Part shown: one piece after another, positions 1 to 64,000 of the stretch
How positions within the stretch are numbered: the first letter of the stretch is position 1
Layout of the letters: the number at the start of each line of letters is the position of its first letter
Source: an uncultured Chthonomonadaceae bacterium
GTDB lineage: Bacteria > Armatimonadota > Chthonomonadetes > Chthonomonadales > Chthonomonadaceae
NCBI GenBank assembly: GCA_963817895.1
Contig: CAWFQB010000001.1
Coordinates: 1,634,021-1,698,020 of the forward strand
DNA length: 64,000 bases
Reading direction: 5' to 3'
Notes under the pieces: model-generated
Seen by the model: the letters and a program-made list of their open reading frames with translations, nothing else
What the model was told of the DNA's origin: nothing
Database searches by the model: none
Position numbers and translations under genes: made by a program

Positions 1-1404
1 CCAACAGCGTCAAAGTGGTTGTCCTGAATGGCGGCGCGCCTGTCGCCAGCGCGGTGCTGACCCGTCCGGCCATTGGCGACCCGACAACAAGCGTGTGCGA
101 TCTCAATGACCTGCCTCCGGGCGCGTACAGCGCGAAAGCCACCGCCTATCCGAGCGCGGATGCGGCGAGCGGCACAGCGCAGGCAACGGTGACGGTTCCG
201 CTGACGATTACCGCCGATCAGTCTACGCCTCTCACAATGACGATGGACAGCACAGTCGAGCGTCATTCAGGTGACGGCGGCGGGGGGAGCGGTTTCTCTG
301 GCTCCTGCCGCGACATTGCAGTTAAGCGCGACGCCCATAGACGCCACCGGAGCGGCTGTGCTGACGACACCGGCCAATATGACCTGGGACACCGGCGATC
401 ACAGCAAAGCGACAATAGACGCCAACGGCCTGTTGACCGGCGTTGCCGCCGGTTCTATAACCATAACGGCTCTCGATACCGAGCATCAGAAGTCGGGTAC
501 GCTCAATCTGACAGTCCGTTCTTCCTTTCACATCCTGGTGGCGGACAGCAACAATAGCCGCATTATACGTATGGATGATATAAGCGGAAGCGGCTGGGTT
601 TCCTATGGAACTGCCGGTAACTCCAGTTCCGGGGTCGGGCATTTCAACTATCCAGGCAACGTTGTCGAGGACAATCAGGGGCGTATCTATGTGGCAGACA
701 GCAGCAATCACCGCATCGTGCGCATGGACGATATGAGCGGAACCGGCTGGGTTTCCTACGGCGCGTTAGGTTCCGGGGCAGGACACTTTCAATGGCCGAC
801 AGGCATAGCGGTGGATGCGACGGGCCATATCTATGTGGCCGATCAATATAACAGCCGCATCGCGCGCATAGATGATATGAGCGGAAGCGGCTGGACTACC
901 TGCAATGCCTCCACCAGCGGGCTGGGCGCTTTCAGTCTACCTGCCGGCGTTGCCCTGGATACCCACGGACGTATCTATGTGGCCGATCAGGGCCGCAGCC
1001 GCATCGCGCGTATGGATGACATGAATGGAACCAATATCGTTGCGTATGGTTCCCCTGGTTCCTCCAGTTCCGGCGCGGGACACTTTGAATGGCCCTGTGG
1101 CATCGCCGTAGATGCGGGCGGGCATATTTATGTGGCGGATACCGAGAACCAACGTATCGCGCGCATAGATGACATGAGTGGAAGCGGCTGGGCCTCATAC
1201 GGCTCCAATGGTTCCGGCGCGGGGAACTTCCGTTGGCCCGGAGGCATCGCCGTAGATGCGGGCGGACATATCTATGTGGCGGATACCTCCAACAGCCGCA
1301 TCGTGTCTATGGATAACATCACCGGGAGCGGCTGGACCAGCTACGGCTCCTACGGTAATGGCACAGGGCAGTTCTCGTATCCTTCCAATATCTCCGACGA
1401 TTAG
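1..1404 (+). CDS. Surface/secreted protein with Ig-like (Big_2-type) domain and C-terminal NHL-repeat beta-propeller; 5'-truncated by the window edge, apparent frameshift near 265
   Basis: ORF 15..557 frame is open from the window edge and switches to ORF 271..1404. LQLSAT..D..G...TW....KATIDANGLLTGVAAGSITITA is Ig-like. About six repeats of F.WP.GIAVD..G.IYVAD..N.RI.R.DD are NHL-type. Confidence 0.8.
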
Positions 1405-1464
1405 CCGGGACAGGTCGCCCTGCATGCGGCCTGCTATCCACCAACTTCGATAGCAGGCGCGGAA

Positions 1465-1502
1465 ACGCGCCGAGGAGAGCCTGATACTCTCCTCGGCGCG
1501 TT
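1465..1502. terminator. GC-rich hairpin, probable terminator after the NHL gene
   Basis: aacgcgccgaggagag-cctgata-ctctcctcggcgcgtt inverted repeat. Confidence 0.55.
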
Positions 1503-1529
1503 CGGCTGTTTTTGCGGTACAATAAGCGT

Positions 1530-2946
1530 ATGTCTATCCAAACAATCGAACCATTTCCAGAGTCTTTAAGTACGCAAAACCAAAATATGGGCAATAAAGG
1601 GCGCGTCAGCCTTATCAATCTGGGCTGCGCCAAAAATGAGGTGGACAGCGAGGAGATGCTCGGCCTGCTGCAAAGCGAAGGCTACGGCGTTGAGTCCGCC
1701 CATAACAGCAAAGCCGTGCGCGGCGATACCGATGTAGTCATTATCAATACCTGCGGGTTTATTGATGCCGCCAAAGAGGAGTCCATCAACACCATTCTGG
1801 AAGCCTTGCAGCGCAAAGAGCGGGGCGAAATCAAGAAGGTGGTTGTGGCGGGGTGTCTGGTGCAGCGGTACGCCAAAGAACTGGCGCTGGAAATGCCCGA
1901 TGTGGACGCTTTTATCGGCACGGGGCAGATGGGCCAGATCGGGCAGGTCGTGGGCAACTCGCTGATTCGGCCCGGACAACTGCTGCAAATCGGGGCCAAG
2001 CCGCATCATCAATGGCTGGACACGCCAACGCGCGCCCGGTTGGGCAGTCCGTGGACGGCGTACCTGAAAATCTCCGAAGGCTGCGACCACGCCTGCACGT
2101 TCTGCGCCATTCCGAGTTTCCGGGGCCGGCACGTCAGCAAGCCGATGGAAAAAATCATTGCCGAAGCCGAACTGCTTGTCGTCGCAGGGCGTGAAGGAGA
2201 TCAATCTCATCGCGCAGGATTCGACGCAGTACGGCTATGATCTGTACGGCAAAATGATGCTGCCCCAACTGCTGCGCGAACTGTCGCAAATCAACGACGT
2301 GCAGTGGCTGCGCCTGTTTTACTGCTACCCGTCCCGCGTCAATCGGGGTATCATAGACGCCATTGCCACCACGCCCAAACTGCTGCACTACATTGATATG
2401 CCGCTGCAACACGCCGACAACGAGATGCTGCGCCTGATGCGCCGCCCAATGACGTACGACGGCTACCTGAAACTGCTGACGGATTTCCGAGCCGCCGCGC
2501 CCGATGTCGCCATTCGCACGACGTTCATTGTGGGCTTTCCGGGTGAAACCAAAGAGCATTTCGCCACGCTGGAACGCTTTGTCGAGGAAGCGCAGTTCGA
2601 CCGCGTGGGCGTGTTCGAGTATTCCGTTGAGGACGGGACGCCGAGCGGGGATATGGAACCAAAAGTGCCCTCGCGCACCAAGCGAACCCGCAAGGAAAAA
2701 CTCATGGCGCGGCAGCAGCCCATCTCCCTCGCCTGCAATCAGAAGTGGGTGGGCCGCGAACTGGATGTGCTGGTAGAAAGCCGTTCGCCGCTGGACATTA
2801 CCACGATGATAGGCCGCAGTTTCCGCGACGCGCCGGAAATTGACGGACAGGTTTACGTAAAGAAGTGCGCCGCCAAACCCGGTTCGTTCGTCCGCGCCCG
2901 CGTCATCGAAGCCCGTCCCTACGATCTGGTTGCCGAACCCGTGTAA
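1530..2946 (+). CDS. rimO: Ribosomal protein S12 methylthiotransferase RimO (radical SAM); one apparent indel near 2180
   Basis: LGCAKNEVDSE, INTCGFIDAAKEESI, LKISEGCDHACTFCAIP (CxxxCxxC). After the frame switch: GVKEINLIAQDST, RTTFIVGFPGET, TRAM domain with DAPEIDG. Confidence 0.95.
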
Positions 2947-2981
2947 CTGCCTGCTGCCATAATATGCGGAGGAGCACTGAC

Positions 2982-3644
2982 ATGAGTAAAATCATTGTTC
3001 GCCCTATGTCGAACGGCTGTTAAATATAAATCTACATTCCGTCTCATGGCAGCGGAAATGCAGCAACTCACACAAGAAAGATCAGGAAGACCAGGCCAGC
3101 ATAGATGAAAACCAGCGCACAAATAAAAAAGTTAAGAGAGGAAACACGCGCTCTGCTTGCAAGTATCAAAGCCTCTAAGAACAAGGAGAAAAATTATGAA
3201 TGAGAGTGTCTTGCACTGTCCAACTGAAAACAGCCTCTGACTACAAGGCGGCGATTAACCAATGCCTCAAAGGAATTCACAGAAACTGCAAGCGCAGATT
3301 GAGGCTGACGACATTGAAATTGAGCGGCTGAAACGTGAGACAAGAGCGTTGTTAGCGCAGATGAAAGTGGCATAAGCCATGATTGAAGCAACTTTAATGC
3401 GTCTTGCGACGTCAGGTTGTCACCTTAATGGCAGACGTTCAGAAATTGAAAACAGATGTTAAAGATTTACGCGATGAGTTGAAGAGACCTGACGGAATTG
3501 GTTCGCCAGATACGTTTCGATCAGCAGCGAGATCGCGACAACGCAGCCCATGAGCGCGAAAACCTGCTGTTGCGACTGGAGAACGCGCTTCTGAAATTCG
3601 AGCGACGCCTACCGTCCGGCGACACAAAGGGCGATGTTGAGTAG
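2982..3644 (+). other. Three tandem small coiled-coil ORFs broken by indels (two paralogous ETRALLA-motif proteins plus one ending LENALLKFERRLP)
   Basis: Manual translation gives KLREETRALLASIKA (~3130-3172), RLKRETRALLAQMKVA* (~3325-3375) and RENLLLRLENALLKFERRLPSGDTKGDVE* (to 3644). GGAGG RBS before ATG 2982. Confidence 0.5.
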
Positions 3645-3656
3645 CAGAGGAAAATT

Positions 3657-4356
3657 GTGACGGAAGCCATTCAGGTGGCGGTAATCGGGTTAGGCGGGAC
3701 GGCGCTGATTGCGACTGTCGGGTTTGCGAATTTTTATAACTCCCGGCAACTGCTCAACGCCGCCAACAAACAGCTTATTGCCATGCAGGATCAGCTCGCG
3801 CAGGCGCAGCGCCAACTGCTGAACGCGGAAAAGCAGCCGCAAATGCAGTTGTTGCAACGCTCTGTCGAGGAAACAAACGATTATTTGCGCGCGCTGCTGG
3901 AGCATCCGCAATCTGCGCCCGTTCTTTTATGACAATCGCCCGCTTCCCGCCGGGGAGGATGTTCTCCACGCGCAGATAATGATGATGGCCGAACTGATGC
4001 TGAACAATTTCGCGTCCAGCATCATCCATTCCATTCAGTTTCCTGAGTATCCCATCGGCAGCGTGGAAAACGGCATCAAGTACCACCTGCGCAACAGCCC
4101 CGCTCTGTGTACGTTTCTGTTCACGTACTTTGACCAGTTTCAGGTGACGGGGCTGACGCTGCTCTGCCTGAGACACGATACCCGCAGCGGAGTTGTCGCC
4201 GATCTGGAAAACCTGATTGCGCTTGCCGCGTCCAATCCTGATGAGCAACGCCGCCGCATGGAACTGCTCCACACGCTGCAAACGGATGTGTCTGACAATC
4301 CGCTCGTGTTCGCCGGACAGGGGCTGCAAAAAGCGCGTCCGCTGCTGGTGAAGTAG
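3657..4356 (+). CDS. Hypothetical protein with N-terminal TM helix and coiled coil; indel near 3910 joins ORFs 3657..3932 and 3979..4356
   Basis: Reading through the shift gives LLEHP.LRPFFYDNRPLPAGEDVLHAQIMMMAEL, continuous with the second ORF. Confidence 0.6.
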
Positions 4357-4473
4357 CCCAATTCGCGGAAAATTTCATATTCACGCGAAGCAGGCATAAG
4401 CGTGCGCCGTTCGCGAATTATAGGGTGAATCGGGTACAGTATTCAGAGCGAAATCAACAAGGGATAAACAACG

Positions 4474-5562
4474 ATGAAACTGTTCGGAATCTCGCTGGGA
4501 AAAGAAAAAGCGGTTACGTTCAATGAGTTTCGGGATCAGGTGCGTCTGGCTGTCCGGCGCGCGCATCCCGGCGCGCGCATCGAAGCCAAAGATGACGGGT
4601 TTGTCCTCTACCGGGAGGGCGAGGCGCCGGTTGTCGGCAACATCAAGCAGTTGTACCACAACTACTATAAGAATCCGGGCGACCGTGACGCGCTTATCGG
4701 GGGATGGATCGCTTCGCTGACTTTCGAGACGCCGCAGCATAGCTGGATGGAGGCCGCCAACACCCTCCGCCCGACCCTGAAAAACACGACGTTCGTGGAT
4801 GCCGCCAACAAATCGTTGGGCAAGCAGGAGGACTCGCTGCCCTCAAAACCGTTTCTGGGCGACCTGCATGTGATCGTGATGCGCGACCTGCCGGGTACAG
4901 CGGTTGCCGTGACGCAGAAGATGATGGACGATTGGGGCGTCACCCTGCCGCAGTGCGTGACCGAAGCGATGAGCAATCTGGGCGTACAGAGTTTCCCCGA
5001 TGTTTCCAACGCCATGACGACAGGCGAGCGGCAAAAGGGGCATGATGGGCGAAGAGGTTGGACTGGATTTCAAAGGCGACCATCTAACGGCGACGTGGCT
5101 GATTTCGGAACGCTTTCGCGATTTTGTCGGGCAACGCTTGCAGGGCGATTATATTGTGGCGGTTCCCAACCGGGGACGATTGACCGCTGTACGCGCCGAT
5201 GAGCCGGGGCTGATCGCGTCCATTCAGCAGACCGCCCGCAACTACGGCTCTCAGCCCTATCCGCTCACGGGCATGCTGTTTCACGTCAGCGCGGCCACAA
5301 CGGGCGGTCAGGTGACAGTGTTTCAGCCGGGAGCGGCAGGCGGCACAACCGCCACTCTGGACGCCGGCAGCCAGTTCGCGGCAGGCAAAACGCCAGCCAC
5401 GCCGCCCAGCGTCGGCAATATTGCCGCAGGCATGGCTCCCCTGCCTTCCTCTCCGCGCAGCCCAAATCTCTGAACGAGTGGTACGGCCTGAGCGAATCCA
5501 CCCTTGACGAACCCGAACCGACCAATACGCCGCCGACCGTGAAGACGGCGAGGAAAAAATAG
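4474..5562 (+). CDS. Hypothetical protein, DUF1444/YtpQ-like; apparent indels near 5030 and 5468
   Basis: Consecutive overlapping ORFs 4474..5202 and 5042..5473 plus a short tail to TAG 5562. LRPTLK...PFLGDLHVIVMRD....VTQKMMDDWGV...AMSNL and IVAVPNRGRL resemble DUF1444. Confidence 0.5.
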
Positions 5563-5565
5563 GAA

Positions 5566-5672
5566 TTAGGTTGTTAGGTTGTTAGGACGATACAAGATAG
5601 CCCACTTGATTTTGCGCGGCAAGGCTATCATCCCAAGACCTAACAACCTAACAACCTAACAACCTAACAACC
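5566..5672. repeat. Inverted tandem-repeat hairpin, unit TTAGGTTG / CAACCTAA
   Basis: (ttaggttg)2-3 at 5566-5586 and (cctaacaa)4 at 5639-5670. Confidence 0.85.
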
Positions 5673-5677
5673 TTCCC

Positions 5678-6715
5678 ATGCTGCCCGACATTCTGCACAA
5701 ACTGGTAGAGCGACAGGATTTGACGCGAACCGAAGCCTCGGAAGTGATGACTGCGCTGATGGCGGGGCAGGCTACGCCGGGGCAGATCGGCGCGTTGCTG
5801 GTTGCGCTGCGCATGAAGGGCGAAACGGTTGCGGAAGTGACGGGATTCGTGCAGGCGATGCGGGCAGTCATGGTTCCGGTTCCCACGCGGAAAACGTCCC
5901 TGCTGGATACGTGCGGCACAGGCGGCAGCCAATGTCGCGTGTTCAATGTGTCTACGGCATCCGCGTTTGCCCTCGCGTCGTTGGGTATTCCGGTTGCCAA
6001 GCACGGCAACCGGGCGATGTCGGGCATTTGCGGCAGCGCGGATGTGCTGGAAGCGTGTGGCATCCGCGTGAATTTGTCGCCGGAACAGTGCGCCCGGTGC
6101 ATTGACGAGGTTGGCATCGGCTTTTTATTCGCGCCCGGACACCATCCCGCCCTGAAGCATGTCGGTCCGATACGCCGCGAAATAGGGGTTCGGAGCGTGT
6201 TCAACCTGCTCGGTCCCCTGTGCAATCCGGCGCGCGCGACGCGGCAAACATTGGGCGTATACGACCGTCGTTTGTGTCCCCTCGCGATTGGAGCCTTGCG
6301 CGATCTTGGCAGCGAACGCGCCCTTGCGATGCATGGCGAAATTGGGCTGGATGAAATCGCTACAAATGGCATAACTTATGTTAGCGAACTGCGCGACGGC
6401 GAAATTATACACTACACCTTGAACCGCGAGACTTTGGGATTGCGCGGCGGTGAACCCTGCCCGGAAGACCTCGCCCCGCGCTCTACGCCCGAAGAAAACG
6501 CCCAATTGCTGCGCGATGTGCTGGCGGGTAAGGATGGAACTCGCGCCGAACACGCCCGTCAGGAGTTGGCGGCTGTGAACATCGCGGCCTCCCTGCGCGT
6601 GTGCGGCCTTGCGGATACATGGCCGGAAGCGGTTGAACTTGCGCGGGAAACACTGCGTTCCGGCAAGGCGCTGGCGAAGATGGATGAATTGCGGGCGTTT
6701 ACGCGGGCGTTTTGA
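5678..6715 (+). CDS. trpD: Anthranilate phosphoribosyltransferase
   Basis: DTCGTGG, FNVST, VAKHGNR..S...GSADVLE, FNLLGPL.NP motifs. Confidence 0.97.
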   Translation: MLPDILHKLVERQDLTRTEASEVMTALMAGQATPGQIGALLVALRMKGETVAEVTGFVQAMRAVMVPVPTRKTSLLDTCGTGGSQCRVFNVSTASAFALASLGIPVAKHGNRAMSGICGSADVLEACGIRVNLSPEQCARCIDEVGIGFLFAPGHHPALKHVGPIRREIGVRSVFNLLGPLCNPARATRQTLGVYDRRLCPLAIGALRDLGSERALAMHGEIGLDEIATNGITYVSELRDGEIIHYTLNRETLGLRGGEPCPEDLAPRSTPEENAQLLRDVLAGKDGTRAEHARQELAAVNIAASLRVCGLADTWPEAVELARETLRSGKALAKMDELRAFTRAF

Positions 6716-6763
6716 CCTCACCCCCGGCCCCTCTCCTTGCCGCGCAACGCGCTATGAGAGGGG
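6715..6763. repeat. REP-like palindrome, copy 1 (copy 2 at 38726-38773)
   Basis: acctcacccc..cccctctccttgccgcgcaacgcgc...gagagggg shared by both sites; cccctctc/gagagggg stem. Confidence 0.75.
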
Positions 6764-6808
6764 AGGCGCATTTACGCAAATATTCAATGAAGAGAAAGAA
6801 AGCACTAC

Positions 6809-7606
6809 ATGAGCGTTTTATCGGAGATTTTGGCGACGAAGCGGACGGAAGTGGCGTGGCAGCGGCAGCGAACACCTTTACCTATGATGCAGGAACAGGT
6901 TATAGATATGCCGTCGGCGCGGGATTTTCGCGCTGCCATTCAGGCGGCACGAGAAACAAAGGGGATAGCGCTGATTGCGGAAGTGAAGAAAGCCTCGCCA
7001 TCCAAAGGCGTGATTTGCGCCAACTTCGATCCCCTCGTAATTGCGAAAACCTACGCGGATGCGGGCGCGACGTGCCTGTCCGTTCTGACGGATGAGCCGT
7101 ATTTTCAGGGCAAGTTAGAGTATCTGACGGAGATACGCAAGATCGTGGATGTGCCGCTTCTGCGCAAAGATTTTATCATTGATCCCTGGCAGGTGGTAGA
7201 GAGCCGATTGGCGGGCGCGGACGCGATTTTACTGATTGTGGCCGCTCTCCCGTGTCAGGATTTACGCGCCTGTCTCGCCCTCACGCGGGAATACAGCATG
7301 ACCGCGCTCGTGGAAGTACATGATGCCGACGAACTGAAGGAAGCCTTAGACGCAGGGGCGGATTTCATCGGCATCAACAACCGCGACCTGCACACGTTTC
7401 GCACCAATATTGCCGTCACGCTCGATCTGCTGAAACAAACGCCCCGCAATGACAATAACACTCTGTTCGTCAGCGAAAGCGGTATCTTCACCCGGCAGGA
7501 TGTGGAAACACTGGCAGGCGCAGGGGTGGACGCGGTTCTCGTCGGCGAAGCCCTCATGCGCGAGTCCGACATCGCCGCCAAAGTGCATGAACTGCTGAAG
7601 AGTTGA
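6809..7606 (+). CDS. trpC: Indole-3-glycerol-phosphate synthase
   Basis: IAEVKKASPSKG, SVLTDEPYFQG, LRKDFIID, GINNRDL, SESGI motifs. Confidence 0.97.
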   Translation: MSVLSEILATKRTEVAWQRQRTPLPMMQEQVIDMPSARDFRAAIQAARETKGIALIAEVKKASPSKGVICANFDPLVIAKTYADAGATCLSVLTDEPYFQGKLEYLTEIRKIVDVPLLRKDFIIDPWQVVESRLAGADAILLIVAALPCQDLRACLALTREYSMTALVEVHDADELKEALDAGADFIGINNRDLHTFRTNIAVTLDLLKQTPRNDNNTLFVSESGIFTRQDVETLAGAGVDAVLVGEALMRESDIAAKVHELLKS

Positions 7607-7702
7607 TAGCTGATAGTTGATAGGTCATTCACCTTGTGTAGACCCGCCTCCACAAACTTTTCATGGGCAAGACTTACGGGTAGCGGCTATCAACTATCAA
7701 CT
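7601..7702. repeat. Inverted tandem-repeat hairpin, unit TTGATAG / CTATCAA, overlapping the trpC stop
   Basis: ttgatag ctgatag ttgatag (7603-7623) and ctatcaa ctatcaa (7687-7700). Confidence 0.75.
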
Positions 7703-8136
7703 TCCTCCCCCTACATCGCTTATTACTGCCCAATACAAGCGTAGATTTGTCGGAAAGGCGCTGCTCGTTCTAACTTTGTGCTTGAGCAGTGCCTTGCGCC
7801 GCGCTTTTTAACCTCACGCTCCCCCCTATCGTTTTCAGCCGCCCCGTGAAACGCGCCGTCCCATGAATGTCGTGTTAGCGTGTGCCTCATTTCTATCTCC
7901 TCTCGCCTGCATAACGGCCAATATTGCCTGATGCGCTTTGCATGTTTGTCTCTCCTCTGCTGAATACTGATGATGGCCTCTCCTGTTAGAACACTTCGCT
8001 TACGCTGCATTTTGGGCGCGCAAGAACCATGCTGACAGGTGGTTTTTAAGCCATATTCGCCGCGATTGGCATGGCTAGTATTTTAGACAGGTTCTCACAT
8101 ACACTTTTGCCGTATATTCGGCTGAACAGGCACATT

Positions 8137-8152
8137 TGGCATGAATTGTGCA
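8137..8152 (+). promoter_or_regulatory. Candidate sigma-54 (-24/-12) promoter upstream of the PEP-CTERM gene
   Basis: TGGCATGAATTGTGCA has GG-N10-GC spacing; sigma-54 promoters are known upstream of PEP-CTERM genes in other phyla. Confidence 0.5.
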
Positions 8153-8548
8153 GTATAGTTTTTACGATGATCGACAGATTCCGGCTATCAAAGGCTCGTT
8201 TGATCCCTTGTGTGGGAAATTACACCGTGTAAATAAGGGAGCAAACGACTACTTCATCACAACCACATGCATCCAATGACCACGGTCGCCAATTTCGGGT
8301 TATGCTTCCGACAGCACCTGAAGGCCGTTGAAATCGGCTGCGCTTTTCCTGTTCAGTAGATGACCCGCCGCGCTTATGACAGGGGTTTGCTCGCGCGCGC
8401 TACGGCTGCTCCGCCCAGGTATGGCGTTGTAAAACAGCCACTCCCGTAGCCGCGCAGATTTCACTCTTGTAGTACTTATAGACACGATGCCCGCTCTTGA
8501 AGTCGGGTCAGGCCGCGCGCTTGCGCGTGTGAGCCGAAAGGATTATCC

Positions 8549-9286
8549 ATGAAAGTCCGTAACATGTTTGGCCCCGCTCTCGCGGCAGGGCTGTTAAGTC
8601 TGGCTGGCGCGAGCCATGCGCAGCTCTCGTTCACCATCACACAGCCGTCCGTGACTACTCCCGGTGGAACTGCCGATAGTTTCTACAATGGAGTGAATAG
8701 CGACAATAGCCTGTTTTCCGCGTCTCTGATCCAGAACAACTCGCCGCAAAGCTTTAATAAAGCCTCCTCCGTCAGTTTCGGCTTAACCTCCAACATTGGC
8801 GCGAACGGCACGTCGGACACTTTTACCAACAAGGCAGCCAACTTCACGTTCGATTTGACCGTCCCCGGCAATACAGGTCCTTTTCCCGGCACTCCTGTTC
8901 CCGGCGCAGCGACCCGGCAGTTCGTGGTGATGGGTTTCATCAATGGCTCGTCTTCCCTGGATGCCAACGGCGTTGGCTCATCGGACGCCGCTTTCAGACC
9001 AGATTCCTTTTTGGTTGATGGCGTAAACACGCCCTTTATTGTGGGCGCAGTCAGCCCGGCGGGGCGCGTCAGCGATCTGGTCCAGAATCTCAATTTTGGG
9101 GGTACGCATGTGGACGTTTTCTTCGACGCGGTAGATGCCCTGACCACTCCCGGCAACAATGCGCCTCTCACCATCGGTGGTTATGTCACCCCGACCTCTG
9201 TACCGGAGCCGGGTACAGTCGCGTTACTGACGGGGCTTGGCGTCACCGGCACCGTGTTTCTGCGTCGCAAGCGCGCTAACGCCTGA
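8549..9286 (+). CDS. PEP-CTERM (exosortase-target) surface protein
   Basis: Signal peptide ending ASHA-Q; C-terminal VPEPG + TM helix + RRKR. Confidence 0.9.
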   Translation: MKVRNMFGPALAAGLLSLAGASHAQLSFTITQPSVTTPGGTADSFYNGVNSDNSLFSASLIQNNSPQSFNKASSVSFGLTSNIGANGTSDTFTNKAANFTFDLTVPGNTGPFPGTPVPGAATRQFVVMGFINGSSSLDANGVGSSDAAFRPDSFLVDGVNTPFIVGAVSPAGRVSDLVQNLNFGGTHVDVFFDAVDALTTPGNNAPLTIGGYVTPTSVPEPGTVALLTGLGVTGTVFLRRKRANA

Positions 9287-9353
9287 CAAGCGTTACAGGC
9301 GCTAATTCCTGATAAGCGTTATAGCGCCGGACTTGCGTTGTGATACTAAGACA

Positions 9354-9383
9354 GGAGGCGCTGACATTCATGTCAGCGCCTCC
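9354..9383. terminator. Hairpin, probable terminator
   Basis: ggaggcgctgaca-ttca-tgtcagcgcctcc. Confidence 0.6.
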
Positions 9384-9606
9384 GTCGTATCCCTTTATAC
9401 TCATGTTTCTACATTACCAAAGCCTTCTGTTACACTCACCTCTTGAACTCGTACTCCTGACAGCATGGTTCTGCCGCATTACCGGGAATAAGAGGGTTGT
9501 ACGGATACAAAGTACATATTGACACCAACTGGCGGCTTAAATGATAGAATGTATGCAGTCTCTTCACTAACAGGATGTAAAAATTCAATTATTTTGATTT
9601 CACCCC

Positions 9607-9635
9607 TTGACATTGGGGCTGGCATCTGATATGAT
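9607..9635 (+). promoter_or_regulatory. sigma-70-type promoter
   Basis: TTGACA-N17-TATGAT upstream of ORF 9866. Confidence 0.55.
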
Positions 9636-9865
9636 GTACCCATAACCTCGTAGTTATGCGGTAGAAGTGAAGAGTCTCCTCCTATTGCAGTTCCTACAAT
9701 CTTCTTGATTAGCCCCTTTGTGTTTTCAACAAACGGTTTCTTGTGGCCCGTTGACGGATCGTGATGTTCGTCGTGTAATTTCCATCTTCAGATGGCATTA
9801 CGTCGTACATTATCGTTTACGCTCAATTGTCTTCTTACCTACCTCAGAAGACAGGGAACTAAAAC

Positions 9866-10372
9866 ATGAAAACCAAAACCATCTCCTTTACCACGTTTCT
9901 GCTTGCCGTATGCGTTCTGTTCGTTCAAACCGCCTGTCAGGCCTATACCATTCCGGGCTGGGTTAATCTCGGCGGCGCCTTTACGCAGAATGGCGGTTCC
10001 ATACAGTGTTCGATCAACGTTTATGATTACGGCGCTTACCTTGCCAACGGCCTGTACTTCAATGGCGCCGCCGGGCTGGTCAAGAGCAACCCGACGCATA
10101 TTGTCTACACTATGGCTCCGGGCGCAACGGTTTGCAATGATATTACTCTTACCGGCACAGGCGCCATCTCCAAAGGCGGAGTCGTCATCTCAGGGCAAAT
10201 CTGGGTGCATTTGTGGCGTGGCGTGGTCAATGGCGTGAACGGCAACTGGTGCGAAGCGCAGTTGAGCAGCAACGATGCGACCCCGGTTCTGCTGTGGGCA
10301 ACGGGCAGTTCGTGGCCCGCAACGGGCAGTTCTCCGGTGTACATGGGCTTCACAATCCGTCTGCCCAAATGA
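9866..10372 (+). CDS. Secreted hypothetical protein
   Basis: Signal peptide (TACQA-Y), beta-rich mature part, followed by a terminator-like hairpin at ~10412-10447. Confidence 0.65.
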   Translation: MKTKTISFTTFLLAVCVLFVQTACQAYTIPGWVNLGGAFTQNGGSIQCSINVYDYGAYLANGLYFNGAAGLVKSNPTHIVYTMAPGATVCNDITLTGTGAISKGGVVISGQIWVHLWRGVVNGVNGNWCEAQLSSNDATPVLLWATGSSWPATGSSPVYMGFTIRLPK

Positions 10373-10569
10373 TCCAATTATTTTGGATTAGCAACCATCT
10401 TTGTACAATTTCAAAGCCTCTTCCTGCCAACAGCAGGGAGAGGCTTTGGTTGTTTCTCGAAAGCAGCCAAAGACAGGCTATAATATATGCAACTCCCGGC
10501 GCGCCATGAGCGAGGCAAGCAGTCCTGCCGGAAAGTAATATTTCTCGTTCGTTCACAAGTTCAACCAAA

Positions 10570-11223
10570 ATGTCGAAAAATAGAACACGTATCAAAATAT
10601 GCGGCATCACCAATTTAGAAGACGCGCAGGCGGCGGTGGAGTATGGGGCCGATGCGCTTGGTTTTATTGGAGTTGTGGAGTCACCACGCTACGTTGCACC
10701 GGAAACCGCTTATGAAATTGGCCGGCACATACCTCCATTTGTCACCAAAGTTGTTGTTGTAAAGGATTGGGCGGATAAACTATCTACTATGCCAAAACTG
10801 TTTGATGCTTTCCAATACTACTCCAATGAACGCGGCTTAAAACGCGCTGACGGAGTCAGAGGCTACAGTCACTATCGTGGAATTCGCGCATATCGTATCC
10901 GCGATACGCAGAGTTTGGACGAGATTGCTCAGACGTATCAGGAGGCTTCCGCGATCCTGCTGGACACCTACCACAAAGACAAACTTGGCGGCAGTGGCGA
11001 AACGTTCAATTGGGAGTTGGCTTTAGAGGCGAAACAGCGGTTCGGACTGCCGATTATCCTTGCGGGCGGGCTGACGGCGGAGAATGTCGGGGAAGCGATA
11101 CGAACCGTCCGCCCGTATGCTGTAGACGTGTCCAGCGGCGTGGAAGCCAGCCCCGGACGCAAAGACCATGCGAAAATACGGGCGTTTGTGGAAGCGGTGC
11201 AGGAAGCGGATGCAGATAGTTGA
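10570..11223 (+). CDS. trpF: Phosphoribosylanthranilate isomerase
   Basis: IKICGIT, GADALGFI, GGSGETFNW, LAGGL..ENV, VDVSSGVE. Confidence 0.95.
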   Translation: MSKNRTRIKICGITNLEDAQAAVEYGADALGFIGVVESPRYVAPETAYEIGRHIPPFVTKVVVVKDWADKLSTMPKLFDAFQYYSNERGLKRADGVRGYSHYRGIRAYRIRDTQSLDEIAQTYQEASAILLDTYHKDKLGGSGETFNWELALEAKQRFGLPIILAGGLTAENVGEAIRTVRPYAVDVSSGVEASPGRKDHAKIRAFVEAVQEADADS

Positions 11224-11230
11224 GAGTTTC

Positions 11231-11977
11231 TCAACTATCTGCATCTAGTTCTGCCATATTGAACAGGCGATAAGCGTTGTCGTAGAAAATGCGGCGGCGT
11301 TCTGTTTCGCTGCTGGTGGCATCTTTGATCATGCCTATGGCGGCGGCGGGGTCAAGATGGGGCAGGCGGCTGCCGAACAGCAGGCGGTGTGGGCCTACGT
11401 CGCGAATGGCGGCGGGGATTTTAGCGCGGTCTAAGGCGCCCGAAGTTTCCAGAAAGATGTTGGCGGAACTGTGCGCGGCGGCAATGGCCGTGCGCCAGTC
11501 CGCGCCGCCCATGCTCAGAAACACGAACTTGTGCATGTTGTACGTTTTGGCGACATGCAGGGCGGTTTCCACGCAGGCCGCGTTAGGCGTGTACAGAAAC
11601 ACGGGCTTGTGGTAACGGCGGCAAACATTGAGGAGTTCATCGGCCAGAATGGGATGCAGTGGCTCGTTCGGGTCGGAACCGGCCAGCAGCACACCCAGAA
11701 ACCGCCGACTGCCCAGCATGTCGCGCACAATCTGAATACTGGCGTCCACGCGGTTGAGATGCGCGATCAGGCAGCCGTACAGATTGGGGCTTTGCTCCAG
11801 CGTGGCTTTCAAGATGCGGTTGCCAGTCACAGGGTCTACCTGCGCGGCTCGTGACGAGAAGACAAGCGCGCGGTCAATCCCCCGGCTTTCCAGCACAGTC
11901 GTCAACTGCCCGGCATCCTGATTGATTCCCGGCAGCACGTTGCCTTCCAGATATACGTGACAGTCTATAATGGGCAT
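11231..11977 (-). CDS. Amidohydrolase-family (Amidohydro_2-like) TIM-barrel protein with degenerate metal ligands
   Basis: IIDCHVY, NIFLETSG, RLLFGSRLP, IFYDNAYRLF. Confidence 0.8.
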   Translation of the reverse strand: MPIIDCHVYLEGNVLPGINQDAGQLTTVLESRGIDRALVFSSRAAQVDPVTGNRILKATLEQSPNLYGCLIAHLNRVDASIQIVRDMLGSRRFLGVLLAGSDPNEPLHPILADELLNVCRRYHKPVFLYTPNAACVETALHVAKTYNMHKFVFLSMGGADWRTAIAAAHSSANIFLETSGALDRAKIPAAIRDVGPHRLLFGSRLPHLDPAAAIGMIKDATSSETERRRIFYDNAYRLFNMAELDADS

Positions 11978-11989
11978 GGAGAAGTCCCG

Positions 11990-12086
11990 GGGAGTAGGGA
12001 GTAGGGAGTAGGGAGTAGGAAAAGCATATTCGCGCGTACCTTCAAATGGTTTTCCTATTCCCTACTCCCTACTCCCTACTCCCTAC
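11990..12086. repeat. Inverted tandem-repeat hairpin, unit GGGAGTA / TACTCCC
   Basis: (gggagta)4 at 11990-12017 and (tactccc)~4 at 12053-12086, overlapping the stop at 12083. Confidence 0.85.
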
Positions 12087-12805
12087 ATGTTCAGTATTCG
12101 CCGCGCATTGCCGGACAACACCTGCTGTTTGTCGGCGTCGGAGAGTTCGGCGAATTGCAGGGTGTCCAGAGCGGAAACGATGGGATGGGAGGGCGCGTTG
12201 GAGCCGAACAGCAGGCGGCTCGCGCCCACCGCGTCCACAACCGCTTTGAGACATCCGGGCGCGAGCATACTCGACAGTTCCAGATGCCAGTTGGCGTGTT
12301 CGCGCAGGCCGACCAGACACTCCGCCAGCAGGCCGGGGTGCGCGTCGGCAATGATCACGGGCGCGGAGTAATCGCCCAAAACGCGCGCCAGACCGGTGAT
12401 GTCGCCGGGGCTGCAAACCCCCACAACGATTGGCAAATTGGTTTCACGCAGGTCAGACAGCAGAGCGCGGAACGGCGCGAAATCCAGCGGCCAATTCTGC
12501 GCGTCGGGGAAAAAGCGAACCAACCGGAAGCCATCCGCCTTTGCCTGTATGAGCGCGGTTTTGTCGCCGTAGTACATGGCGGGGTTGAAGGTGGCGACGG
12601 GCAGCAGGGACGGGTTTTGCGCGCAAATGTTCTTCGTGACCGCATTGCCCACAGCCGGGTCGAGCAGCCAGCCCAATGTAGACAGGGCGCAGGCCGTGCC
12701 GACGCCGTTCTGCCCCATCAATTCCAGCAGCGACTCTACGGTCAAATCGTTACTGGCAAGCGGCAGCGGCCCAAACAGCGTATTCACATCTACAATTTCG
12801 TCCAT
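12083..12805 (-). CDS. Amidohydrolase-family protein with degenerate metal ligands
   Basis: IVDVNTLFG, RLLFGSNAP, VLSGNARRIL; ATG at 12805 preferred because the longer ORF starts inside a repeat. Confidence 0.8.
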   Translation of the reverse strand: MDEIVDVNTLFGPLPLASNDLTVESLLELMGQNGVGTACALSTLGWLLDPAVGNAVTKNICAQNPSLLPVATFNPAMYYGDKTALIQAKADGFRLVRFFPDAQNWPLDFAPFRALLSDLRETNLPIVVGVCSPGDITGLARVLGDYSAPVIIADAHPGLLAECLVGLREHANWHLELSSMLAPGCLKAVVDAVGASRLLFGSNAPSHPIVSALDTLQFAELSDADKQQVLSGNARRILNM

Positions 12806-12819
12806 GCGACACTCCAATA

Positions 12820-13006
12820 CGGTTTTCACCACCAAGACACGAAGAACACCAAGAAAAACAGGAAAGAATAAGAAGCAGAATAGGTCAACTGTGGCAGTAT
12901 TCGACGGGAGTTAAGTTAATACCTGCCGTTTCGAGTTCTCTTCGTAAATTTTCTTCTCTGATTTTTGTTTTTCTTGGTGTTCTTCGCGTCTTGGTGGTGA
13001 AAACCG
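12820..13006. repeat. MITE-like element with 41-bp near-perfect terminal inverted repeats
   Basis: cggttttcaccaccaagacacgaagaacaccaagaaaaaca (12820-12860) vs its reverse complement at 12966-13006, one mismatch; no ORF inside. Confidence 0.75.
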
Positions 13007-13009
13007 GGT

Positions 13010-14551
13010 TCAGACCTTTTCATACACGGCGCGGAGGCGTTTCAGCACCCGGTCTCGGCCCATCGCTTCCAGAGTTTCGTACAATCCCGGTCCCATCGTG
13101 CGGCCTGTGGTAGCGACGCGGGTGGGATGAACAACGTCCGCGTGTTTCAATTCCAATGCTTCCACGATCTGATGCGTGGCCTGAGAAATGTTTTCGGTTG
13201 TCCAGTCGGGCAACGCTTCAAAGGCGGCGAGTTCCTTTTCCAGCATCGGTTTCAGATACGGCACGGCGAACCATTTGGCGGTCGCTTTCGGGTCGTAGCC
13301 GTTCGGGTAGTCCAAATCTTGAAAGAAGAAGCCTACCAGATCAACCACTTCCGACAGCATTTTCATGCGCTCCAGTTCGAGCGGAATCACCCGGCGCACG
13401 TAGTCCAGAACCTCGATGCGGTACTTTTCTTTGCGGGCTTCCCACTGCTTGTCGGTTTCCATCTCGTCCTGACGCGGATCGGGCGGAACCAGGCCCGCCT
13501 GTCGCAGATACGGCAGGCACAGGCCGATGATACGCCCCGGTTCGGATTGGCGGATATAATGCCCGTTCATCCAGCGCAGTTTCTCGTAATCGAACACCGC
13601 AGGGCTGTCGGCAATGCCGCCGAGTGAAAACCGCTCGATCAGTTCGGGAATGGAAAACAGTTCGCGGTTCTCATCGCCTGCCGACCAGCCGAGAAGGACA
13701 ATAAAGTTAATCAGGGCTTCCGGCAGATACCCGGCCTCCATGAACGCCTTGACCTGTGTAGAGCCATGCCGCTTGGCGAGTTTCTTCTTGTCCGTCCCGA
13801 CAATCACGGGCAGATGCGCGAACTTGGGCTTGTCCCAACCGAATACATCGTACAGATACAGCATTTTGGGCGCGGACGGCAGCCACTCCTCGCCGCGCAG
13901 AACGTGCGTGATGCCCATTAGATGGTCGTCAACCGTGCAGGCCAGAAAGTACGTGGGAAAGCCGTCCGACTTGAGCAATACCTGATCGTCCTGCAATTTG
14001 TACTCGAAGTTCACGTCGCCGCGTATCTCGTCGTACAGCAGGCAGACGCCATCAAGCGGCATGGCAAGCCGAACCACGCTCGACGGTTCCGCGCCCTCTT
14101 TTTCCAATCGCTCCAGTCGCATACGTTCACGGTTTTCAGGGTTGCGGCAGTGGCGGTCATAGCCGGTGGGCAGGTTCCGCGCCTGCTGTTGCGTTCGCAG
14201 CAAATCAAGCCGCTCTTTGGTGCAATAGCAGCGGTACGCATGGCCTTCGGCAGTTAAATTTTCCGCATGTTCCAGATAAATCGGCAAGCGTTGCGACTGC
14301 ACATACGGCCCGGACGCGCCGCCAATAAACCAGCCCTCATCCGGCATGGTTCCCGCGTAGTGAAAACTCTCCTCTAACTCGTATGTGCTTTCCGGCACAT
14401 AGCGCCCCGGCGTCCGGTCGGTATCTTCCAGCCGTACCAGAAACTGCCCGCCCTCGCGCCGGGCGAGCAGCCAGTTATAAACCGCCGTGCGCAGCCCGCC
14501 AACATGGGGCGAACCGGTAGGCGAGGGCGCGTAACGAACACGAACAGGCAT
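13010..14551 (-). CDS. gltX: Glutamate--tRNA ligase
   Basis: RVRYAPSPTG.PHVG (HIGH), RLEDTD, THVLRGEEW, KKLAKRHG (KMSKS), anticodon-binding domain. Confidence 0.97.
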   Translation of the reverse strand: MPVRVRYAPSPTGSPHVGGLRTAVYNWLLARREGGQFLVRLEDTDRTPGRYVPESTYELEESFHYAGTMPDEGWFIGGASGPYVQSQRLPIYLEHAENLTAEGHAYRCYCTKERLDLLRTQQQARNLPTGYDRHCRNPENRERMRLERLEKEGAEPSSVVRLAMPLDGVCLLYDEIRGDVNFEYKLQDDQVLLKSDGFPTYFLACTVDDHLMGITHVLRGEEWLPSAPKMLYLYDVFGWDKPKFAHLPVIVGTDKKKLAKRHGSTQVKAFMEAGYLPEALINFIVLLGWSAGDENRELFSIPELIERFSLGGIADSPAVFDYEKLRWMNGHYIRQSEPGRIIGLCLPYLRQAGLVPPDPRQDEMETDKQWEARKEKYRIEVLDYVRRVIPLELERMKMLSEVVDLVGFFFQDLDYPNGYDPKATAKWFAVPYLKPMLEKELAAFEALPDWTTENISQATHQIVEALELKHADVVHPTRVATTGRTMGPGLYETLEAMGRDRVLKRLRAVYEKV

Positions 14552-14696
14552 AACAAACCTCCAACCAAAAGAATACAGGATAATCTATTATGACATAGAC
14601 AGGGGAGAAGTTGAAAACGTTCGCAATCTCTGACGCCATAACGCCGTTTGAAGCTTCTCATCAGGAAACTCCAAACGGCGCAGAGGTTAGCGCATA

Positions 14697-15578
14697 TCAG
14701 GTACATTCCATATCCATGCCGATTTTGCTGAAATCGCCCTGTTCCAATGCTGTTGGCGTAATCCAAAAGTACCCTCGCCCACCTGCTTGCCAGTAGATGT
14801 TATGGATATTCGGTAAGTCTCGCTCCGAGTCGAGTTGCAGCAGCAATCGCAGGGAACCGCCCTCGGACGGAAAGCCGCCCTGTACATGTTGCGCGTGTCC
14901 AAGCAGTCGGTGTATGGGTTCATTCTGAAATGAGAAGCCCCCAAGAGATAAGAAGCCGCCAAGCAGTCCGAGCAACTCGTAGTAGGCGTCTTCCTCTTCT
15001 ACAGTCAAGGCCAGATTGCTTGTATAACCGGTATCCAGTTCGGGCAGAGTGAGTTCACGATGAAACCAGAGTTGATAAGCCGCAAACGGGTAGGCATACG
15101 CCCCGCAAATATCGTCGCGCAGATGTTCCGGCACTGGGTTTGGCGGCTGTGTTCGTTGTAGCGTAGATACGTCGGCATTGGAATGCAGGATACGCCAGTG
15201 CGCCGGTTCTTCGTCTCCATCCCCCATCAACGCGCATATCCATGTCGCGCAAAACACGTACAACATGCCGGTTTTCGGCAAAATGCCCTCCGGGTCGTGC
15301 CGCGCCATCTCCTGCATATTGAACTGCGCTAGAAAGCCAGGCGACTCGATCATGCCTTCTGTTTCGCCGTACTCGTTGACATACTCCGGCCACGCGACAT
15401 CAGGCGGCAGGTCAGGCAATCCGCCGAATTTGGACGCGCCAATCGGCAGTTCGCTGTCTTCGGTCAGGCGGGTACGAATACGAATCGAGTCGAGGGCAAT
15501 ACGCGCTATTTTGTCGGCAACCGCCGACAATCCCAACCGGCAAGCCTCTTCCCGTAGTTGGTCAACATTTGAGATCAC
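14697..15578 (-). CDS. YwqG / DUF1963 family protein
   Basis: SKFGGLPDLP...WP, FLAQFN, LPKTGMLYVF, HRLLGHA..VQ, LLLQLDS, GRGYFWI. Confidence 0.85.
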   Translation of the reverse strand: MISNVDQLREEACRLGLSAVADKIARIALDSIRIRTRLTEDSELPIGASKFGGLPDLPPDVAWPEYVNEYGETEGMIESPGFLAQFNMQEMARHDPEGILPKTGMLYVFCATWICALMGDGDEEPAHWRILHSNADVSTLQRTQPPNPVPEHLRDDICGAYAYPFAAYQLWFHRELTLPELDTGYTSNLALTVEEEDAYYELLGLLGGFLSLGGFSFQNEPIHRLLGHAQHVQGGFPSEGGSLRLLLQLDSERDLPNIHNIYWQAGGRGYFWITPTALEQGDFSKIGMDMECT

Positions 15579-15635
15579 GAATTATCCAATGCCAGAGAAG
15601 CGCATGTTCCATACAGATGTTCCGCATCGGGTAAA

Positions 15636-16097
15636 TCACAGCACTTCGAGGGGAATATAGCAGGTTGAATTGCCGCCCAACTCTTTTTCGAGGTCGCGGA
15701 CAAAATCGCTGACTTTCAGGCCCAGATTGATGCAGCCCGCGCTGCCGATGTGGCTTCCGCCGTGAATGAAGAAGCCGCCGCGCCCGCTCGTGCCAGTAGC
15801 GGGAAAGGGGTGTATGGTGATGCGGTACATGCCCCATCCCGAATCGTTGCAACTGGAACCCTGCGCCTGCATTATCATGGAACGCAGGGGGTTGCAGTGC
15901 CAGAGTTGGTCGGGCTGAATCCAGTAGCGGCCTCGTGGAATCGCCTCATATTTGCCCGCGCGCCCCAACTCGCCATGATAGCTGTAGGTTCTATCCCCGG
16001 CCCGCATGGTGAGTACGCCCAGCGCGAACCGAAGCGTGATCTGCCCACAAGAGGACGTATTAGGGTTGCCGCGCTCCTGAGAGTAGTCTTGCGCCAT
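15636..16097 (-). CDS. Tlde1 / DUF2778 L,D-transpeptidase-like protein
   Basis: IPRGRYWI, GRGGFFIHGG...GSAGCI (His...Cys catalytic motif). Confidence 0.8.
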   Translation of the reverse strand: MAQDYSQERGNPNTSSCGQITLRFALGVLTMRAGDRTYSYHGELGRAGKYEAIPRGRYWIQPDQLWHCNPLRSMIMQAQGSSCNDSGWGMYRITIHPFPATGTSGRGGFFIHGGSHIGSAGCINLGLKVSDFVRDLEKELGGNSTCYIPLEVL

Positions 16098-16129
16098 GAC
16101 GGTTTTTCCTCACCACTCTGTCAATACAA

Positions 16130-16188
16130 TAAGGGAAAAGGGAAGAGGTGAGATTAGCACGTACTTTTCCCTCTTCCCTTTTCCCTTA
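16130..16188. repeat. Inverted tandem-repeat hairpin, unit AAGGGAA / TTCCCTT
   Basis: taagggaaaagggaagagg and its perfect complement cctcttcccttttccctta, overlapping the stop at 16186. Confidence 0.8.
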
Positions 16189-18030
16189 CTTCGCGATGAA
16201 TTTGCGCTTGCTCTTGTCGAAGCCCTGAATCAGTTTCTTGGTGTCGAAGACCCAAGCGCCGCCGCGCTGCGTGAAGCAGTGGTATTCGGACAGGATGGAG
16301 GCCACCATGCGCCGGGGGGTGCGGCGGACGACGTTCACTTCCGTCAGCAGCGTGATGAACTCGATGCCCTTGCGGTAGTGTTCCATGATCTCGCGCATCA
16401 CGTCGAACGTGGAAATGTCATCTGTTTCCGCCCGCTCCTGCAATTCCAGCAGTTCGTTGATGCGATTGCGGCTGATAAACATCGTCGGCTCGGATTCGTC
16501 GTTGTAGTTGACGATGTAGCGGTCGCCCGCCTGCCGCTCCAGCGTGAACGTCGCGCCCGAATCGATGGGAATAGACTGGAACCAGTCGAGCAGGCCGTAC
16601 ATCAGGCGCGTCTCGTTGTTGACCCAGACCTGCGCCTTCTGGCTGCCGGGCAGGGAAAACTCGGTTTCCAGAATCGTCGGTTCCGGCGGGAAGAACCCGG
16701 ACGGGAACTGGCACAGGGGCAGGGTTCCGATCTGCTTGTGATGGTACTTAATCACGGCGCGGGCGTTGGACGGCGGGTTCATGTCGGGACTCGGAACGGG
16801 TTCCTCATCCAATACGTCCTGCGCCAGCGGGTTCAGGATTTCGCGCTCAAGTCCGCCATTGAAACCGTCGTCTTCCAAGCGCACATCCACAAGGTTGCCG
16901 TCCTCGTCCCGATAATTGTCTTCGGGAATGTCGAGCAGACCTGGGACGCTGAACACGTAGCCCGGAACGGTTCCCTGCGGGCGGAAACGCTCTCCCCCCG
17001 CCCACATCACGCGCTCATCCTGCGACAGCGCCTGAATAATCGTGCGCAGGTCTTCCTCATACGTGCGGTCGTCCGGCGTGATTTCAAACTGGTCGGAAAG
17101 CAGGCGACTGGCAAACACGGTATCGTCGCTGTCCACAACCGATTGCACCAGTTTCGCCAGAGATTCCTCGCTCAATGCCAGCGGCTGCGCGGCTTCCTGC
17201 GCGATCTTCTCGGCGTCGTCGCTCACTTCCTGCTCGGCCAGTTTGGGAAAATGCTTCGTCAGTTTTTGCGCCAGTTGCGGGCCAATCCAGGTTCCGTCGG
17301 AAAGCGCGACCGCGCCGCTGTCCAGAAACAGATTCGAGTACAGCCGTTGGGCATCGAACGTTTCATGGTTCAGATGGTAGGCCAGAAACTGCAGGGCTTT
17401 ATTTTTAATCGGGACGCTGACATTGTCCAGAAAAGCGGTCATGTTTTCGGAGCGCAGACTGTCCAATCCGGCTTCGCGGGCGGCTTCCACATACGGAAAC
17501 ACGTCCTCATCTTCCAGAAAGTTGTCGAACAGAACCTCATCCTCGTCATCGTCATCCGTGTTGAGCAGCCATTCGGCGGGCGCAACGTACTCATCGGCGA
17601 TCAGGAAAAATCGCTGCCGGTTCAACACCAGTCGTGACAGCATCTCCTCATACACTTCGGCGGGACGGTCATAAATGGTTCCCAGTTCGCGCGCCAGTTC
17701 CATGATGCGGATGGGCTGGCCGAAGGCGTTGAGGACGCGGTGAATGTTGCGGTCAACGGTGTTGTTGACATCCAGATAGCGCGTCCAGATCGTCCATTTG
17801 CGATCCACAGCGGTCATGCTGACAGTGGTTGCCAGCACGACGCGCGCCAGTTTCATATCCACATCGGGATGGTCAACCGCTTTGGCGACTTCGGACGCTT
17901 TCAGGGGTTCGCCCGTTTCAATCAGGGCTTTATACACAAGATCGCCGGCATAGCGGGCGGCCAATGTCTCTTCGGTTGGCGGGGTCTGAGGTTTTGCGGG
18001 TGCAGCCGTTGCCACGATGTCTTCTCCCAT
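16186..18030 (-). CDS. Acidic hypothetical protein (~610 aa)
   Basis: Long ORF (track 16186..18213) with host-like codon usage; start probably ATG 18030 or GTG ~18015. Confidence 0.8.
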   Translation of the reverse strand: MGEDIVATAAPAKPQTPPTEETLAARYAGDLVYKALIETGEPLKASEVAKAVDHPDVDMKLARVVLATTVSMTAVDRKWTIWTRYLDVNNTVDRNIHRVLNAFGQPIRIMELARELGTIYDRPAEVYEEMLSRLVLNRQRFFLIADEYVAPAEWLLNTDDDDEDEVLFDNFLEDEDVFPYVEAAREAGLDSLRSENMTAFLDNVSVPIKNKALQFLAYHLNHETFDAQRLYSNLFLDSGAVALSDGTWIGPQLAQKLTKHFPKLAEQEVSDDAEKIAQEAAQPLALSEESLAKLVQSVVDSDDTVFASRLLSDQFEITPDDRTYEEDLRTIIQALSQDERVMWAGGERFRPQGTVPGYVFSVPGLLDIPEDNYRDEDGNLVDVRLEDDGFNGGLEREILNPLAQDVLDEEPVPSPDMNPPSNARAVIKYHHKQIGTLPLCQFPSGFFPPEPTILETEFSLPGSQKAQVWVNNETRLMYGLLDWFQSIPIDSGATFTLERQAGDRYIVNYNDESEPTMFISRNRINELLELQERAETDDISTFDVMREIMEHYRKGIEFITLLTEVNVVRRTPRRMVASILSEYHCFTQRGGAWVFDTKKLIQGFDKSKRKFIAK

Positions 18031-18437
18031 GCAAGATCGAATTTCCACGCTGCTTATCAGTAACTTGAAGCGGCGATAGCGCAACTTGAAGCAGCGATAG
18101 CGCGAGGACAGCGCATCAGCGAAAGGGAAATCCGAGGTCAAAATGTCGCGCAAAAACGGCGCGCGCAACATTGGAGCGCGCCGCCGCCTGTACAACCCGT
18201 TATTATACCCCAAAACAGGCCGAAAACAAAACCGCGATTCGACAGACTTCTAACGTTCGCATGACCACGACGCTAAATCAACCGGGACGCGGTAAATTCT
18301 AAAAAACAGGTATCTCAATATGAGAAATTCTCATATTCGCGCGCACTTCTGCGCTTTCCCAGAACGTTTATAAGAGTGTAGGACGCTGAACTCCTACAGT
18401 CCGTTCTCATATTCTGTTGCAGTGCGCGCAACAAACG

Positions 18438-18470
18438 CCCGTGATTGAAATTCAATCACGGGTACTTTTC
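18438..18470 (+). terminator. Intrinsic terminator-like hairpin in a divergent intergenic region
   Basis: cccgtgattgaa-a-ttcaatcacggg followed by tacttttc. Confidence 0.55.
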
Positions 18471-18627
18471 GTTTGCTTTAGCTTGCTTTTAAGAGCGATT
18501 GCAAACTATGTTCGCCTGCCTGCGCGAAAACCATGATAACTCTCCTCATTATGGGCGGTCTTCCTGAATACCTGACATTGCTTTGAAACCGCATTGTTTT
18601 TGAATTTTCTCGAAAGACCTCGCCGCC

Positions 18628-19563
18628 GTGAGCATCTATTCGATTCCGTCACCCTTCGGGACTGCGACACTTTACCCATCGCTGCCTGTTTCCGCGCCCT
18701 TCCGCGCTCTTCCGCCGCCGCTCATCATTATCGGGATGCCCCGCTCCGGCATAAGCCTGATGGGAGCAATACTGCACAATCTTGGCGTTTACATGGACCC
18801 GGCTATGGGCGTTCCCGCCCCCGATAACAAACTGGCGCAGCCTGACGCCCTGAAGCGCAGCAGCGGGTATGGGGAAGCCATCCCCTTCCGGCTGTTGAAC
18901 GAGGCTGTTTTGCGGTCGGCGGGCGCGGTATGGCACGATGTCTTGCCCTTTCTGGCCCATCGGGACGCGCCGGGTTTCGCGGCTCGCAACACGCTGCGCA
19001 TGGAACTTGCCACCTACGGCAGCCTGATTCAGCAGTACCTTGCCCCTTTTCCGCGTGGCTACAAAGGCGCGTGGGGCTGGAAAGACCCCCGCAACAGCCT
19101 GACACTGCCCTACTGGCTCCGCCTGTTCCCCGACGCGCGCATTTTGCACGTTCGCCGTGACGAAGAGGCCATCGCGCGCAGCCTGATGCGCCGCGCCGAA
19201 GCGACGGCAGCGCAAAACCTACCATTGCCAACGCCTGCCACTCGCGTGTGGAACGCCGTCAATCACCCGGACAAAGCGTTGCGCGGCATAGCCCGTCGCC
19301 TGAACCCGGCAGCCATCCCGTTGTCTACCGCCTTCGATGTTTCCAAACGCGAGGACTGCCTGCGCCTGACGGACATATATGTGGCGGAGTGTCTGCGCTA
19401 TCAGGAGCATCCGGGCGGCTATCTGGAAGTAGAGTATGAACAGATATTGAGCGATCCCGCCGCAATGGTTCAACGATTGTCCGATTTCGCGGGTGTCGCT
19501 CCCTCCGACGAGCAGAAGCAACGCGCCGCCGCATTCGTCACGCAGAACGGCGCGCGGGGCTGA
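18628..19563 (+). CDS. Sulfotransferase-family protein
   Basis: IIIGMPRSG.S (5'-PSB-like loop), WGWKDPRNSLTLPYW, EVEYEQILSDP. Confidence 0.85.
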   Translation: MSIYSIPSPFGTATLYPSLPVSAPFRALPPPLIIIGMPRSGISLMGAILHNLGVYMDPAMGVPAPDNKLAQPDALKRSSGYGEAIPFRLLNEAVLRSAGAVWHDVLPFLAHRDAPGFAARNTLRMELATYGSLIQQYLAPFPRGYKGAWGWKDPRNSLTLPYWLRLFPDARILHVRRDEEAIARSLMRRAEATAAQNLPLPTPATRVWNAVNHPDKALRGIARRLNPAAIPLSTAFDVSKREDCLRLTDIYVAECLRYQEHPGGYLEVEYEQILSDPAAMVQRLSDFAGVAPSDEQKQRAAAFVTQNGARG

Positions 19564-19679
19564 CAGCGATATTCACTTCAATGCCCCTCGCCCGTATCGG
19601 CTACTGAAACGGCAATAGCCCTCAATGGATGGCGTCCGCAGGTGGATGCCATCCATTGAGGGCTATTTTCGGGAACGGT

Positions 19680-20783
19680 TTATTTGCCAACCTGTAGGAT
19701 GGAGAACGAACCCGGCAGCATGGCGCGGCGTCCGCCGCGTCCGCCCTGTCCGCCCGCCGGGGCCGCCGCGCCCGCTGCGGGGGCAGGCGCCGCTTCGTAT
19801 TCAGCGGCAATCAGGAAGATTTTGCCTGTTTTGCTGTCAAACGTCAGCGTTTTGGCTCCGGTCATGGTTTTGAGGGTTTGTTCCACCGCGAACGTTGTCG
19901 GCGAGTTTTCCTTGATTACCGTCAGCGTCCCATCGCCCTGCGAACTGAAACATTCCAGCGTTTTGGGATTGAAGACCGCGCCATCGCAGCCCCGGCCAAT
20001 CGGCACATCGCCCAGATACTTGCCGTCGTTAGCGTCCAGCATCACCATCACCTGCGGCGCGCGGCAGGCCACGAAAAGGACATGGTTTTTGGCGTCCAGC
20101 GCCAGCCCCGCGTTGCCGCCGCCCTTACCGTTGAGGCTGTAGTTGGCGGTCACTTTCATGGTTTTGGCGTCAATTACCGCTACGCTGTCTTTGTCTTCAA
20201 TGTCCACGTAGATGTGGCCCTTGTTGTCCGTCGCGGCCTGTTCGGGCGCGCCGCCCAGATCAATCGTGCCGAGGACAGCCCCGTCCGCCGCGTCCAGAAC
20301 GGTGGCGTTGGGCGCGCTGTGGCTGAAAATATAAACGCGATGGTTGAAGGCATCCGCCAGAATACCGTCCGGCCGGCCCTCGACGGGAATGTTTTTGATG
20401 GGCGCCAGTGTTTTGGTATCCCACATCGCGACGGGCTTGCTGGACGCGAAGCCGTGATGCGACTGCGCGTCCGAAGCCGCGCCCCGCGCATTGGTCATCG
20501 GAATTTCGCCGACGGATTCCAGCGTGTCGAGATTAAAAGCGGAGACGCGGGGCGAGGGACCGGAGCGGGCAACGTACAACCGCCGTCCGTCCGCATCCGC
20601 GTACACATAATCGAAACCGCCCTCGCCGCCCACTTTGGCGGTCTTCTGCACATGGTAAGGCCCGTCGGCAGGGGCCGTCTTGACGGGTTCGGCAGGCGTC
20701 TGCTGCGCCAGTCCGTGAGCCGCGAAAAGGGCGAACCCGGCTGCCAGTGTGGGGAAAATAAGTCGCATGGTTGATACCTCCAC
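19680..20783 (-). CDS. Secreted YncE/YVTN-like beta-propeller protein
   Basis: Signal peptide; GGEGGFDY..AD...RRLYV; repeated propeller blades; GAKTLTFD.KTGKIFL. Confidence 0.8.
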   Translation of the reverse strand: MEVSTMRLIFPTLAAGFALFAAHGLAQQTPAEPVKTAPADGPYHVQKTAKVGGEGGFDYVYADADGRRLYVARSGPSPRVSAFNLDTLESVGEIPMTNARGAASDAQSHHGFASSKPVAMWDTKTLAPIKNIPVEGRPDGILADAFNHRVYIFSHSAPNATVLDAADGAVLGTIDLGGAPEQAATDNKGHIYVDIEDKDSVAVIDAKTMKVTANYSLNGKGGGNAGLALDAKNHVLFVACRAPQVMVMLDANDGKYLGDVPIGRGCDGAVFNPKTLECFSSQGDGTLTVIKENSPTTFAVEQTLKTMTGAKTLTFDSKTGKIFLIAAEYEAAPAPAAGAAAPAGGQGGRGGRRAMLPGSFSILQVGK

Positions 20784-21029
20784 TAATCAATAATCGTTGA
20801 AGCGAGAATACAAGGGAAACTCGCGCCCTTACTCAAGGACGCGAAACAGGAATGGCAAAAGTCGCGTAAGGCAATTAACCTGGCGGCAACAAACTTTTCG
20901 CATTTGTTCTACGACTATAGACTGTTGGGGTTTGTATTTGTTAGCACTGTTTTGTGTTGCAGCCCTGAACAACACCTGACTCTCATGCTCTTTGCAGGAG
21001 AGCAGAGGACAAAAGATTAATACTCCGTT

Positions 21030-21657
21030 ATGCCATTTGCGCCATTCAAAAAAGGGGATCAGGCGAACTCGCCTTATCGTTCGGCTACCGACCAGGCGTT
21101 AATTGCCGCCTGTCTTGCGGGCAAGGCGGATGCCTGGGACGCGCTTATCAGCCGGTACGCGGCCCTCATCTATTCCGTATGCCTGCGCGCGGGCGTGTCG
21201 CAGTCCGAACGCCGAGGATGTGTTCCAGAATGTCTGTATTATTCTGCTGAACCATCTGGCGGATTTACGCGACATCGCCAAAATTTCCGGCTGGCTCATC
21301 TCGACGACAAAGCGCGAGGCATGGCGCATCGCGCGTCGGCGCGGGGCTGTCCTGGCTTCCGAACTGGGCGAGGGTGAATGGGAGATGGAGAGTGGCGAAA
21401 GCGTTGGATCGCAAACCGCAGGCGCAAATCCTGAGACTGAAGCCGTCGCGCTGGCAGAACAGCAGTTGATGCGGGAAGCCTTGCAGCGTCTGCCCGACCG
21501 TTGCCGGGAACTGCTGACCCAGTTGTACATGGCCGAAAATCCGCTCAGTTACCAGGAGCTTGGGGCAAAGTTCGCGCTTCCCGTCGGCAGTATCGGCCCA
21601 ACCCGCGCCCGCTGCCTGCAAAACCTGCGCACAATCCTTCAGGAACTCGGCTACTGA
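21030..21657 (+). CDS. ECF RNA polymerase sigma factor; single extra base near 21208
   Basis: DQALIAACLAGKADAWDALISRY, then AEDVFQNV..ILL (region 2) and LPDRCRELL...SYQELG....PVGSIGPTRARCL (region 4). Confidence 0.9.
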
Positions 21658-21918
21658 GATGGTTTGCGCTTCTTCATTCTCGCGTTTTCATCAACGCTGA
21701 TTGCGCGCCACGTCCGATTACCGCGACATTCTGGCCGAAGTCGTCGCCTGCCGCCTCGATAACTTCGATCTCGGCTTCGTCTTTCGCGGCGTGACAAAAT
21801 AGCCGAACGGAAATAAGAAACGCCTCCTGCCGGAATGGGCAAGAGACGTTTTTAGTTTCAAAATGGTGGCTCCCTCTCATGGTATAATGGGAAAACAATC
21901 TGGAAAGGAGGAGCATTT

Positions 21919-22227
21919 ATGAACACAAATCTGGTTGTTGAGATGGTTGGCGGCGAACCGTATGAGTTCGAGCCGTTGGGACACTACATTGTTCGCGCCG
22001 TCGGGGTTTGTGGCGGGCGTCCGACGGTCAAGTATACCCGCATCGAAATGTCTCATCTGCTGGATCGGGTGGCTCACGGCGATAGCATCGAAGAGATTGC
22101 GGGCAATTACAGCGGGCGTGTTTCCCGTGAAGCCGTTGCTGAAGCCATGGAAATCACCAATCGCTTTTTTGCCGCATCGTTGTCGCCGCTGATACCGGAA
22201 ACAACCGCCCTGGTAAACCGCGCATGA
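21919..22227 (+). CDS. DUF433-domain putative antitoxin
   Basis: VCGGRPTVKYTRI......G.SIEEIA.NY...SREAVAEA. Confidence 0.85.
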   Translation: MNTNLVVEMVGGEPYEFEPLGHYIVRAVGVCGGRPTVKYTRIEMSHLLDRVAHGDSIEEIAGNYSGRVSREAVAEAMEITNRFFAASLSPLIPETTALVNRA

Positions 22228-22589
22228 TTGTTTTAGACGAGCATCTGCAAAGCAAAGGTTTAGAAGACGAGATAAGGAACTGGTACGCGGGGACTGTGAT
22301 GAGTGTATTGGATTTGCGTCCCGACACCGTGATTAAAGATGAGGCGATGCCGGGTTTGCTCGCCCAACAGAACCAACCGACATTCGTCACGATTAACGTA
22401 ACCGATTTTTGGCAGCGCGTTCCCGCTTCGGAGAAATTCTGTCTCGTCTGTGTTGCCGTGACAAGTTCGGAGATAATTGACATTCCTTCGCTGCTGCGAC
22501 GATTATTGAAACACAAGGATTTCGATACCAAAGCGAAACGAACCGAAAAGTCGCGCGAATCACGAGCCAGGGCAACGCTGCTTTTATAG
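22224..22589 (+). CDS. PIN-like (DUF5615-type) putative toxin; C-terminus probably affected by an indel near 22545
   Basis: MIVLDEHL, IKDE, FVTINVTDF; ATGA overlap with the DUF433 gene. Confidence 0.7.
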   Translation: MIVLDEHLQSKGLEDEIRNWYAGTVMSVLDLRPDTVIKDEAMPGLLAQQNQPTFVTINVTDFWQRVPASEKFCLVCVAVTSSEIIDIPSLLRRLLKHKDFDTKAKRTEKSRESRARATLLL

Positions 22590-22655
22590 TGTTGTGAAAA
22601 GGGAGCCTCATCCTGTTGATAATTTCTGAAGAGGCTGGTTAAAAGGGAGGTTATT

Positions 22656-23719
22656 AGATACTCCGACAAATAAGTTTGGATTTATTCTTGGCGCGGGTAG
22701 AATAGACGTATGAACCTTCACGAACTTGGCCGCTATCCCGAAAACAAAGTCCGTTCGCTCTTCGGACTACCCCACGCCGCCTTAGCTGAACTCTTCCTGG
22801 CAGCGCTTCCCGAAATCGAGCGCCGTCGCCAACAAGAACAGGCCAACAAGCCCACGCGCCGCCGCAAGGTGGGAGGCGGCCGCAAACGCCTGCTCAAGCC
22901 CTACCAGGAAGTGTTGCTGACGCTGCTGTACCTGCGCCACAACGTCGCCTTCTCTGTGGTGGGCATGCTGTTTGGCGTCAGCGCCGATGTGGCGGAGAAC
23001 ACCTTCCATGAGATTGTCGGCGTCCTCAAAGACGTGTGTCCGGCCAACCGCTGGGAAGCGGAGAAACGCTGGACCAAGAAAGAACCCTCCTGGAAGCCCG
23101 AGGAGGTGGATCAGGTGATTGTGGATAGTTTCGAGACGCCGGTTCCGCGTCCCTCGATTGAACCCAAGCAACGCGCCTTCTACTCGGGCAAGAAGAAAGA
23201 CCACACGCTCAAGACCGAGGTCATCACCAACCGCAATGGCGACATTCTTGATGTGGATGCGGGCTATCGCGGCCCGAAGTCGGACAAGAAAGTGCATGAG
23301 CAGAGTACGGTTGCCAAGCAGTTTCCCCATGCGACGGTCAAAGGCGATCTGGCCTATCAAGGCTTACCCCACAGCGAAGTGCCGCACAAGAAGCCACGCG
23401 GAGGCGCGTTGAGCGCTGTGCAGAAAGAAGAGAACCGCGCCTTTTCCTCAGGGCGTGTGCGTGTCGAACATAGTATCCGGCGCGTCAAAGCGTTTCGGAT
23501 GGTGCGTGATGAATATCGTCTGGCGACGGGATTGTTCCGTCGCACTTGCTTCTGTGTGGTGGGTCTGGTGCAATTGATCGCGCTGACACGCGAGCCGCAA
23601 GGCGCGTAAGCCGGGAAAAGTAAACGCGGAAAAAGGGTTTTCGACGGGTGGAGTGTGTCTGCTCCACCTGAGCGCTAGCCTGCCTCAAAACAGCCTATAT
23701 ACTATTTGTCGGAGTATCT
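22656..23719 (+). mobile_element. IS5-family (ISL2/IS702-like) insertion sequence
   Basis: Perfect TIRs AGATACTCCGACAAATA / TATTTGTCGGAGTATCT; flanking ATT duplication (TATTA if the TIR is taken 1 bp shorter); one transposase ORF. Confidence 0.9.
22710..23609 (+). CDS. Transposase (HTH_Tnp_4 + DDE_Tnp_4 type)
   Basis: GGGRKRLL, LLYLRHN, IVDSFETPV.RP, YSGKKK.HTLK, GDLAYQG, RVRVEHSIRRVK. Confidence 0.92.
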   Translation: MNLHELGRYPENKVRSLFGLPHAALAELFLAALPEIERRRQQEQANKPTRRRKVGGGRKRLLKPYQEVLLTLLYLRHNVAFSVVGMLFGVSADVAENTFHEIVGVLKDVCPANRWEAEKRWTKKEPSWKPEEVDQVIVDSFETPVPRPSIEPKQRAFYSGKKKDHTLKTEVITNRNGDILDVDAGYRGPKSDKKVHEQSTVAKQFPHATVKGDLAYQGLPHSEVPHKKPRGGALSAVQKEENRAFSSGRVRVEHSIRRVKAFRMVRDEYRLATGLFRRTCFCVVGLVQLIALTREPQGA

Positions 23720-23777
23720 ATTAGCTTTCCTTTGCATCATGGTATAATGCAAAACGAACTGGAAAGGAGTCGCCACA

Positions 23778-24020
23778 ATGGAAAAATGCGAACTCTCCCC
23801 TGAAGCGCAACGCGAACGATTGGCGATTCAAGCCTCGAATAGCCATCTTCACGCGGAACGCCTTGCATGGGAAGAAAGAGCCAGAAGATTGGAAGCTCTG
23901 CTGTCGCGTAAGGAAGAGATGGTACGCCGTCAGCAAGAATTTCTCGCGGAGATTCAGGCCGAACGTCAGGCTATTGAAGCCGAATATCAGCGTATTTGCG
24001 GCGCAAGTATCTCTGCCTGA
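23778..24020 (+). CDS. Small coiled-coil protein
   Basis: TGnTATAAT and GGAAAGGAG RBS upstream; TGATG coupling to the HNH gene. Confidence 0.65.
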   Translation: MEKCELSPEAQRERLAIQASNSHLHAERLAWEERARRLEALLSRKEEMVRRQQEFLAEIQAERQAIEAEYQRICGASISA

Positions 24021-24235
24021 TGCGAAATGAACTACGTCAACGGGCGCAGCGCCGTTTTGATTTTCGCTGCGGCTACTGCGGAGTGCGTGACACAGAGGCT
24101 GGCGCGCGACTTACCATCGATCATTTTCAGCCACGCGCTCAGGGAGGCGATGACGATTTTGATAATCTGGTCTACTGTTGTCATGCCTGCAACGAGTTCA
24201 AGGGCGATCACTGGATTCGCATTATGCCAACGTAA
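24020..24235 (+). CDS. HNH endonuclease, probably 3'-truncated
   Basis: RCGYCG...LTIDHFQPRAQGG.DD.DNLVYCCHACNEFKG; ends by running into the convergent GH116 stop. Confidence 0.8.
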   Translation: MRNELRQRAQRRFDFRCGYCGVRDTEAGARLTIDHFQPRAQGGDDDFDNLVYCCHACNEFKGDHWIRIMPT

Positions 24236-27200
24236 CCGTCAACGTTTCTCCCGCATTGAGAACGAGGCTTGACGCGAGGGTGACAACCGCTTTGCCGTCC
24301 TGCATGGCGACGGTTGCGGGAACGGTTTTGCCGTTGTGTTTGGCGGTTGCTTTGCTGAATTGGCCCTGTACGGCAAGCGTGTTTACTTTCAGTTTGCCGT
24401 GCCGGAGGGTGACTTCCGCTTTCAGAGTTTTGCCCTGCTTTTGCTGCGCGAAGGTTCCCCAACCCTCGGCGGCGGTAAACGCGGCGCGGAAGTTTTCGGA
24501 CTGCCAGCGTGGGGCAAAACTCAAATGCCCCTTCGGGCCGTGAACTTCAAAACCGCAGGCCGTGATGTAGGAGCCGTAACTTGCCATCGCGCGGGAATAG
24601 TGGTCGCTGCACTCGATCTCGTTGTAGGGGTTGCGGCGGCTTGCATGGTAGCGGTCGTGGATGGCGCGGGTGACGGCTAATCCCTCCTGAGTCAGCCCCT
24701 CCGCGATCATGTGGCTGGCCGCCTGATGCTCGAAGCCGCTCATGCACTCGTTGAAATAGCCGTACTGCCAGTCTTTCACATTGCCGAACGCATCCGGCAG
24801 CTCCTTGGGGTTGGTGGACATAATCAGGCCGCCGTCACCGGCAACCGCATACGGACGCCCTGCCGGGTTTTTGCGCCGGAACGCGCCGACATCGGGCGCG
24901 AAGTTGTATTTGTACAACGCTCGTAACGCGCTGACGGTTTTCGCTTTGTCCAGAATACGCCCCGCCCCGACCTGCCACGCCCACGATTGCCCGTGTACCT
25001 GATCTATGTGGCACGTATCGTAGGTTCCGAGTGTCCGTTCGCGCCCCGGTTCCGGCTTCTGGATGAAATACTCGCCGTTGTACAATTGCGCTTCAAGGGC
25101 TTGCTGTGTTTGCAGGCATTTCTCCTTACAAAGTAGGGCAAACTCGCTGTCGTTCATGTCCGCCGCCATTGTTTCGCAGGCGCGTAAAGCCGCCGCGTAC
25201 AGCGAACTTATCCACGCGATTTTGCCGAACCATGCGGCGTCTAAGGTATTTTCCTGCGCCCCGTCCAGCAGTCCATCGCCGTTGGCGTCGTGGTGGATAA
25301 GGAACTGCATGGCTTTTTTCACATTGGGCCAGATGCGGCGCAGAAACGCATCGTCCGCGCTCATCTGGTGTTCGCGCAGCGCGCCCAGTATTCGCCCGCA
25401 CTGCCCATCTACCGCCGGCCCGGTTCCCTCGCCCCGGTAGTTTATCATGCCGGAATGGGTGTCCAGAGCCACGCCGAAATCTACGTGTTCCCGCGTGAAT
25501 CGCTCCAGTTCGGGGAAGATTCTGCCCGGAGCCTGCGCGTAGTGCCAGACGTGGGTACAGGTTCCCTCGCAGCAGCCAATCCCCTCCCAACCCCAGAACC
25601 GCCCCGTCTGAAACCGGTGCGCGGTACTCGTCGCCAGAATGGACGTGTTGACAAACGTTCGATCCAGAAACCAGTGGGGCAGAGTGGAGTCGTACCACGT
25701 TTCATGCCACAGTTTGGTGGCTTTGCTCAGGCGCGAATGTTCTTTCGCCACATACGCGGCAACGTCCCGCGCGCTCGCAAAGCGTTTGGCGTAGTGGTTG
25801 CCGGAACGGGCGTCGGGAACCGGCAGGCCGTTGTTGGGGAAATTCCACGCGACGACAAAGGTAACGGTCTGTGATTTTCCGGGCGCGAGTTCAACGTCGC
25901 GGGTGATGCCGCCGATAAGCGATTTGCCCAAATCCACGCGGGCAAAGCCGCCGGGAACATGGCTGTCGAACAGCGTTTCCGGCGTAAGGTTGGCATGGCC
26001 GTTACCGCCGTCCAGAAGGGCAAGCGCCATCGTTCCCCAATCGCGCGCCCGCTCTAAGGGAACATCCCGGCGCGGATCGTTCGTTTGCAGGATGCTGCCG
26101 ACGCCGATGTTACCCCATGCGCCCCTGCCCGTGTCGTAGATTTCAAGGGTCGCCTGCTTGTTGAGAAATTCGCGGACATCCCACGCTTCCGCCCGCATCC
26201 GGTTGTTGTCCTGCCCCGCCGCGCGCCGAACGGTTTTGCCGTCTACGACAAGGCGCATGCCGACCTCTTCGACATTGCGCCCGCCGCCGATATAAAATGT
26301 TATATAATCCCGCTGAATGGTAAACGGCGGGCTGATGAGTTTGCCGGTCTGACTGTCTTTTGCGCCCACGTCACTGCCGGGAGCGCTTGCATGGGAATTG
26401 ACGACGTATTTGCCCTCGCCGCCCAGATCGCCCTGATACGCGGGAACCGCAGAGCGCAACAGCGGCCCCGCCCCAAACGCGGTTCCTAACACCGTCCACT
26501 TGCCCCAATCGGCCCGCTGAAAATCCTCTACCGTAATGTCGAGGGGTTTGTTCAGGCCAGTGGGCGGCGTATGCCAGAATTGTGAGAACAGAATGGTTGC
26601 CCCGGCTTCGCTGTGAATTCCGTTGTCATTCTGTCCATCGCCCGGACGGGCGGACGCGCGGGCGCAGACGTTTTCCAGCCAGCCGCCGATTTGCGCTTTC
26701 ACGGGTTTGTCGCTCGCGTTATGCAGCGTGAATTCGCAAACGGTGGCGGGCAGGCTTGAATCGTCGAAGTCGAGCGGAATAAAGGGCGAATACGCTTTCA
26801 GCGTCACCTGAATAGGACACGCGGGATCGGAATACGCGACGGTTCCAATCGGATACTCGCCCACAAACGTAATTTCATCCCATCCGCTTGCATCTAGTGG
26901 ACGGATTTTGCCATCCACTTTCAGCGCGAAGCCCTGTTCCAATGGCGAACGGGGCGGGGCGGGGGACACATAATTCGCGCCATTTTGCGGGTCAACCGTG
27001 ATCTCGTTGCCGTAGCCGTTGAACGGAACGCGGCGGGGTTCAATGCCGTTCTGGTTGGCGTTGAAAATGTCCCACAGCCACAGTTTGCCATCGCCGCCGA
27101 GATACAGGGTTCCGCAGCACAGGCCACCAATGGGCATACCGATGTGCCGCAGTTCGCCCCGTTTTTTGGAATACACGGTGGAACTGCCCCGCGCAGTGAG

Positions 27201-27386
27201 CGACTTTACCCAATCGGGGCGCAGTTTCTTGTCGGGCGGTATCAACGTCTTAAAATCCCCCGCGTCGAACGGCCCCGCCATCGCGGGCGCGTCGGGAAAC
27301 AGGGCGGCGGTTGCGAGCGTCAGGCCGGACAGGGTAATGAAATCCCGGCGCGGCAAGGTGGGCGGTTGGGTTATCTTTGGGTTCAT
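24222..27386 (-). CDS. GH116-family glycoside hydrolase (GBA2-like) with Tat signal and an inserted beta-sandwich domain
   Basis: PRRDFITL twin-arginine motif; IGMPIGG...G..YLGGDG; WEGIGCCEGTCTHVWHY; NPYNEIECSDHYSRAMAS. Confidence 0.85.
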   Translation of the reverse strand: MNPKITQPPTLPRRDFITLSGLTLATAALFPDAPAMAGPFDAGDFKTLIPPDKKLRPDWVKSLTARGSSTVYSKKRGELRHIGMPIGGLCCGTLYLGGDGKLWLWDIFNANQNGIEPRRVPFNGYGNEITVDPQNGANYVSPAPPRSPLEQGFALKVDGKIRPLDASGWDEITFVGEYPIGTVAYSDPACPIQVTLKAYSPFIPLDFDDSSLPATVCEFTLHNASDKPVKAQIGGWLENVCARASARPGDGQNDNGIHSEAGATILFSQFWHTPPTGLNKPLDITVEDFQRADWGKWTVLGTAFGAGPLLRSAVPAYQGDLGGEGKYVVNSHASAPGSDVGAKDSQTGKLISPPFTIQRDYITFYIGGGRNVEEVGMRLVVDGKTVRRAAGQDNNRMRAEAWDVREFLNKQATLEIYDTGRGAWGNIGVGSILQTNDPRRDVPLERARDWGTMALALLDGGNGHANLTPETLFDSHVPGGFARVDLGKSLIGGITRDVELAPGKSQTVTFVVAWNFPNNGLPVPDARSGNHYAKRFASARDVAAYVAKEHSRLSKATKLWHETWYDSTLPHWFLDRTFVNTSILATSTAHRFQTGRFWGWEGIGCCEGTCTHVWHYAQAPGRIFPELERFTREHVDFGVALDTHSGMINYRGEGTGPAVDGQCGRILGALREHQMSADDAFLRRIWPNVKKAMQFLIHHDANGDGLLDGAQENTLDAAWFGKIAWISSLYAAALRACETMAADMNDSEFALLCKEKCLQTQQALEAQLYNGEYFIQKPEPGRERTLGTYDTCHIDQVHGQSWAWQVGAGRILDKAKTVSALRALYKYNFAPDVGAFRRKNPAGRPYAVAGDGGLIMSTNPKELPDAFGNVKDWQYGYFNECMSGFEHQAASHMIAEGLTQEGLAVTRAIHDRYHASRRNPYNEIECSDHYSRAMASYGSYITACGFEVHGPKGHLSFAPRWQSENFRAAFTAAEGWGTFAQQKQGKTLKAEVTLRHGKLKVNTLAVQGQFSKATAKHNGKTVPATVAMQDGKAVVTLASSLVLNAGETLTVTLA

Positions 27387-27403
27387 ATTGATTATAGCCT
27401 GCT

Positions 27404-28396
27404 CTATGCGCGTGGATGGCACTTTTTGTACACGTCTTTGAGGCGGTCGTTGGTGACGCGCGTGTAGATTTCCGTGCTGGAAATGGATTTATGGCCCATC
27501 AGTTCCTGAATGGTGCGCAGATCAGCCCCGTTCGCAAGCAGATGCGTAGCGAACGAGTGGCGCAGGACGTGGGGCGTGACGTTTTCGGTCAGTTCGGCTT
27601 TGGCGGCGTTCACTTTGAGGATTTCGCGCGCGGCCTGCCGCGCGAGTGGACCGCCCTTGCGGTTGGGAAACAGAAACGGACTGCGGGCTTCCGCCAGAGT
27701 CGGGCCTTCGTTTTTGGGCAAACGCTGTCCCCGCTTTTTGGGCGGGGCGGGTTGGGGCGCGGCCAGTCCCTGCTCGTGCGCCTTCACTAACATTCTGCGC
27801 TGGTCCAGATACAGGGCCACATACTCACACGCCACTTTACCAACGGGAACCATGCGTTCGCGCCGCCCCTTGCCGTAGCATTTCACGTTGTGGCCGTCCA
27901 GATCAAGGTCGTCAATGGACAGGCCGCACAATTCGGACACGCGCAGGCCGGTCGCGTACAGCAGTTCGCACATCGCCTTGTCGCGCAGGGAACGGGGATG
28001 GCCGGGGTCGGGCTGACTGAGCAGGCGCTTCATTTTGGCGACGGAAAGCGCGCGCGGCAGGGGACGCGCCTGCTTGCGCCCCCGTATCTCTGCCATAAAA
28101 TCATCTCTGCGCGCGTCGTCAATTACAAGGAACTTGGAAAAACTGTGCAGCGATCCGATTTTGCGGCTCACGCTGGCATCCCGCAGCCCCCTGCCGTCCA
28201 GTTGCGCGATATACGCGAGGGCATGGGATTCCAGCAGGTCGCCGGGTTCGCGCGCCCCACGCTGCATGGCAATCAGCAGAAAATCCTCGACATCCTGCCG
28301 ATACGCCCGCGACGTGTTCGGCGTGACGCCCCGTTCCGCCTCCAGATACGTCGCATAACGCCCCATAATGGTTTGAAAATCTGCCATGTATTGCAC
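27404..28396 (-). CDS. xerD: Site-specific tyrosine recombinase XerD-like
   Basis: LLYATGLRVSEL, GKG..ER.VP, TPHVLRHSFATHLL.GADLR.IQELMGH..ISSTEIYT, HPRA terminus. Confidence 0.85.
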   Translation of the reverse strand: MQYMADFQTIMGRYATYLEAERGVTPNTSRAYRQDVEDFLLIAMQRGAREPGDLLESHALAYIAQLDGRGLRDASVSRKIGSLHSFSKFLVIDDARRDDFMAEIRGRKQARPLPRALSVAKMKRLLSQPDPGHPRSLRDKAMCELLYATGLRVSELCGLSIDDLDLDGHNVKCYGKGRRERMVPVGKVACEYVALYLDQRRMLVKAHEQGLAAPQPAPPKKRGQRLPKNEGPTLAEARSPFLFPNRKGGPLARQAAREILKVNAAKAELTENVTPHVLRHSFATHLLANGADLRTIQELMGHKSISSTEIYTRVTNDRLKDVYKKCHPRA

Positions 28397-28399
28397 CCC

Positions 28400-28486
28400 A
28401 GGGAGTAGGTGGTAGGGAGTAGGGAGTAGGATAATGCCTGCGCTAATGGTTTTTGCTATTCCCCACTCCCTACCACCTACTCCCTA
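28400..28486. repeat. Inverted tandem-repeat hairpin, unit GGGAGTA / TACTCCC, with a mirrored variant unit
   Basis: agggagtaggtggtagggagtagggagtag vs ctattccccactccctaccacctactccct. Confidence 0.85.
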
Positions 28487-29254
28487 CACCAGCCGTTCGC
28501 CCTTCTCCCGAATGGTTCCGCTCAGTTCGCTATCGTCCAATTGAAGAATGTCGAGCAGGGGGTTTTCGGGGCGGGCGGCTTTCCAGATGGGGTTGATGCC
28601 GTTGCCGATGGCGACAATGCGAGCGTGTTCAGGGGGCGCGACGGCCACACCTAAATGCGGAATACCGCCCGCAAACGCCAGCCAGAACCAGTACGCCTCT
28701 GTCGCGCCCTCCGCCTGCGCAACATCGCGCATGGCCTGAAGCGTTTCCTCACTCGGACGCTGTTCCGGCATACCCACGACCGCGATAGTCTGGCTATTGA
28801 GAAGCAGTTCCTGATCGTCACCGGGCAGCAGCCGTTCCGCCACCATCTGATACTCTACGGGGGCCAAACCGTAACTGACCGGCCCGCCCGCGTTGAGCAT
28901 CACGGCGCGGAAATTGCCCTGCCGCGCAAAGCGGCACAAATCTACGGCGGCAATACCGGCATACGCGAGATGCTGTATGGGCGCGAACGCGCGATACGCC
29001 TCCACATCCGTAAAGCCGCACAGCATTTTCCCGTCCCGGTGTTCCAGCACGGCGATTTGCAGATTGGCCTGCCGCGCGCCGCCCCTGCCGGGAGCGGTTT
29101 CGAGAACCGGCACGAGCAGTTGCGCGGTTTGCAGTTCCTGAAGCAGCATCACGCGGATGTCGTCGGGCGCGATAGCCCCCTGATCCAGCAGCAGGCGCAA
29201 TGTGTTGTTATCGGGGGCAGTGGGAGCCAGTTTTGGCAGTTTGCGGCGATTCAT
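28484..29254 (-). CDS. SseB-family protein
   Basis: LLVPV, LCGFTDVEAYRAF, VMLNAGGP, plus a C-terminal SseB_C-like part (IAVVGMPEQRP...EAYW). Confidence 0.65.
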   Translation of the reverse strand: MNRRKLPKLAPTAPDNNTLRLLLDQGAIAPDDIRVMLLQELQTAQLLVPVLETAPGRGGARQANLQIAVLEHRDGKMLCGFTDVEAYRAFAPIQHLAYAGIAAVDLCRFARQGNFRAVMLNAGGPVSYGLAPVEYQMVAERLLPGDDQELLLNSQTIAVVGMPEQRPSEETLQAMRDVAQAEGATEAYWFWLAFAGGIPHLGVAVAPPEHARIVAIGNGINPIWKAARPENPLLDILQLDDSELSGTIREKGERLV

Positions 29255-29353
29255 GTCGTTTTTGAGTTCCTTGCGGCGTAGTATCAACAGCATACCCCAA
29301 AGAGGGGATAAGGGGTATGGGATAAGCAGAGCGGGAACAAGACGTTTCCTGAC

Positions 29354-29914
29354 TTACCGTTCAACGGACGCCGATAGCGATGTTTGCGCTGCTTCCCGCA
29401 TGGCTTCCTGTACCATTTGCGCGTACTCGGGGTCGGTTTGCAGCGAGCGGATAAACTGCTGTTTCAGGGCGGCGCGGTACTGGGCATCCGGCTTGTACAG
29501 GCGTTTGGCGTACTGCACTTCCAGATCGAGCGTTTGCATCCCGCGATAAATGTCCGCGCCCGTCAGCAGAAAGCCGAAGCCAACCGCCGTCAGGCCGCAA
29601 TAAAACAGAATGGTGGCAATGGTGAGGGAATGGCTGCCCGCGAACAGGTTCATCAGCACGAACAGCATCAGGGCGCCGGCCAGCGTCCCTACCGCCATTT
29701 CATTAAAAATATACCGCTGCCGGAACTGGTCAATCTGATCCAGTAAATTCACTCGCCGCAGCATGTCCATATCGGGGTGGTCGTCGTTGATAAGCCGGGT
29801 CGCGCTCCGAACCCGGTCGGACAGGCTGGCATTGCGCGTGGTCAGCATCACGAGCAGGGACGCGCTGCCCAGCATCAGGGGCGTGAACACACTGGAAAAG
29901 AAGGCTTGTTCCAT
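29354..29914 (-). CDS. DUF2721-like membrane protein
   Basis: TPLMLGSASLLVMLTTRNASLSDRVR, three TM helices. Confidence 0.7.
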   Translation of the reverse strand: MEQAFFSSVFTPLMLGSASLLVMLTTRNASLSDRVRSATRLINDDHPDMDMLRRVNLLDQIDQFRQRYIFNEMAVGTLAGALMLFVLMNLFAGSHSLTIATILFYCGLTAVGFGFLLTGADIYRGMQTLDLEVQYAKRLYKPDAQYRAALKQQFIRSLQTDPEYAQMVQEAMREAAQTSLSASVER

Positions 29915-29933
29915 GCTTGCTCCCGTAAGGGGA

Positions 29934-30314
29934 CTACGCGAGGGTGATTTCGCCCTTCTGGAAGTCGAGCGTGAGAATGTGGTTGCGGAGAAAGTCAAGG
30001 CCGAGCAAACCGTCAAGCGAGGCGGATGGTGGAAGGGTACGGGCAATAACGGAGAAGTTGAGCCGTTCCTGTCCCAATGCTTCCAACTTGTTTATAGTAA
30101 CGCGAGAAGTCAATTCAACCTGACTTCCTGTGGTGAAGTTCACCGTTTTCGGCACGGCGTCCGGGTCGTAGCCAATAGCAACCAGTATCTCTTTGCTGAT
30201 AACAGTGGAGGACGCGCCTGTATCAAGCGCGAGACGCGCCCCGTACTCACCCGCAGGCCCGAACAGGCGCGCGTGGACAATAATGAGGCCAAATTGTGGG
30301 TTGAATTGGGTCAT
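29934..30314 (-). CDS. Retropepsin-like aspartyl protease
   Basis: LALDTGASST and DGLLGLDFL motifs. Confidence 0.85.
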   Translation of the reverse strand: MTQFNPQFGLIIVHARLFGPAGEYGARLALDTGASSTVISKEILVAIGYDPDAVPKTVNFTTGSQVELTSRVTINKLEALGQERLNFSVIARTLPPSASLDGLLGLDFLRNHILTLDFQKGEITLA

Positions 30315-30541
30315 AGATTGATGAAAATTTCATTCGGGACCGGGCCGGTGTAAACAGAAGCGGAACTCTTCGGACGCAGTTCTATGGCTTTGGCGTATAT
30401 GTCATCGCGATTTTTGCTGTGACAAAGCACCTTGCCCTGAATTACCTCATTGTTTTGGTCGTATTCCGGGTCTTCTACCAGAATCCACTCGTTATCAAAC
30501 TGTTTTTCGATTTCTGCCAGAGTCAGAATTTTGTTAATCAT
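30311..30541 (-). CDS. Small DUF5678-like protein coupled to the aspartyl protease
   Basis: EIEKQFDNEWILV, GKVLCHSKNRDDIY; ATGA overlap. Confidence 0.65.
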   Translation of the reverse strand: MINKILTLAEIEKQFDNEWILVEDPEYDQNNEVIQGKVLCHSKNRDDIYAKAIELRPKSSASVYTGPVPNEIFINL

Positions 30542-30650
30542 GGGATCGTTTATGGTTCTACTCCTTACGCTCAAACTCTATTCTATTATACCATGAGAGG
30601 CGCGAGGATAGCCTTGCGCGTGACGGTCTATTCCGGCGAACGTCGGGCAA

Positions 30651-31421
30651 TCAGGATTGGCGGCGACGGGCGCGGCGCAGGAAAATTGCGCTGCCTGCCA
30701 TCAGTCCGAGGAGCGTTGCCAATGCGCCGGGTTCGGGCGTGATTTGTACCTGAAACAGGCTGAAATTGCCCCGCGCCGACGTGGTATCATCACCGAGAAA
30801 TAGATAGTTGGTGAAGCTGTAGGGAAGGAGAGGCGCGGCGTAGGAGTGCAGACTTCCGCCAAGAAGGGCGGTTCCGTCCGCGCTCAGGGCGTAACCCCCA
30901 TTTGCCACATCGAGAACGTAGTGGACGCGCCCCGTAGTGGTATCGAATGCGGCGTTTTCGCCACCCGCGACCGTGTGTAGAAAGGCGTTGCTTTGCGTCC
31001 ACACCTCGTTGTTCCAGAACGCCAGTTCCACGCCCTTGTTGTCGTTGCCCAACACAATCAGGCTGACGCCGGAGCGATTGGCATTGCCGTTGTGGGTTTC
31101 CGAGTTTACCTGCAAATCAAAATTGACCGAGTAGCCCCCAATGCTATCAAGCGCGAACGGCGCGAAGTAGTTGTAGCCTGCCTGGAAACCGTTGTTGCCC
31201 GTCGTGTTTACGGTTGTCGCGCCGCTTCCCGCAACGCCGCGCAGATCGGGCGTGGGCGGCGGCGATTGCGCAAAAATCCAGGTGTAGGGGGACTGGTCGG
31301 GGGTTTTGCCGATTGCGCCGTCGTACAGGGTTTGCGCGGGCGCGGCAACAGCAAGCGCGCTCAACAGCGTACAAAAAAGTCCACTCTGTATGCCACTGCG
31401 AAATTTGACGGATTTGTTCAT
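30651..31421 (-). CDS. PEP-CTERM protein (choice-of-anchor Y-like domain)
   Basis: Signal peptide; GYSVNFDLQVNSETH, NYLFLGDDTTSA; C-terminal TPEPG + TM + RRARRR. Confidence 0.85.
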   Translation of the reverse strand: MNKSVKFRSGIQSGLFCTLLSALAVAAPAQTLYDGAIGKTPDQSPYTWIFAQSPPPTPDLRGVAGSGATTVNTTGNNGFQAGYNYFAPFALDSIGGYSVNFDLQVNSETHNGNANRSGVSLIVLGNDNKGVELAFWNNEVWTQSNAFLHTVAGGENAAFDTTTGRVHYVLDVANGGYALSADGTALLGGSLHSYAAPLLPYSFTNYLFLGDDTTSARGNFSLFQVQITPEPGALATLLGLMAGSAIFLRRARRRQS

Positions 31422-31558
31422 GGATTGTCCTCGTTTCAAAATCTTAATGCGTAGGATACCGGTATATGCCTGTTCGACAAAAGCAGGCGCGTTCCTGCCC
31501 GAAAATCGGGTATATTGCGGAAAATTTCAAGATTATACGTGAAGAACGAGAGAAGACA

Positions 31559-32614
31559 ATGAACATTGGAATTATTGGGGCGGGGGGGATTGCGCAGAAG
31601 ATGCACCTGCCGCAGATTGCGGAACTGGCGCAAACCGAAGACATCCGCGTCACGCATCTGGCGGGGCGTAAGGAACACCGATTGCGCCTGCTTGCCGAAC
31701 GTTATGACGTGCCGCGCTGGACAATAAATTATACCGATCTACTTGCCGATGATAGCATAGACGGCATTATTGTCGCCCTGCCGCATCCGCTGCATGTCAA
31801 GGTCGGGCTGGAGGTGTTGGCGGCGGGCAAGCACCTGTACATGCAAAAACCGCTGTGCGCGGACATGGACGAGGCAAACGCTTTTGTCGCGGCGGCAGAG
31901 CAGACGGATCGTATTGTGTACTGCCTGCCTCATTTCAGCCCCGAAGTTTACGCCTGTCGGCAACTGGCACGCGCGGGCGCGATTGGAAAGCCGTCGAGCG
32001 CGCATTGCCGCGTCAGTCACGGAGGACCGGAAGTGTATTACGCCGAAATACGCGACAATTTCGGCGAAACGGACGAGGGCTTGTGGTTTTTTCAGCCGGG
32101 AGAAGCGGCAGTGGGCGCGTTGTTCGATATGGGCGTGTACGCGGTCGCCACGCTTGTCGCCACAATGGGCAGTGTCCAGAGCGTGATGGGGCAGACCGCC
32201 ACAGTGGACAAACCGACCATTCTGGAAGACACCGCCGCGCTGCTGCTGCGCTTTGCGAATGGCGCGATTGGCACGGCGGAAACCAGTTGGTGCGACCCCG
32301 CCCGGACGTGGCAACTGCGCCTGCACGGGACGCGGGGCAAGCTGGTTACGCCGGGACACGAGGGCGCATCCCTGACACGCTGGGAACCGGGCAGTTACAC
32401 CCGCGAAGACGAGCCTGCCGTTCCGCATAGCATAGAGGTATCGGCGTATGCGCGGGGCGACTCCCATGCCGAATGGCTGCGCTGCATCCGCAATCAGCGC
32501 CCGCCCGAACTCAGCCACGCCCGCGCCGCCCGCCACGTCACCGAAATTCTGCTTGCCGGACTGGAATCCGCCCGAACCGGGCGCAGGGTTGAGTTGCACT
32601 CTACTGCTGAATAA
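31559..32614 (+). CDS. Gfo/Idh/MocA family oxidoreductase
   Basis: IGIIGAGGIA, GKHLYMQKP, GALFDMGVY. Confidence 0.9.
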   Translation: MNIGIIGAGGIAQKMHLPQIAELAQTEDIRVTHLAGRKEHRLRLLAERYDVPRWTINYTDLLADDSIDGIIVALPHPLHVKVGLEVLAAGKHLYMQKPLCADMDEANAFVAAAEQTDRIVYCLPHFSPEVYACRQLARAGAIGKPSSAHCRVSHGGPEVYYAEIRDNFGETDEGLWFFQPGEAAVGALFDMGVYAVATLVATMGSVQSVMGQTATVDKPTILEDTAALLLRFANGAIGTAETSWCDPARTWQLRLHGTRGKLVTPGHEGASLTRWEPGSYTREDEPAVPHSIEVSAYARGDSHAEWLRCIRNQRPPELSHARAARHVTEILLAGLESARTGRRVELHSTAE

Positions 32615-32898
32615 GACCAGGAGAAGAGGAGAAGAGGAGACAGGGAGAAAATACAGAACCATCAATAGCCTACCCTCCTCATGAATAATCCTGTTCATCC
32701 TGAAAATCTTGTCTATTTTCTTCTCTTCTTCTTTTCTCTGTTGGTTCGGAAGGAGTTGGCGTGACGCATGGCGAATAAAGCGTAAAGTGCTATTCTATCT
32801 TCTCCTACCCTCTAATTTATGTTGGATGATTGCTGTTTTGGTTTTCAGGAGTGTGAGAAACGAGTGACGCGCGGACGCGGGAAAGGCCGAGGAGAGCC

Positions 32899-34110
32899 AT
32901 GATCTGCAAGACTTGTGGAATGGACAGCAAGACGGCGGGAACGTGCAGTTGGTGCGGGGCATCGCTGGCCGCGCCGGGCGAAACGCCTGCGGAGGTCAAG
33001 CCGGAGCGGGCGCGGCCTGTTGTTCGGGAAGAAACGGAACCCGACGCGCCGGAGACTGAAGTAGAGATTGGCAAGGTGCTGTCCCTGCACACCCTGCGAA
33101 CAGAACCGGGCGCAACGGGACAGGAGGCGCAGTCCCCGCCTGCCTCGCACCCAAAAATTACGTCTGCGCGTAAGATGGCGCCGCCCGTGCCGCTGTCCGG
33201 CAGCAAATCGCGCCCGCCCGCGCCCGCCGCGCCGCCCCCTTCCATGCGGCCCCCGGCTCCGCTGAACATTGGCGGGGCTGAAAAAACGCCCACTGCGCCC
33301 GCCCACGCGCCGATTGCCTCGCTTCAGGATCAGGCCGACGCGCTTGTGGTTTCGTCCCCTGCGGCAAGCGCGTCCGCCTTCCTGTTATTGCCCGCCTCTG
33401 CCCCTGCCGAAGCCGCATTGCCCACTCCGTCGCTTTTGTCCACTTCTCCTGATCTGACTGCCCCTGCCGGTAAGCCGGAAACGGCCATCGGCAGCGGCGT
33501 CACTCCTCCCAAATCCGCGACGCCCCCCGCGTCTGCAAAACCGGTCGTGATTACAGACCAACAGAAACGCGCAGCCGTAGACGCGGCGATGGCCGAATCC
33601 CTGCAATCGCCAACCGAACTGCTGGGGCGCTATCTCGGCGTGTTCGCGGTTATTCTGCTCGTGGCGGGCGTACTCGCGCATTTTCTGCCGCGCTTCTACT
33701 GGATTCCCATGAGCGTCGCCATGTTCGTTGCCGCGATGCTGCTGCCCATCATGCGCGTCACGCCCTGGGTGGAGGAGGATGCGGAGGACGTAGCCCTGTT
33801 CGTCGTCCTGACGCTGGTATTCGGGCCGCTGATCGCGCTGGTTATTTACGGCGTGGTGGCGGCGGTCCGGCAGTCCTTCAATGCGTCCGTGTTGGGCGCG
33901 CTGGCTGTGACCGCGCTGCTGCGCATCGTGGCGGAAGCGGCTGCGGGGCGTGTGTCCGGTGTCAGCCAATTGTTTGCCATGACCTCGCCCTTCGCCGGTT
34001 TGCAGCATGTAGACAGCGGCATCTTCAAGCAGCTTCTGCTCAACTGGTCGGGCTTCGCCGCTCTCGCCGGCTGGTACGCGGCCAGTTCCTTCCATAAGGA
34101 GGACGAGTAG
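32899..34110 (+). CDS. Membrane protein with N-terminal zinc ribbon and Pro/Ala-rich linker
   Basis: CKTCG...CSWCG; low-complexity linker; multiple C-terminal TM helices. Confidence 0.75.
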   Translation: MICKTCGMDSKTAGTCSWCGASLAAPGETPAEVKPERARPVVREETEPDAPETEVEIGKVLSLHTLRTEPGATGQEAQSPPASHPKITSARKMAPPVPLSGSKSRPPAPAAPPPSMRPPAPLNIGGAEKTPTAPAHAPIASLQDQADALVVSSPAASASAFLLLPASAPAEAALPTPSLLSTSPDLTAPAGKPETAIGSGVTPPKSATPPASAKPVVITDQQKRAAVDAAMAESLQSPTELLGRYLGVFAVILLVAGVLAHFLPRFYWIPMSVAMFVAAMLLPIMRVTPWVEEDAEDVALFVVLTLVFGPLIALVIYGVVAAVRQSFNASVLGALAVTALLRIVAEAAAGRVSGVSQLFAMTSPFAGLQHVDSGIFKQLLLNWSGFAALAGWYAASSFHKEDE

Positions 34111-34240
34111 GCAAAGGATGAAGGATGAAGGATGAAGGATGAAGCAAATGCGTATCACTCCTATTTGGTTACTATGTATTAAGGCTCACATAAGGACGGG
34201 GATTGTTTTCATCCTTCATCCTTCATCCCTCATCCTTTGC
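34111..34240. repeat. Inverted tandem-repeat hairpin, unit GGATGAA / TTCATCC
   Basis: gcaaa(ggatgaa)4 immediately after stop 34110, and (ttcatcc)~4tttgc at 34208-34240. Confidence 0.85.
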
Positions 34241-34387
34241 TTTTCCCCGTGATAGCACGAGCCGGGAAACGGCGGGTTTTGCGGAACAACACATACGGAA
34301 GCGTTTCGGGTTGTGGGAACAGGAAACTCCTGCCGGACGCGCTTCACCGCCACAATAGCGTGGCTTAAACGTAAGGGGGTGTTGTTC

Positions 34388-34582
34388 ATGTCCGTAAACA
34401 ATAGCGCTTTATCCGCCGTGCTTGATAGAGTGATTGTAGCCCTGATGATCGCCATTGTGGTGACGCTGGCATGGCCGGTCAGCCTTGCGCTTGGGGCGCA
34501 GCCACCCCGCGCCGATACTTCGGTTTGCCTGCAATCGCGGCCCGTTCACACGAAAGTGAAATTGTTGGGAATCAAATCTTGA
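34388..34582 (+). CDS. Small membrane protein (hypothetical)
   Basis: AAGGGGG RBS-like sequence; single hydrophobic segment. Confidence 0.4.
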   Translation: MSVNNSALSAVLDRVIVALMIAIVVTLAWPVSLALGAQPPRADTSVCLQSRPVHTKVKLLGIKS

Positions 34583-34608
34583 CATCCGGGGGTAAGCTGT
34601 GCTATATT
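34579..34608 (+). promoter_or_regulatory. sigma-70 promoter of the tRNA pair
   Basis: TTGACA-N18-TATATT with extended TG. Confidence 0.55.
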
Positions 34609-34642
34609 ATTCCCAGCACAACCGTTAAGCGGGTACGCTTGC

Positions 34643-34723
34643 GGGGAAGTGGTGAAATGGTAGACACGCATGCCTTAGGAGCATGTGCCGCAAGGCATCA
34701 GGGTTCGAGTCCCTGCTTCCCCA
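34643..34723 (+). tRNA. tRNA-Leu (anticodon TAG)
   Basis: Acceptor GGGGAAG/CTTCCCC, D-loop TGGTAGAC, anticodon arm CATGC-CTTAGGA-GCATG, long variable arm, GTTCGAGT T-loop; CCA not encoded. Confidence 0.95.
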
Positions 34724-34769
34724 TGTGTGAATACCAGATACATGTACAGAGCATGTACAGTATGTCTGC

Positions 34770-34841
<72 letters not shown>

Positions 34842-34843
34842 TT

Positions 34844-34880
34844 GGCCCGTTCTCAAAACCGCCTCTTTGAGAATGGGCTT
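34844..34880 (+). terminator. Terminator after the tRNAs
   Basis: gcccgttctcaaa...tttgagaatgggc + ttt. Confidence 0.6.
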
Positions 34881-35032
34881 TGCGCTGTTTACAGGTTTTT
34901 TGTTTGTATGCCTCACGCTTCACGCATCCGATTGTTTTCACATTCTCCCACACTGTTTGCCTGAACATTCATCAATTTTTTCATCGACACTCACTTTTGA
35001 ACGCGAACATTCGATACAAAGGAAATTCAGCC

Positions 35033-35509
35033 ATGCGCGTAAGCACTCCTCTGTTCAGTCTGGCCTGTATTGGCTTCATCAGTTTTGTCGGCTGCGGCGG
35101 AGCCGGTATCGGCACACTCCGCGGCGGAGAAGTTTCCGTTTTCGCAGGCAGCTATGGCGGCGGTTATACGGGAACTCATGGCGAGAACGGATTGATGACT
35201 CTCAGCGTTGCCAGAGATGCGTCCTTCCTCGGCACGATTACGGCGGGAGAAAAAGAGGGGGTCATTTCCGGGATTGTGGCGAAGAACGGTCACTTCAACG
35301 CCAGTTACCATTTCAACAATGAAACCACCGTCTATTCGGGAAGCGGCATTATGACTGAACCTGTTACTACTCCCGCCACCACCACCACAGATGCCATGGG
35401 AGTCACAACAATGCACCCGGCGATGCGCGGCTTCGATGGCATCTGGAATCTTGATAAACCGACGGTTACCACACTGTCCTTTGAGGTGTCCGGTGTGACT
35501 GGCACTTAA
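35033..35509 (+). CDS. Putative lipoprotein
   Basis: MRVSTPLFSLACIGFISFVG-CGG lipobox-like sequence; AAAGGA RBS. Confidence 0.7.
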   Translation: MRVSTPLFSLACIGFISFVGCGGAGIGTLRGGEVSVFAGSYGGGYTGTHGENGLMTLSVARDASFLGTITAGEKEGVISGIVAKNGHFNASYHFNNETTVYSGSGIMTEPVTTPATTTTDAMGVTTMHPAMRGFDGIWNLDKPTVTTLSFEVSGVTGT

Positions 35510-35552
35510 TTTCTATTGCGGTCGCAACATGAATTGTTGCAAGCCAATGACA

Positions 35553-35597
35553 AGCAAACAATCGGTCAGGAACTCATGTTCCTGACCGATTGTTTGC
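35553..35597. terminator. Bidirectional terminator between convergent genes
   Basis: gcaaacaatcggtcaggaac-tcat-gttcctgaccgattgtttgc. Confidence 0.75.
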
Positions 35598-35624
35598 ATT
35601 TCTCTGTATGAACAGAGCGCGAAA

Positions 35625-36035
35625 TTACCAGCGATTGCCGCCGCCACTGTCGCGATCACGGCCACCGCCGCCACCGCCGTAGCCACCGCCGCCACCGGAA
35701 CGACCACCGCCGCCACCGCCATAACCGCCGCCGCCACCGCTGCGTCCACCGCCACCGCCGCCATAACCGCCGCCGCCGCTCCGCTCTTCGCGGGGCTTGG
35801 CTTCGTTGACGGTCAGGGTGCGTCCGCCCATCATCGTGCCGTTAAGGGTGTTGATGGCCGCCGTCGCTTCCGCGTCCGTCCCCATTTCCACAAAGCCGAA
35901 GCCTTTGGACTGGCCCGTGTACTTGTCGGTTACGACGCTGGCCGAGGTGACCGTGCCGGACGCGCTGAACAGGGTTTCCAGGTCGCTGTCGCTGGTGGAG
36001 TAGGGCAGTCCGCCCACATAAATACGTGTAGCCAT
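35625..36035 (-). CDS. RRM RNA-binding protein with Gly-rich tail
   Basis: RIYVGGL (RNP2), KGFGFVEM (RNP1), LTVNEAKPRE, GGGGYGGGG repeats. Confidence 0.95.
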   Translation of the reverse strand: MATRIYVGGLPYSTSDSDLETLFSASGTVTSASVVTDKYTGQSKGFGFVEMGTDAEATAAINTLNGTMMGGRTLTVNEAKPREERSGGGGYGGGGGGRSGGGGGYGGGGGGRSGGGGGYGGGGGGRDRDSGGGNRW

Positions 36036-36318
36036 TGTGCAATGGCTCCTTTCTTCATTTCCGCAAAGGGAAAACTGTTATAGCATCACCCACGGAATTT
36101 CTGAAAAAAATTCAGAGAGTATCCCGAAAAGCGGAATGACGCCGGGAGCAAAGAGGGAAAGCCTATGTTTATCTTCCCATCTGGAACAAGCGGCAGGAAA
36201 GGAGAAAAGAGCCTTGCACAGGGGGCAGCAACACCATCGTCACTACGGGCGCGTCGCTGCATCAGCAAACAGGGTTCCATCAAGTTTCATGTCGTCGCAC
36301 AGACACGAGTATTATACC

Positions 36319-38710
36319 CTATTTTAGCGGGGTTTGCGCTACAGAAAATTTAATTTTCAGCGAAATATCGCCCCGCGCCCGCAATTTTAGCGTCAAACTG
36401 CCCGCCTGAAAGCGGAAAGGGGTTGGATTGCCGTTGTATGTGACGGAAACAGGAACGCGCCCGTTCTGCGCGCGGGCGGTCAGCGTCCAATCCGTCGGCT
36501 GATTGAGATGAAAAGACAGGGAAACCTCCGCGCCATTTGGCGCTGCGCTGCCGTCGAGATATGCGGCTGGCCGCCATTCCGTCAGCAGCAGGGGCGCGTC
36601 ACGGGAAAGCAGCTCCGCAACCACATTCGGCCCAATCCAGCCGTTGTTGCGGTTGGTCTGCGCAGCGGCAACATAACTCCATAATACAGGCGTTGGTTCG
36701 CCAGGCAGGGCGCGGGCAAAAATGTGCGGAAAGGTTACATAGATGGAGTTGCCTTTGTAGGTTGTGGCAAACGGATAGACAACATCGCCTTTGTACCACT
36801 CGGGAAAGCCGCGCGCGTATTCGGCCTCGTAATTCGCCAACGCGCTTCCGCCGAACGCCTGTATCGCCGCGTACAATTCCGGCAACACGCCATCCCCCGA
36901 AAGCGCGCTCGTCGTGTCCCACGGATCGTCGTCTTCCAATCGGGCGCGGGTAAAACCCTCCATTTCGTGAAAGCCCAAAACCACGCTTTTCGGCCCGATT
37001 AAGCCCGCTTTACGCGCCCATGCCGTATACCAGAAGCGGGCCACTGTCGGCACGGCGATACGGGCGGATTGGGCGGCGAAATGCTGCTCCGCCGTTTGGT
37101 CGCCCAGCGCGCGGGCCATTTTCAGGCAGGCAAGCGTACCGCAAAACGTCGCCGCGAGCGGGTCGCCCGTTCCCGTGCTGTAACCGTGATCGGCATTCAC
37201 AACCGTCATCCACGCCCAATCGTCGCCAAGATCGAAGTAGCGATAAATGCGCCGTACATCGTTCCAATGCGAACGGACGAACTTCCAATTGCCCGTATAC
37301 TGCGCGTACTTGTACAGTCCATACAGCGGCAGCGCGTCGCCCCAGTCCAGATCATAACGCCGTTTGTTGGGTCCGGCAATGAAATACGTCCACAGATACG
37401 ATTGCCCGCGTAAACGGCTCGGTTTCCGTTTTCCATGTGGCGGGTTTGGGCGCGGGGAAAGCCTTGCCTGCCCCGTCGTTTTGCGGCAGAGAAGTGGCAG
37501 ACGGTTGGGGCGCATACGGCGGAAGCGCGAACGCAAGCGGCAGATAACGCTTCCACGCGGCCTGCAATTCCATTTTTCGGGCGGGAGTCAGATATGTCAG
37601 GGCCATTTGCGCGTTCGCCATGCCCGCATAGCCCAGGTCAACCGCGTTGCTCGCCCAATCGCCGCCAAGATGCCCCACCAGTTCATTCAGCAGGCGGGCA
37701 TTATCTTTTGCCTTGCTCTCGTTCGCGTTTGCGGTGTGGGCGCGAATATAGCCCCGCTCGTCCGTTGGCGGCACGGGCAGAGTATAGCGCAAAACATTGC
37801 CGCGAACATACGCGAAATCGCCCCATTTCGTCCTGCAGTCCGTAGAAACCAGTTCGCCTTTGAGGGAGACCAGGTAGCCATGCGCGCGGGCAAACGCGAG
37901 AACGGGCGGCAGGGGCGCGATGTTCTCGCCGTCGTGATTGCGTTGGTAGGTTTCCGTGAAGGTAACGCTTTTGCCGTCCGGGGTGAGTTGGCTTTCGTTG
38001 CGTTCGCGGACGGGCAGGGGAATGGAAGCCCACCGCCAGCACTCCATCCGCAGTTCGGCGCTTTGCAGGCCAGACAGATTCGGCGCAAGTTCGCGTGAGC
38101 CAAGCGGCGTTATAAATCGAACCTCGCCGATCTCCTCCTGCGCCTCCATGCGAAATTCAGCCTGATTAAGCCACAGTCCGTATTGAGTTTTCGTTGGCTG
38201 AAAGCCAGGACGAAACGCAATCAGCAGGCACATGGAAGCCCGGTCCCGCCGCCGCAACACCAGACCGTCGCAAAAGCCCGATTTCCGAATGGGCGGCAGG
38301 CTGGTCATAACTATAGGAATCGGCTTGCCAGTATTGTCGGAAAAGCGCAGCCGCATTTGCCTGCCATACGTCGCGCCAAAGCCGGGGTACAGCAGGGTAT
38401 AGCGCAGTTGTGTCGGCTCGTCCGGCCCGCCGTTCACAAGCCGCAGAACCTTGCCCGTCGTATCAATCGCCGCTACCTGCGCCCGCGCTACATTCGCCGC
38501 GCCATCGCCAAATGTCACTTGCAGGGGCGTGTTCGCAGGCGGCGCGGCAAATCCCTGCGGCGACACATTCAGCGTCAGCAGGCCATCGTCGTTGAAGCGT
38601 CCGAACCGTCCGAACTGGCGGGAAGCGCCAACCGGCGCGGATTGCGCGAATGTAACGACAGGCAAAAGCAGCAACAAACCGAAAGAGAACAGGCGGATAA
38701 AGAGGTTCAT
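36319..38710 (-). CDS. Large secreted hypothetical protein, possibly a helical-barrel glycoside-hydrolase-like fold; indel near 37405
   Basis: Signal peptide; ORF 37352..38710 (...WKTETEPFT) continues as GQSYLWTY...DLDWG...LYGLYKYAQYTGNW in ORF 36319..37536. Confidence 0.65.
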
Positions 38711-38725
38711 ATTCCGAATCAGAGT

Positions 38726-38773
38726 ACCTCACCCCAACCCCTCTCCTTGCCGCGCAACGCGCCAGGAGAGGGG
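38726..38773. repeat. REP-like palindrome, copy 2
   Basis: acctcaccccaacccctctccttgccgcgcaacgcgccaggagagggg. Confidence 0.75.
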
Positions 38774-38780
38774 CTTTTCA

Positions 38781-39395
38781 TTATGCATGCGCAGAAGTTT
38801 TGCGATTTTTGATGAACCCGACCACTTTTTTGCCGGTTTTTACGCTTATCCAAACCATTAGCAGAGCGCAGGAGATCAGGATAACTGCGAAGATAAACGC
38901 GACAACGGGCGCGTGGATAGCCATCCAGACTCCCCCCGCCACAACGACATCTTCAAGCAGCGAAATGCCCAGGTTCGCGCTGCCGCCATGAAACGGGGCC
39001 AACACGGTGGATTTGGCGCGGGTGACGGCTTTACCGGCGTGAACGGAAAGGGCCGAGCCGCCGCCCACAATCAGGCCCAGAAGCATTGCCAGTTTGGGAT
39101 CAAGATGGGTGAGCGTGGCAGACGCGAGAATAGCCCCGGCAAGCGGGCGAGCGAGTGTGCCAACCACATCCAGAGCATGGTCAATCACAATCACTTTGTC
39201 GCCCAAAAACTCCAGCAGCGTGGCAATGCCAAGCACAATCAATACATCCACATGTGTCAGGAGGGCAAATTCAGGATTGATAGGCACAATCCCCATCCGC
39301 GCCAGCAACCCGAGCAGCAGCAGGGGCAGACACGCCCGCAGCCCGGAACACGCTCCCAGTGAAACGCCCATCAACACCTGCAATCCCGTACTCAT
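38781..39395 (-). CDS. DUF4126 membrane protein
   Basis: GLRACLPLL, LEFLGDKV..IDHALD, RPLAGA, N.GISLLED. Confidence 0.85.
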   Translation of the reverse strand: MSTGLQVLMGVSLGACSGLRACLPLLLLGLLARMGIVPINPEFALLTHVDVLIVLGIATLLEFLGDKVIVIDHALDVVGTLARPLAGAILASATLTHLDPKLAMLLGLIVGGGSALSVHAGKAVTRAKSTVLAPFHGGSANLGISLLEDVVVAGGVWMAIHAPVVAFIFAVILISCALLMVWISVKTGKKVVGFIKNRKTSAHA

Positions 39396-39422
39396 GTTCC
39401 CCTCCCACGCTCATTACGGGAA

Positions 39423-39548
39423 GGATAGGTTTCAGGTTTCAGGTGTCAGGTGTCAGTTCACCTTCTCCTTCTGATGCTGATACCAATATGAAGAAGGAGC
39501 AGAAAAGGAATTGCCTGAAACCTGAAACCTGAAACCTGAAACCTATCC
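39423..39548. repeat. Inverted tandem-repeat hairpin, unit TTTCAGG / CCTGAAA, overlapping the RNAP-like stop
   Basis: ggataggtttcaggtttcaggtgtcaggtgtcag vs ctgaaacctgaaacctgaaacctgaaacctatcc. Confidence 0.85.
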
Positions 39549-42500
39549 CACAAACAACCTCCCCACCGCATCCCGCAACGGGTCGGTTTCCTTCATTGCG
39601 GCGGCGCGGGCGAACACGAGGCCCGGTTGGGGTGAGCGCATGGCGCGGGTAAGGACGCCATACCCTGTATGCGCCTGTTCCGCGAACAGGGCTTTCTGAA
39701 CGTCAATCCATTGCTGAGAACCCCGGGCAATGCCTTCGCGCGCGCCGATGCAGTTCATAAAGAATTCCTGCGGCGTCAGGCCGTCGCGGTAGCCATGCTG
39801 AATGGTAAACCGGCTGCCGTTCAGAGTGGACACGACGCCCTGCGCTCCAACTACTTTCAGCAGCAGGCGCATTCCACCCCGCGCGCCACTGGCAAGCGTG
39901 AGCAGAACCGGGTCCGCAAGTTCTGCCGGCTGCCGCATCCGTTCGGCAATGCGGGCCGCGAACTCTTCCAGCCAGGCGTTCCACGCTTCGGGCGCATTGC
40001 CGATGGGACGCGGCGGGGCGGGCCAATTCTCGCCCAAAAACGGGCCGTATCCGCTTCCCATGCCTCGCGCCACCTCGAAACCGCGCATCGTAAGCGCGTG
40101 AAGAGTGTTCAAAGCGGGTTCGATTGCGGAATCGCCTTCTCGCGTCAGGCGTTGGCGCAACGGTTCTTCCAGCGCTTTTCGCGTCAGCAGGCCGTTTTCC
40201 TGCGCAACTGCAAAGCCGGTAATCTGCTCGAGTTCGGTTCGGCCTTCGGGCGTTCGCGTCAAAAACGCCAGCCCCAGCCGCGCGTCGTGCAGGGGACGGA
40301 GCAGAGACAGCACATCAGGGTCGCGCCGCAAATGGCCTGCAATCGTCAGGGTTTCGCCCGCTTCCTTTTGCGCCGCATCCGTAACGGGCAGAAACACGTT
40401 TGCCAGGTCGCCATCGAAGTCCAGACCCAACAGACCGCAGGCGAAAGGGTGTACCTGAATAGCCTGGCCGGGAATGCGAACCGGATGATAAGCCACAATG
40501 CCGGTTGCGGTCATCGTGGGCGCGCGATTAAGCAACACCCACGAACGCGCCATAACCTCATCCAGTATTTTTGCCGCTTCTGTAGTACGGGCTTGAACAG
40601 GTTCCATGCTGCCCATTTCACGCGCTGCAAGCGGAGCGAATAGCGTCCACGCGATTTCTTCCGGCAATCCCACCTGATCTGGTAACAGGTCCTTGCCAAT
40701 GGCAGCAACGGCTTGCCCGCTGAACTGCGTCCGCGCGCTGAATTTCAGATGCGTGGGCGTCAACAGAACCTCAAAGAACGCTTGCAGCCGCGTTTGCTGC
40801 TCACCCCGCGCCTGCGCCAGCAGGCTGTCGGGAGCCTGTCCCGCCCGCATCCGCGCCAGTCGCGCATTGGCTTCGACAAGCGCCCCATACTCGGGCAGTT
40901 CCACAAACGCGCCAATTCGAGACAGGGATATTTCCGGGTTCCAGGGATGCGGCGCGGGTTCGGCCAGTTCCAGTATCTCGCCTTCCGGTTCCGAAAGATG
41001 AAACGCCAGCCCCTGTTCGGAAAGGTCGCAGGCAATACCGCCACTTGCAAGCCGACGCGCCACGTCCGCCCACTGCGGCGCGGGGGCAGTGGACTGCTCG
41101 ACCACCCCTTCCGCCAGACGCTGCGGCAAGCGTTGCGGCGTCCGTTCGCGCCGCCGCCCGCGTGTTGAATGTTTCGCGGATGTTTTCATTTGCGCCCGCC
41201 ATACGCAGCACATGAAATTCCGCCTGCCCAATGCGCGAACAGTGAGCGGGCGAAGCCGTCGCGCGTATTTTGTCCCCGGCCACATGGTACAGCCGTCCCC
41301 AGTACACCCATCCAACGGTACCCGGCGCGAACATGGGCGGGCCATTCTTATCTATGGTCAGCGTTCTCATGCCGCTCGGCGGCAATCCGGCAGTCATTAT
41401 CCGCGCTTGTAACTCTGCATCATCGGGCGCGGCAAACGGCGGCACGATAATCGGTTCGCCCTCCGCTTTCGCCGCGCAGCTCAAAACCGCCTCGCGCGTT
41501 TGCCCGAACGTCATACGGCTGTGCAGGCTCATCGGGCTGAAGGCCAACTCGACGGGCGTTCGCCGCTCGGTTCCATCGCTGTTGGTTTCCAGCAGGTGCG
41601 GCATGGCGTCATCCGGCACAATCCGCGCAACCACGCCCTTGTTGCCATGCCGATTGCTCAATTTGTCGCCCGGTTGTATGGGAAAGGGGTAGTTCAGCCG
41701 TCGGGCGCAGGATTGGCTGATAAGAATACTGTCATCGAATGTGTCTATTCCGCCCGCAACATACGCGGTGAGCAAATTGCGCCCGCACCAGAAGTCCGGC
41801 GCGTTGGTGGGTTCGCTCCCCGTTTGTATCAGCGCGGGTTCCGGGTCGGGCGGAACAATCCACTGCCATAACATGTTAGCGGCCATGACCAGACGGCACG
41901 AGTCGTTGTGTTCCAAAAATGGAAGCATCCGCGCGTTCGCGCCCAGATTGCCGAGCGGACTGTCGTCTACAACAATCAATTTGCCGTGGCGGATTGTCGC
42001 GCCCGTCGCTACCACCAGAATCCGCCCCACATTCGGGCCTTCCGGGGTTTCTATGGGACACGTCGCGCCCGAAATGTCCCTGCGTGAACATGCGCGGATT
42101 GTCCGGCAGGACAATGCGGCGCAATTGCGTGTGCCGTTCCAGCCAGCGCGCTTTCGCTTCCCAGGGCATTTTCGGCACTGCCTGCCCGCGCAATCGAATG
42201 AACTCCTCAACCCATGTTTCCAGCGGCAGCCACGTTCGCAGCAGATTTTCGTCCCATTCCAGTTCGAGCGGCGCTTCGCCCAACCGGGCCGCGCAACAGG
42301 CGTGTAGTTGCTCGCCCGCGCACTGAATGTCGGCCTGCTCCAATTCGTCCGAAGACGCTATCGGCAGCACAACATACTCTTTCCCATTCACTACAAACAC
42401 CCCATCCGCATCCGGCTGCGGCACATTGGTAAACGTCACTTTCAGCGTGTTCGCGCCCACTCCAATCTCAATCGTCACCCGACACGCATATTCCCCCGCG

Positions 42501-42691
42501 CTTTCCACGCCGTACCCCACCAGCGGAACCCGGCTGACCAGCAATTGCGGCAGCGTTTCCCGCAAAAACCGCGCATAACTCGCCCGATGCCAGGGCGCGG
42601 CAAAGGATGAAGGATGAAGGATGAAGGATGAATCCACTCCTGCAATCTCCTTTTCTCCTTTTCTCCTTTTCTCCTCTTCTTCTCTTCTCAT
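39543..42691 (-). CDS. Minimised single-chain RNA polymerase beta-beta' fusion homolog (~1048 aa after correcting two +1 indels near 42064 and 41125)
   Basis: RpoB motifs in order: DGVFVVNG, HFGR.CPIETPEGPNVG, LPFLEHND..R.VMAANM..Q, TFDDSILIS, IQPGDKLSNRHGNKGVV, SRMTFGQ, GWVYWGRLYH..DK. Then RpoC motifs in order: LAEPAPHPW, FSGQAV, VLLNRAPT, GLDFDGD, SGARG, YRDGLT..EFF...GAREG, ETDPLR. Confidence 0.88.
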
Positions 42692-43275
42692 TCTTCCTCT
42701 CCTTGTTCCGCGTTCCAGCAGCGGCTTAGATGTTTACGGGCGTGGTACAGGCGGGACTTGACCGTGCCTTCGGGGATGTCGAGCAGGTCGGCAACGTCGC
42801 GCAGTTCCATGTCTTCCTCGTAGACCAGGCGCAGCATGGCGCGCCGGGCTTCGGGCAGGCCGGCAACCAGACGGCGCAGGCGATGAGACTCCTCGGATTG
42901 CAGGGCGCATTGTTCCGGGGTGGGCGTAGCCGTGTCCAGCATCCACGCCGGGGGCGCATCGTCCGCGCTGTCCGCGTCACCGGATTCCAACGATTGTTCG
43001 CGCCGACGCTTGCGATTGCGCAGGTCGTTGAGGGCAAGGTTGGTGGCAACCCGAAACAGCCATGATTTTACGGTTCCGCGTCCGTCCCACTGCTCGGCCC
43101 GCGTCCATACCCGCAGCAGGGTTTCTTGCAGCAGGTCATCCGCCACATCGGGCTGACGCGCCATGCCGATCAAGTACCGCCGCAAGGTATCCCGATACCG
43201 CGCTGCCAGTGTTTCAAACGCCTGCCCATTCCTCGCCGCGATTTTCGCCAGTAGTTCTTCATCCGACAGCATCAT
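42688..43275 (-). CDS. ECF RNA polymerase sigma factor, coupled to the RNAP-like gene
   Basis: SDEELL...AFETL..RY, ADDLLQET.LRVW, KSWLFRVATNLALN.LR, VADLLDIPEGTVKSRLYHARKHL; ATGA overlap at 42688-42691. Confidence 0.95.
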   Translation of the reverse strand: MMLSDEELLAKIAARNGQAFETLAARYRDTLRRYLIGMARQPDVADDLLQETLLRVWTRAEQWDGRGTVKSWLFRVATNLALNDLRNRKRRREQSLESGDADSADDAPPAWMLDTATPTPEQCALQSEESHRLRRLVAGLPEARRAMLRLVYEEDMELRDVADLLDIPEGTVKSRLYHARKHLSRCWNAEQGEEE

Positions 43276-43395
43276 TGCTTCCTTAATAAATGGAGAGTGC
43301 CGCGAAGGAACGCGCCGAAATCATTTAGCCGCAAATCTGCGCGAATGGACACAAATACCGGAAACCGTGTCACAATACCTGATACACCGCTCAGG

Positions 43396-43482
43396 ACACC
43401 ACAGGAGAAGCAACGGTTCAATATCCGTGTTGTTTTCTTTTTTCTCTGTGAAACCTCTGTGTCTCTGCGCCTCTGTGGTGAA
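43396..43482. repeat. Degenerate palindromic/low-complexity repeat element upstream of the sigma gene
   Basis: caccacagga... vs ctctgtgaaacctctgtgtctctgcgcctctgtggtg; same style as the 12820-13006 element. Confidence 0.4.
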
Positions 43483-43595
43483 GGTTTCAAAGTCCGATAC
43501 ATTGGCGAAACCCTCCCCGCTTCGCGCCCGTAGTGGCTTCGGACGCCTTCTCATGCCATAACAATAAACACCTGAACACCGAGAAATTAGCTGAT

Positions 43596-45326
43596 ATGTT
43601 CCGAAAAATTCTGTTGGGCTGCGGCCTGCCGTTATTGTTGGTTGTCATCATCGCTTCCGTTGCCGCGCGAAAGCTGCTGAAGCCCGTACCTACGCCGGAA
43701 CGAACCGAAACCGCGCAAAAGGGCGACGTGGAAATCAAGGTTGTGGAAACCGGGCAGATCGAACCCCTGCGCAAAGTGGACGTGAAATCCAAAGCGGGCG
43801 GGCGTATTTTGCGCCTGTTTGTCGAGGAGGGCGCGACGATACGGCAGGGCCAGATACTGGCGACCATTGACCCGCAGGAGATCAACAGTCAGGTGGCCGC
43901 TCTGCGCGCGCAGTTGTCCGCGTCGCAGGCGCGGCTTGCCGCCGCCCGCACCAACGTCGGCTACCAGCAGTCGCAAACCAGCACGGGCATTGACCAGTAC
44001 CGCCAAAACCTCGCCGCCACGAAAGCGCGGCTGGAAAGCGCGGAAGCCGAAGCCCACGCGCAGCCCACGCTGACCGCGCAAACTGTGGACATCGCGCAGT
44101 CCAATCTGGACGCGGCAAAGGCGCAATTGAAAGCGCAGCAGGACAATTTCAATCTGATGGCGCAGTCCACGCACCCCAATACGGTTGTTTCCGCGCAGGC
44201 CGCTTACGATCAGGCGAAATCGCAACACGCCAACGCCCTTAAAAATGTGAAGCGTCAGCAGCAGCTTTTGTCGAAAGGCTTTGTGTCGCAGCAGGTCGTG
44301 GACAGCGCGCAGGTGGATGCGGATGTGGCCGATTCGCGCATGACCGAAGCCAAAACTCGGCTTGACCGCATGGAACAGACCAACAATTTAGAAGAGGCCA
44401 ACCTGCGCAGCCAGATTGCAGCCGCGCAGTCGCAGGTACGGCAAATGGAGGCCGCGTTCGCGCAGTCGAAATCCACCACATTGCCGCTGACCAAGCAGCG
44501 CGATCTTGACAGCGCGCGGGCCGCGTACGCGCAGGCGAAAGCGCAACTGCAGCAGGCGCAGGCGGGCGTCGCGCAAAACTCTATGCGGGGTTCGGACGCC
44601 CTTGCCGCCGCAGCGGAAGTGCAGCAGATACAGCAGCAGTTGAATGAGCGTCTGGTTAATCAGGGCGACACAACCTTAGTCTCGCCCATGACCGGCGTGG
44701 TCACGAAGCGTTACGCGGAAGTGGGCAACCTGATTACGTCCGCTATCGCGTCGTTTTCTTCGGGTACGCCCGTCTATCAGGTGGCAGATACAGGTACGAT
44801 GCTCGTCAAACTCAATGTCAATGAGGTGGACATCGGCAAGGTGAAGCGTGGACTCGCCGCCGAAGTGACCATTGACGCTTCCAAGGGCGCGAAATACGAC
44901 GGGCGCGTCCGCAAAGTGTCCCCGGCGTCGCTGACCGATGCGAGCGGCAGCAGCGGCACGGGGCAAAGCGTGGTGCGCTTCCCCGTCGAAATCCAAATTA
45001 CGCCCAACCCGAACCGCCCGATGTTGCGTCCGGGCATGAGCGCGCGCTGCGCCATCATCGTGGCCCGCCGCCGCCAAACCCTGCGCCTGCCCGTCAACTG
45101 CGTCAACACCATTGACAACAAAAGCACAGTTCAAATCGTCACCAGCGCGCAGAAGAACGGCGAAACCGTTGAAACCACGCAGCCGCGCGATGTGGTTGTC
45201 GGACTGCGCGGCGACGACTTTGTAGAGATCGTGTCCGGCCTGCGCGAAGGCGAAAAAGTCCGGCCCAATCCCTACTCCGGTCCCAAACGCAAAGAGATTG
45301 ACTTTGATGCGGGGGACAAGCGTTAA
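43596..45326 (+). CDS. MacA/HlyD-like efflux periplasmic adaptor with a long coiled coil
   Basis: TG.IEPLRKVDVKSKAGG.I, SPMTGVV, VNEVDIGKV, LRPGMSA, VEIVSGL.EGEKV. Confidence 0.9.
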   Translation: MFRKILLGCGLPLLLVVIIASVAARKLLKPVPTPERTETAQKGDVEIKVVETGQIEPLRKVDVKSKAGGRILRLFVEEGATIRQGQILATIDPQEINSQVAALRAQLSASQARLAAARTNVGYQQSQTSTGIDQYRQNLAATKARLESAEAEAHAQPTLTAQTVDIAQSNLDAAKAQLKAQQDNFNLMAQSTHPNTVVSAQAAYDQAKSQHANALKNVKRQQQLLSKGFVSQQVVDSAQVDADVADSRMTEAKTRLDRMEQTNNLEEANLRSQIAAAQSQVRQMEAAFAQSKSTTLPLTKQRDLDSARAAYAQAKAQLQQAQAGVAQNSMRGSDALAAAAEVQQIQQQLNERLVNQGDTTLVSPMTGVVTKRYAEVGNLITSAIASFSSGTPVYQVADTGTMLVKLNVNEVDIGKVKRGLAAEVTIDASKGAKYDGRVRKVSPASLTDASGSSGTGQSVVRFPVEIQITPNPNRPMLRPGMSARCAIIVARRRQTLRLPVNCVNTIDNKSTVQIVTSAQKNGETVETTQPRDVVVGLRGDDFVEIVSGLREGEKVRPNPYSGPKRKEIDFDAGDKR

Positions 45327-45412
45327 GATACGAGATACGAGATACAAGATAGGAGTAAATGCGCTCAACTCGTACCTCGTATCTTGTATCTCGTATCTCG
45401 TATCTCGTATCT
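45326..45412. repeat. Inverted tandem-repeat hairpin, unit AGATACG / CGTATCT, with a mirrored variant unit
   Basis: agatacgagatacgagatacaagatag directly after TAA; tcgtatcttgtatctcgtatctcgtatctcgtatct. Confidence 0.85.
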
Positions 45413-45421
45413 ACCTAACCC

Positions 45422-46672
45422 ATGAACTTCCTCTACTCCATACAAACGGCGTTCGACAATTTGCTCGCCAATAAAATGCGGTCACTGCTGACCATGCTCG
45501 GCGTGATTATCGGCGTCGGGGCGGTGATCGTCATGGTGGCGATTGTGCAGGGCGCGTCGGCCCGCGTCACGGGCGAGTTTCAGCGGCTCGGGTCGAGCCT
45601 GATTATCATCTATTACGAACCTGACAGCAAGGATCGCAAAACGTCCACGCGCCGTCTGGACGGCATGACGATGGACGACGTGCGGGCGATTGAGCAGCAG
45701 TGCGACCTGATTAAAGGCATCTCGGCGGAACTGCCCATTCCCGGCGGCACGGAGAATGTCAAGCGCGGCGACAAGACCATGGCGGGAACCATCAACGGCG
45801 TTTTGCCCGCGTATGAGCAGTTACGCAACGCGCAGGTTTCACAGGGGCGCTTTGTCAACCAGTCGGATGTCGAAACGTGGGCCAAAGTGTGTATCATCGG
45901 GGATAAAATTCGCGAGGAGATGTTCGGCAAGGCCGATCCAATCGGCCAGAACATCGAAGTGAGCGGGCAAAACTTAACCGTTGTGGGCGTATTGGCGAAG
46001 AAGGGGCGTTCGCTGGAGGGGGACGCGGACAAATCCATTTACGTTCCGCTGACGACGGTACAGAAGCGGTATCTTGGACGCGAACTGGTGGGCGTGATGT
46101 GGGCGGAACCCAAAGACCCGACCAAAATCAATCTGGCAATGGAGCAGGTGTGGCAAAATCTGATGCGCCGCCACGACAACATTCCGGGTTTCCACATTGA
46201 CAGTCAGGAAAACATCCTCAACAGCATCAACAAAATTCTGGCCGTGTTCGGAATCGTGTTAGGTTCCATCGCCGGACTTGCCCTCCTTGTGGGCGGCATT
46301 GGCATTATGAACATCATGCTCGTCTCGGTCACGGAACGAACCCGCGAAATCGGCATCCGCAAAGCCATCGGCGCGAAACGGCGCGACATTCTGCTGCAAT
46401 TCCTGATCGAATCGGCAACCGTTTCCGGCTTGGGCGGCTTGATCGGCATCGCGTCCGGCGCGGGTTTCGCCTATACCGTCGGCTACCTGACGCAGTTCAT
46501 CCCCTCCATGACCGATCCGCAAACGGGCGCGAAAGGGCTGTCCATCTATCTGGCTCCCAGCGTGTCTTTGGGCGCGTTCGCCTTCAGCGCGTTCGTGGGC
46601 GTGTTCTTCGGCATCTACCCCGCCATCCGCGCTTCCCGGCTAGACCCCATAGAAGCCCTCCGCCACGAATAG
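45422..46672 (+). CDS. MacB/FtsX-like ABC transporter permease
   Basis: [57 protein letters not shown]. Confidence 0.93.
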   Translation: MNFLYSIQTAFDNLLANKMRSLLTMLGVIIGVGAVIVMVAIVQGASARVTGEFQRLGSSLIIIYYEPDSKDRKTSTRRLDGMTMDDVRAIEQQCDLIKGISAELPIPGGTENVKRGDKTMAGTINGVLPAYEQLRNAQVSQGRFVNQSDVETWAKVCIIGDKIREEMFGKADPIGQNIEVSGQNLTVVGVLAKKGRSLEGDADKSIYVPLTTVQKRYLGRELVGVMWAEPKDPTKINLAMEQVWQNLMRRHDNIPGFHIDSQENILNSINKILAVFGIVLGSIAGLALLVGGIGIMNIMLVSVTERTREIGIRKAIGAKRRDILLQFLIESATVSGLGGLIGIASGAGFAYTVGYLTQFIPSMTDPQTGAKGLSIYLAPSVSLGAFAFSAFVGVFFGIYPAIRASRLDPIEALRHE

Positions 46673-46804
46673 CCCGACTGTTACAGCGCGGCATTGGTGT
46701 GGATTGTACCTGATGCCACTTTGACAATACAGCCGTTTGTGGCATAATAATCCTATAGCAAATGGATTGACCTGCTGACGCATGAATAGGGCGGTAACTT
46801 TGCC

Positions 46805-47104
46805 ATGACACAAACCGAACAAGCCAATGAACTTTTTCTTGATGAAGTGCGACAGATTCCTGGCGTACTGATTGCAAAACCCTATGGCGGCAGAACGCTT
46901 GCCGAGCAATCCATTGCGGTTGTCGTGCCTGCCTTGCGCACACCTACCTCCCGGCAAGTGTTTGAATTGGAAGGCGAAACCCTGCGTTCGTTCCCCGAAG
47001 CGCGTCTGGAAGTTCGCGTCATCGGCCTCAAAGAGTGTAACGTTGATTCCTCTCAGCTTACATCATTTATGAAGCCTGATTATTCTGATCTTGCCATTGG
47101 ATGA
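46805..47104 (+). CDS. Small hypothetical protein
   Basis: 99-aa ORF with an upstream TTGACA...CATAAT promoter-like sequence. Confidence 0.5.
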   Translation: MTQTEQANELFLDEVRQIPGVLIAKPYGGRTLAEQSIAVVVPALRTPTSRQVFELEGETLRSFPEARLEVRVIGLKECNVDSSQLTSFMKPDYSDLAIG

Positions 47105-48788
47105 GAAGTTTTCTCACGCTTTCATGCTTGACCCTATATGTGATCTCACGTCCTTTCAAAACTTGAAGATGATTCACATGCGATTGTAATACTTTCTCCG
47201 CATATAGTTTTACCTGCGCGTCAATCGCTTGCATGGATTGATTATAGTCAGCCTTTGCTGCTATAATAGCCGCTTCTATTTGTGGTTTGTTCTTCCTTTT
47301 GCGCCATATTTCCAATGGATTAGTTAAACCCCATATTGGTTGAGAGTGTACTTCCTCAGAGGCTTCGGCAACGGCATTATTATAGCGACGTTTGATTATC
47401 TCGAAAGTCTCACGGTAACGATAGTTTGTGTCCTTGATGCGACGAACCATTTTATCCACAGAACCATACTCTGGCTTCTTTGCCTCTTCAAGGTATCGTA
47501 ACTGAGTGTCTTCCAAAATGGCGAGACAATGCTGTTGCGCACTTTCAAGATGTTGAACCACTACCGTCTTGACCAGTTCAGGCCATGCCCGACATGAGCG
47601 AAACAGTTGCCGCAACCCCTCCATTCCCAAATCGCTGATTTTCTGTAGGTTCACTTCAACATTGTATTGAACTTGAGCGAGTTCGGGTATGTTCAATCCT
47701 GCGAGTTGTTCAACTTTATGCGCTTGGTGCAGTAACTCCAGACACTGTTCCAGTTTTGCGGTTGTATTTTCTCTGTCCCGTTCAAGCCGTTGCGTGTAGT
47801 TACTGAAAAACTCTGTCAAGATTTCGGAGAAATCTTCTTCTGCTAGAATTCTAGCCATAGCAGAAGGCCGGTGTTCCATATATTCCCGTAAGAAACGCAT
47901 TGCCTCTTTAGTGTTATGACTCTTTGCGGCGTAACGCGCAGCATCAAATATGGCTTCCGAGTCATGGTACAAACTGTAGTACAGGCTTATCGTTTCAAAT
48001 GCAGCAGCAAACTTCCCCTGTAGATATTGCATGTGGGCAAGGTGCCGAAGATTATTTTCATATAGCCTGTTTACAATATCGTCACCGCATAAACGACGGG
48101 CGCGATCAAATGCCTGTTCTGCATCAACATAGTTATTGTCCTGCTTCCACAACAGCCAGCCAATATTGAACCACACAATTGGATCTTGTCTGCCAATATG
48201 GTTATCAGCCACAACGCGGAAGAGGCGCATTGCATCCTTGTAATCTTCGTCTCGATCTTGACCTGTGCAATTCATGCCCTGATTGAGCCACTTAATGGCG
48301 TTGTTACGCAGTTCAAGAGATTGCGTCTGATAAGGGGTAGATAAGGTGTTAGAAATTTCTTGCAATGCCTGCTGTTGCGCGAACATCTGATCGGCAATAT
48401 TTGCAAATTCCTCCAAAAGGCGCGCTTGCAAATCATCAACTGCCGCTTCAATATTTTCGAGGTGTGCAATAGTTTTTAGACTTGATCTATTGAGGTTCTG
48501 GACACCAACGTTTATCTGCGCAACATCATTCTGCATCATCCCCATACTGTATTCAACATCACGCAGTAAGTTGTTCGTAATGGATTGCTGATGTGCAACT
48601 TTCTCCAAGTTCTGAACTGTGGCTGCCGCTTGAACATACTGCTGGCGCAGAGCAAACGCTTGGTAATGAAGAAGCTGAGAACTGTTCTGCGCAATGACGT
48701 TGAGATGGTAATGGTTGTCTATATCGCGAAAACGCTGAAGTTCGCTTTGCCCTGATTTGACGATATATGGAATCAACGAATCTGACAT
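47067..48788 (-). CDS. TPR-containing coiled-coil protein (AT-rich, accessory)
   Basis: Helical repeats (VWFNIGWLLW....YVDAEQAFDRA; LRHLAHMQYLQGKFAAAFE) flanked by coiled coils. Confidence 0.7.
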   Translation of the reverse strand: MSDSLIPYIVKSGQSELQRFRDIDNHYHLNVIAQNSSQLLHYQAFALRQQYVQAAATVQNLEKVAHQQSITNNLLRDVEYSMGMMQNDVAQINVGVQNLNRSSLKTIAHLENIEAAVDDLQARLLEEFANIADQMFAQQQALQEISNTLSTPYQTQSLELRNNAIKWLNQGMNCTGQDRDEDYKDAMRLFRVVADNHIGRQDPIVWFNIGWLLWKQDNNYVDAEQAFDRARRLCGDDIVNRLYENNLRHLAHMQYLQGKFAAAFETISLYYSLYHDSEAIFDAARYAAKSHNTKEAMRFLREYMEHRPSAMARILAEEDFSEILTEFFSNYTQRLERDRENTTAKLEQCLELLHQAHKVEQLAGLNIPELAQVQYNVEVNLQKISDLGMEGLRQLFRSCRAWPELVKTVVVQHLESAQQHCLAILEDTQLRYLEEAKKPEYGSVDKMVRRIKDTNYRYRETFEIIKRRYNNAVAEASEEVHSQPIWGLTNPLEIWRKRKNKPQIEAAIIAAKADYNQSMQAIDAQVKLYAEKVLQSHVNHLQVLKGREITYRVKHESVRKLLIQWQDQNNQAS

Positions 48789-48879
48789 CTTTAAATTCCT
48801 CATCAACAGCATTACGGCGTTGTAGACTAAAACCTTACAAACTTTCTCACAGCCAGACGATATGCTGCATATTCAGGTA

Positions 48880-49281
48880 TCAACGAATGAAGAAAATAGG
48901 GGCATACCCAAGCGGTACAAGAGCGTCGAACTCGCCGTGATCCGTTGTAACGACCGTACCTGTCAAGCCGCGGGCGAGTGTCAGGCAGAAGGCATCCGGT
49001 AAAGACATGGGATGCCTGCCTTTAAATAAGGCAGATTCTTTCCAAAACTCGTTGTCGTGGTCGTAGCAAGGAATTACGCCAGCGTCCATCAACGTTTTCA
49101 GCGCTGCCTCCGCTTGTGCTACGCCGCCACGACGAAAGTAAATGTAGTATATCTCCGTCAGGTTAAAGAAATGCGCGTAGCATTCGCCTAAATTGTCAGC
49201 CAAAATATCAGCAACGATAGTTGCGCCCTTCTCACTGCTCAAATACGCGACCATCGGACCGGCATCAAGAATATGAATCAT
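48880..49281 (-). CDS. PIN-domain (VapC-like) toxin
   Basis: HILDAG, NLTEIYY, MSLPDAFCL, VVTTDHGEFD. Confidence 0.85.
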   Translation of the reverse strand: MIHILDAGPMVAYLSSEKGATIVADILADNLGECYAHFFNLTEIYYIYFRRGGVAQAEAALKTLMDAGVIPCYDHDNEFWKESALFKGRHPMSLPDAFCLTLARGLTGTVVTTDHGEFDALVPLGYAPIFFIR

Positions 49282-49586
49282 GGCTGCAAATCCTCTATCT
49301 GTTGTTCTTCTTTGCGCTTATCTGCCTGCCGTTCGCGGTGCAATTCTTCGACCGCTGGGCCTAAATGCGCAAATTTGCCCATGCCTGCGCGGATGGCTTC
49401 GATACGCACGGTTTTCTGTGCGTCTAATGCTGTTGGAGGTTCAATAGTTCGCGGAATAGAAACGGCCTCATTGAGTGATGCTTCTTCCGCAGGAACAATC
49501 AGCAGAAGATTTTTATAGCGACGGAACTCTTCTGCGCGGCCTGCAAACTGCTCCCATGTGCCTTGAAAAATTTGCGGTTGTGCCAT
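49278..49586 (-). CDS. Putative antitoxin upstream of the PIN toxin
   Basis: GAAAGGA RBS, MAQPQIFQGTWEQ...; ATGA overlap with the PIN gene. Confidence 0.65.
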   Translation of the reverse strand: MAQPQIFQGTWEQFAGRAEEFRRYKNLLLIVPAEEASLNEAVSIPRTIEPPTALDAQKTVRIEAIRAGMGKFAHLGPAVEELHRERQADKRKEEQQIEDLQP

Positions 49587-50192
49587 GCTGTTCCTTTCTG
49601 AAACACACCTTCTGGATTTGAGTGTATATGCGCTTTTATTATAGCATGCTGTGCCATTGCGGATTAACCCCATATTGGCTAAAAGGCTGATCCTATCTGC
49701 ATCCATACTTACTGCTAACTTCGGAATAAAGTCGTTTCCCGATCATTTTATGCCTACACGTACAGAGAGCCGTGTAATGCTTGGTGCATGAATTTTCCTA
49801 GTTTTTTGGCGCATTGGCACTCGAATAAAAGTTTATTGCCTGCTTGCTTGTGAAAAGACGCGAAATGTGGTACAATAGAAATGAGGGTGTTTCTACTCTC
49901 ATTTGGTTCGCCTCATCCCCTGAGCCCCATATCTTCCAACCAATTAAACATCTATGACCGTATAAGTTAGTGTACAGGACAGTGTCTTGTCACATTTCTC
50001 CTATTTGTCGCCTCCTGTTTAACGTCAGACTTTTACCTGCGTTTTGCTTCACTGCTGCGCCTCTCTTGGATTTACTATGTCTTTTCCACGTGCCCCACCC
50101 ATATTGTGCCTCATCTATCCTCGTTTAACTTCGGCTGCCACGCAGTCACTCCCCTGCCATCTCTGGCAAACCTCTTTGAGAAATCTCCCACC

Positions 50193-50471
50193 ATGCAAAA
50201 GAATAAATTCGAACTGAATATGGACCCATTGCGCTGTGTGTGCGAGTTAGTTGATAAGGCCGCACACTACACCTTACCTGAATGGATGCGCGCCGCAGGA
50301 ATCATAATCGTCCTTGCTGGCGTTTATCGCTTCATCAACCTGCCTGCATCCCCGCCTCACTCACCTCAAGCGGTTTCCGCGCCTCATCAATCGAGCAGTA
50401 GATCAAAACCTGCTCATCTCCACCGAACAAGCCGTTCCAAGAAGAACTCGAAGCGTAAAGCAAAAGCCTAA
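50193..50471 (+). CDS. Small membrane protein with basic tail (hypothetical)
   Basis: One TM helix followed by a Lys/Arg-rich tail. Confidence 0.4.
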   Translation: MQKNKFELNMDPLRCVCELVDKAAHYTLPEWMRAAGIIIVLAGVYRFINLPASPPHSPQAVSAPHQSSSRSKPAHLHRTSRSKKNSKRKAKA

Positions 50472-50574
50472 CTCGCTGTCGCATCGGGCGTATAGTCTCA
50501 TTCGATTGTGCGCCCCGGTACATTATGCCCCTATAATTCGGATAATAGTTTAAGACGCTGGCTGTGTTACTAAC

Positions 50575-51018
50575 TCACCCCGGTGTCGTATATTCGTATT
50601 CGCCAATCGGAGTATCGGAAACGGGCTTGTCCCAATCCTGTATCATAGACTGCATCAGAATGTCAACCGGGATGCCCAGTTTTTGATACAGACTGCGAAT
50701 CATATCTATTGTGAGAGGTTCGCGCCGTTCCATGACAGCCTTGACATGGCTGCGTCCTCCGAGTAACTCATCTAAAACTTCCTCTTGTAAGCCCCGGCTG
50801 TCCAGATAATGCTCTACCGCGGCGATTGGGTCAGGCAAGCCGATAGGATAATGTATTTTCTCGTAGGCTTCCACGAGCGTGATTAAAATTTCGAGACGAT
50901 CTCCCTCTGGCGTATCAGGCTCAGATTCGAATAAGGCGTAAACTTCTGCCAGAGCTTGATCGTAATCCGCCTCGGTTTTAATTGGATTGATGTTCATACT
51001 TGAAATTTGCCTGTCCAT
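50575..51018 (-). CDS. higA: HigA-like HTH antitoxin / transcriptional regulator (orphan)
   Basis: PIKTEADYDQAL, DTPEGDRLEILITLVEAYE..HYPI..PDPI.A, LTIDMIR.L...LGIP.DIL. Confidence 0.85.
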   Translation of the reverse strand: MDRQISSMNINPIKTEADYDQALAEVYALFESEPDTPEGDRLEILITLVEAYEKIHYPIGLPDPIAAVEHYLDSRGLQEEVLDELLGGRSHVKAVMERREPLTIDMIRSLYQKLGIPVDILMQSMIQDWDKPVSDTPIGEYEYTTPG

Positions 51019-51107
51019 TGAGCCTGAATTGCTTTATTATGACATATTGACTGTGCCGAACGCCTTACGGTTCATGCGTCTTTCGAGTACCTTCAATTGG
51101 TATTTGC

Positions 51108-51286
51108 CCCGGCTTCCACATTGACAGTCAGGAAAACATCCTCAACAGCATCAACAAAATTCTGGCCGTGTTCGGGATCGTGTTAGGTTCCATTGCCGGA
51201 CTCGCGCTGCTTGTAGGCGGCATCGGCATTATGAACATCATGCTCGTATTGGTCACGGAACGAACCCGCGAAATCGGCATCCGCAA
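51108..51286 (+). pseudogene. Duplicated internal fragment of the ABC permease gene
   Basis: 11 mismatches in 179 bp vs 46184-46362 by manual alignment, 10 of them synonymous. Confidence 0.9.
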
Positions 51287-51385
51287 CTCCTTATCCAAAA
51301 AAGCCTGGGAGAAGGGGATTCGCGCATACACGAAGAATTAGCTATGGCACAAACCTGACAAGCGAATAAAGTTTTTGTAGCCACA

Positions 51386-51412
51386 TGTATTTTTCTCAAT
51401 TCGCGCGCCTCT
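51386..51412 (+). promoter_or_regulatory. TGTAT-N17-CCTCT motif (candidate ECF promoter) upstream of the zf-HC/CHAT operon
   Basis: The same bipartite motif recurs at 56785-56812 and 57759-57786. Confidence 0.5.
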
Positions 51413-51551
51413 GCTGTCTGTGCCGTAGAGCGCGGGGCGACTAATGGAACCGCCGCGCCCATAGCGCAATCCAAATTCGTCGCGTTGTGAAAGCGTTGCG
51501 CTGTGGAAACGTTGGCAGATTGTACCGCGAAAGAATTGCGCTGTAAAAAGG

Positions 51552-52202
51552 GTGAATATAGATGAGGGGAGCGAACCGGTGAAGCGTTGCGGAATAGCCT
51601 TTGAAACATTGGCGGATTATCACGAGGGGAAAGCGGATGCAAGCGTATCCGCGCGGATTCGTGAACACCTCGACCGGGATTGCCTCCATTGCCGGCAGAA
51701 CCTCGCCTGGCTGGAACGCGCAACGGGTACGCTGCGGGAAGCGCCGTTCGTACAGGTTCCCGAAGCCGCGCTGGAACGCGCCCGCGCTCTGTTCCGCGAA
51801 AGGTATCCCTCCCCTGCCACCCTTCCCAATCCCCTGTTTGCCTGGCTGGCGCAACTGCAATTCGACAGCCGCAGCAGCGCGCCGATGCTGGCCGGGGCGC
51901 GTGGCATGAAGCGCGAAGGCGTTCAGCTTGTATACAGCACCGAGGTTCACGACATTGATCTATTTCAGGAGTTGTCCGGGGAGGGAACCTGGTATCTAAT
52001 CGGGCAAGTGATGCCGCGAGATGGTGAAGCGACCATTGTGCCGCAAGAGGTTGTTCTGACAGAGCGCGGCGGCAATCGTCTCACGTTCGCGCCGGAAAGC
52101 GGGGAGTTCCATCTGCCTGCCATTCCCGAAGGCATTTACGACATCGCGCTGCGCCTTGCGGATGGCGAAATCACGCTTCCGGGCGTGGGAATCGGGCAAT
52201 GA
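51552..52202 (+). CDS. Soluble zinc-finger (zf-HC2-like) anti-sigma-like protein with C-terminal carboxypeptidase-regulatory-like beta domain
   Basis: C......LADY.EG......IREHLDRDCLHCR; FDSR....LAGARG; GEFHLPAIPEGIYDI; no TM segment. Confidence 0.7.
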   Translation: MNIDEGSEPVKRCGIAFETLADYHEGKADASVSARIREHLDRDCLHCRQNLAWLERATGTLREAPFVQVPEAALERARALFRERYPSPATLPNPLFAWLAQLQFDSRSSAPMLAGARGMKREGVQLVYSTEVHDIDLFQELSGEGTWYLIGQVMPRDGEATIVPQEVVLTERGGNRLTFAPESGEFHLPAIPEGIYDIALRLADGEITLPGVGIGQ

Positions 52203-55165
52203 GCAGCGACACCTCCCCGGAAATTTTAGAAGCATTGGAAATCCTGTGCCAACGCCTTTTCGCCCCGACCGAAACGCCGAAAGCGGAAACGGCGGAACGC
52301 GAGGCATTGCTGCGGGAAGCCGCCGGACAGCCCGAATGCCTGCCCTATCTGCTCGAATCCGCGCGCAGTCGTATGGGCGAGGATACGAGCGACGCCATTC
52401 AACGGGCGCGTCTTGCTACTGTTCTCGCGGAACGGAACGGGGATGGAAACGGCGGCGCGCAGGCGTGGCGGCTTATCGGGCAGGGCTTGCGCGTTCAGGG
52501 AAATCATGCGGCGGCCTGCATCGCTCTGGAAACGGCGGCGGCCTGCGCCATGCAGTCGGGAAACGCGCGCCTGGCCGCGCAGTCGCAGATCGGGCGCATT
52601 GATTCGCTGAACTGGCTTGGACGCTATGACGACGCGGTTGCGCTGGCGCGTCGCCTTGAAACCGAACTGCGGGCGCATGGCGAAGATACGGATGCCGCCA
52701 AAGTGCTGGTTAATCTGGGCGCGCTGCACTATCGCCGCGATCAATATCCTGCCGCCCTGTCCTGCTACGAACGCGCCCTGCAAACGCTGGAACCAGGCGG
52801 GGAAGCCCTTGCCTGCGCGACGGTGCAGACCAATATTGCCGCTGTCCTGATGGAACTGCATCGCGTGGATGAGGCCATTACGCTTTTCGAGCAGGCCCGC
52901 GCGACATTTGCCGACAATGCGCTTTTTACGCCCGCCGCCAAAATAGATGCCAATGTCGGGTTCCTGCACTATCTTTCGGGGCGGTACGCGCAGGCTGTAT
53001 CCGCGCTACAGCGGGCGCGCGAGGAGTTTGCCGGCAGGGGGCAGATGCTGGAAGCGGCCAAATGCGACGCGGATGTGGCTGAAGCGTACCGGGAACTGAA
53101 TCTCTATCCCGAAGCGCGGGAAGCCTGCGAGCGCGCGTCCCGCGAACTGGAAGCGGCAGGCGTCCCCTACGAACGCGCCCGCGTCGCGTTGGTGCTGGCG
53201 TCGGTTTGCATGGCGGAGGGGCAGAACGAAACCGCGCTGGCAAGCCTGGAACAGGCGGAACGCCTCTTCGCCGCGCATCGCAATTCTACGCAGGGAGCGC
53301 TTGTCCGCCTGCTCCGCGCGCGTTTGCTGCGGCAGGACGGGCGCAGGGACGAGGCCAAACGGGAGGCGAGTCGCGCGGCTCGAACCCTGACGCGGGCCGG
53401 ACGGCGAGGATGGGCGGCGGAAGCCCGCCTGTTGCTGGCGGAAATGGCGCATGAGGACGGACAAAACGCGGCGCGTCTCCTTCATGCCGTTCGCAATACC
53501 GCGCGGGCAACCAGACGCGGCTGGCTGGAATCGCAGGCGGAACGGGCGCTCGGACGACACTATTTGAGCAAAGGCCAGTCGGCGCGCGGCCTGCGGCATT
53601 TGCGCGACAGCGTTCAGGCATTGGAGCAGGCGCGAACGCTGATCGCCCCGGAAGAGTTGCATGTCTCGTTTTTGCGCGACAAATTGCCGATATATGAGGA
53701 AACCGTAAGCGCGCTTGTGGCGCGGGGGCGCAGGCAGGACATTTCGGACGCGCTGGAATATGTGGAACGCGCCAAATCCCGCCTGTTGCTGGAGCGGGTA
53801 CAGGCCGCGCTGGAGAGCCGCGCGCCTGCCGACAATATCCTCCCCTCTCCGTCCCGCGAACGCCTGGCAACCCTGCGCGCCGAACTGAGCCGGAGTTACC
53901 AGAAGCTGAATGTGGTTGACGAGAGCGAAGCGCGGCGCATCGGCGCCGCGGGAACGGAAGCAACTTCCGCCCTCAACGCGCTGGAACACGAGTACGCGGA
54001 CGCCCTGCGCCGGGAGGAACTGACGGCTCACAACGCTTCCGGCCTGTTTGCCCTTCCCGATGTGGTTCCCACAAACGATCTGGCGGATTGCCTGCAAAGC
54101 AATGAAGCGCTGCTGGTTTACTATATGGTTGACGGCGCGATTTGCGCCTGGGTTGTGACACGGCGGGGAGTGCATTTTCGCGGGAATATCGCCGGCGTGG
54201 AAGATGTAAACCATGCGGCCCGACGCCTGCGCTATCAATTGCAGCGCGTCGGGTGGGCCAGCGAACTTTCGGAGCGTCACGCCCTCCGGTTTCAGGCCGA
54301 TGCGCAGGGCGTCCTTGCGCGGCTGTACGACCTGTTGCTGCGCCCGGTTGCCGACCTGCTTGCCTCCGAATGTCTTGTCGTGGTTCCCCATGCCGCCCTG
54401 CACGGCCTGCCGTTCCATGCGTTTTTTGACGGCGAACATCACGCGCTGGATCAGTGGGAGATCAGTTACGCGCCCAGCGCGGCCCTGTGGCATCGGGGCG
54501 CGCAGAATCAGGATTCGGATAATGCAAAGGGAGTGTGTTATAATGAGTTGGAAGCTCTTCTTGTCAGCGTACCCTCCCCCGGCATTGAACAGGTGACACA
54601 GGAAGTCACTCGATTAGCGCAGTTATTGCCCCACGCCTGCGTTCTGCATGGCGGCGCGGCCACCCTCGAAGCGGTGCAGGCGCGCGCCCCACATTGCCGC
54701 CTGCTGCATCTGGCGACCCATGCTCTGTACCGCGCCGACAACCCCCTGTTTTCCGGCCTGCAACTGGCGGATGGCTGGCTGCTCGCCCGCGACCTGTACG
54801 CGACGCGGCTGAATTGTGACCTGGCAACCCTTTCCGCCTGCCAGACCGGAGTGACACAGGTAGCATCCGGCGACGAGTTGTTCGGATTGGTACGCGGCTT
54901 TCTGGCGGCGGGCGTCCGAACCGTAGCCGCCAGTCTGTGGCCCGCCGACGATCAGGCGACAGCAGCGTTGATGCAGGAGTTTTATGATCGTCTTTTGCAG
55001 GGGCAATCGAAAGCCGCCGCCCTGCGGGGCGCGCAGCAGGCTATACAAACCCAATTTCCGCATCCCTATCACTGGGCTGCCTTCGCGCTCATCGGCGAAC
55101 GCGGCAGCGATGGCTTAGAACCGATCCCAACAGGCCGGGTACAGAGAACGTACCCGTCTGCGTAG
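52199..55165 (+). CDS. TPR-CHAT (caspase-like) protease
   Basis: Extensive N-terminal TPRs; VVPHAALHGLPFHA, LLHLATHA (His), TLSACQTG (Cys), ASLW.ADD, HPYHWAAF; ATGA overlap with the upstream gene. Confidence 0.93.
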   Translation: MSSDTSPEILEALEILCQRLFAPTETPKAETAEREALLREAAGQPECLPYLLESARSRMGEDTSDAIQRARLATVLAERNGDGNGGAQAWRLIGQGLRVQGNHAAACIALETAAACAMQSGNARLAAQSQIGRIDSLNWLGRYDDAVALARRLETELRAHGEDTDAAKVLVNLGALHYRRDQYPAALSCYERALQTLEPGGEALACATVQTNIAAVLMELHRVDEAITLFEQARATFADNALFTPAAKIDANVGFLHYLSGRYAQAVSALQRAREEFAGRGQMLEAAKCDADVAEAYRELNLYPEAREACERASRELEAAGVPYERARVALVLASVCMAEGQNETALASLEQAERLFAAHRNSTQGALVRLLRARLLRQDGRRDEAKREASRAARTLTRAGRRGWAAEARLLLAEMAHEDGQNAARLLHAVRNTARATRRGWLESQAERALGRHYLSKGQSARGLRHLRDSVQALEQARTLIAPEELHVSFLRDKLPIYEETVSALVARGRRQDISDALEYVERAKSRLLLERVQAALESRAPADNILPSPSRERLATLRAELSRSYQKLNVVDESEARRIGAAGTEATSALNALEHEYADALRREELTAHNASGLFALPDVVPTNDLADCLQSNEALLVYYMVDGAICAWVVTRRGVHFRGNIAGVEDVNHAARRLRYQLQRVGWASELSERHALRFQADAQGVLARLYDLLLRPVADLLASECLVVVPHAALHGLPFHAFFDGEHHALDQWEISYAPSAALWHRGAQNQDSDNAKGVCYNELEALLVSVPSPGIEQVTQEVTRLAQLLPHACVLHGGAATLEAVQARAPHCRLLHLATHALYRADNPLFSGLQLADGWLLARDLYATRLNCDLATLSACQTGVTQVASGDELFGLVRGFLAAGVRTVAASLWPADDQATAALMQEFYDRLLQGQSKAAALRGAQQAIQTQFPHPYHWAAFALIGERGSDGLEPIPTGRVQRTYPSA

Positions 55166-55239
55166 CCTACGGCTAAACGTCCTTCGGACGTAAATGCTTT
55201 TCCCTATTGGGATAGGCTCTTCGTTAAGGAACAACACCA

Positions 55240-56481
55240 ATGACTCGCACACTTCGACAGACCAAAAAGGCGCGTTTTCAAATACTTCCGGCTGTGGCCC
55301 TGACTCTGCTTACAATGTTCGGGACACGCGCCCATGCGGACAACATTGTCACCGGACATGTGCTGGTACGAGTGGCGACCGGCGTAGACATTCGCGTTCT
55401 CGCCGCGAGCTACAACACGACTGCGCAGGATCAGGTTCCCGGAACCGACCTGTACAGCGTGGCAACGCCGCGCAACACGAGTGAAGCGCAATTTGCCGCC
55501 ACCCTGAGCAAAGACAAGCGCGTTCTGTACGCCGAGCCGGATCAGTTGATTGTTTCCCCGGAAGTGGGCGGCAGCCCGTTTCATCTGGCTTTCGACTTTA
55601 CGCCACAGCCGAAAACATACGTCAACTCCGCAAGCTACACGCAGGTAAATCTTGGGCAGGCAGATTTCTTAAAGCAAATCAATGGAAAAAGTCCGCTGGC
55701 AACCGGCTATGGCGTCGTCATAGCGGTTCTAGATACGGGCGCGACGTACACGCACCCGGATTTGCAGGGCCACTACCTGCCCGGATACAACGCGCTTGCG
55801 CCCAATACCCTTCCCTGGGACATCGCCGATGGCGCGACCAATGCCGAAGTGGGGCATGGCACAATGGTCGCGGGCCTGATTGCCCGACTTGCGCCGCAGG
55901 CCGCTATTCTGCCCATCCGCGTTCTCAACGGCGATGGAACCGGAACCCTGCTCAACCTCGTGAAAGGCATCCACTACGCGAACACGCATGGGGCGCGAAT
56001 AATTAACATGAGTTTTGGCTGCTCGGTGAAATCCGGTTCGCTCAACGACGCGCTCGACGAATCGGAAGCCGCCGGAATCGTGCTGGTCGCGGCTGCGGGC
56101 AATAACAATCTCAATCAAGTCATCGCGCCCACAGTCAGCCGGGGGACCATTGCCGTCGCCGCGCTGGAAGCGGACAACACGAAAAGCCCCTATTCCAATT
56201 ACGGTTCTTTCGTGCGCGTGTCCGCGCCGGGAAGCAACATTCGCAGCGCGTATGTGGATGGCGGGTACGCGACATGGTCGGGAACCTCGTTCGCCGCGCC
56301 GTTCATCGCCGCCGAAGCCGCGCTGATTCTTTCCGTTTCCCCGTCGCTTAACGCGGGTCAGGTGCAGGATTACATCCGTGCAACCGCCCGTTCGGTTGAT
56401 AACCAGAATAAGCCCTACAAAGGCCAGCTTGGCAAGGGCATCATTGACATCGAAGCGGCTGTCAAAGCGGCGCGGCCCTGA
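55240..56481 (+). CDS. Secreted S8 subtilisin-like serine protease
   Basis: Signal peptide (AHA-D), prodomain, triad VLDTG / GHGTMVAG / SGTSFAAP, AAGN oxyanion motif. Confidence 0.93.
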   Translation: MTRTLRQTKKARFQILPAVALTLLTMFGTRAHADNIVTGHVLVRVATGVDIRVLAASYNTTAQDQVPGTDLYSVATPRNTSEAQFAATLSKDKRVLYAEPDQLIVSPEVGGSPFHLAFDFTPQPKTYVNSASYTQVNLGQADFLKQINGKSPLATGYGVVIAVLDTGATYTHPDLQGHYLPGYNALAPNTLPWDIADGATNAEVGHGTMVAGLIARLAPQAAILPIRVLNGDGTGTLLNLVKGIHYANTHGARIINMSFGCSVKSGSLNDALDESEAAGIVLVAAAGNNNLNQVIAPTVSRGTIAVAALEADNTKSPYSNYGSFVRVSAPGSNIRSAYVDGGYATWSGTSFAAPFIAAEAALILSVSPSLNAGQVQDYIRATARSVDNQNKPYKGQLGKGIIDIEAAVKAARP

Positions 56482-56520
56482 AATAAAGGTTTGCCTTTTC
56501 ACTACCGGACACATTCTTGC

Positions 56521-56651
56521 CAGGGGTTGAAAACCCCTGTCTGTATGGCCTGCGGCCAAGCGTCTTTCGGACGCAATCCTTTGTTTACAGTCTCTCGCGT
56601 CCGAAGGACGCTTGGCAGAACGCCACTCAGACGGGTATTTTCAATACCCGG
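56521..56651. repeat. REP-like composite palindrome; related copy at 55135-55191
   Basis: caggggttgaaaacccctg; ccaagcgtctttcggacgc / gcgtccgaaggacgcttgg; gtctg....gcct.cggc.aa.cgtc.ttcggacg shared with 55156-55190. Confidence 0.6.
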
Positions 56652-56698
56652 AAAAAGTGTCCCGTAGTGAAAAGGTTTGCCGTTAATTTGCGTTGCTC

Positions 56699-56733
56699 AA
56701 AAGGCCGGACTGGTCAACCAGTCCGGCTTTTTT
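56699..56733. terminator. Intrinsic terminator
   Basis: aaaaggccggactgg-tcaa-ccagtccggcttttttt. Confidence 0.75.
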
Positions 56734-56898
56734 GTCAGTATACAAAGAAGTATTCAAAAAAAGCGCTAAAATTATCCCCCCTGATGTATCAAACCCCGAT
56801 TGGCGTTCCTCTCCTTTCACGAACAGGCCGCAGAGCAAAACTTCATGCTTCTGCAAGCCGCAAACCATTCTGTTCGCTTTTAAGGAGATTGATTTCCG

Positions 56899-57711
56899 AT
56901 GAAATTCACGCGCGCGCTTTCCGCTCTGGCAGCCTCCGTATTCGCCCTGACCGCGTTCAACGCCACCCCTGCCCATGCCGATGTCACCGACCGGCTGTAT
57001 GACTTTACCGACGCCTGCTACGCGCAGAACGGCCTCAATCCCGCCAAACTGGGGGGACGCAAGCAGGCTCCTTCCGCAAACGCTGTTGTGGACACGCCGT
57101 TCTTCGCCTATCAGCGCTATGCGCGCGTAATCGGCACGAGCGGAACGTATACCGCCAATGGCTCCATCGCCTACTTCGCGGTCATGGCGGGATTTGGGCC
57201 GGATGGCTTCACCAACGACGCGGCGGGACAACGCGCCCACCAGATCGCCGACACCTACGCCGAATACATCTTCCCCAAACTGGGAACCGATCCTATTGCC
57301 CTTACCGGTCAGCGGCAGGCGACAATCCATGATACCGATCACGGCTACTTCAGCAACGACCCGCTCGGCATGTGGCTGCATGTGTGGGTGAACTATACCA
57401 GTCAGGCGTTCAACACGAAAGACGGCCAGAAAGCGCTTGCCGATTTGCAGAAGAAGAACGGCCTTGCGCTGGACGGCACGCCGATTATCAAGACCACGAG
57501 CGACATTTCCAATCTATACAGCAAAGGGTTCGTGACGCTTTCCACGCGCAACGATGGCCTGCGCTATGCCGTATGCCCGGAAATCCGCGACCCGCGTAAT
57601 GGCGGCATCGCGCCCGACGCGTTCCTGAACACCATCCGCAAGCCCGACGGTTCGCCGCTCGACCCGGCCTTCGTCGCCAACTTCCTGAGCCTCCAATCAA
57701 CGGGCAACTAG
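56899..57711 (+). CDS. Secreted hypothetical protein
   Basis: AAGGAG RBS; signal peptide ending AHA-D; preceded by the TGTAT-N18-CCTCT motif. Confidence 0.8.
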   Translation: MKFTRALSALAASVFALTAFNATPAHADVTDRLYDFTDACYAQNGLNPAKLGGRKQAPSANAVVDTPFFAYQRYARVIGTSGTYTANGSIAYFAVMAGFGPDGFTNDAAGQRAHQIADTYAEYIFPKLGTDPIALTGQRQATIHDTDHGYFSNDPLGMWLHVWVNYTSQAFNTKDGQKALADLQKKNGLALDGTPIIKTTSDISNLYSKGFVTLSTRNDGLRYAVCPEIRDPRNGGIAPDAFLNTIRKPDGSPLDPAFVANFLSLQSTGN

Positions 57712-57896
57712 GCGCGTTAGAAGGCCAGTAAAGTTCCCTGCAAATTTAGCGAACGCCATGTATTTAAGGGCGGCTTGCCCTCCTCTATACAAACGAGCGT
57801 TCATTTTCGGAATGACGCATCACAAACATAAGAATCAGGCGGCACAGCCTGTTTGGTCAAGGAGAATTGCAATGAATTCGAGCTGCAAAGTTTGGA

Positions 57897-58430
57897 ATGA
57901 AACGGTTTGCGACTGCCCTCGCGTTGGGCTTGCTGGTTGGCGTGGGGGCGTGTGGAATGGGCGGCGTGGCGCTGGCAAGCGGGGGCAGCGGTGGCGGAAG
58001 CGCCGGGGGAACCGACCCGTCCGCCACCGGAACGGTCATCAATCTCAGCAACTTCAAGCAGAAGTTCAACAATGACAGCGCTAAGGGTAAGGTCACGCTG
58101 GGATACGCTGCGGATGGCTCGGCGCAGAGCATGGACTTCAGCCTCAGTTCCATCAATGTTCCCGACGGCACGGTTCTTCCCGTGCAGGTGATAACAGGCG
58201 TGTACCGCACCGTGTTCAGCTACTACTCCTACCAGGTGGTGGACTACACGACCTGGCCGGGAACCCTGGTTGTGAAAAACAAATCGGTGACGCTGACGCT
58301 CAACAAACTCAACGGCGATACCGTTCCCGAATTTCCGCAGGCAACGGTGGGTTCGACAGAAATCCGCATCTTTTCCCCGGACGGCGCGACCGAAATTCTG
58401 GACGGTCTGGGCGGTAAACTTCGGCCCTGA
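57897..58430 (+). CDS. Secreted hypothetical protein with Gly/Ser linker
   Basis: Signal peptide ending ALA-S; preceded by the TGTAT-N18-CCTCT motif. Confidence 0.75.
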   Translation: MKRFATALALGLLVGVGACGMGGVALASGGSGGGSAGGTDPSATGTVINLSNFKQKFNNDSAKGKVTLGYAADGSAQSMDFSLSSINVPDGTVLPVQVITGVYRTVFSYYSYQVVDYTTWPGTLVVKNKSVTLTLNKLNGDTVPEFPQATVGSTEIRIFSPDGATEILDGLGGKLRP

Positions 58431-58469
58431 TCAAGCAATCTGAGGGCAGTCCGCCTGCCGTTACGATTG

Positions 58470-58509
58470 AAGACACGCCTGACGCTTGCAAGCGTCAGGC
58501 GTGTCTTCT
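58470..58509. terminator. Bidirectional terminator
   Basis: gaagacacgcctgacgctt-gc-aagcgtcaggcgtgtcttc. Confidence 0.75.
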
Positions 58510-58541
58510 TGCATTGAGCCATCAAGTGCCGCTTACCGCCA

Positions 58542-58982
58542 CTATGCGAGCGTTAAGCCCTGCTGAAATCTCTGCAATGCGTTCCGAAGCTGCGGCAGCA
58601 GGCTTTGCTCATCTAAAGGCTTGACGATGTAGCCGCAAACACCGATTTGCCGCGCTTCCTCCAGATAGTCGCCATAAGCGGTCAGCATCACCACGCACGT
58701 TTTATACTCGGTTAAGATACGACGGGCGGCTTCCAGACCGTTGTACGCGCCGGGCATATTGATGTCCATCAGCACCAGATCGGGACGCTCCTGAAGCGCC
58801 AAATCTACGCCGTCCGCGCCGTTGAGAGCCGCGCCAACAACCGTAAACCCGGCGCGTTTGAGGATTTTGCCAAGCTGCATCTGCGTGATGCCCTCATCCT
58901 CTACCACAACAATGCGCTTGCCCGCAAAGGAGATTGAAATATCCATTTTTGGGGAATCGGTTTCTTCCGGTTTCGCGTTCAT
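58542..58982 (-). CDS. Single-domain response regulator (REC)
   Basis: VVVEDE, PDLVLMDINMPG, VMLTAY, YIVKP. Confidence 0.9.
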   Translation of the reverse strand: MNAKPEETDSPKMDISISFAGKRIVVVEDEGITQMQLGKILKRAGFTVVGAALNGADGVDLALQERPDLVLMDINMPGAYNGLEAARRILTEYKTCVVMLTAYGDYLEEARQIGVCGYIVKPLDEQSLLPQLRNALQRFQQGLTLA

Positions 58983-58988
58983 TAAATC

Positions 58989-61850
58989 CTACTGTTCTCC
59001 CGGCGTTTTTACCAGCGACGGGACGGGAAACTCTACAACAACCCGCGCGCCGCCCTGTTCGCGATTCTCATAACGCGCGCTCCCGCGCATATCCATTCGG
59101 GACAGGGAATTGATAAGATCAAGACCCGTATTCGCCGCGCGAGCCGGGTTGAAGTCGGGTGGAAATCCCGGCCCCTCGTCCTCCACTTGCAGACTGGCCG
59201 CGCTGTCGGCCACGCGGAAACGCACATGAATGGTTCCGGCCCCATGCTTCAGCGCGTTGGAAACCATTTCGTTGACAAGCACGGCAAACGTGGTACTCTG
59301 GCGGACCGGCAGGCGTATGTCGTCTACATCAAAGGTAATCTGCCGCCCCGCCACCATTCCCTGCACGGTCGGCATAAGTTTTTCCATCACGTCCTGAACC
59401 GAGATGTCGGACACCTCGGCATCGGTCTGCGCCTGATGCGTGAGCAGGTCGTGAATGGAGGCAAGGGCGCGAATGTGCTGCGTAAGCCGCTGGCAGCGCT
59501 TCAGCCGGAACCTGATCCTCATACTGCATCTGCTGCATGTTTACCAACGCTGTGATGACTTGCAGGTTATTCTTTACCCGATGATGCGTTTCGCGCATAG
59601 ATCGCTGTAAGCGCGCATTGAGGGCTTCGATTTCCGCCTGATGCTGCGCCAGAACATCCTGCGCCCTTTTCCGCGCTGTAATGTCGTTGGCGGTTCCGGT
59701 AACGCCGATGATACTCCCGTTTCCATCCCGCAGGGGCGCAATGCTGATGTCAAAATAAAGCGTCTCCTGTTCGGGCGGCGTGGCGCGAATAGTATGGCGC
59801 TCTTCAACGCCGCTTTGCAGAACGCGCGCCTTGATTTCCATTAAGGGAACCGCATCTTCGGCTGCCATGATTTCGGCATCGGTTTTACCATAAGCCTGGG
59901 CGTCCTCTCGGCTGATCGCGCCGTTGTAAATCCACGTATAGCGGAGGTCTCGATCCTGCGTATAAACGATAATGCTGGAATTGGCGAGGGCGAATCGGAA
60001 CCGCTCCTCGCTGGCAAGCAGGGCGGCCTGTACGCGCCTGCGCTCGGCCAGTTCCTCCTGCGCGGCGCGATACAAACGGGCGTTGTCTATGGCAAGCGCG
60101 GCGCGGGCCGCCAGTCCATGCGCAAGTTCGAGGTCAGCCTCGGTATAGTGATGCCCGGATTCATCGGTGGCGACAAAGGTAATCGCTCCTAAAATGCGTT
60201 CCCGCGCGATAATGGGAACCATCATCAGCGAGTCGAGGCCGAGCTGCCGAATCATTTCCAGATGCTCCGGGTCGCGCGCGCCGGCAACGAGGGCTTCGTC
60301 GGGAATATGGGAGTAAATCTCGGCCTGTCCGGTACGCAGCACGTTGGGCAGGCCACGCGGGGCGTTCGGGTCCGGGGGATAGCGCCGCCGGAGTTCGTGT
60401 CCCCACTTCACCTTTTCCGGGTTGACATGGGCAACGGCAAGCTGGCTGATGGAGCCGTCCGCTTCCAGCATATCTACGCCGCACCAGTCGGCGATATGGG
60501 GTACGGCCAGGTCGGCCACCTGCTGTAGCGTCTTTTCGTAATCAAGCGAAGAGGCCAGTACCGAAGAGGCTTCGGCAAGAAACCGGCGCGCGATTTCTTC
60601 CTGCCTGCGTTCGGTTATGTCTCGAGTGGTGACGACGGTATACATCTCCCCGTTCAGTTCATAACTGGAAACGTAGTTTTCCAGGTCGCGTTCCGCGCCG
60701 TCTTTTTTCAGCCCCCGATACTCATACGCGAAAGGAACATCTTCACCTGCGTTGCGCCGCTGTCCCATCTCCACCAGCCGCGCCCGATCTATGGGGGCTA
60801 CGGTTTCCAATGCCGACAAGCCGATCATCTCTTCAGGAGAGTCGTATCCCAACAAGCGGGCATACGCGGGATTGACGAAGACAATTTTGCCCTTTGTGGC
60901 GATCCCGATAGCTTCCCGCGCATTCTCAAACAGGGAGCGGAATTTGAGTTCGCTGTCTTGAAGCGCCTGTTCCGCCTGCCTGCGCTCGGTCAAATCCACG
61001 CCATGCGCGAAAATGCCGGAAACCGTGCCATTCGCCTCGATCAGGGGCTGGTAAACAAAATCAAGGAAGCGCTCGCGCAGCGGAGCATCCACATTCTGCC
61101 TGAAAAAGAATCCGCATATCTTTGCCGATGAAAGGTTTGCCGCTTCGGTACACCTCATCCAGAAGTTCAAAGATAGCCCTGTCCCTCAATCTCCGGGAAC
61201 GCTTCGCGCACGGTCTTGCCGATCAGATCGCGCTGCCCGACAAGCTGTAGATAGGGCGTATTGACCATTTCAAAAACATGATTCGGGGCCGCGCGTCACG
61301 GCTGATAAAGGCGGGAGCCTGCATAAACAGCGTCTTCAAGCGCGTCCGCTCCACTTCCAGTGTTTTGAGAAGTGCTTCTTTTTCCGCTCTTGTCCTGCTG
61401 TCTGGCGGTAATGTCGCGCGTCGAGCCTGAAACGGCTTCCACCTCGCCATCTTTGCCGAAGACGGGTACGAAGAATGTAGTCATAGTAGCCCATTACGCC
61501 CGCCGCGCCCGTATACTCTGCTTCCGCGCGCAGATGGCTGCCTGGTCGCGACTACCGTTTGTATTTGCGCCTGAATGCGCGTGGCAAGTTCCTGGGGATA
61601 GTCTAATTCTAAAAACGTCTTGCCCATCACCTCCCGAAGTTCCCGCTGCCACAAAGCGAGGCGCGCCCGATTGGCATAGGTAATGCGGCCTTCAACATCG
61701 CAGGATGAACACGTAATCGGCAATGGAGGAGAGCGCGGTATCGAAAAGCCGCAACTGTCGGGCAAGTTCCGCCTCGCGTAGTCGCAGTTCTTCTACGGTT
61801 GCGCCGGGGGATGTGGCCGGCATGGGTTGAATTGGCTCGTGAACAGTCAT
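58989..61850 (-). CDS. Multi-PAS/GAF sensor histidine kinase (HisKA_2 type), split by several indels
   Basis: Fragments 61481..61765, 61296..61484, 61223..61450, 59329..61170 and 58989..59522 are collinear: PAS repeats, GAF (ADWCGVD...ALAIDNARLY), ETHHRVKNNLQ, NEMVSNALKHG, DEGPGFP. Confidence 0.85.
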
Positions 61851-61946
61851 AATAAAAAGTATTGGAACGATCAGGGAAGGTCTGAAGGTTTTTGTAAGAC
61901 GTTTCTCTGTAAAGCGCGTTTGCTCTGCCAGATTTGCGCTGCTTTC

Positions 61947-63222
61947 TCATTTCAGTTTCGGATACCAGTCTTTCACTCTGGCAAGCGCCCATTCCGGCGT
62001 TTTGTCCGCATGGCAGACATTGCAGCTGTTGGGAAGTTTGCCTTCGCTGTTGGGAGCGCTCTTGCCATCTTTATTGTCTTCACTCCTGCTGATGGAGACG
62101 GCAGGCGAGATAAAGTTAAAGGTGTGGTCACGCGCTTCGGCCCCGACAGAGTTTTCTCCGGTCTTTGTCATGTGGCAATTGATGCACTGACTGCCCGTAC
62201 TGGTCGCGGCATGGTGGGTATGTTCCGAAATGCTGGCGTAGTTCGGGCCGATGCTCTTACCCGGCCCATGACACGTCAGGCAGAGCGCGTTGGTTTCCGC
62301 CGATTTGATCGTCATGGATTGATGCCGCGAACCGTGCGCGTCGTGGCAGTTGGAACATTGCAGTCCCTGCGCATGCATGATGCTGTGGCTGAACGTATTG
62401 CCCTGTACGCGGTTTTTATGCGCGGTTCCGTTGCCCCAGAACTCGGCGCTTTGTTTGCCCGGTTCCGGCTCGAAGCCGTGCCAGTAGTCAGCAAGTTTCT
62501 TACCGGGTTGGTAGCCTACCGGCCAGGCGTATTCCGGCACGGTCGGCTTGCCTGCCAGATGACAGGCGAGGCAAACCTCCGTCGCGCGCTCCGTACTCAG
62601 GCGGGCGGGGTTGACGATGTTGGTGATTGCGGGCTTTTCCGCATGGGCCTTCCCCGGCCCATGACAGCTTTCGCAGGTGATGTTCTGTTCCGTCCACTTC
62701 TGCGCGTAGTGGTCAACGCCCGTGCTGTGGCAGCCCGCGCAGAGTTTGAAATTCGAGCGGGTCTTCCAATCCGGGTGCTGCGGATACCACCAATCAGTTT
62801 TGCCCGCGTACGACTGCCATTTCTTATCTTTGATGCTCCACTGCGCCGGAAACACCACTTCCTGCCCGTCCACCACGCCGATAAAGCGCTGCTTCCAGCG
62901 ATGCCCGATCACCCATTTCACGTCCTTGAGTTCAAAGGGGCGGAAGGGGCTGGGCTTGCTGAAATCGGCAAGAATGGTCTTGTTCGGCCCCTCGGCAATG
63001 GCAGGGCGGATCATCTTGTTATGCGCCGAATCTTTCCAGCTGTCGTAATAGGTCTGGTGGCAGTCGGCGCATTTCTGCGAGCCGATATACTGGCTCTGGT
63101 CCAGATGCGGGAACACCGCGTCTTTGGCGGGATTCGCGTGGCTTCTGCCCAGTTAAACGCGGGCTGATAAATGCAGTGACAATCAGGCACAAGGCGCTGA
63201 CTACAAACAGGATGCGTTTCAT
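61947..63222 (-). CDS. Multiheme (8 x CxxCH) cytochrome c; signal peptide separated by an indel near 63125
   Basis: CADCH, CAGCH, CESCH, CLACH, CSNCH, CLTCH, CINCH, CNVCH; MKRILFVVSALCLIVTAF leader at 63222. Confidence 0.88.
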
Positions 63223-63506
63223 GGCACACTCCGGTTAAGCGCCGCTCTTGCATGTGGAACGCCATTTCCCGTTAGTTCCATGCGGATACATCGTATTCCT
63301 TTTGTCGGCGCGTTGTTTCTGCCAAATTAACCTTTTTGTCAGGAGGAACTGCTGATTTCTTTCTGTCTCGGCTCGTCTAACAAAAATACGCTTGGTTTCT
63401 TTTCTGTGTCACAGCGGATAAAGGCAATCCGGTTACTCCGCTGACGAATAATAAGCAATGCTATCGCGAACGCCTTGACAAAAGGCGTAGGAAAGGTCGG
63501 CAGGTT

Positions 63507-64000
63507 ATGATGGCTTCCACAATGTCGTGTCCCGCTTTCGATGCAGAAGCGCTGACGGGCAGGGTGCGCAACGCGCTTGGCCTGCCCCTGTTCCGCATGG
63601 ATGACTGGCGCTGCGCAACGCTGACGGGCCACATCAGCAACCCGGCGACTGGCGGACTGTACCGGGTAGTGGGAAGCGGGCGACAGAATGGGCAACAGGA
63701 CGCGCGGCCTGTGTCCTGGTCGCTCATCCTTAAAATCGCGCATCTGGCGGAAGATACGCCGCAGGGATGGGGAAGCGACCTGCTCCATTTCGGTTACTGG
63801 AAGCGGGAAGCGCTTGCCTACCAATCCGGGATACTGGAGGAGCTTGGCGCGAATATGAGAGCGCCCCACTGCTTTGAGACAGCCGAGCAGCCGGACGGAA
63901 GCGTGTGGCTGTGGCTGGAAGAGATTACCGAAAACGGGCAGGCGATCTGGCCGAGCAAGGGCGCTGGGCGGCGGCGAGCGCGCGCGGCGGCGGCAGGGGA
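63507..64000 (+). CDS. Aminoglycoside/choline phosphotransferase-like kinase, 3'-truncated by the window
   Basis: Manual translation: GGLYRVVG...WSLILK...YWKREALAYQSG...RAPHCF...WLWLEEI; no stop before the window end. Confidence 0.7.
   Translation, partial: MMASTMSCPAFDAEALTGRVRNALGLPLFRMDDWRCATLTGHISNPATGGLYRVVGSGRQNGQQDARPVSWSLILKIAHLAEDTPQGWGSDLLHFGYWKREALAYQSGILEELGANMRAPHCFETAEQPDGSVWLWLEEITENGQAIWPSKGAGRRRARAAAAG

Follow-up and report, generated by a model that had tools for sequence, protein, structure and literature searches.

The DNA analysed here, a window of 64,000 nucleotides, contains an intact and selected two-gene module, in which the gene for an ECF sigma factor is followed by a translationally coupled gene for a trimmed beta-beta' fusion, a single-chain mini RNA polymerase (mini-RNAP). 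The original prediction was that of a dedicated accessory sigma and mini-RNAP module. Our analysis supports it, and none of the tests that were put to this reading refuted it. We lean mildly towards the view that the two products act together as an autoregulated holoenzyme consisting of the sigma factor and the single-chain mini-RNAP. All features of the module described below lie on the minus strand.

Gene structure and selection

The sigma gene (42688..43275) encodes 195 aa with the sigma2 and sigma4 regions only (Pfam Sigma70_r2, 9.2e-16; r4_2, 1.3e-15), and its product scores above the cut-off of the ECF superfamily model, NCBIfam TIGR02937 (101.7 bits; cut-off 42.9). The mini-RNAP gene (39543..42691, stop codon at 39543-39545) encodes about 1048 aa when two extra bases are disregarded. 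It is read from three overlapping ORFs, 41876-42691, 40801-42210 and 39543-41345, which the original prediction had joined by two +1 corrections into a chain of this length; both the coordinates and the codon sum across ORFs and corrections (209+1+312+1+525 = 1048) agree. The proposed order of motifs, beta then beta', is borne out by Pfam: the second ORF matches Rpb2_3 (7.8e-5) and Rpb2_6 (6.4e-27), and the third matches Rpb1_2 (3.4e-15). The fusion had also been claimed to be independent of the indel corrections, and this is so: the beta C-terminal-like segment and all beta' motifs share the frame of the third ORF, in which the equivalent of the beta C-terminus (APAPQWADVARRLASGGIACDL, 41022..41087; profile alignment to the last E. 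coli beta residue, 1342) runs on in frame into the beta' part.

The ATG of mini-RNAP at 42691 overlaps the TGA of the sigma gene (ATGA), as had been noted, and an ATGA or TGATG stop/start overlap is available in most sigma/mini-RNAP loci. The first 30 codons after this ATG consist of a purine-rich stretch and a (TCATCCT)n repeat element. Purine-rich AAGGAG repeats and then (TCATCCT)n heptamers occupy 42597..42687, between the sigma stop and the conserved N-terminus (APWH...). They form a high-copy repeat, in frame with the ATG, of which more copies lie at 34113-34231, and at 42597-42682 the depth of public-run contigs rises to 22,855, with many loose ends. In most other loci only 20-34 nt separate the sigma stop from the W of the WH..S motif. 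Alternatively, translation of mini-RNAP could begin at an in-frame GTG near 42637, which has its own AAGGAG. Unlike housekeeping rpoBC, the gene lies outside an rplL-rpoBC operon and exists alongside a separate housekeeping pair: as predicted, no rplL or rpsL is found near it, its neighbours in the window being DUF4126, HlyD and MacB/FtsX genes, and a distinct, full-size rpoB-rpoC pair is present on contig C3 of the same genome.

The broken frame of the window copy raises the possibility that mini-RNAP is a decaying rpoBC duplicate, that is, a pseudogene. Frameshift 1 is one extra base at 42063, in GHFGR-x-CPIETPEG, and frameshift 2 is one extra base at 41122, at ...TLAA/RLAEG in the beta C-terminal segment; both were placed by homologue alignment and the DNA. 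In G002, a genome of the same genus, the copy is also frameshifted, once and at a site different from these two. Without the base at 42063 the protein reads GHFGRACPIETPEG, matching the same-genus genome, and this base is absent from the sole covering contig of each of two independent public runs, X1 and X2, the X2 contig being 189 nt long with 1 other difference. The base at 41122 is absent from the single X1 contig that covers it (600 nt), which has 47 other differences and therefore represents a relative rather than the same strain. The window's assembly (completeness 81%, 14 contigs) is rich in indels even in essential genes, and also splits rpoC (two breaks), a class-I aminoacyl-tRNA synthetase gene and a DNA polymerase III alpha gene. 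Since the contigs of the other runs do not confirm the extra bases and essential genes are split too, sequencing errors are the most likely cause of the two frame breaks. Neither is the divergence neutral: in comparison with the same-genus copy, dN/dS is 0.206 over 1069 codons of mini-RNAP, and 0.199 for the sigma gene. The absence of the extra bases elsewhere, this dN/dS and the existence of hundreds of intact relatives largely refute a decayed rpoBC copy, which we regard as extremely improbable.

Domain content of the fused polymerase

The mini-RNAP family can be aligned to beta and beta' over about 700 residues. Its profile matches E. coli beta with an E-value of 7.4e-78 and beta' with 2.5e-54; matches to PDB profiles (1.1e-78 for beta, 2.2e-54 for beta') and fold matches agree. 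The AlphaFold2 model of a homologue has a pLDDT of 94.3 and a pTM of 0.91. Among NCBIfam models mini-RNAP scores best with bacterial rpoB and rpoC and less well with the archaeal ones, and it stays far below every rpoB and rpoC equivalog cut-off (166.7 against 801.15 for TIGR02013; 114.2 against 963.5 for TIGR02386). It has the sequence and structural hallmarks of the two-barrel superfamily, namely a beta'-type barrel with DFDGD, a beta-type barrel with its basic residues and an acidic pair, and a bridge helix that joins the barrels.

The chain retains a remnant of the beta N-terminal (protrusion-base) region, PWHRASY ... DGVFVVNGKEYVV (42368..42595), whose profile match to E. coli beta 119-147, GTFVINGTERVIV, is weak. 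The beta fork or Rpb2_3 region (CPIETPEGPN ... PFLEHND) follows at 41902..42060 (Pfam Rpb2_3; E. coli beta 491-581 and 652-707), and the beta active-site elements, TFDDSI and GDKLSNRHGNKG, at 41635..41742 (Pfam Rpb2_6; E. coli beta 786-822 and 1054-1148). TFDDSI takes the position of E. coli beta E813/D814 and GDKLSNRHGNKG is the start of the beta double-psi barrel; in two sets of family members (128 and 84) the G, D, R, G and K residues of GDKxxNRHGxKG do not vary. In the beta' part, the clamp helices (a coiled coil, 40761..40892, aligned to E. coli beta' 267-309) form two long helices in the AlphaFold2 homologue model (598-615 and 620-641, pLDDT >94), and at least 90% of the family share N, R, R, P and L positions in them. 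In bacterial RNAP, sigma region 2 docks mainly on the clamp helices. The residues of E. coli beta' that sigma70 binding requires, which we take to be R275, E295 and A302, are not conserved in the family alignment. The catalytic Mg2+-binding aspartate triad of the beta' double-psi barrel, DFDGD, lies at 40407..40421 (Pfam Rpb1_2). Its D-G-D is invariant and its first D is present in at least 90% of 128 sequences, NADFDGD being the form of the motif in most family members. The F-loop and bridge-helix region (SGARGG ... IGAREGIARG, 39720..39890) aligns to E. coli beta' 713-799, and in the homologue model the bridge helix is a helix of 33 residues (968-1000).

The C-terminal tail, VFARAAAxxExDPL...RLFVG (39546..39617), is nearly invariant across the family. 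A weak sub-profile match (E 0.012 against two sequences) suggests that it is likely the equivalent of beta' region H (E. coli 1330-1354), and beta' from about 800 to 1320, with the trigger loop, SI3 and jaw, would therefore have been skipped. The family profile has no alignment to E. coli beta from about 150 to 490 or 830 to 1050, or to beta' 800-1320. Missing from the family are the beta lobe and flap and the beta' zinc N-terminus, rudder, rim helices, trigger loop, SI3 and jaw. Compared with E. coli, deletions have also removed fork loop 2 and part of switch 2 along with the rudder, and the protein might therefore handle DNA in another way than a normal RNAP does.

The sigma factor, its promoter and mini-RNAP

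The conserved adjacency to an ECF sigma gene that a dedicated module implies is found almost throughout the family. An orthologous sigma gene lies directly upstream of mini-RNAP in 24 of the 25 genome loci and in 41/44 evaluable metagenome loci. The orthologues upstream of 23 other mini-RNAP genes have phmmer E-values of 2e-32 to 6e-98, and the genome with the one sigma-less locus has a second copy with the sigma gene and the ATGA overlap. The orthologue is absent from two tested relatives without mini-RNAP, G001 and G005, which gave generic ECF matches only (3e-19 and 2.6e-22). Judged by such sequence comparisons, the sigma factor belongs to an orthologous group that is specific to the module. 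Besides the sigma/mini-RNAP pair there is no conserved neighbour in the genome or metagenome loci. An adjacent cognate anti-sigma factor is typical, if not universal, for ECF sigmas; no anti-sigma gene adjoins this sigma gene, mini-RNAP being its only conserved neighbour.

An ECF-type promoter lies at 43395..43420, about 144 nt upstream of the sigma ATG, with the -35 element TGAAC at 43416-43420, a 16-nt spacer and the -10 element GTGTC at 43395-43399. GAAC-N16-GTGTC, with N15 in one locus, is found upstream of the sigma gene in 24/24 genome loci and in 35 of the 37 evaluable metagenome loci, and we infer that it is used by the module's own sigma. A search of the genome revealed no regulon: TGAAC-N16-GTGTC occurs 18 times, compared with 8-14 times for other spacers, and the strict motif TGAAC-N15-GGTGTC is found at two places, of which the second lies within an ORF. 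In 2/5 other genomes the strict motif is the module's own promoter only.

In the holoenzyme that we propose, the module promoter would be fired by its own sigma (autoregulation), initially on the host core enzyme, and the overlapping stop and start codons would lead to roughly equal amounts of sigma and mini-RNAP. Sigma region 2 would then assemble with mini-RNAP on the retained clamp helices, and this single-chain holoenzyme would transcribe DNA in the absence of alpha, omega, flap and trigger loop. Passages of one report describe YonO, a two-barrel protein without trigger-loop homology, as synthesizing RNA as efficiently as multisubunit RNAP (PMC5467207). Several points count against a mini-holoenzyme: no regulon was found, the positions of R275, E295 and A302 are not conserved, the deletions in switch 2, the rudder and fork loop 2 may affect DNA handling, and the flap is absent, yet the promoter keeps the canonical ECF 16-nt spacing. 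In normal holoenzymes the beta flap anchors sigma region 4. The 16-nt spacing is as compatible with transcription by the host core as with transcription by the mini-enzyme, if not more so, and the sigma may simply use the host core, since it resembles an ordinary ECF sigma.

The sigma might instead serve the host core RNAP only, with mini-RNAP as the sole product of a tiny regulon, acting without sigma; it might then copy special templates (single-stranded DNA, RNA, primers, nicks) or make short RNAs. The canonical promoter geometry and the generic ECF type of the sigma are consistent with this, as are the lack of a normal sigma4 anchor and of further promoter copies in the genome. Two-barrel proteins such as QDE-1 and YonO-like proteins function as single chains, according to the portions of the sources drawn on here (PMC2919709, PMC5467207). 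Against a sigma that serves the host core alone stand the strict, translationally coupled pairing and the absence of the sigma orthologue from the two tested genomes that lack mini-RNAP. The clamp helices are also kept and conserved, and we know of no role for them beyond the docking of sigma and elongation factors. Their retention and the strict coupled pairing suggest a physical partnership between sigma and mini-RNAP, and we consider the host-core explanation unlikely, if far from negligible.

The clamp helices would equally be retained if mini-RNAP were a mimic of RNAP, an anti-sigma-like sink that binds the sigma by means of these helices and does not transcribe. The gene occupies the +1 position behind an ECF sigma gene, which is the usual position of an anti-sigma gene, with no other conserved neighbour, and the sigma has no evident target beyond its own operon, as a feedback loop predicts. 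In a sink of this type there would be no reason to keep a bridge helix, to conserve about 1000 residues or to hold the catalytic residues of both barrels invariant. Further against it, the pLDDT of 94.3 applies to the whole chain of the homologue model and the dN/dS of 0.21 to the whole gene. A sink thus seems improbable to us; with catalytic residues that do not vary across the family, an alternative polymerase is the favoured reading over a pure sigma-binding mimic.

As a broader and more tentative proposal, which we would call plausible but short of probable, several bacterial phyla keep a second, self-contained transcription machine, made up of a chain of about 115 kDa and a private ECF sigma and initiating without flap, alpha, omega or trigger loop. 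If this is true, mini-RNAP would be the smallest of the natural RNAPs that depend on a sigma factor, and its autoregulated promoter would provide a natural orthogonal expression loop. The candidate templates would then be its own operon, stress-specific sites and invading DNA.

Relationship to other polymerases and distribution

The module shares with the bacterial RNAP core and ECF sigmas its beta/beta' homology (E 1e-78 and 2e-54), a sigma2-sigma4 partner and an ECF-type promoter, and mini-RNAP keeps both barrels, DFDGD, the bridge helix, the clamp helices and the beta fork region. It differs from the bacterial core in being one chain of about 1050 aa, in place of about 2750 aa plus alpha2 and omega. 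Housekeeping beta-beta' fusions, which occur in Helicobacter and Wolbachia, also carry beta and then beta' in one polypeptide (PRK14844, PRK09603). However, these are full-size proteins, with model lengths of 2839 and 2890 positions, and serve as the cell's only RNAP, whereas mini-RNAP is an accessory paralogue that reaches 167.8 and 143.8 bits with the two models (cut-offs 4632 and 5372).

Full-text literature searches did not find a description of the family, just as the original prediction had recognised no described system of this type. The available passages of PMC2919709 describe Orf6 of pGKL2, from the yeast cytoplasmic killer plasmids, as a 982-aa Rpb2::Rpb1 fusion in which about half of each subunit is deleted, the trigger loop, rudder and lid are missing and the bridge helix and barrels are kept. 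By that account Orf6 derives from eukaryotic Rpb2/Rpb1, is located on a linear plasmid and has no sigma. Going by this description, mini-RNAP resembles Orf6 in its chain of about 1000 aa, with the beta-type half first and the trigger loop absent, but is bacterial-type, chromosomal and sigma-linked; its better match to bacterial rpoB and rpoC models and its absence from the plasmid records searched speak against a common origin with Orf6. YonO, of the B. subtilis prophage SPbeta, is a single-chain two-barrel protein of about 100 kDa and an active DNA-dependent RNAP; it is phage-borne, has no more than a few catalytic residues in common with multisubunit RNAP and, as far as the excerpted source goes, no known sigma requirement (PMC5467207). 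Mini-RNAP is likewise a single-chain, two-barrel protein without trigger loop, and is set apart from YonO, as described there, by its ready alignment to beta/beta' over about 700 residues. Jumbo and other phage multisubunit RNAPs also comprise trimmed beta- and beta'-like proteins (local PHROGs matches of 1.4e-40 and 4.3e-28) but, unlike mini-RNAP, they are encoded by several unfused genes and have no ECF sigma partner.

Phages are among the carriers of trimmed two-barrel RNAPs, according to parts of PMC2919709, and mini-RNAP could itself be a mobile-element or prophage RNA polymerase carried as cargo. Its distribution is sporadic (34/401 genomes sampled from the phylum, 26/207 genera), its flanks are variable and one copy adjoins an IS200-type transposase gene. 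However, none of the 72,556 plasmid records searched holds the family, nor do the 50,697 phage records, in which tblastn gave rpoB/rpoC-like partial matches only; no match covers at least 80% of the query. IMG/VR matches are 21-41% identical, and in the two loci inspected the beta-like and beta'-like proteins come from separate ORFs (about 900 and 1000 aa). PHROGs gave local matches only and PADLOC none, and no integrase or phage gene recurs next to mini-RNAP. We consider this explanation very unlikely.

The search for homologues of about 1000-1250 aa, which had been suggested as a check, found intact relatives in 296 clusters at 50% identity (E<=1e-10, family-specific C-terminal profile). Full-length matches to this profile are 983-1101 aa long, with the profile match at the extreme end of the protein; relatives carry intact ORFs of 1072-1150 aa, and the best 120 database matches are all (120/120) of 998-1064 aa. 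The source labels of the family are Armatimonadota, Chloroflexota, Hydrogenedentes and Poribacteria, and the proteins are named only "hypothetical". The tree of 23 copies follows taxonomic families, which further argues against mobile cargo: it requires 12 family-label changes, the minimum being 11 and the shuffled mean 16.3, with 0/200 shuffles as low. This pattern fits old vertical descent with losses.

The gene pair and its reading frame

The three overlapping minus-strand ORFs from which the original prediction assembled a fused beta-beta' protein of ~1048 aa (mini-RNAP; window 39543-42691, minus strand, two extra bases being disregarded) are present where it placed them; the middle one matches Pfam Rpb2_3 (7.8e-5) and Rpb2_6 (6.4e-27), the last one Rpb1_2 (3.4e-15). 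The ORF directly upstream (42688-43275, minus strand) does encode an ECF-type sigma (Pfam Sigma70_r2 and r4_2), and we refer to the two genes as the module. A DUF4126 protein is encoded downstream of the mini-RNAP, and the more distant neighbours in the window include HlyD-type and MacB/FtsX-type genes and an RRM protein. Full-size rpoB and rpoC genes lie separately on contig C3 of the same genome (G000, 7.48 Mb). Because the neighbours differ and these full-size genes exist, the mini-RNAP is an accessory paralogue and not the housekeeping operon. The RRM-domain RNA-binding protein (35625-36035, minus strand) has a long Gly-rich (GGGGYGGGGGGRS) repeat tail. The stretch at 46000-52000 has a G+C content of 46-52%, against 55-62% in the rest of the window, and may be foreign DNA. 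An Rfam search of 36000-46000 gave sub-threshold hairpin-like matches only, and a scan for sigma-70 promoters and terminators found nothing exceeding shuffled sequence. Long hairpin-forming intergenic stretches, with sub-threshold 'miRNA precursor' matches, occupy 39428-39543, immediately 3' of the mini-RNAP stop, and 45313-45411. Contigs of the public sequencing run X4 skip 56-57 nt at 39456-39514, and the spacer behind the mini-RNAP therefore differs among strains.

The original prediction had allowed for a decayed rpoBC copy, and the frame is indeed broken twice. Alignment to intact relatives, together with the DNA, places one extra base at 42063 (GHFGR-x-CPIETPEG) and another at 41122 (between TLAA and RLAEG). 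Contigs of four public runs (X1-X4) were aligned to 39400-43400; these are contigs, not reads, and their depth is thin (2-5). One contig each of X1 and X2 spans base 42063, and both leave it out; the X2 contig differs from the window at only 1 of 189 other positions. Base 41122 is left out by the single X1 contig that spans it, which comes from a relative, as 47 differences in 600 nt indicate; no X3 or X4 contig lies over either base. Only two other indels are listed for the run contigs across this region, both within the inter-gene repeat. Essential genes of G000 are broken as well: its only full-size rpoC (C3:352700-357580) has two frame changes within the first ~430 codons, and two further genes, for a class-I aminoacyl-tRNA synthetase (C3:322260-324265) and a DNA polymerase III alpha (C1:12-808), are each divided between frames. 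The assembly is indel-rich, which also accounts for a completeness of 81% in only 14 contigs. Compared with its counterpart in the same-genus genome G002 (74% amino-acid identity), the mini-RNAP has a dN/dS of 0.206 (dS 0.88, 1069 aligned codons), far from neutral divergence, and the sigma gene the same (0.199). Since the run contigs lack both bases, essential genes are likewise broken and dN/dS is low, we regard neither break as a real lesion. A strong match is present in 4 of 40 relatives, and in three of these the gene is a single intact ORF (1072, 1082 and 1150 aa) that likewise encodes Rpb2_3, Rpb2_6 and Rpb1_2. We therefore give hardly any credence to a pseudogene.

Other copies also show frame changes. 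The G002 gene has a single one of its own, at a third position, and in G342 (a one-contig genome; locus L150) and G403 (L151) the mini-RNAP is in two or three frame pieces with the sigma intact upstream. Elsewhere in the window, two ORFs of 405 and 452 aa at 36319-38710 (minus strand) lack any Pfam match and share 185 nt, read in different frames; they are probably one gene split by a further assembly indel.

Anatomy of the mini-RNAP

A family profile was aligned to E. coli beta and beta', and the elements are named as in the E. coli enzyme. The profile matches beta at 119-147 (weakly), 491-581, 652-707, 786-822, 1054-1148 and 1177-1342, the last residue, and beta' at 76-129 (weakly), 267-512, 569-639 (weakly) and 713-799; the C-terminal tail weakly matches beta' 1330-1354 (E 0.012). 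Retained from beta are an N-terminal remnant, the fork region, the ED/DD pair, the barrel with GDKxxNRHGxKG and the C-terminal module, and from beta' the clamp helices, part of switch 2, the barrel with (NA)DFDGD, the F-loop, the bridge helix and a region-H-like tail. The lobe, the flap and the stretch around fork loop 2 are lost from beta. The losses from beta' are the zinc-binding N-terminus, the rudder (a 25-residue gap), the rim helices and everything between bridge helix and region H, that is, trigger loop, SI3 and jaw. An AlphaFold2 model of a 1055-aa member, from a 128-row alignment, has a pLDDT of 94.3 and a pTM of 0.91, and falls below a pLDDT of 50 only in the beta/beta' linker (residues 538-546); it has a bridge helix of 33 residues and, where the clamp helices are expected, two long helices. 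Its top Foldseek matches are bacterial RNAP beta and beta' chains (E ~1e-23 to 1e-20; TM 0.31-0.40, by query length). At the level of sequence the mini-RNAP is thus established as a single-chain homologue of two-barrel polymerases that is intact, under selection and equipped with catalytic residues.

The original prediction also considered that such a protein might imitate RNAP in order to regulate the sigma. A complex prediction for mini-RNAP residues 190-989 with its own sigma (the pair from genome G170) scored 0.04 against a mark of 0.32, for a partial chain and without controls, and counts neither for nor against binding. Across alignments of 128 and 84 members the catalytic residues vary little or not at all, and an anti-sigma-like mimic seems to us improbable.

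Distribution and linkage to the sigma

The mini-RNAP was found in 34 of 401 sampled genomes of the phylum (26 of 207 genera), including 21 of 300 high-quality genomes. With the 1072-aa homologue as query against 5.8 billion clustered proteins, 755 of the 8000 candidates scored match at E<=1e-20, ordinary rpoB and rpoC included. The best 120 of these are all 998-1064 aa long, 48-100% identical and equipped with Rpb2_6 and Rpb1_2; they are named 'hypothetical protein' or by domains only, and their sources are labelled Chthonomonadaceae, Armatimonadetes/Armatimonadota, Hydrogenedentes, Roseiflexaceae, Chloroflexi/Chloroflexota and Poribacteria. A family-specific profile of the C-terminal 135 residues, searched against 1.84 billion 50%-identity clusters, gave 850 representatives at E<=1e-3, of which 296 remain at 1e-10 and 93 at 1e-30; many are fragments, and in the full-length ones (983-1101 aa) the matched stretch lies right at the C-terminal end. 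Two mini-RNAP-like clusters are present in the ESM Atlas, one of 1026 aa (73 members) and one of 1006 aa (135 members); the few members with a label are Chloroflexota. All NCBIfam models score below their cut-offs (best 167.8 bits against 4632), PADLOC returned nothing and PHROGs local matches only. A search of genome contigs picked up mainly housekeeping rpoB/rpoC, by way of the universal CPIETPEG pattern, and by identity (26-50%) none of the 80 loci kept resembled a family member.

The original prediction called for a test of conserved adjacency to, or fusion with, an ECF sigma, and adjacency is what we found. In 24 of 25 genome loci (the window, the four first relatives and 20 more) the next gene upstream, in the same orientation, is an orthologous sigma, at phmmer E-values of 2e-32 to 6e-98 to that of the window; unrelated ECF sigmas within these loci reach 1e-12 and 4e-9. 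Two relatives without the mini-RNAP have no orthologue of the sigma (best matches 3e-19 and 2.6e-22). A metagenome scan with a family-specific pattern yielded 80 loci, 36 of them with the mini-RNAP N-terminus outside the locus; the sigma adjoins the mini-RNAP in 41 of the other 44, or in 35 of 37 when seven pairs that look like duplicates are reduced. In most loci the stop codon of the sigma is only a few bases from the start of the mini-RNAP or overlaps it (ATGA or TGATG). None of the best 120 matches has a sigma domain or a length of ~1250 aa. All-against-all clustering of flanking ORFs revealed no other conserved neighbour in the 25 genome loci, nor a recurrent one in the metagenomes, where the largest cluster is confined to 5 of 29 non-duplicate loci, which are closely related to one another.

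The sole genome locus without the sigma (contig C322 of G011) has an IS200-type transposase nearby, and a second copy on another contig of G011 has the sigma, with an ATGA overlap into the mini-RNAP N-terminus. The three metagenome loci without it are two identical copies of this IS200 locus and L316. That the mini-RNAP is a mobile-element enzyme we consider very unlikely. Among 50,697 phage and 72,556 plasmid records there is no place spanning at least 80% of the mini-RNAP, and IMG/VR matches are 21-41% identical; in both loci inspected, the beta-like and beta'-like proteins are encoded by separate genes. A tree built from the C-terminal halves of 23 copies, without the broken copies G342 and G403, follows taxonomic families: it has 12 label changes, where the minimum is 11 and the mean under shuffled labels 16.3 (0 of 200 shuffles as low as 12). 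Although kin share labels, this fits old vertical descent with many losses.

Two repeats were observed. A purine-rich element of 70-120 nt, AAGGAG-type repeats followed by heptamers, is inserted in frame between the sigma stop and the conserved mini-RNAP N-terminus in the window, in L019 (G002) and in L135 (genome G306), the heptamers being (TCATCCT)n in the window and (CACGACT)n in L135. Copies of this type lie at 42597-42690 and 34113-34231, and its copy number in the public runs is very high (contig depth up to 22,855). A second repeat with a CACAGAGGCACAGAGACACAGAGGTTTCACAGAGAA-type motif (translation TTEAQRHRGFTEK), probably a REP- or MITE-like element, occupies unrelated intergenic sites in G000 and the same-genus genome: window ~43440-43500, C3 ~352470-352520 just after rpoB, and upstream of the sigma in L019.

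Promoter, possible mode of action and related enzymes

Upstream of the sigma gene, GAAC-N16-GTGTC occurs in all 24 genome loci (N15 once), usually as TGAACC...GGTGTC, 29-74 nt from the start or, in the window and G002, ~140 nt; the same promoter is present in 35 of 37 evaluable metagenome loci. In nearly all loci the mini-RNAP thus comes with an ECF sigma and a promoter of its own. TGAAC-N16-GTGTC reads as an ordinary ECF promoter in shape, and we infer that the module is autoregulated. The motif marks no regulon. G000 has 18 occurrences, against 8-14 for other spacers, and two of the strict form TGAAC-N15-GGTGTC, the second of which falls within an ORF. Counts of the strict form in five other genomes are 1, 1, 1, 3 and 5, against 0-3 for a reversed control, and in two of these genomes the module's own promoter is the sole occurrence. 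A search for a regulon by this motif showed no enrichment in any of the six.

We interpret the module as a putative sigma-linked two-barrel RNAP. The sigma would fire the module's own promoter, sigma and mini-RNAP, made in roughly equal amounts, would bind through sigma2 and the clamp helices, and the complex would transcribe DNA. We lean only slightly towards such an autonomous holoenzyme, because the flap, which normally holds sigma4, is missing, the promoter spacing is canonical, as expected for the host core enzyme, and no further target is evident. A sigma-independent polymerase, produced under the control of host core and sigma, is a less probable reading to which we give perhaps half that weight. 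As to the missing trigger loop, YonO has no trigger-loop homology and yet synthesizes RNA as efficiently as multisubunit RNAP (PMC5467207), so this element is dispensable for a two-barrel enzyme. If the sigma-mini-RNAP holoenzyme is real, it would define a minimum for sigma-directed initiation without flap, trigger loop or alpha-mediated assembly, and structural and synthetic biology would gain a polymerase that is compact, natural and programmable by sigma, and whose cognate promoter is known. It would also confront physiology with a new question: the benefit to a cell of a private polymerase for which no promoter but its own is evident.

In the textbook view bacteria have one RNA polymerase core, and accessory polymerases are known from phages and plasmids; to our knowledge none of these combines a bacterial-type beta/beta' with a sigma of its own. 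Unusual bacterial RNAP homologues are reportedly discussed by Iyer & Aravind (2012, J Struct Biol). In agreement with the original prediction, full-text literature searches turned up no account in which a sigma is paired with a trimmed bacterial beta-beta' protein. The main text and part of the supplement of the ECF reclassification paper contain no mention of rpoB, rpoC or Rpb (PMC7826278). Housekeeping beta-beta' fusions are full-size, unlike the mini-RNAP. In design the mini-RNAP comes closest to the 982-aa Rpb2::Rpb1 fusion Orf6 of yeast killer plasmids, which, as described, differs in being eukaryote-derived, plasmid-borne and without a sigma (PMC2919709). YonO-like proteins, as described, have only the catalytic core in common with the mini-RNAP (PMC2919709; PMC5467207). 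The mini-RNAP also bears on the repeated evolutionary trimming of two-barrel polymerases (Orf6, YonO, phage enzymes). Trimmed two-barrel enzymes are more diverse than this family alone: the ESM Atlas has other fused Rpb2_6+Rpb1_2 clusters of 1221-1787 aa, and many IMG/VR viral contigs (L157-L231) carry adjacent beta-like (~900 aa) and beta'-like (~1000 aa) genes that are 21-25% identical to the mini-RNAP.

Follow-up and report, generated by a model that had tools for sequence, protein, structure and literature searches.

The minus strand of the window (the whole stretch of DNA analysed here, 64,000 nucleotides from an uncultured Chthonomonadaceae bacterium) carries a cassette of two genes, an ECF sigma factor gene followed by a gene in which RpoB and RpoC motifs are found in series (Table 1). 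The first ATG of the second gene, which we call the mini polymerase gene, overlaps the stop codon of the sigma gene. Normal rpoB and rpoC genes are also present in this genome, on contig C3. Short simple repeats lie on both sides of the cassette and reach into it (window 42600-42690, 43330-43470 and 39430-39545), and the repeat stretch in the N-terminal extension of the polymerase matches many other places in the genome. Elsewhere in the window (51552-55165, plus strand), a 216-aa open reading frame in which an anti-sigma-like HxxxCxxC motif was recognised by eye, and which has no Pfam match, overlaps the start of a gene for a 988-aa TPR-CHAT protease; no ECF gene was seen beside this pair.

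Table 1. Positions of the genes, promoter elements and protein features of the cassette in the window
Feature	Position	Strand	Basis or remark
ECF sigma factor, 195 aa (sigma2, linker, sigma4)	42688..43275	-	Pfam Sigma70_r2 and Sigma70_r4_2
Single-chain mini RNA polymerase gene (pruned rpoB-rpoC fusion), in three frames in the assembly	39543..42691	-	tblastn; Pfam Rpb2_3, Rpb2_6 and Rpb1_2
-35 element TGAAC of the cassette promoter	43416..43420	-	motif in 70 of 72 upstream regions
-10 element GGTGTC, 15 nt past TGAAC	43395..43400	-	
Predicted transcription start, purine after pyrimidine, 10 nt past the -10 element	43385	-	prediction
Flap scar: FDDSILISQ, 11-aa linker, IQP; RpoB has about 170 aa there	41671..41739	-	
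Beta barrel catalytic motif GDKLSNRHGNKG	41635..41670	-	first K in 63 of 63 rows, second K in 59 of 63
Beta-to-beta' junction; elements that we take to be the zipper, zinc-binding domain and clamp head are absent	40890..41070 (approximate bounds)	-	
Clamp-helix hairpin (equivalent of beta' 269-309), YGALVEANAR...FFEV	40767..40889	-	R278, R281, P288 and L291 retained; 275 and 295 are both A
DFDGD motif for Mg binding; the window copy has G in place of the N two residues upstream	40407..40421	-	
Bridge helix, with a short C-terminal segment immediately after it and without trigger loop	39546..39782	-	model helix H985-1016
Frameshift 1 (one base too many, probably through an assembly error)	42063		
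Frameshift 2 (one base too many, probably through an assembly error)	41122..41123		

The flap scar and the clamp-helix hairpin of the window copy sit in different reading frames, a point on which the initial annotation was silent. Intact relatives of 1,023-1,060 aa match the window in three consecutive frames with 71-89% identity (tblastn). The extra base of the first frameshift is missing in contigs of three of the four sequencing runs examined, one of these contigs having one other difference in 189 nt, and that of the second is missing in two contigs of one run (related, not identical DNA). Since the essential host rpoC also shifts frame twice, in its first part (L001:7455-8800, contig C3 of G000), both frameshifts of the mini polymerase gene are probably assembly errors. 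A functional family of which the window copy is a pseudogene with two real frameshifts would explain the three frames in the assembly, and reads of the identical strain were not found, the best run sharing 0.14 of words. However, neither extra base is present in the related short-read contigs, the host rpoC behaves in the same way, the genome is 81% complete in 14 contigs, and the promoter and all motifs of the cassette are intact; thus we consider a pseudogene very improbable.

The mini polymerase is one chain of about 1,020 aa, with beta followed by beta'. In this chain, Pfam finds only RNA polymerase families and no known anti-sigma domain; the NCBIfam cut-offs for rpoB (140 versus 801 bits) and rpoC (128 versus 964 bits) were not reached. 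The clamp-helix hairpin is kept, and the flap, zinc-binding domain, lobe, rudder, switch 3 and trigger loop are missing. When compared with host RpoB, the family profile skips the stretches 128 to 468 and 837 to 1006 and has a further gap, which we take to be the lobe, the flap and switch 3, respectively. The deletion of the flap, which had been claimed from the window copy (11 residues between DDSILISQ and IQPGDK), was found across the family: the distance from F(E/D)D to GDK is 23 aa in all 54 parseable rows of the 63 examined, versus 183 aa in host RpoB. Among 64 distant representatives (full-length representatives of 50%-identity clusters), the distance is 23 aa in 47 and 24, 25 or 44 aa in three, and 14 were not parsed. 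The beta' N-terminal zinc-binding domain had also been described as gone, and we agree, as only 57-98 aa (median 60) lie between the beta C-terminus and the clamp, without a conserved set of cysteines (0 or 1 Cys in 56 of 63 rows). This short junction aligns weakly, either to the lid region of beta' or to an earlier motif. Approximately 25 residues past the hairpin (rudder and switch 2) are missing in the profile comparison with the host, and trigger-loop motifs were found in none of the 63 family rows; about 40 aa follow the bridge helix. The AlphaFold2 model of an intact relative, P0001 (80% identical over the clamp region), had a mean pLDDT of 88.8 and a pTM of 0.85. Foldseek with this model returned beta and beta' chains, and VIA gave a Z of 29.5 and an rmsd of 2.7 A (525 aa), values that apply to the beta half alone, the beta' half being barely tested.

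A homologue search gave, as its best 120 matches, proteins of 928-1,107 aa, each of which has the catalytic Pfam domains of both beta and beta'. The genome scan confirmed 300 stretches, and 80 loci were taken further, from Armatimonadota, Chloroflexota, Poribacteria, Latescibacterota, Planctomycetota and Hydrogenedentota, among others. At 75 of the 80 loci, the same type of ECF gene lies directly upstream on the same strand; four loci have no upstream DNA and one (L004) has no sigma gene. In a phylum sample of 151 genomes, the polymerase was found in 13 and the sigma factor, at E<=1e-50, in 9, all of them among the 13 polymerase carriers; since this threshold missed two divergent adjacent sigma factors, divergent orphan sigma factors could be missed too. 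Fifteen of the 18 well-supported splits of the sigma tree recur in the polymerase tree, although such congruence is expected for linked genes and we do not count it as co-evolution of an interface. The dN/dS, determined for 14 pairs of which 8 are from Poribacteria, was 0.165 overall; the beta barrel had 0.064, the hairpin 0.267 (the highest of the regions) and the sigma factor 0.145. The same cuts across several phyla, together with the low overall value, support the earlier suggestion that the deletions result from selection rather than from decay. Because the family members are kin, all of these counts overstate independence.

A conserved third gene was rejected, as the shared neighbours are mostly explained by synteny within Poribacteria. 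In the window, the gene after the polymerase encodes a DUF4126 membrane protein (38781-39395, minus strand), which is also found in the closest relative, L002, and in no other scanned flanking open reading frame. A mobile origin was likewise rejected (0 of 33 pattern matches in viral contigs; phage and plasmid records with 80% coverage were not found). For a natural fusion of the full sigma factor with the polymerase, there was one match in 8,000 scored candidates, P0121, which is without sigma4 or clamp, and this possibility was discarded; P0121 is a protein of 640 aa with sigma2 and the linker joined to the beta half, and is probably a deletion product. One Chthonomonadaceae genome (L004:5146, L158) has two mini polymerase copies, one with the sigma gene and the other directly behind the same promoter without it.

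Upstream of the sigma gene, TGAAC-N15-GGTGTC was found in 70 of 72 cassettes. The core of this pattern, GAAC-N18-GTC, occurs in 68 and its N17 variant in 2 of the 72 upstream regions, of which the window is one, whereas 20 shuffles predict 0.85. The pattern was, however, derived from the same sequences in which it was counted. It also held in 10 of 10 loci of the phylum sample with room for it, 7 of which were new and unused in the derivation, and the cassette site is the best genome-wide match of the promoter profile. Ten nucleotides past the -10 element there is a purine in 68 of 68 cases, preceded by a pyrimidine in 65 of 68. This pyrimidine-purine step was seen in 19 of 22 cases with a long leader and in 6 of 9 further loci, versus 11 of 39 non-cassette matches, the start-site signature being absent from these other exact matches in 10 genomes. 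The two elements resemble those of sigmaE, GGAACTT and GTC, as given in PMC6648896. Counted as AAC-N17-TGTC (68 of the 72 loci), the spacer lies at the upper end of the range of 14-17 bp for ECF promoters, where the counting convention follows our interpretation of PMC5758882. Thus, the promoter is of a rigid bipartite ECF type with a fixed and ordinary spacing and a start-site signature, and the unusual promoter geometry envisaged in the initial annotation is not supported. According to PMC2613000, the flap normally helps to set the spacer, and thus a normal spacing fits the host core equally well. We infer that the cassette promoter is recognised by the sigma factor of the cassette itself. 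As for the regulon, the source genome has 12 profile matches above 14 bits, and of the 8 inspected the cassette site alone convinced us. When 13 other genomes were searched for the exact pattern, the 47 matches examined had no downstream gene in common outside the cassette, and 26 of them sit inside long open reading frames.

The sigma factor has the layout of ECF (group 4) proteins, sigma2 and sigma4 only, with a short linker (TIGR02937, 102 versus 42.9 bits), and the helices of the model agree. The window protein has the canonical D47, Q50 and E51, and E129, E153 and W187 on the side facing the flap. Across the family the sigma2 contact residues at these three positions are those of ordinary ECF sigma factors, and thus the protein may still bind the host core. 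In sigmaE, ten contacts with the flap tip are listed in PMC6648896. We mapped them by alignment onto sets dereplicated at 65% (40 of 70 family rows and 58 of 60 control ECF sigma factors). The position of L151 is hydrophobic in 2 of 40 family rows versus 49 of 58 other ECF sigma factors, with which an alignment-free check agrees, that of L123 in 2 of 40 versus 26 of 55, and that of L127 in 4 of 40 versus 27 of 55. The V185 position is W in 36 of 40 family members versus 2 of 52 others; this position and those of V131, I135 and I181 stay hydrophobic in 39-40 of the 40 rows, and those of L121, F132 and I189 do not discriminate the family from other ECF sigma factors. Of the ten positions of this sigma4 surface, therefore, three have shifted to polar residues relative to the controls, four are hydrophobic and three are uninformative. 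The window sigma factor itself retains L at the L123 position. As far as the alignment tells, the sigma factor has partly lost its flap-contact surface, and the changes are on the side that would contact the flap if it were present. Since the sigma family is one clade, this loss may be a single ancestral event. A polar patch at this place should weaken the use of the -35 element by this sigma factor on the host core. In the model of the sigma factor alone, the linker is disordered (pLDDT under 50 at 98-115). The linker carries a motif, PxWMID, at residues 109-114 (window about 42950-42935), which this ECF family has conserved (W in 60 of 63) and which is a candidate polymerase contact; in PMC6648896, ECF linkers are reported as unconserved.

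The initial annotation further stated that the fusion keeps the clamp helices that bind sigma2. The hairpin itself is recognisable: a family profile restricted to this stretch finds the clamp helices in the RpoC of the same genome (c-E 3e-6 versus 700 aa), within a match of E 4e-40, and the P0001 model has a two-helix hairpin (H611-628 and H633-654). The residues for binding, however, were retained in part only. The contacts listed in PMC10216364 are R275, R278, R281, L282, L285, I291, E295 and M298, and the hairpin was numbered so that these positions match the E. coli peptide to which the earlier annotation had aligned it. Position 278 is R or K in 61 and 281 is R in 56 of 63 rows, 282 and 291 remain hydrophobic, and P288 is invariant, so that four of the eight listed positions hold their residue or its type. 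R275 and E295 are present in 0 of 63 rows and are mostly replaced by A (small residues); L285 is also present in none, with mostly S, N or G instead, and position 298 is mostly Q. In 49 and 44 of the 64 distant representatives, the residues at 278 and 281, respectively, are basic. The sigma-facing positions have a mean entropy of 2.0 bits versus 3.0 bits for the other non-core positions (p 0.006), in a test in which classes were assigned by hand and positions are not independent. We therefore regard the sigma-facing surface, as read from these alignments, as kept but remodelled. Together with the upstream ECF gene at 75 of 80 loci, the stronger conservation of the sigma-facing than of the other exposed positions supports the functional tie to the neighbouring ECF factor proposed before.

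The hairpin might also serve the structure of the protein or another binder, of which NusG is a possible one. The two genes would then share a transcriptional link only: the ECF factor and the host core would express a fusion with a sigma-independent nucleotidyl-transfer job, such as the production of short RNAs or primers or non-specific transcription. The family-wide replacement of R275 and E295 by small residues is in line with this, as are the lower conservation of the hairpin relative to the whole protein (0.58 versus 0.66), its top regional dN/dS (0.27) and the failure to find a regulon. However, the exposed face still carries R278 and R281 (with basic residues in 61 and 56 of 63 rows), the changes in the sigma factor fall on the surface facing the missing flap, and the two genes stay adjacent across phyla. 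For these reasons we think that a mere transcriptional link is quite unlikely.

The active site is conserved in the 64 distant representatives. DxDGD is intact in 61, the basic residues of the second barrel are K in 59 (plus 4 with R) and in 60, and the active-site Arg and His are kept in 63 and 57, respectively. The residue two before DxDGD, presumably the ribose-selecting one, is N in 37 of them, D in 17 and G in the window copy. By sequence, therefore, the protein has the marks of two-barrel nucleotidyltransferases, the DxDxD aspartate triad and two basic residues from the second barrel. YonO makes RNA efficiently without a recognisable trigger loop, according to PMC5467207, and thus the deletions in the fusion do not exclude activity.

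Conserved catalytic residues also argue against a pure decoy, which was one of the two roles originally suggested for the fusion. In this alternative, the ECF factor with the host core transcribes the cassette, and the fusion acts as an anti-sigma by binding the ECF factor via the clamp hairpin and so shuts the loop off. Such a role would agree with the canonical sigma2 contact motif, the ordinary promoter spacing, the loss of trigger loop, rudder and switch 3, and the second polymerase copy of L004 behind the same promoter without a sigma gene. It would also agree with the flanking genes: anti-sigma Pfam families are absent from all 119 same-strand flanking open reading frames, in accordance with the earlier statement that no conventional anti-sigma gene is adjacent. 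A decoy, however, has no need of the two active-site halves, which are kept in 57-63 of the 64 distant representatives, nor of its strongest purifying selection in the beta barrel, as was found, and the polar patch of the sigma factor should impair its -35 recognition on the host core. The decoy is thus weakened, both by the catalytic residues and by the loss of flap contacts on the sigma factor itself, and we regard it as unlikely, though not negligible. If it should apply, a polymerase would here have been turned into a novel type of anti-sigma.

Because the catalytic residues are intact, the losses of the flap and of the flap contacts are matched and the promoter is strict, we somewhat favour a dedicated, self-transcribing holoenzyme which would place sigma region 4 without a flap. 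Region 2 of the ECF factor would dock on the remodelled clamp hairpin of the single-chain polymerase and open the GGTGTC element, and region 4 would read TGAAC at normal spacing in a flap-free manner, possibly held by the linker or the C-terminal helix of the sigma factor itself, or by nearby remnants of the polymerase. RNA would be made by the conserved two-barrel active site without a trigger loop, as in YonO, and, with the promoter of the cassette as the only target found, positive feedback would result. Host alpha subunits may be needed. Two segments of the polymerase profile, 336-362 and 405-440, are well conserved; we take them to be the alpha-subunit contacts in beta, and thus the mini polymerase may recruit the host alpha dimer. 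Against the holoenzyme we count the four changed clamp contacts out of eight, the four flap-contact positions that are still hydrophobic, the regulon that was not found, and the G of the window copy in place of what we assume to be the ribose-selecting N.

In textbook models, the flap is a ruler that sets how far the -35 element lies from the -10 element. In the present cassette, a flap-less core, a sigma factor that is apparently stripped of part of its flap contacts and a promoter of fixed spacing co-occur across several phyla. Two questions, that of a minimal sigma-dependent polymerase and that of the need for the flap in -35 recognition, are thus opened with two small proteins and a 26-bp promoter. 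The fuller reading, to which we give slightly less than an even chance, is a chromosomal, single-chain, sigma-dependent RNA polymerase of approximately 110 kDa with flap-free -35/-10 recognition and no trigger loop, whose sigma factor would be co-adapted to it, the pair being orthogonal to the host enzyme. If active and orthogonal, the pair would offer synthetic biology a small expression system.

Comparison of the fusion with the bacterial core RpoB/RpoC in ECF holoenzymes (for example, E. coli sigmaE-RPo, PMC6648896) shows clear descent from beta and beta'. The cassette and these holoenzymes have in common the catalytic motifs, the clamp hairpin, the bridge helix and an AAC...GTC promoter. 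However, the fusion is one chain of about 1,020 aa, whereas canonical beta and beta' have about 2,700 aa, and unlike the canonical core it occurs as a second copy next to the normal rpoBC. Full-length rpoB-rpoC fusions (NCBIfam PRK09603 and PRK14844) also have beta followed by beta' in one chain, but these are main enzymes of about 2,800 aa, and the mini polymerase scores 120-160 bits against their cut-offs of 4,632-5,372. The long fusions checked still match the stretch of host beta that holds the flap, and the mini polymerase does not. YonO of phage SP-beta, as described in PMC5467207, has a similar single-chain two-barrel form of about 100 kDa and is active without a recognisable trigger loop. 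It shares only catalytic residues with cellular polymerases (same source), whereas the mini polymerase is 30-45% identical to RpoB/RpoC segments. Furthermore, the mini polymerase is paired with an ECF factor and, unlike the phage protein, was not found in the viral contigs or in the phage and plasmid records searched. Operons of an ECF factor and its cognate anti-sigma (PMC8103513) likewise have two genes, apparent autoregulation and a -35 element of the AAC type; in these the second gene encodes the anti-sigma, whereas in the cassette it encodes a polymerase-like protein with intact active-site residues. On these comparisons, the cassette would resemble a bacterial ECF holoenzyme in its working, and because the flap, zinc domain and trigger loop of the canonical core are missing, we place the protein with the two-barrel polymerases.

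None of the curated families searched covers the mini polymerase, and the ESM Atlas clusters carry generic names only. No description of the family was found in the literature searched, although it may have been mentioned earlier by Iyer and Aravind (2012), and the ECF re-classification (PMC7826278) had no match in the main text or in one supplement. Other beta-beta' fusions of intermediate size exist, namely P0260, P0269 and ESM Atlas clusters of 1,330-1,787 aa, and these may be other pruned lineages; P0260 and P0269 retain the trigger-loop region.
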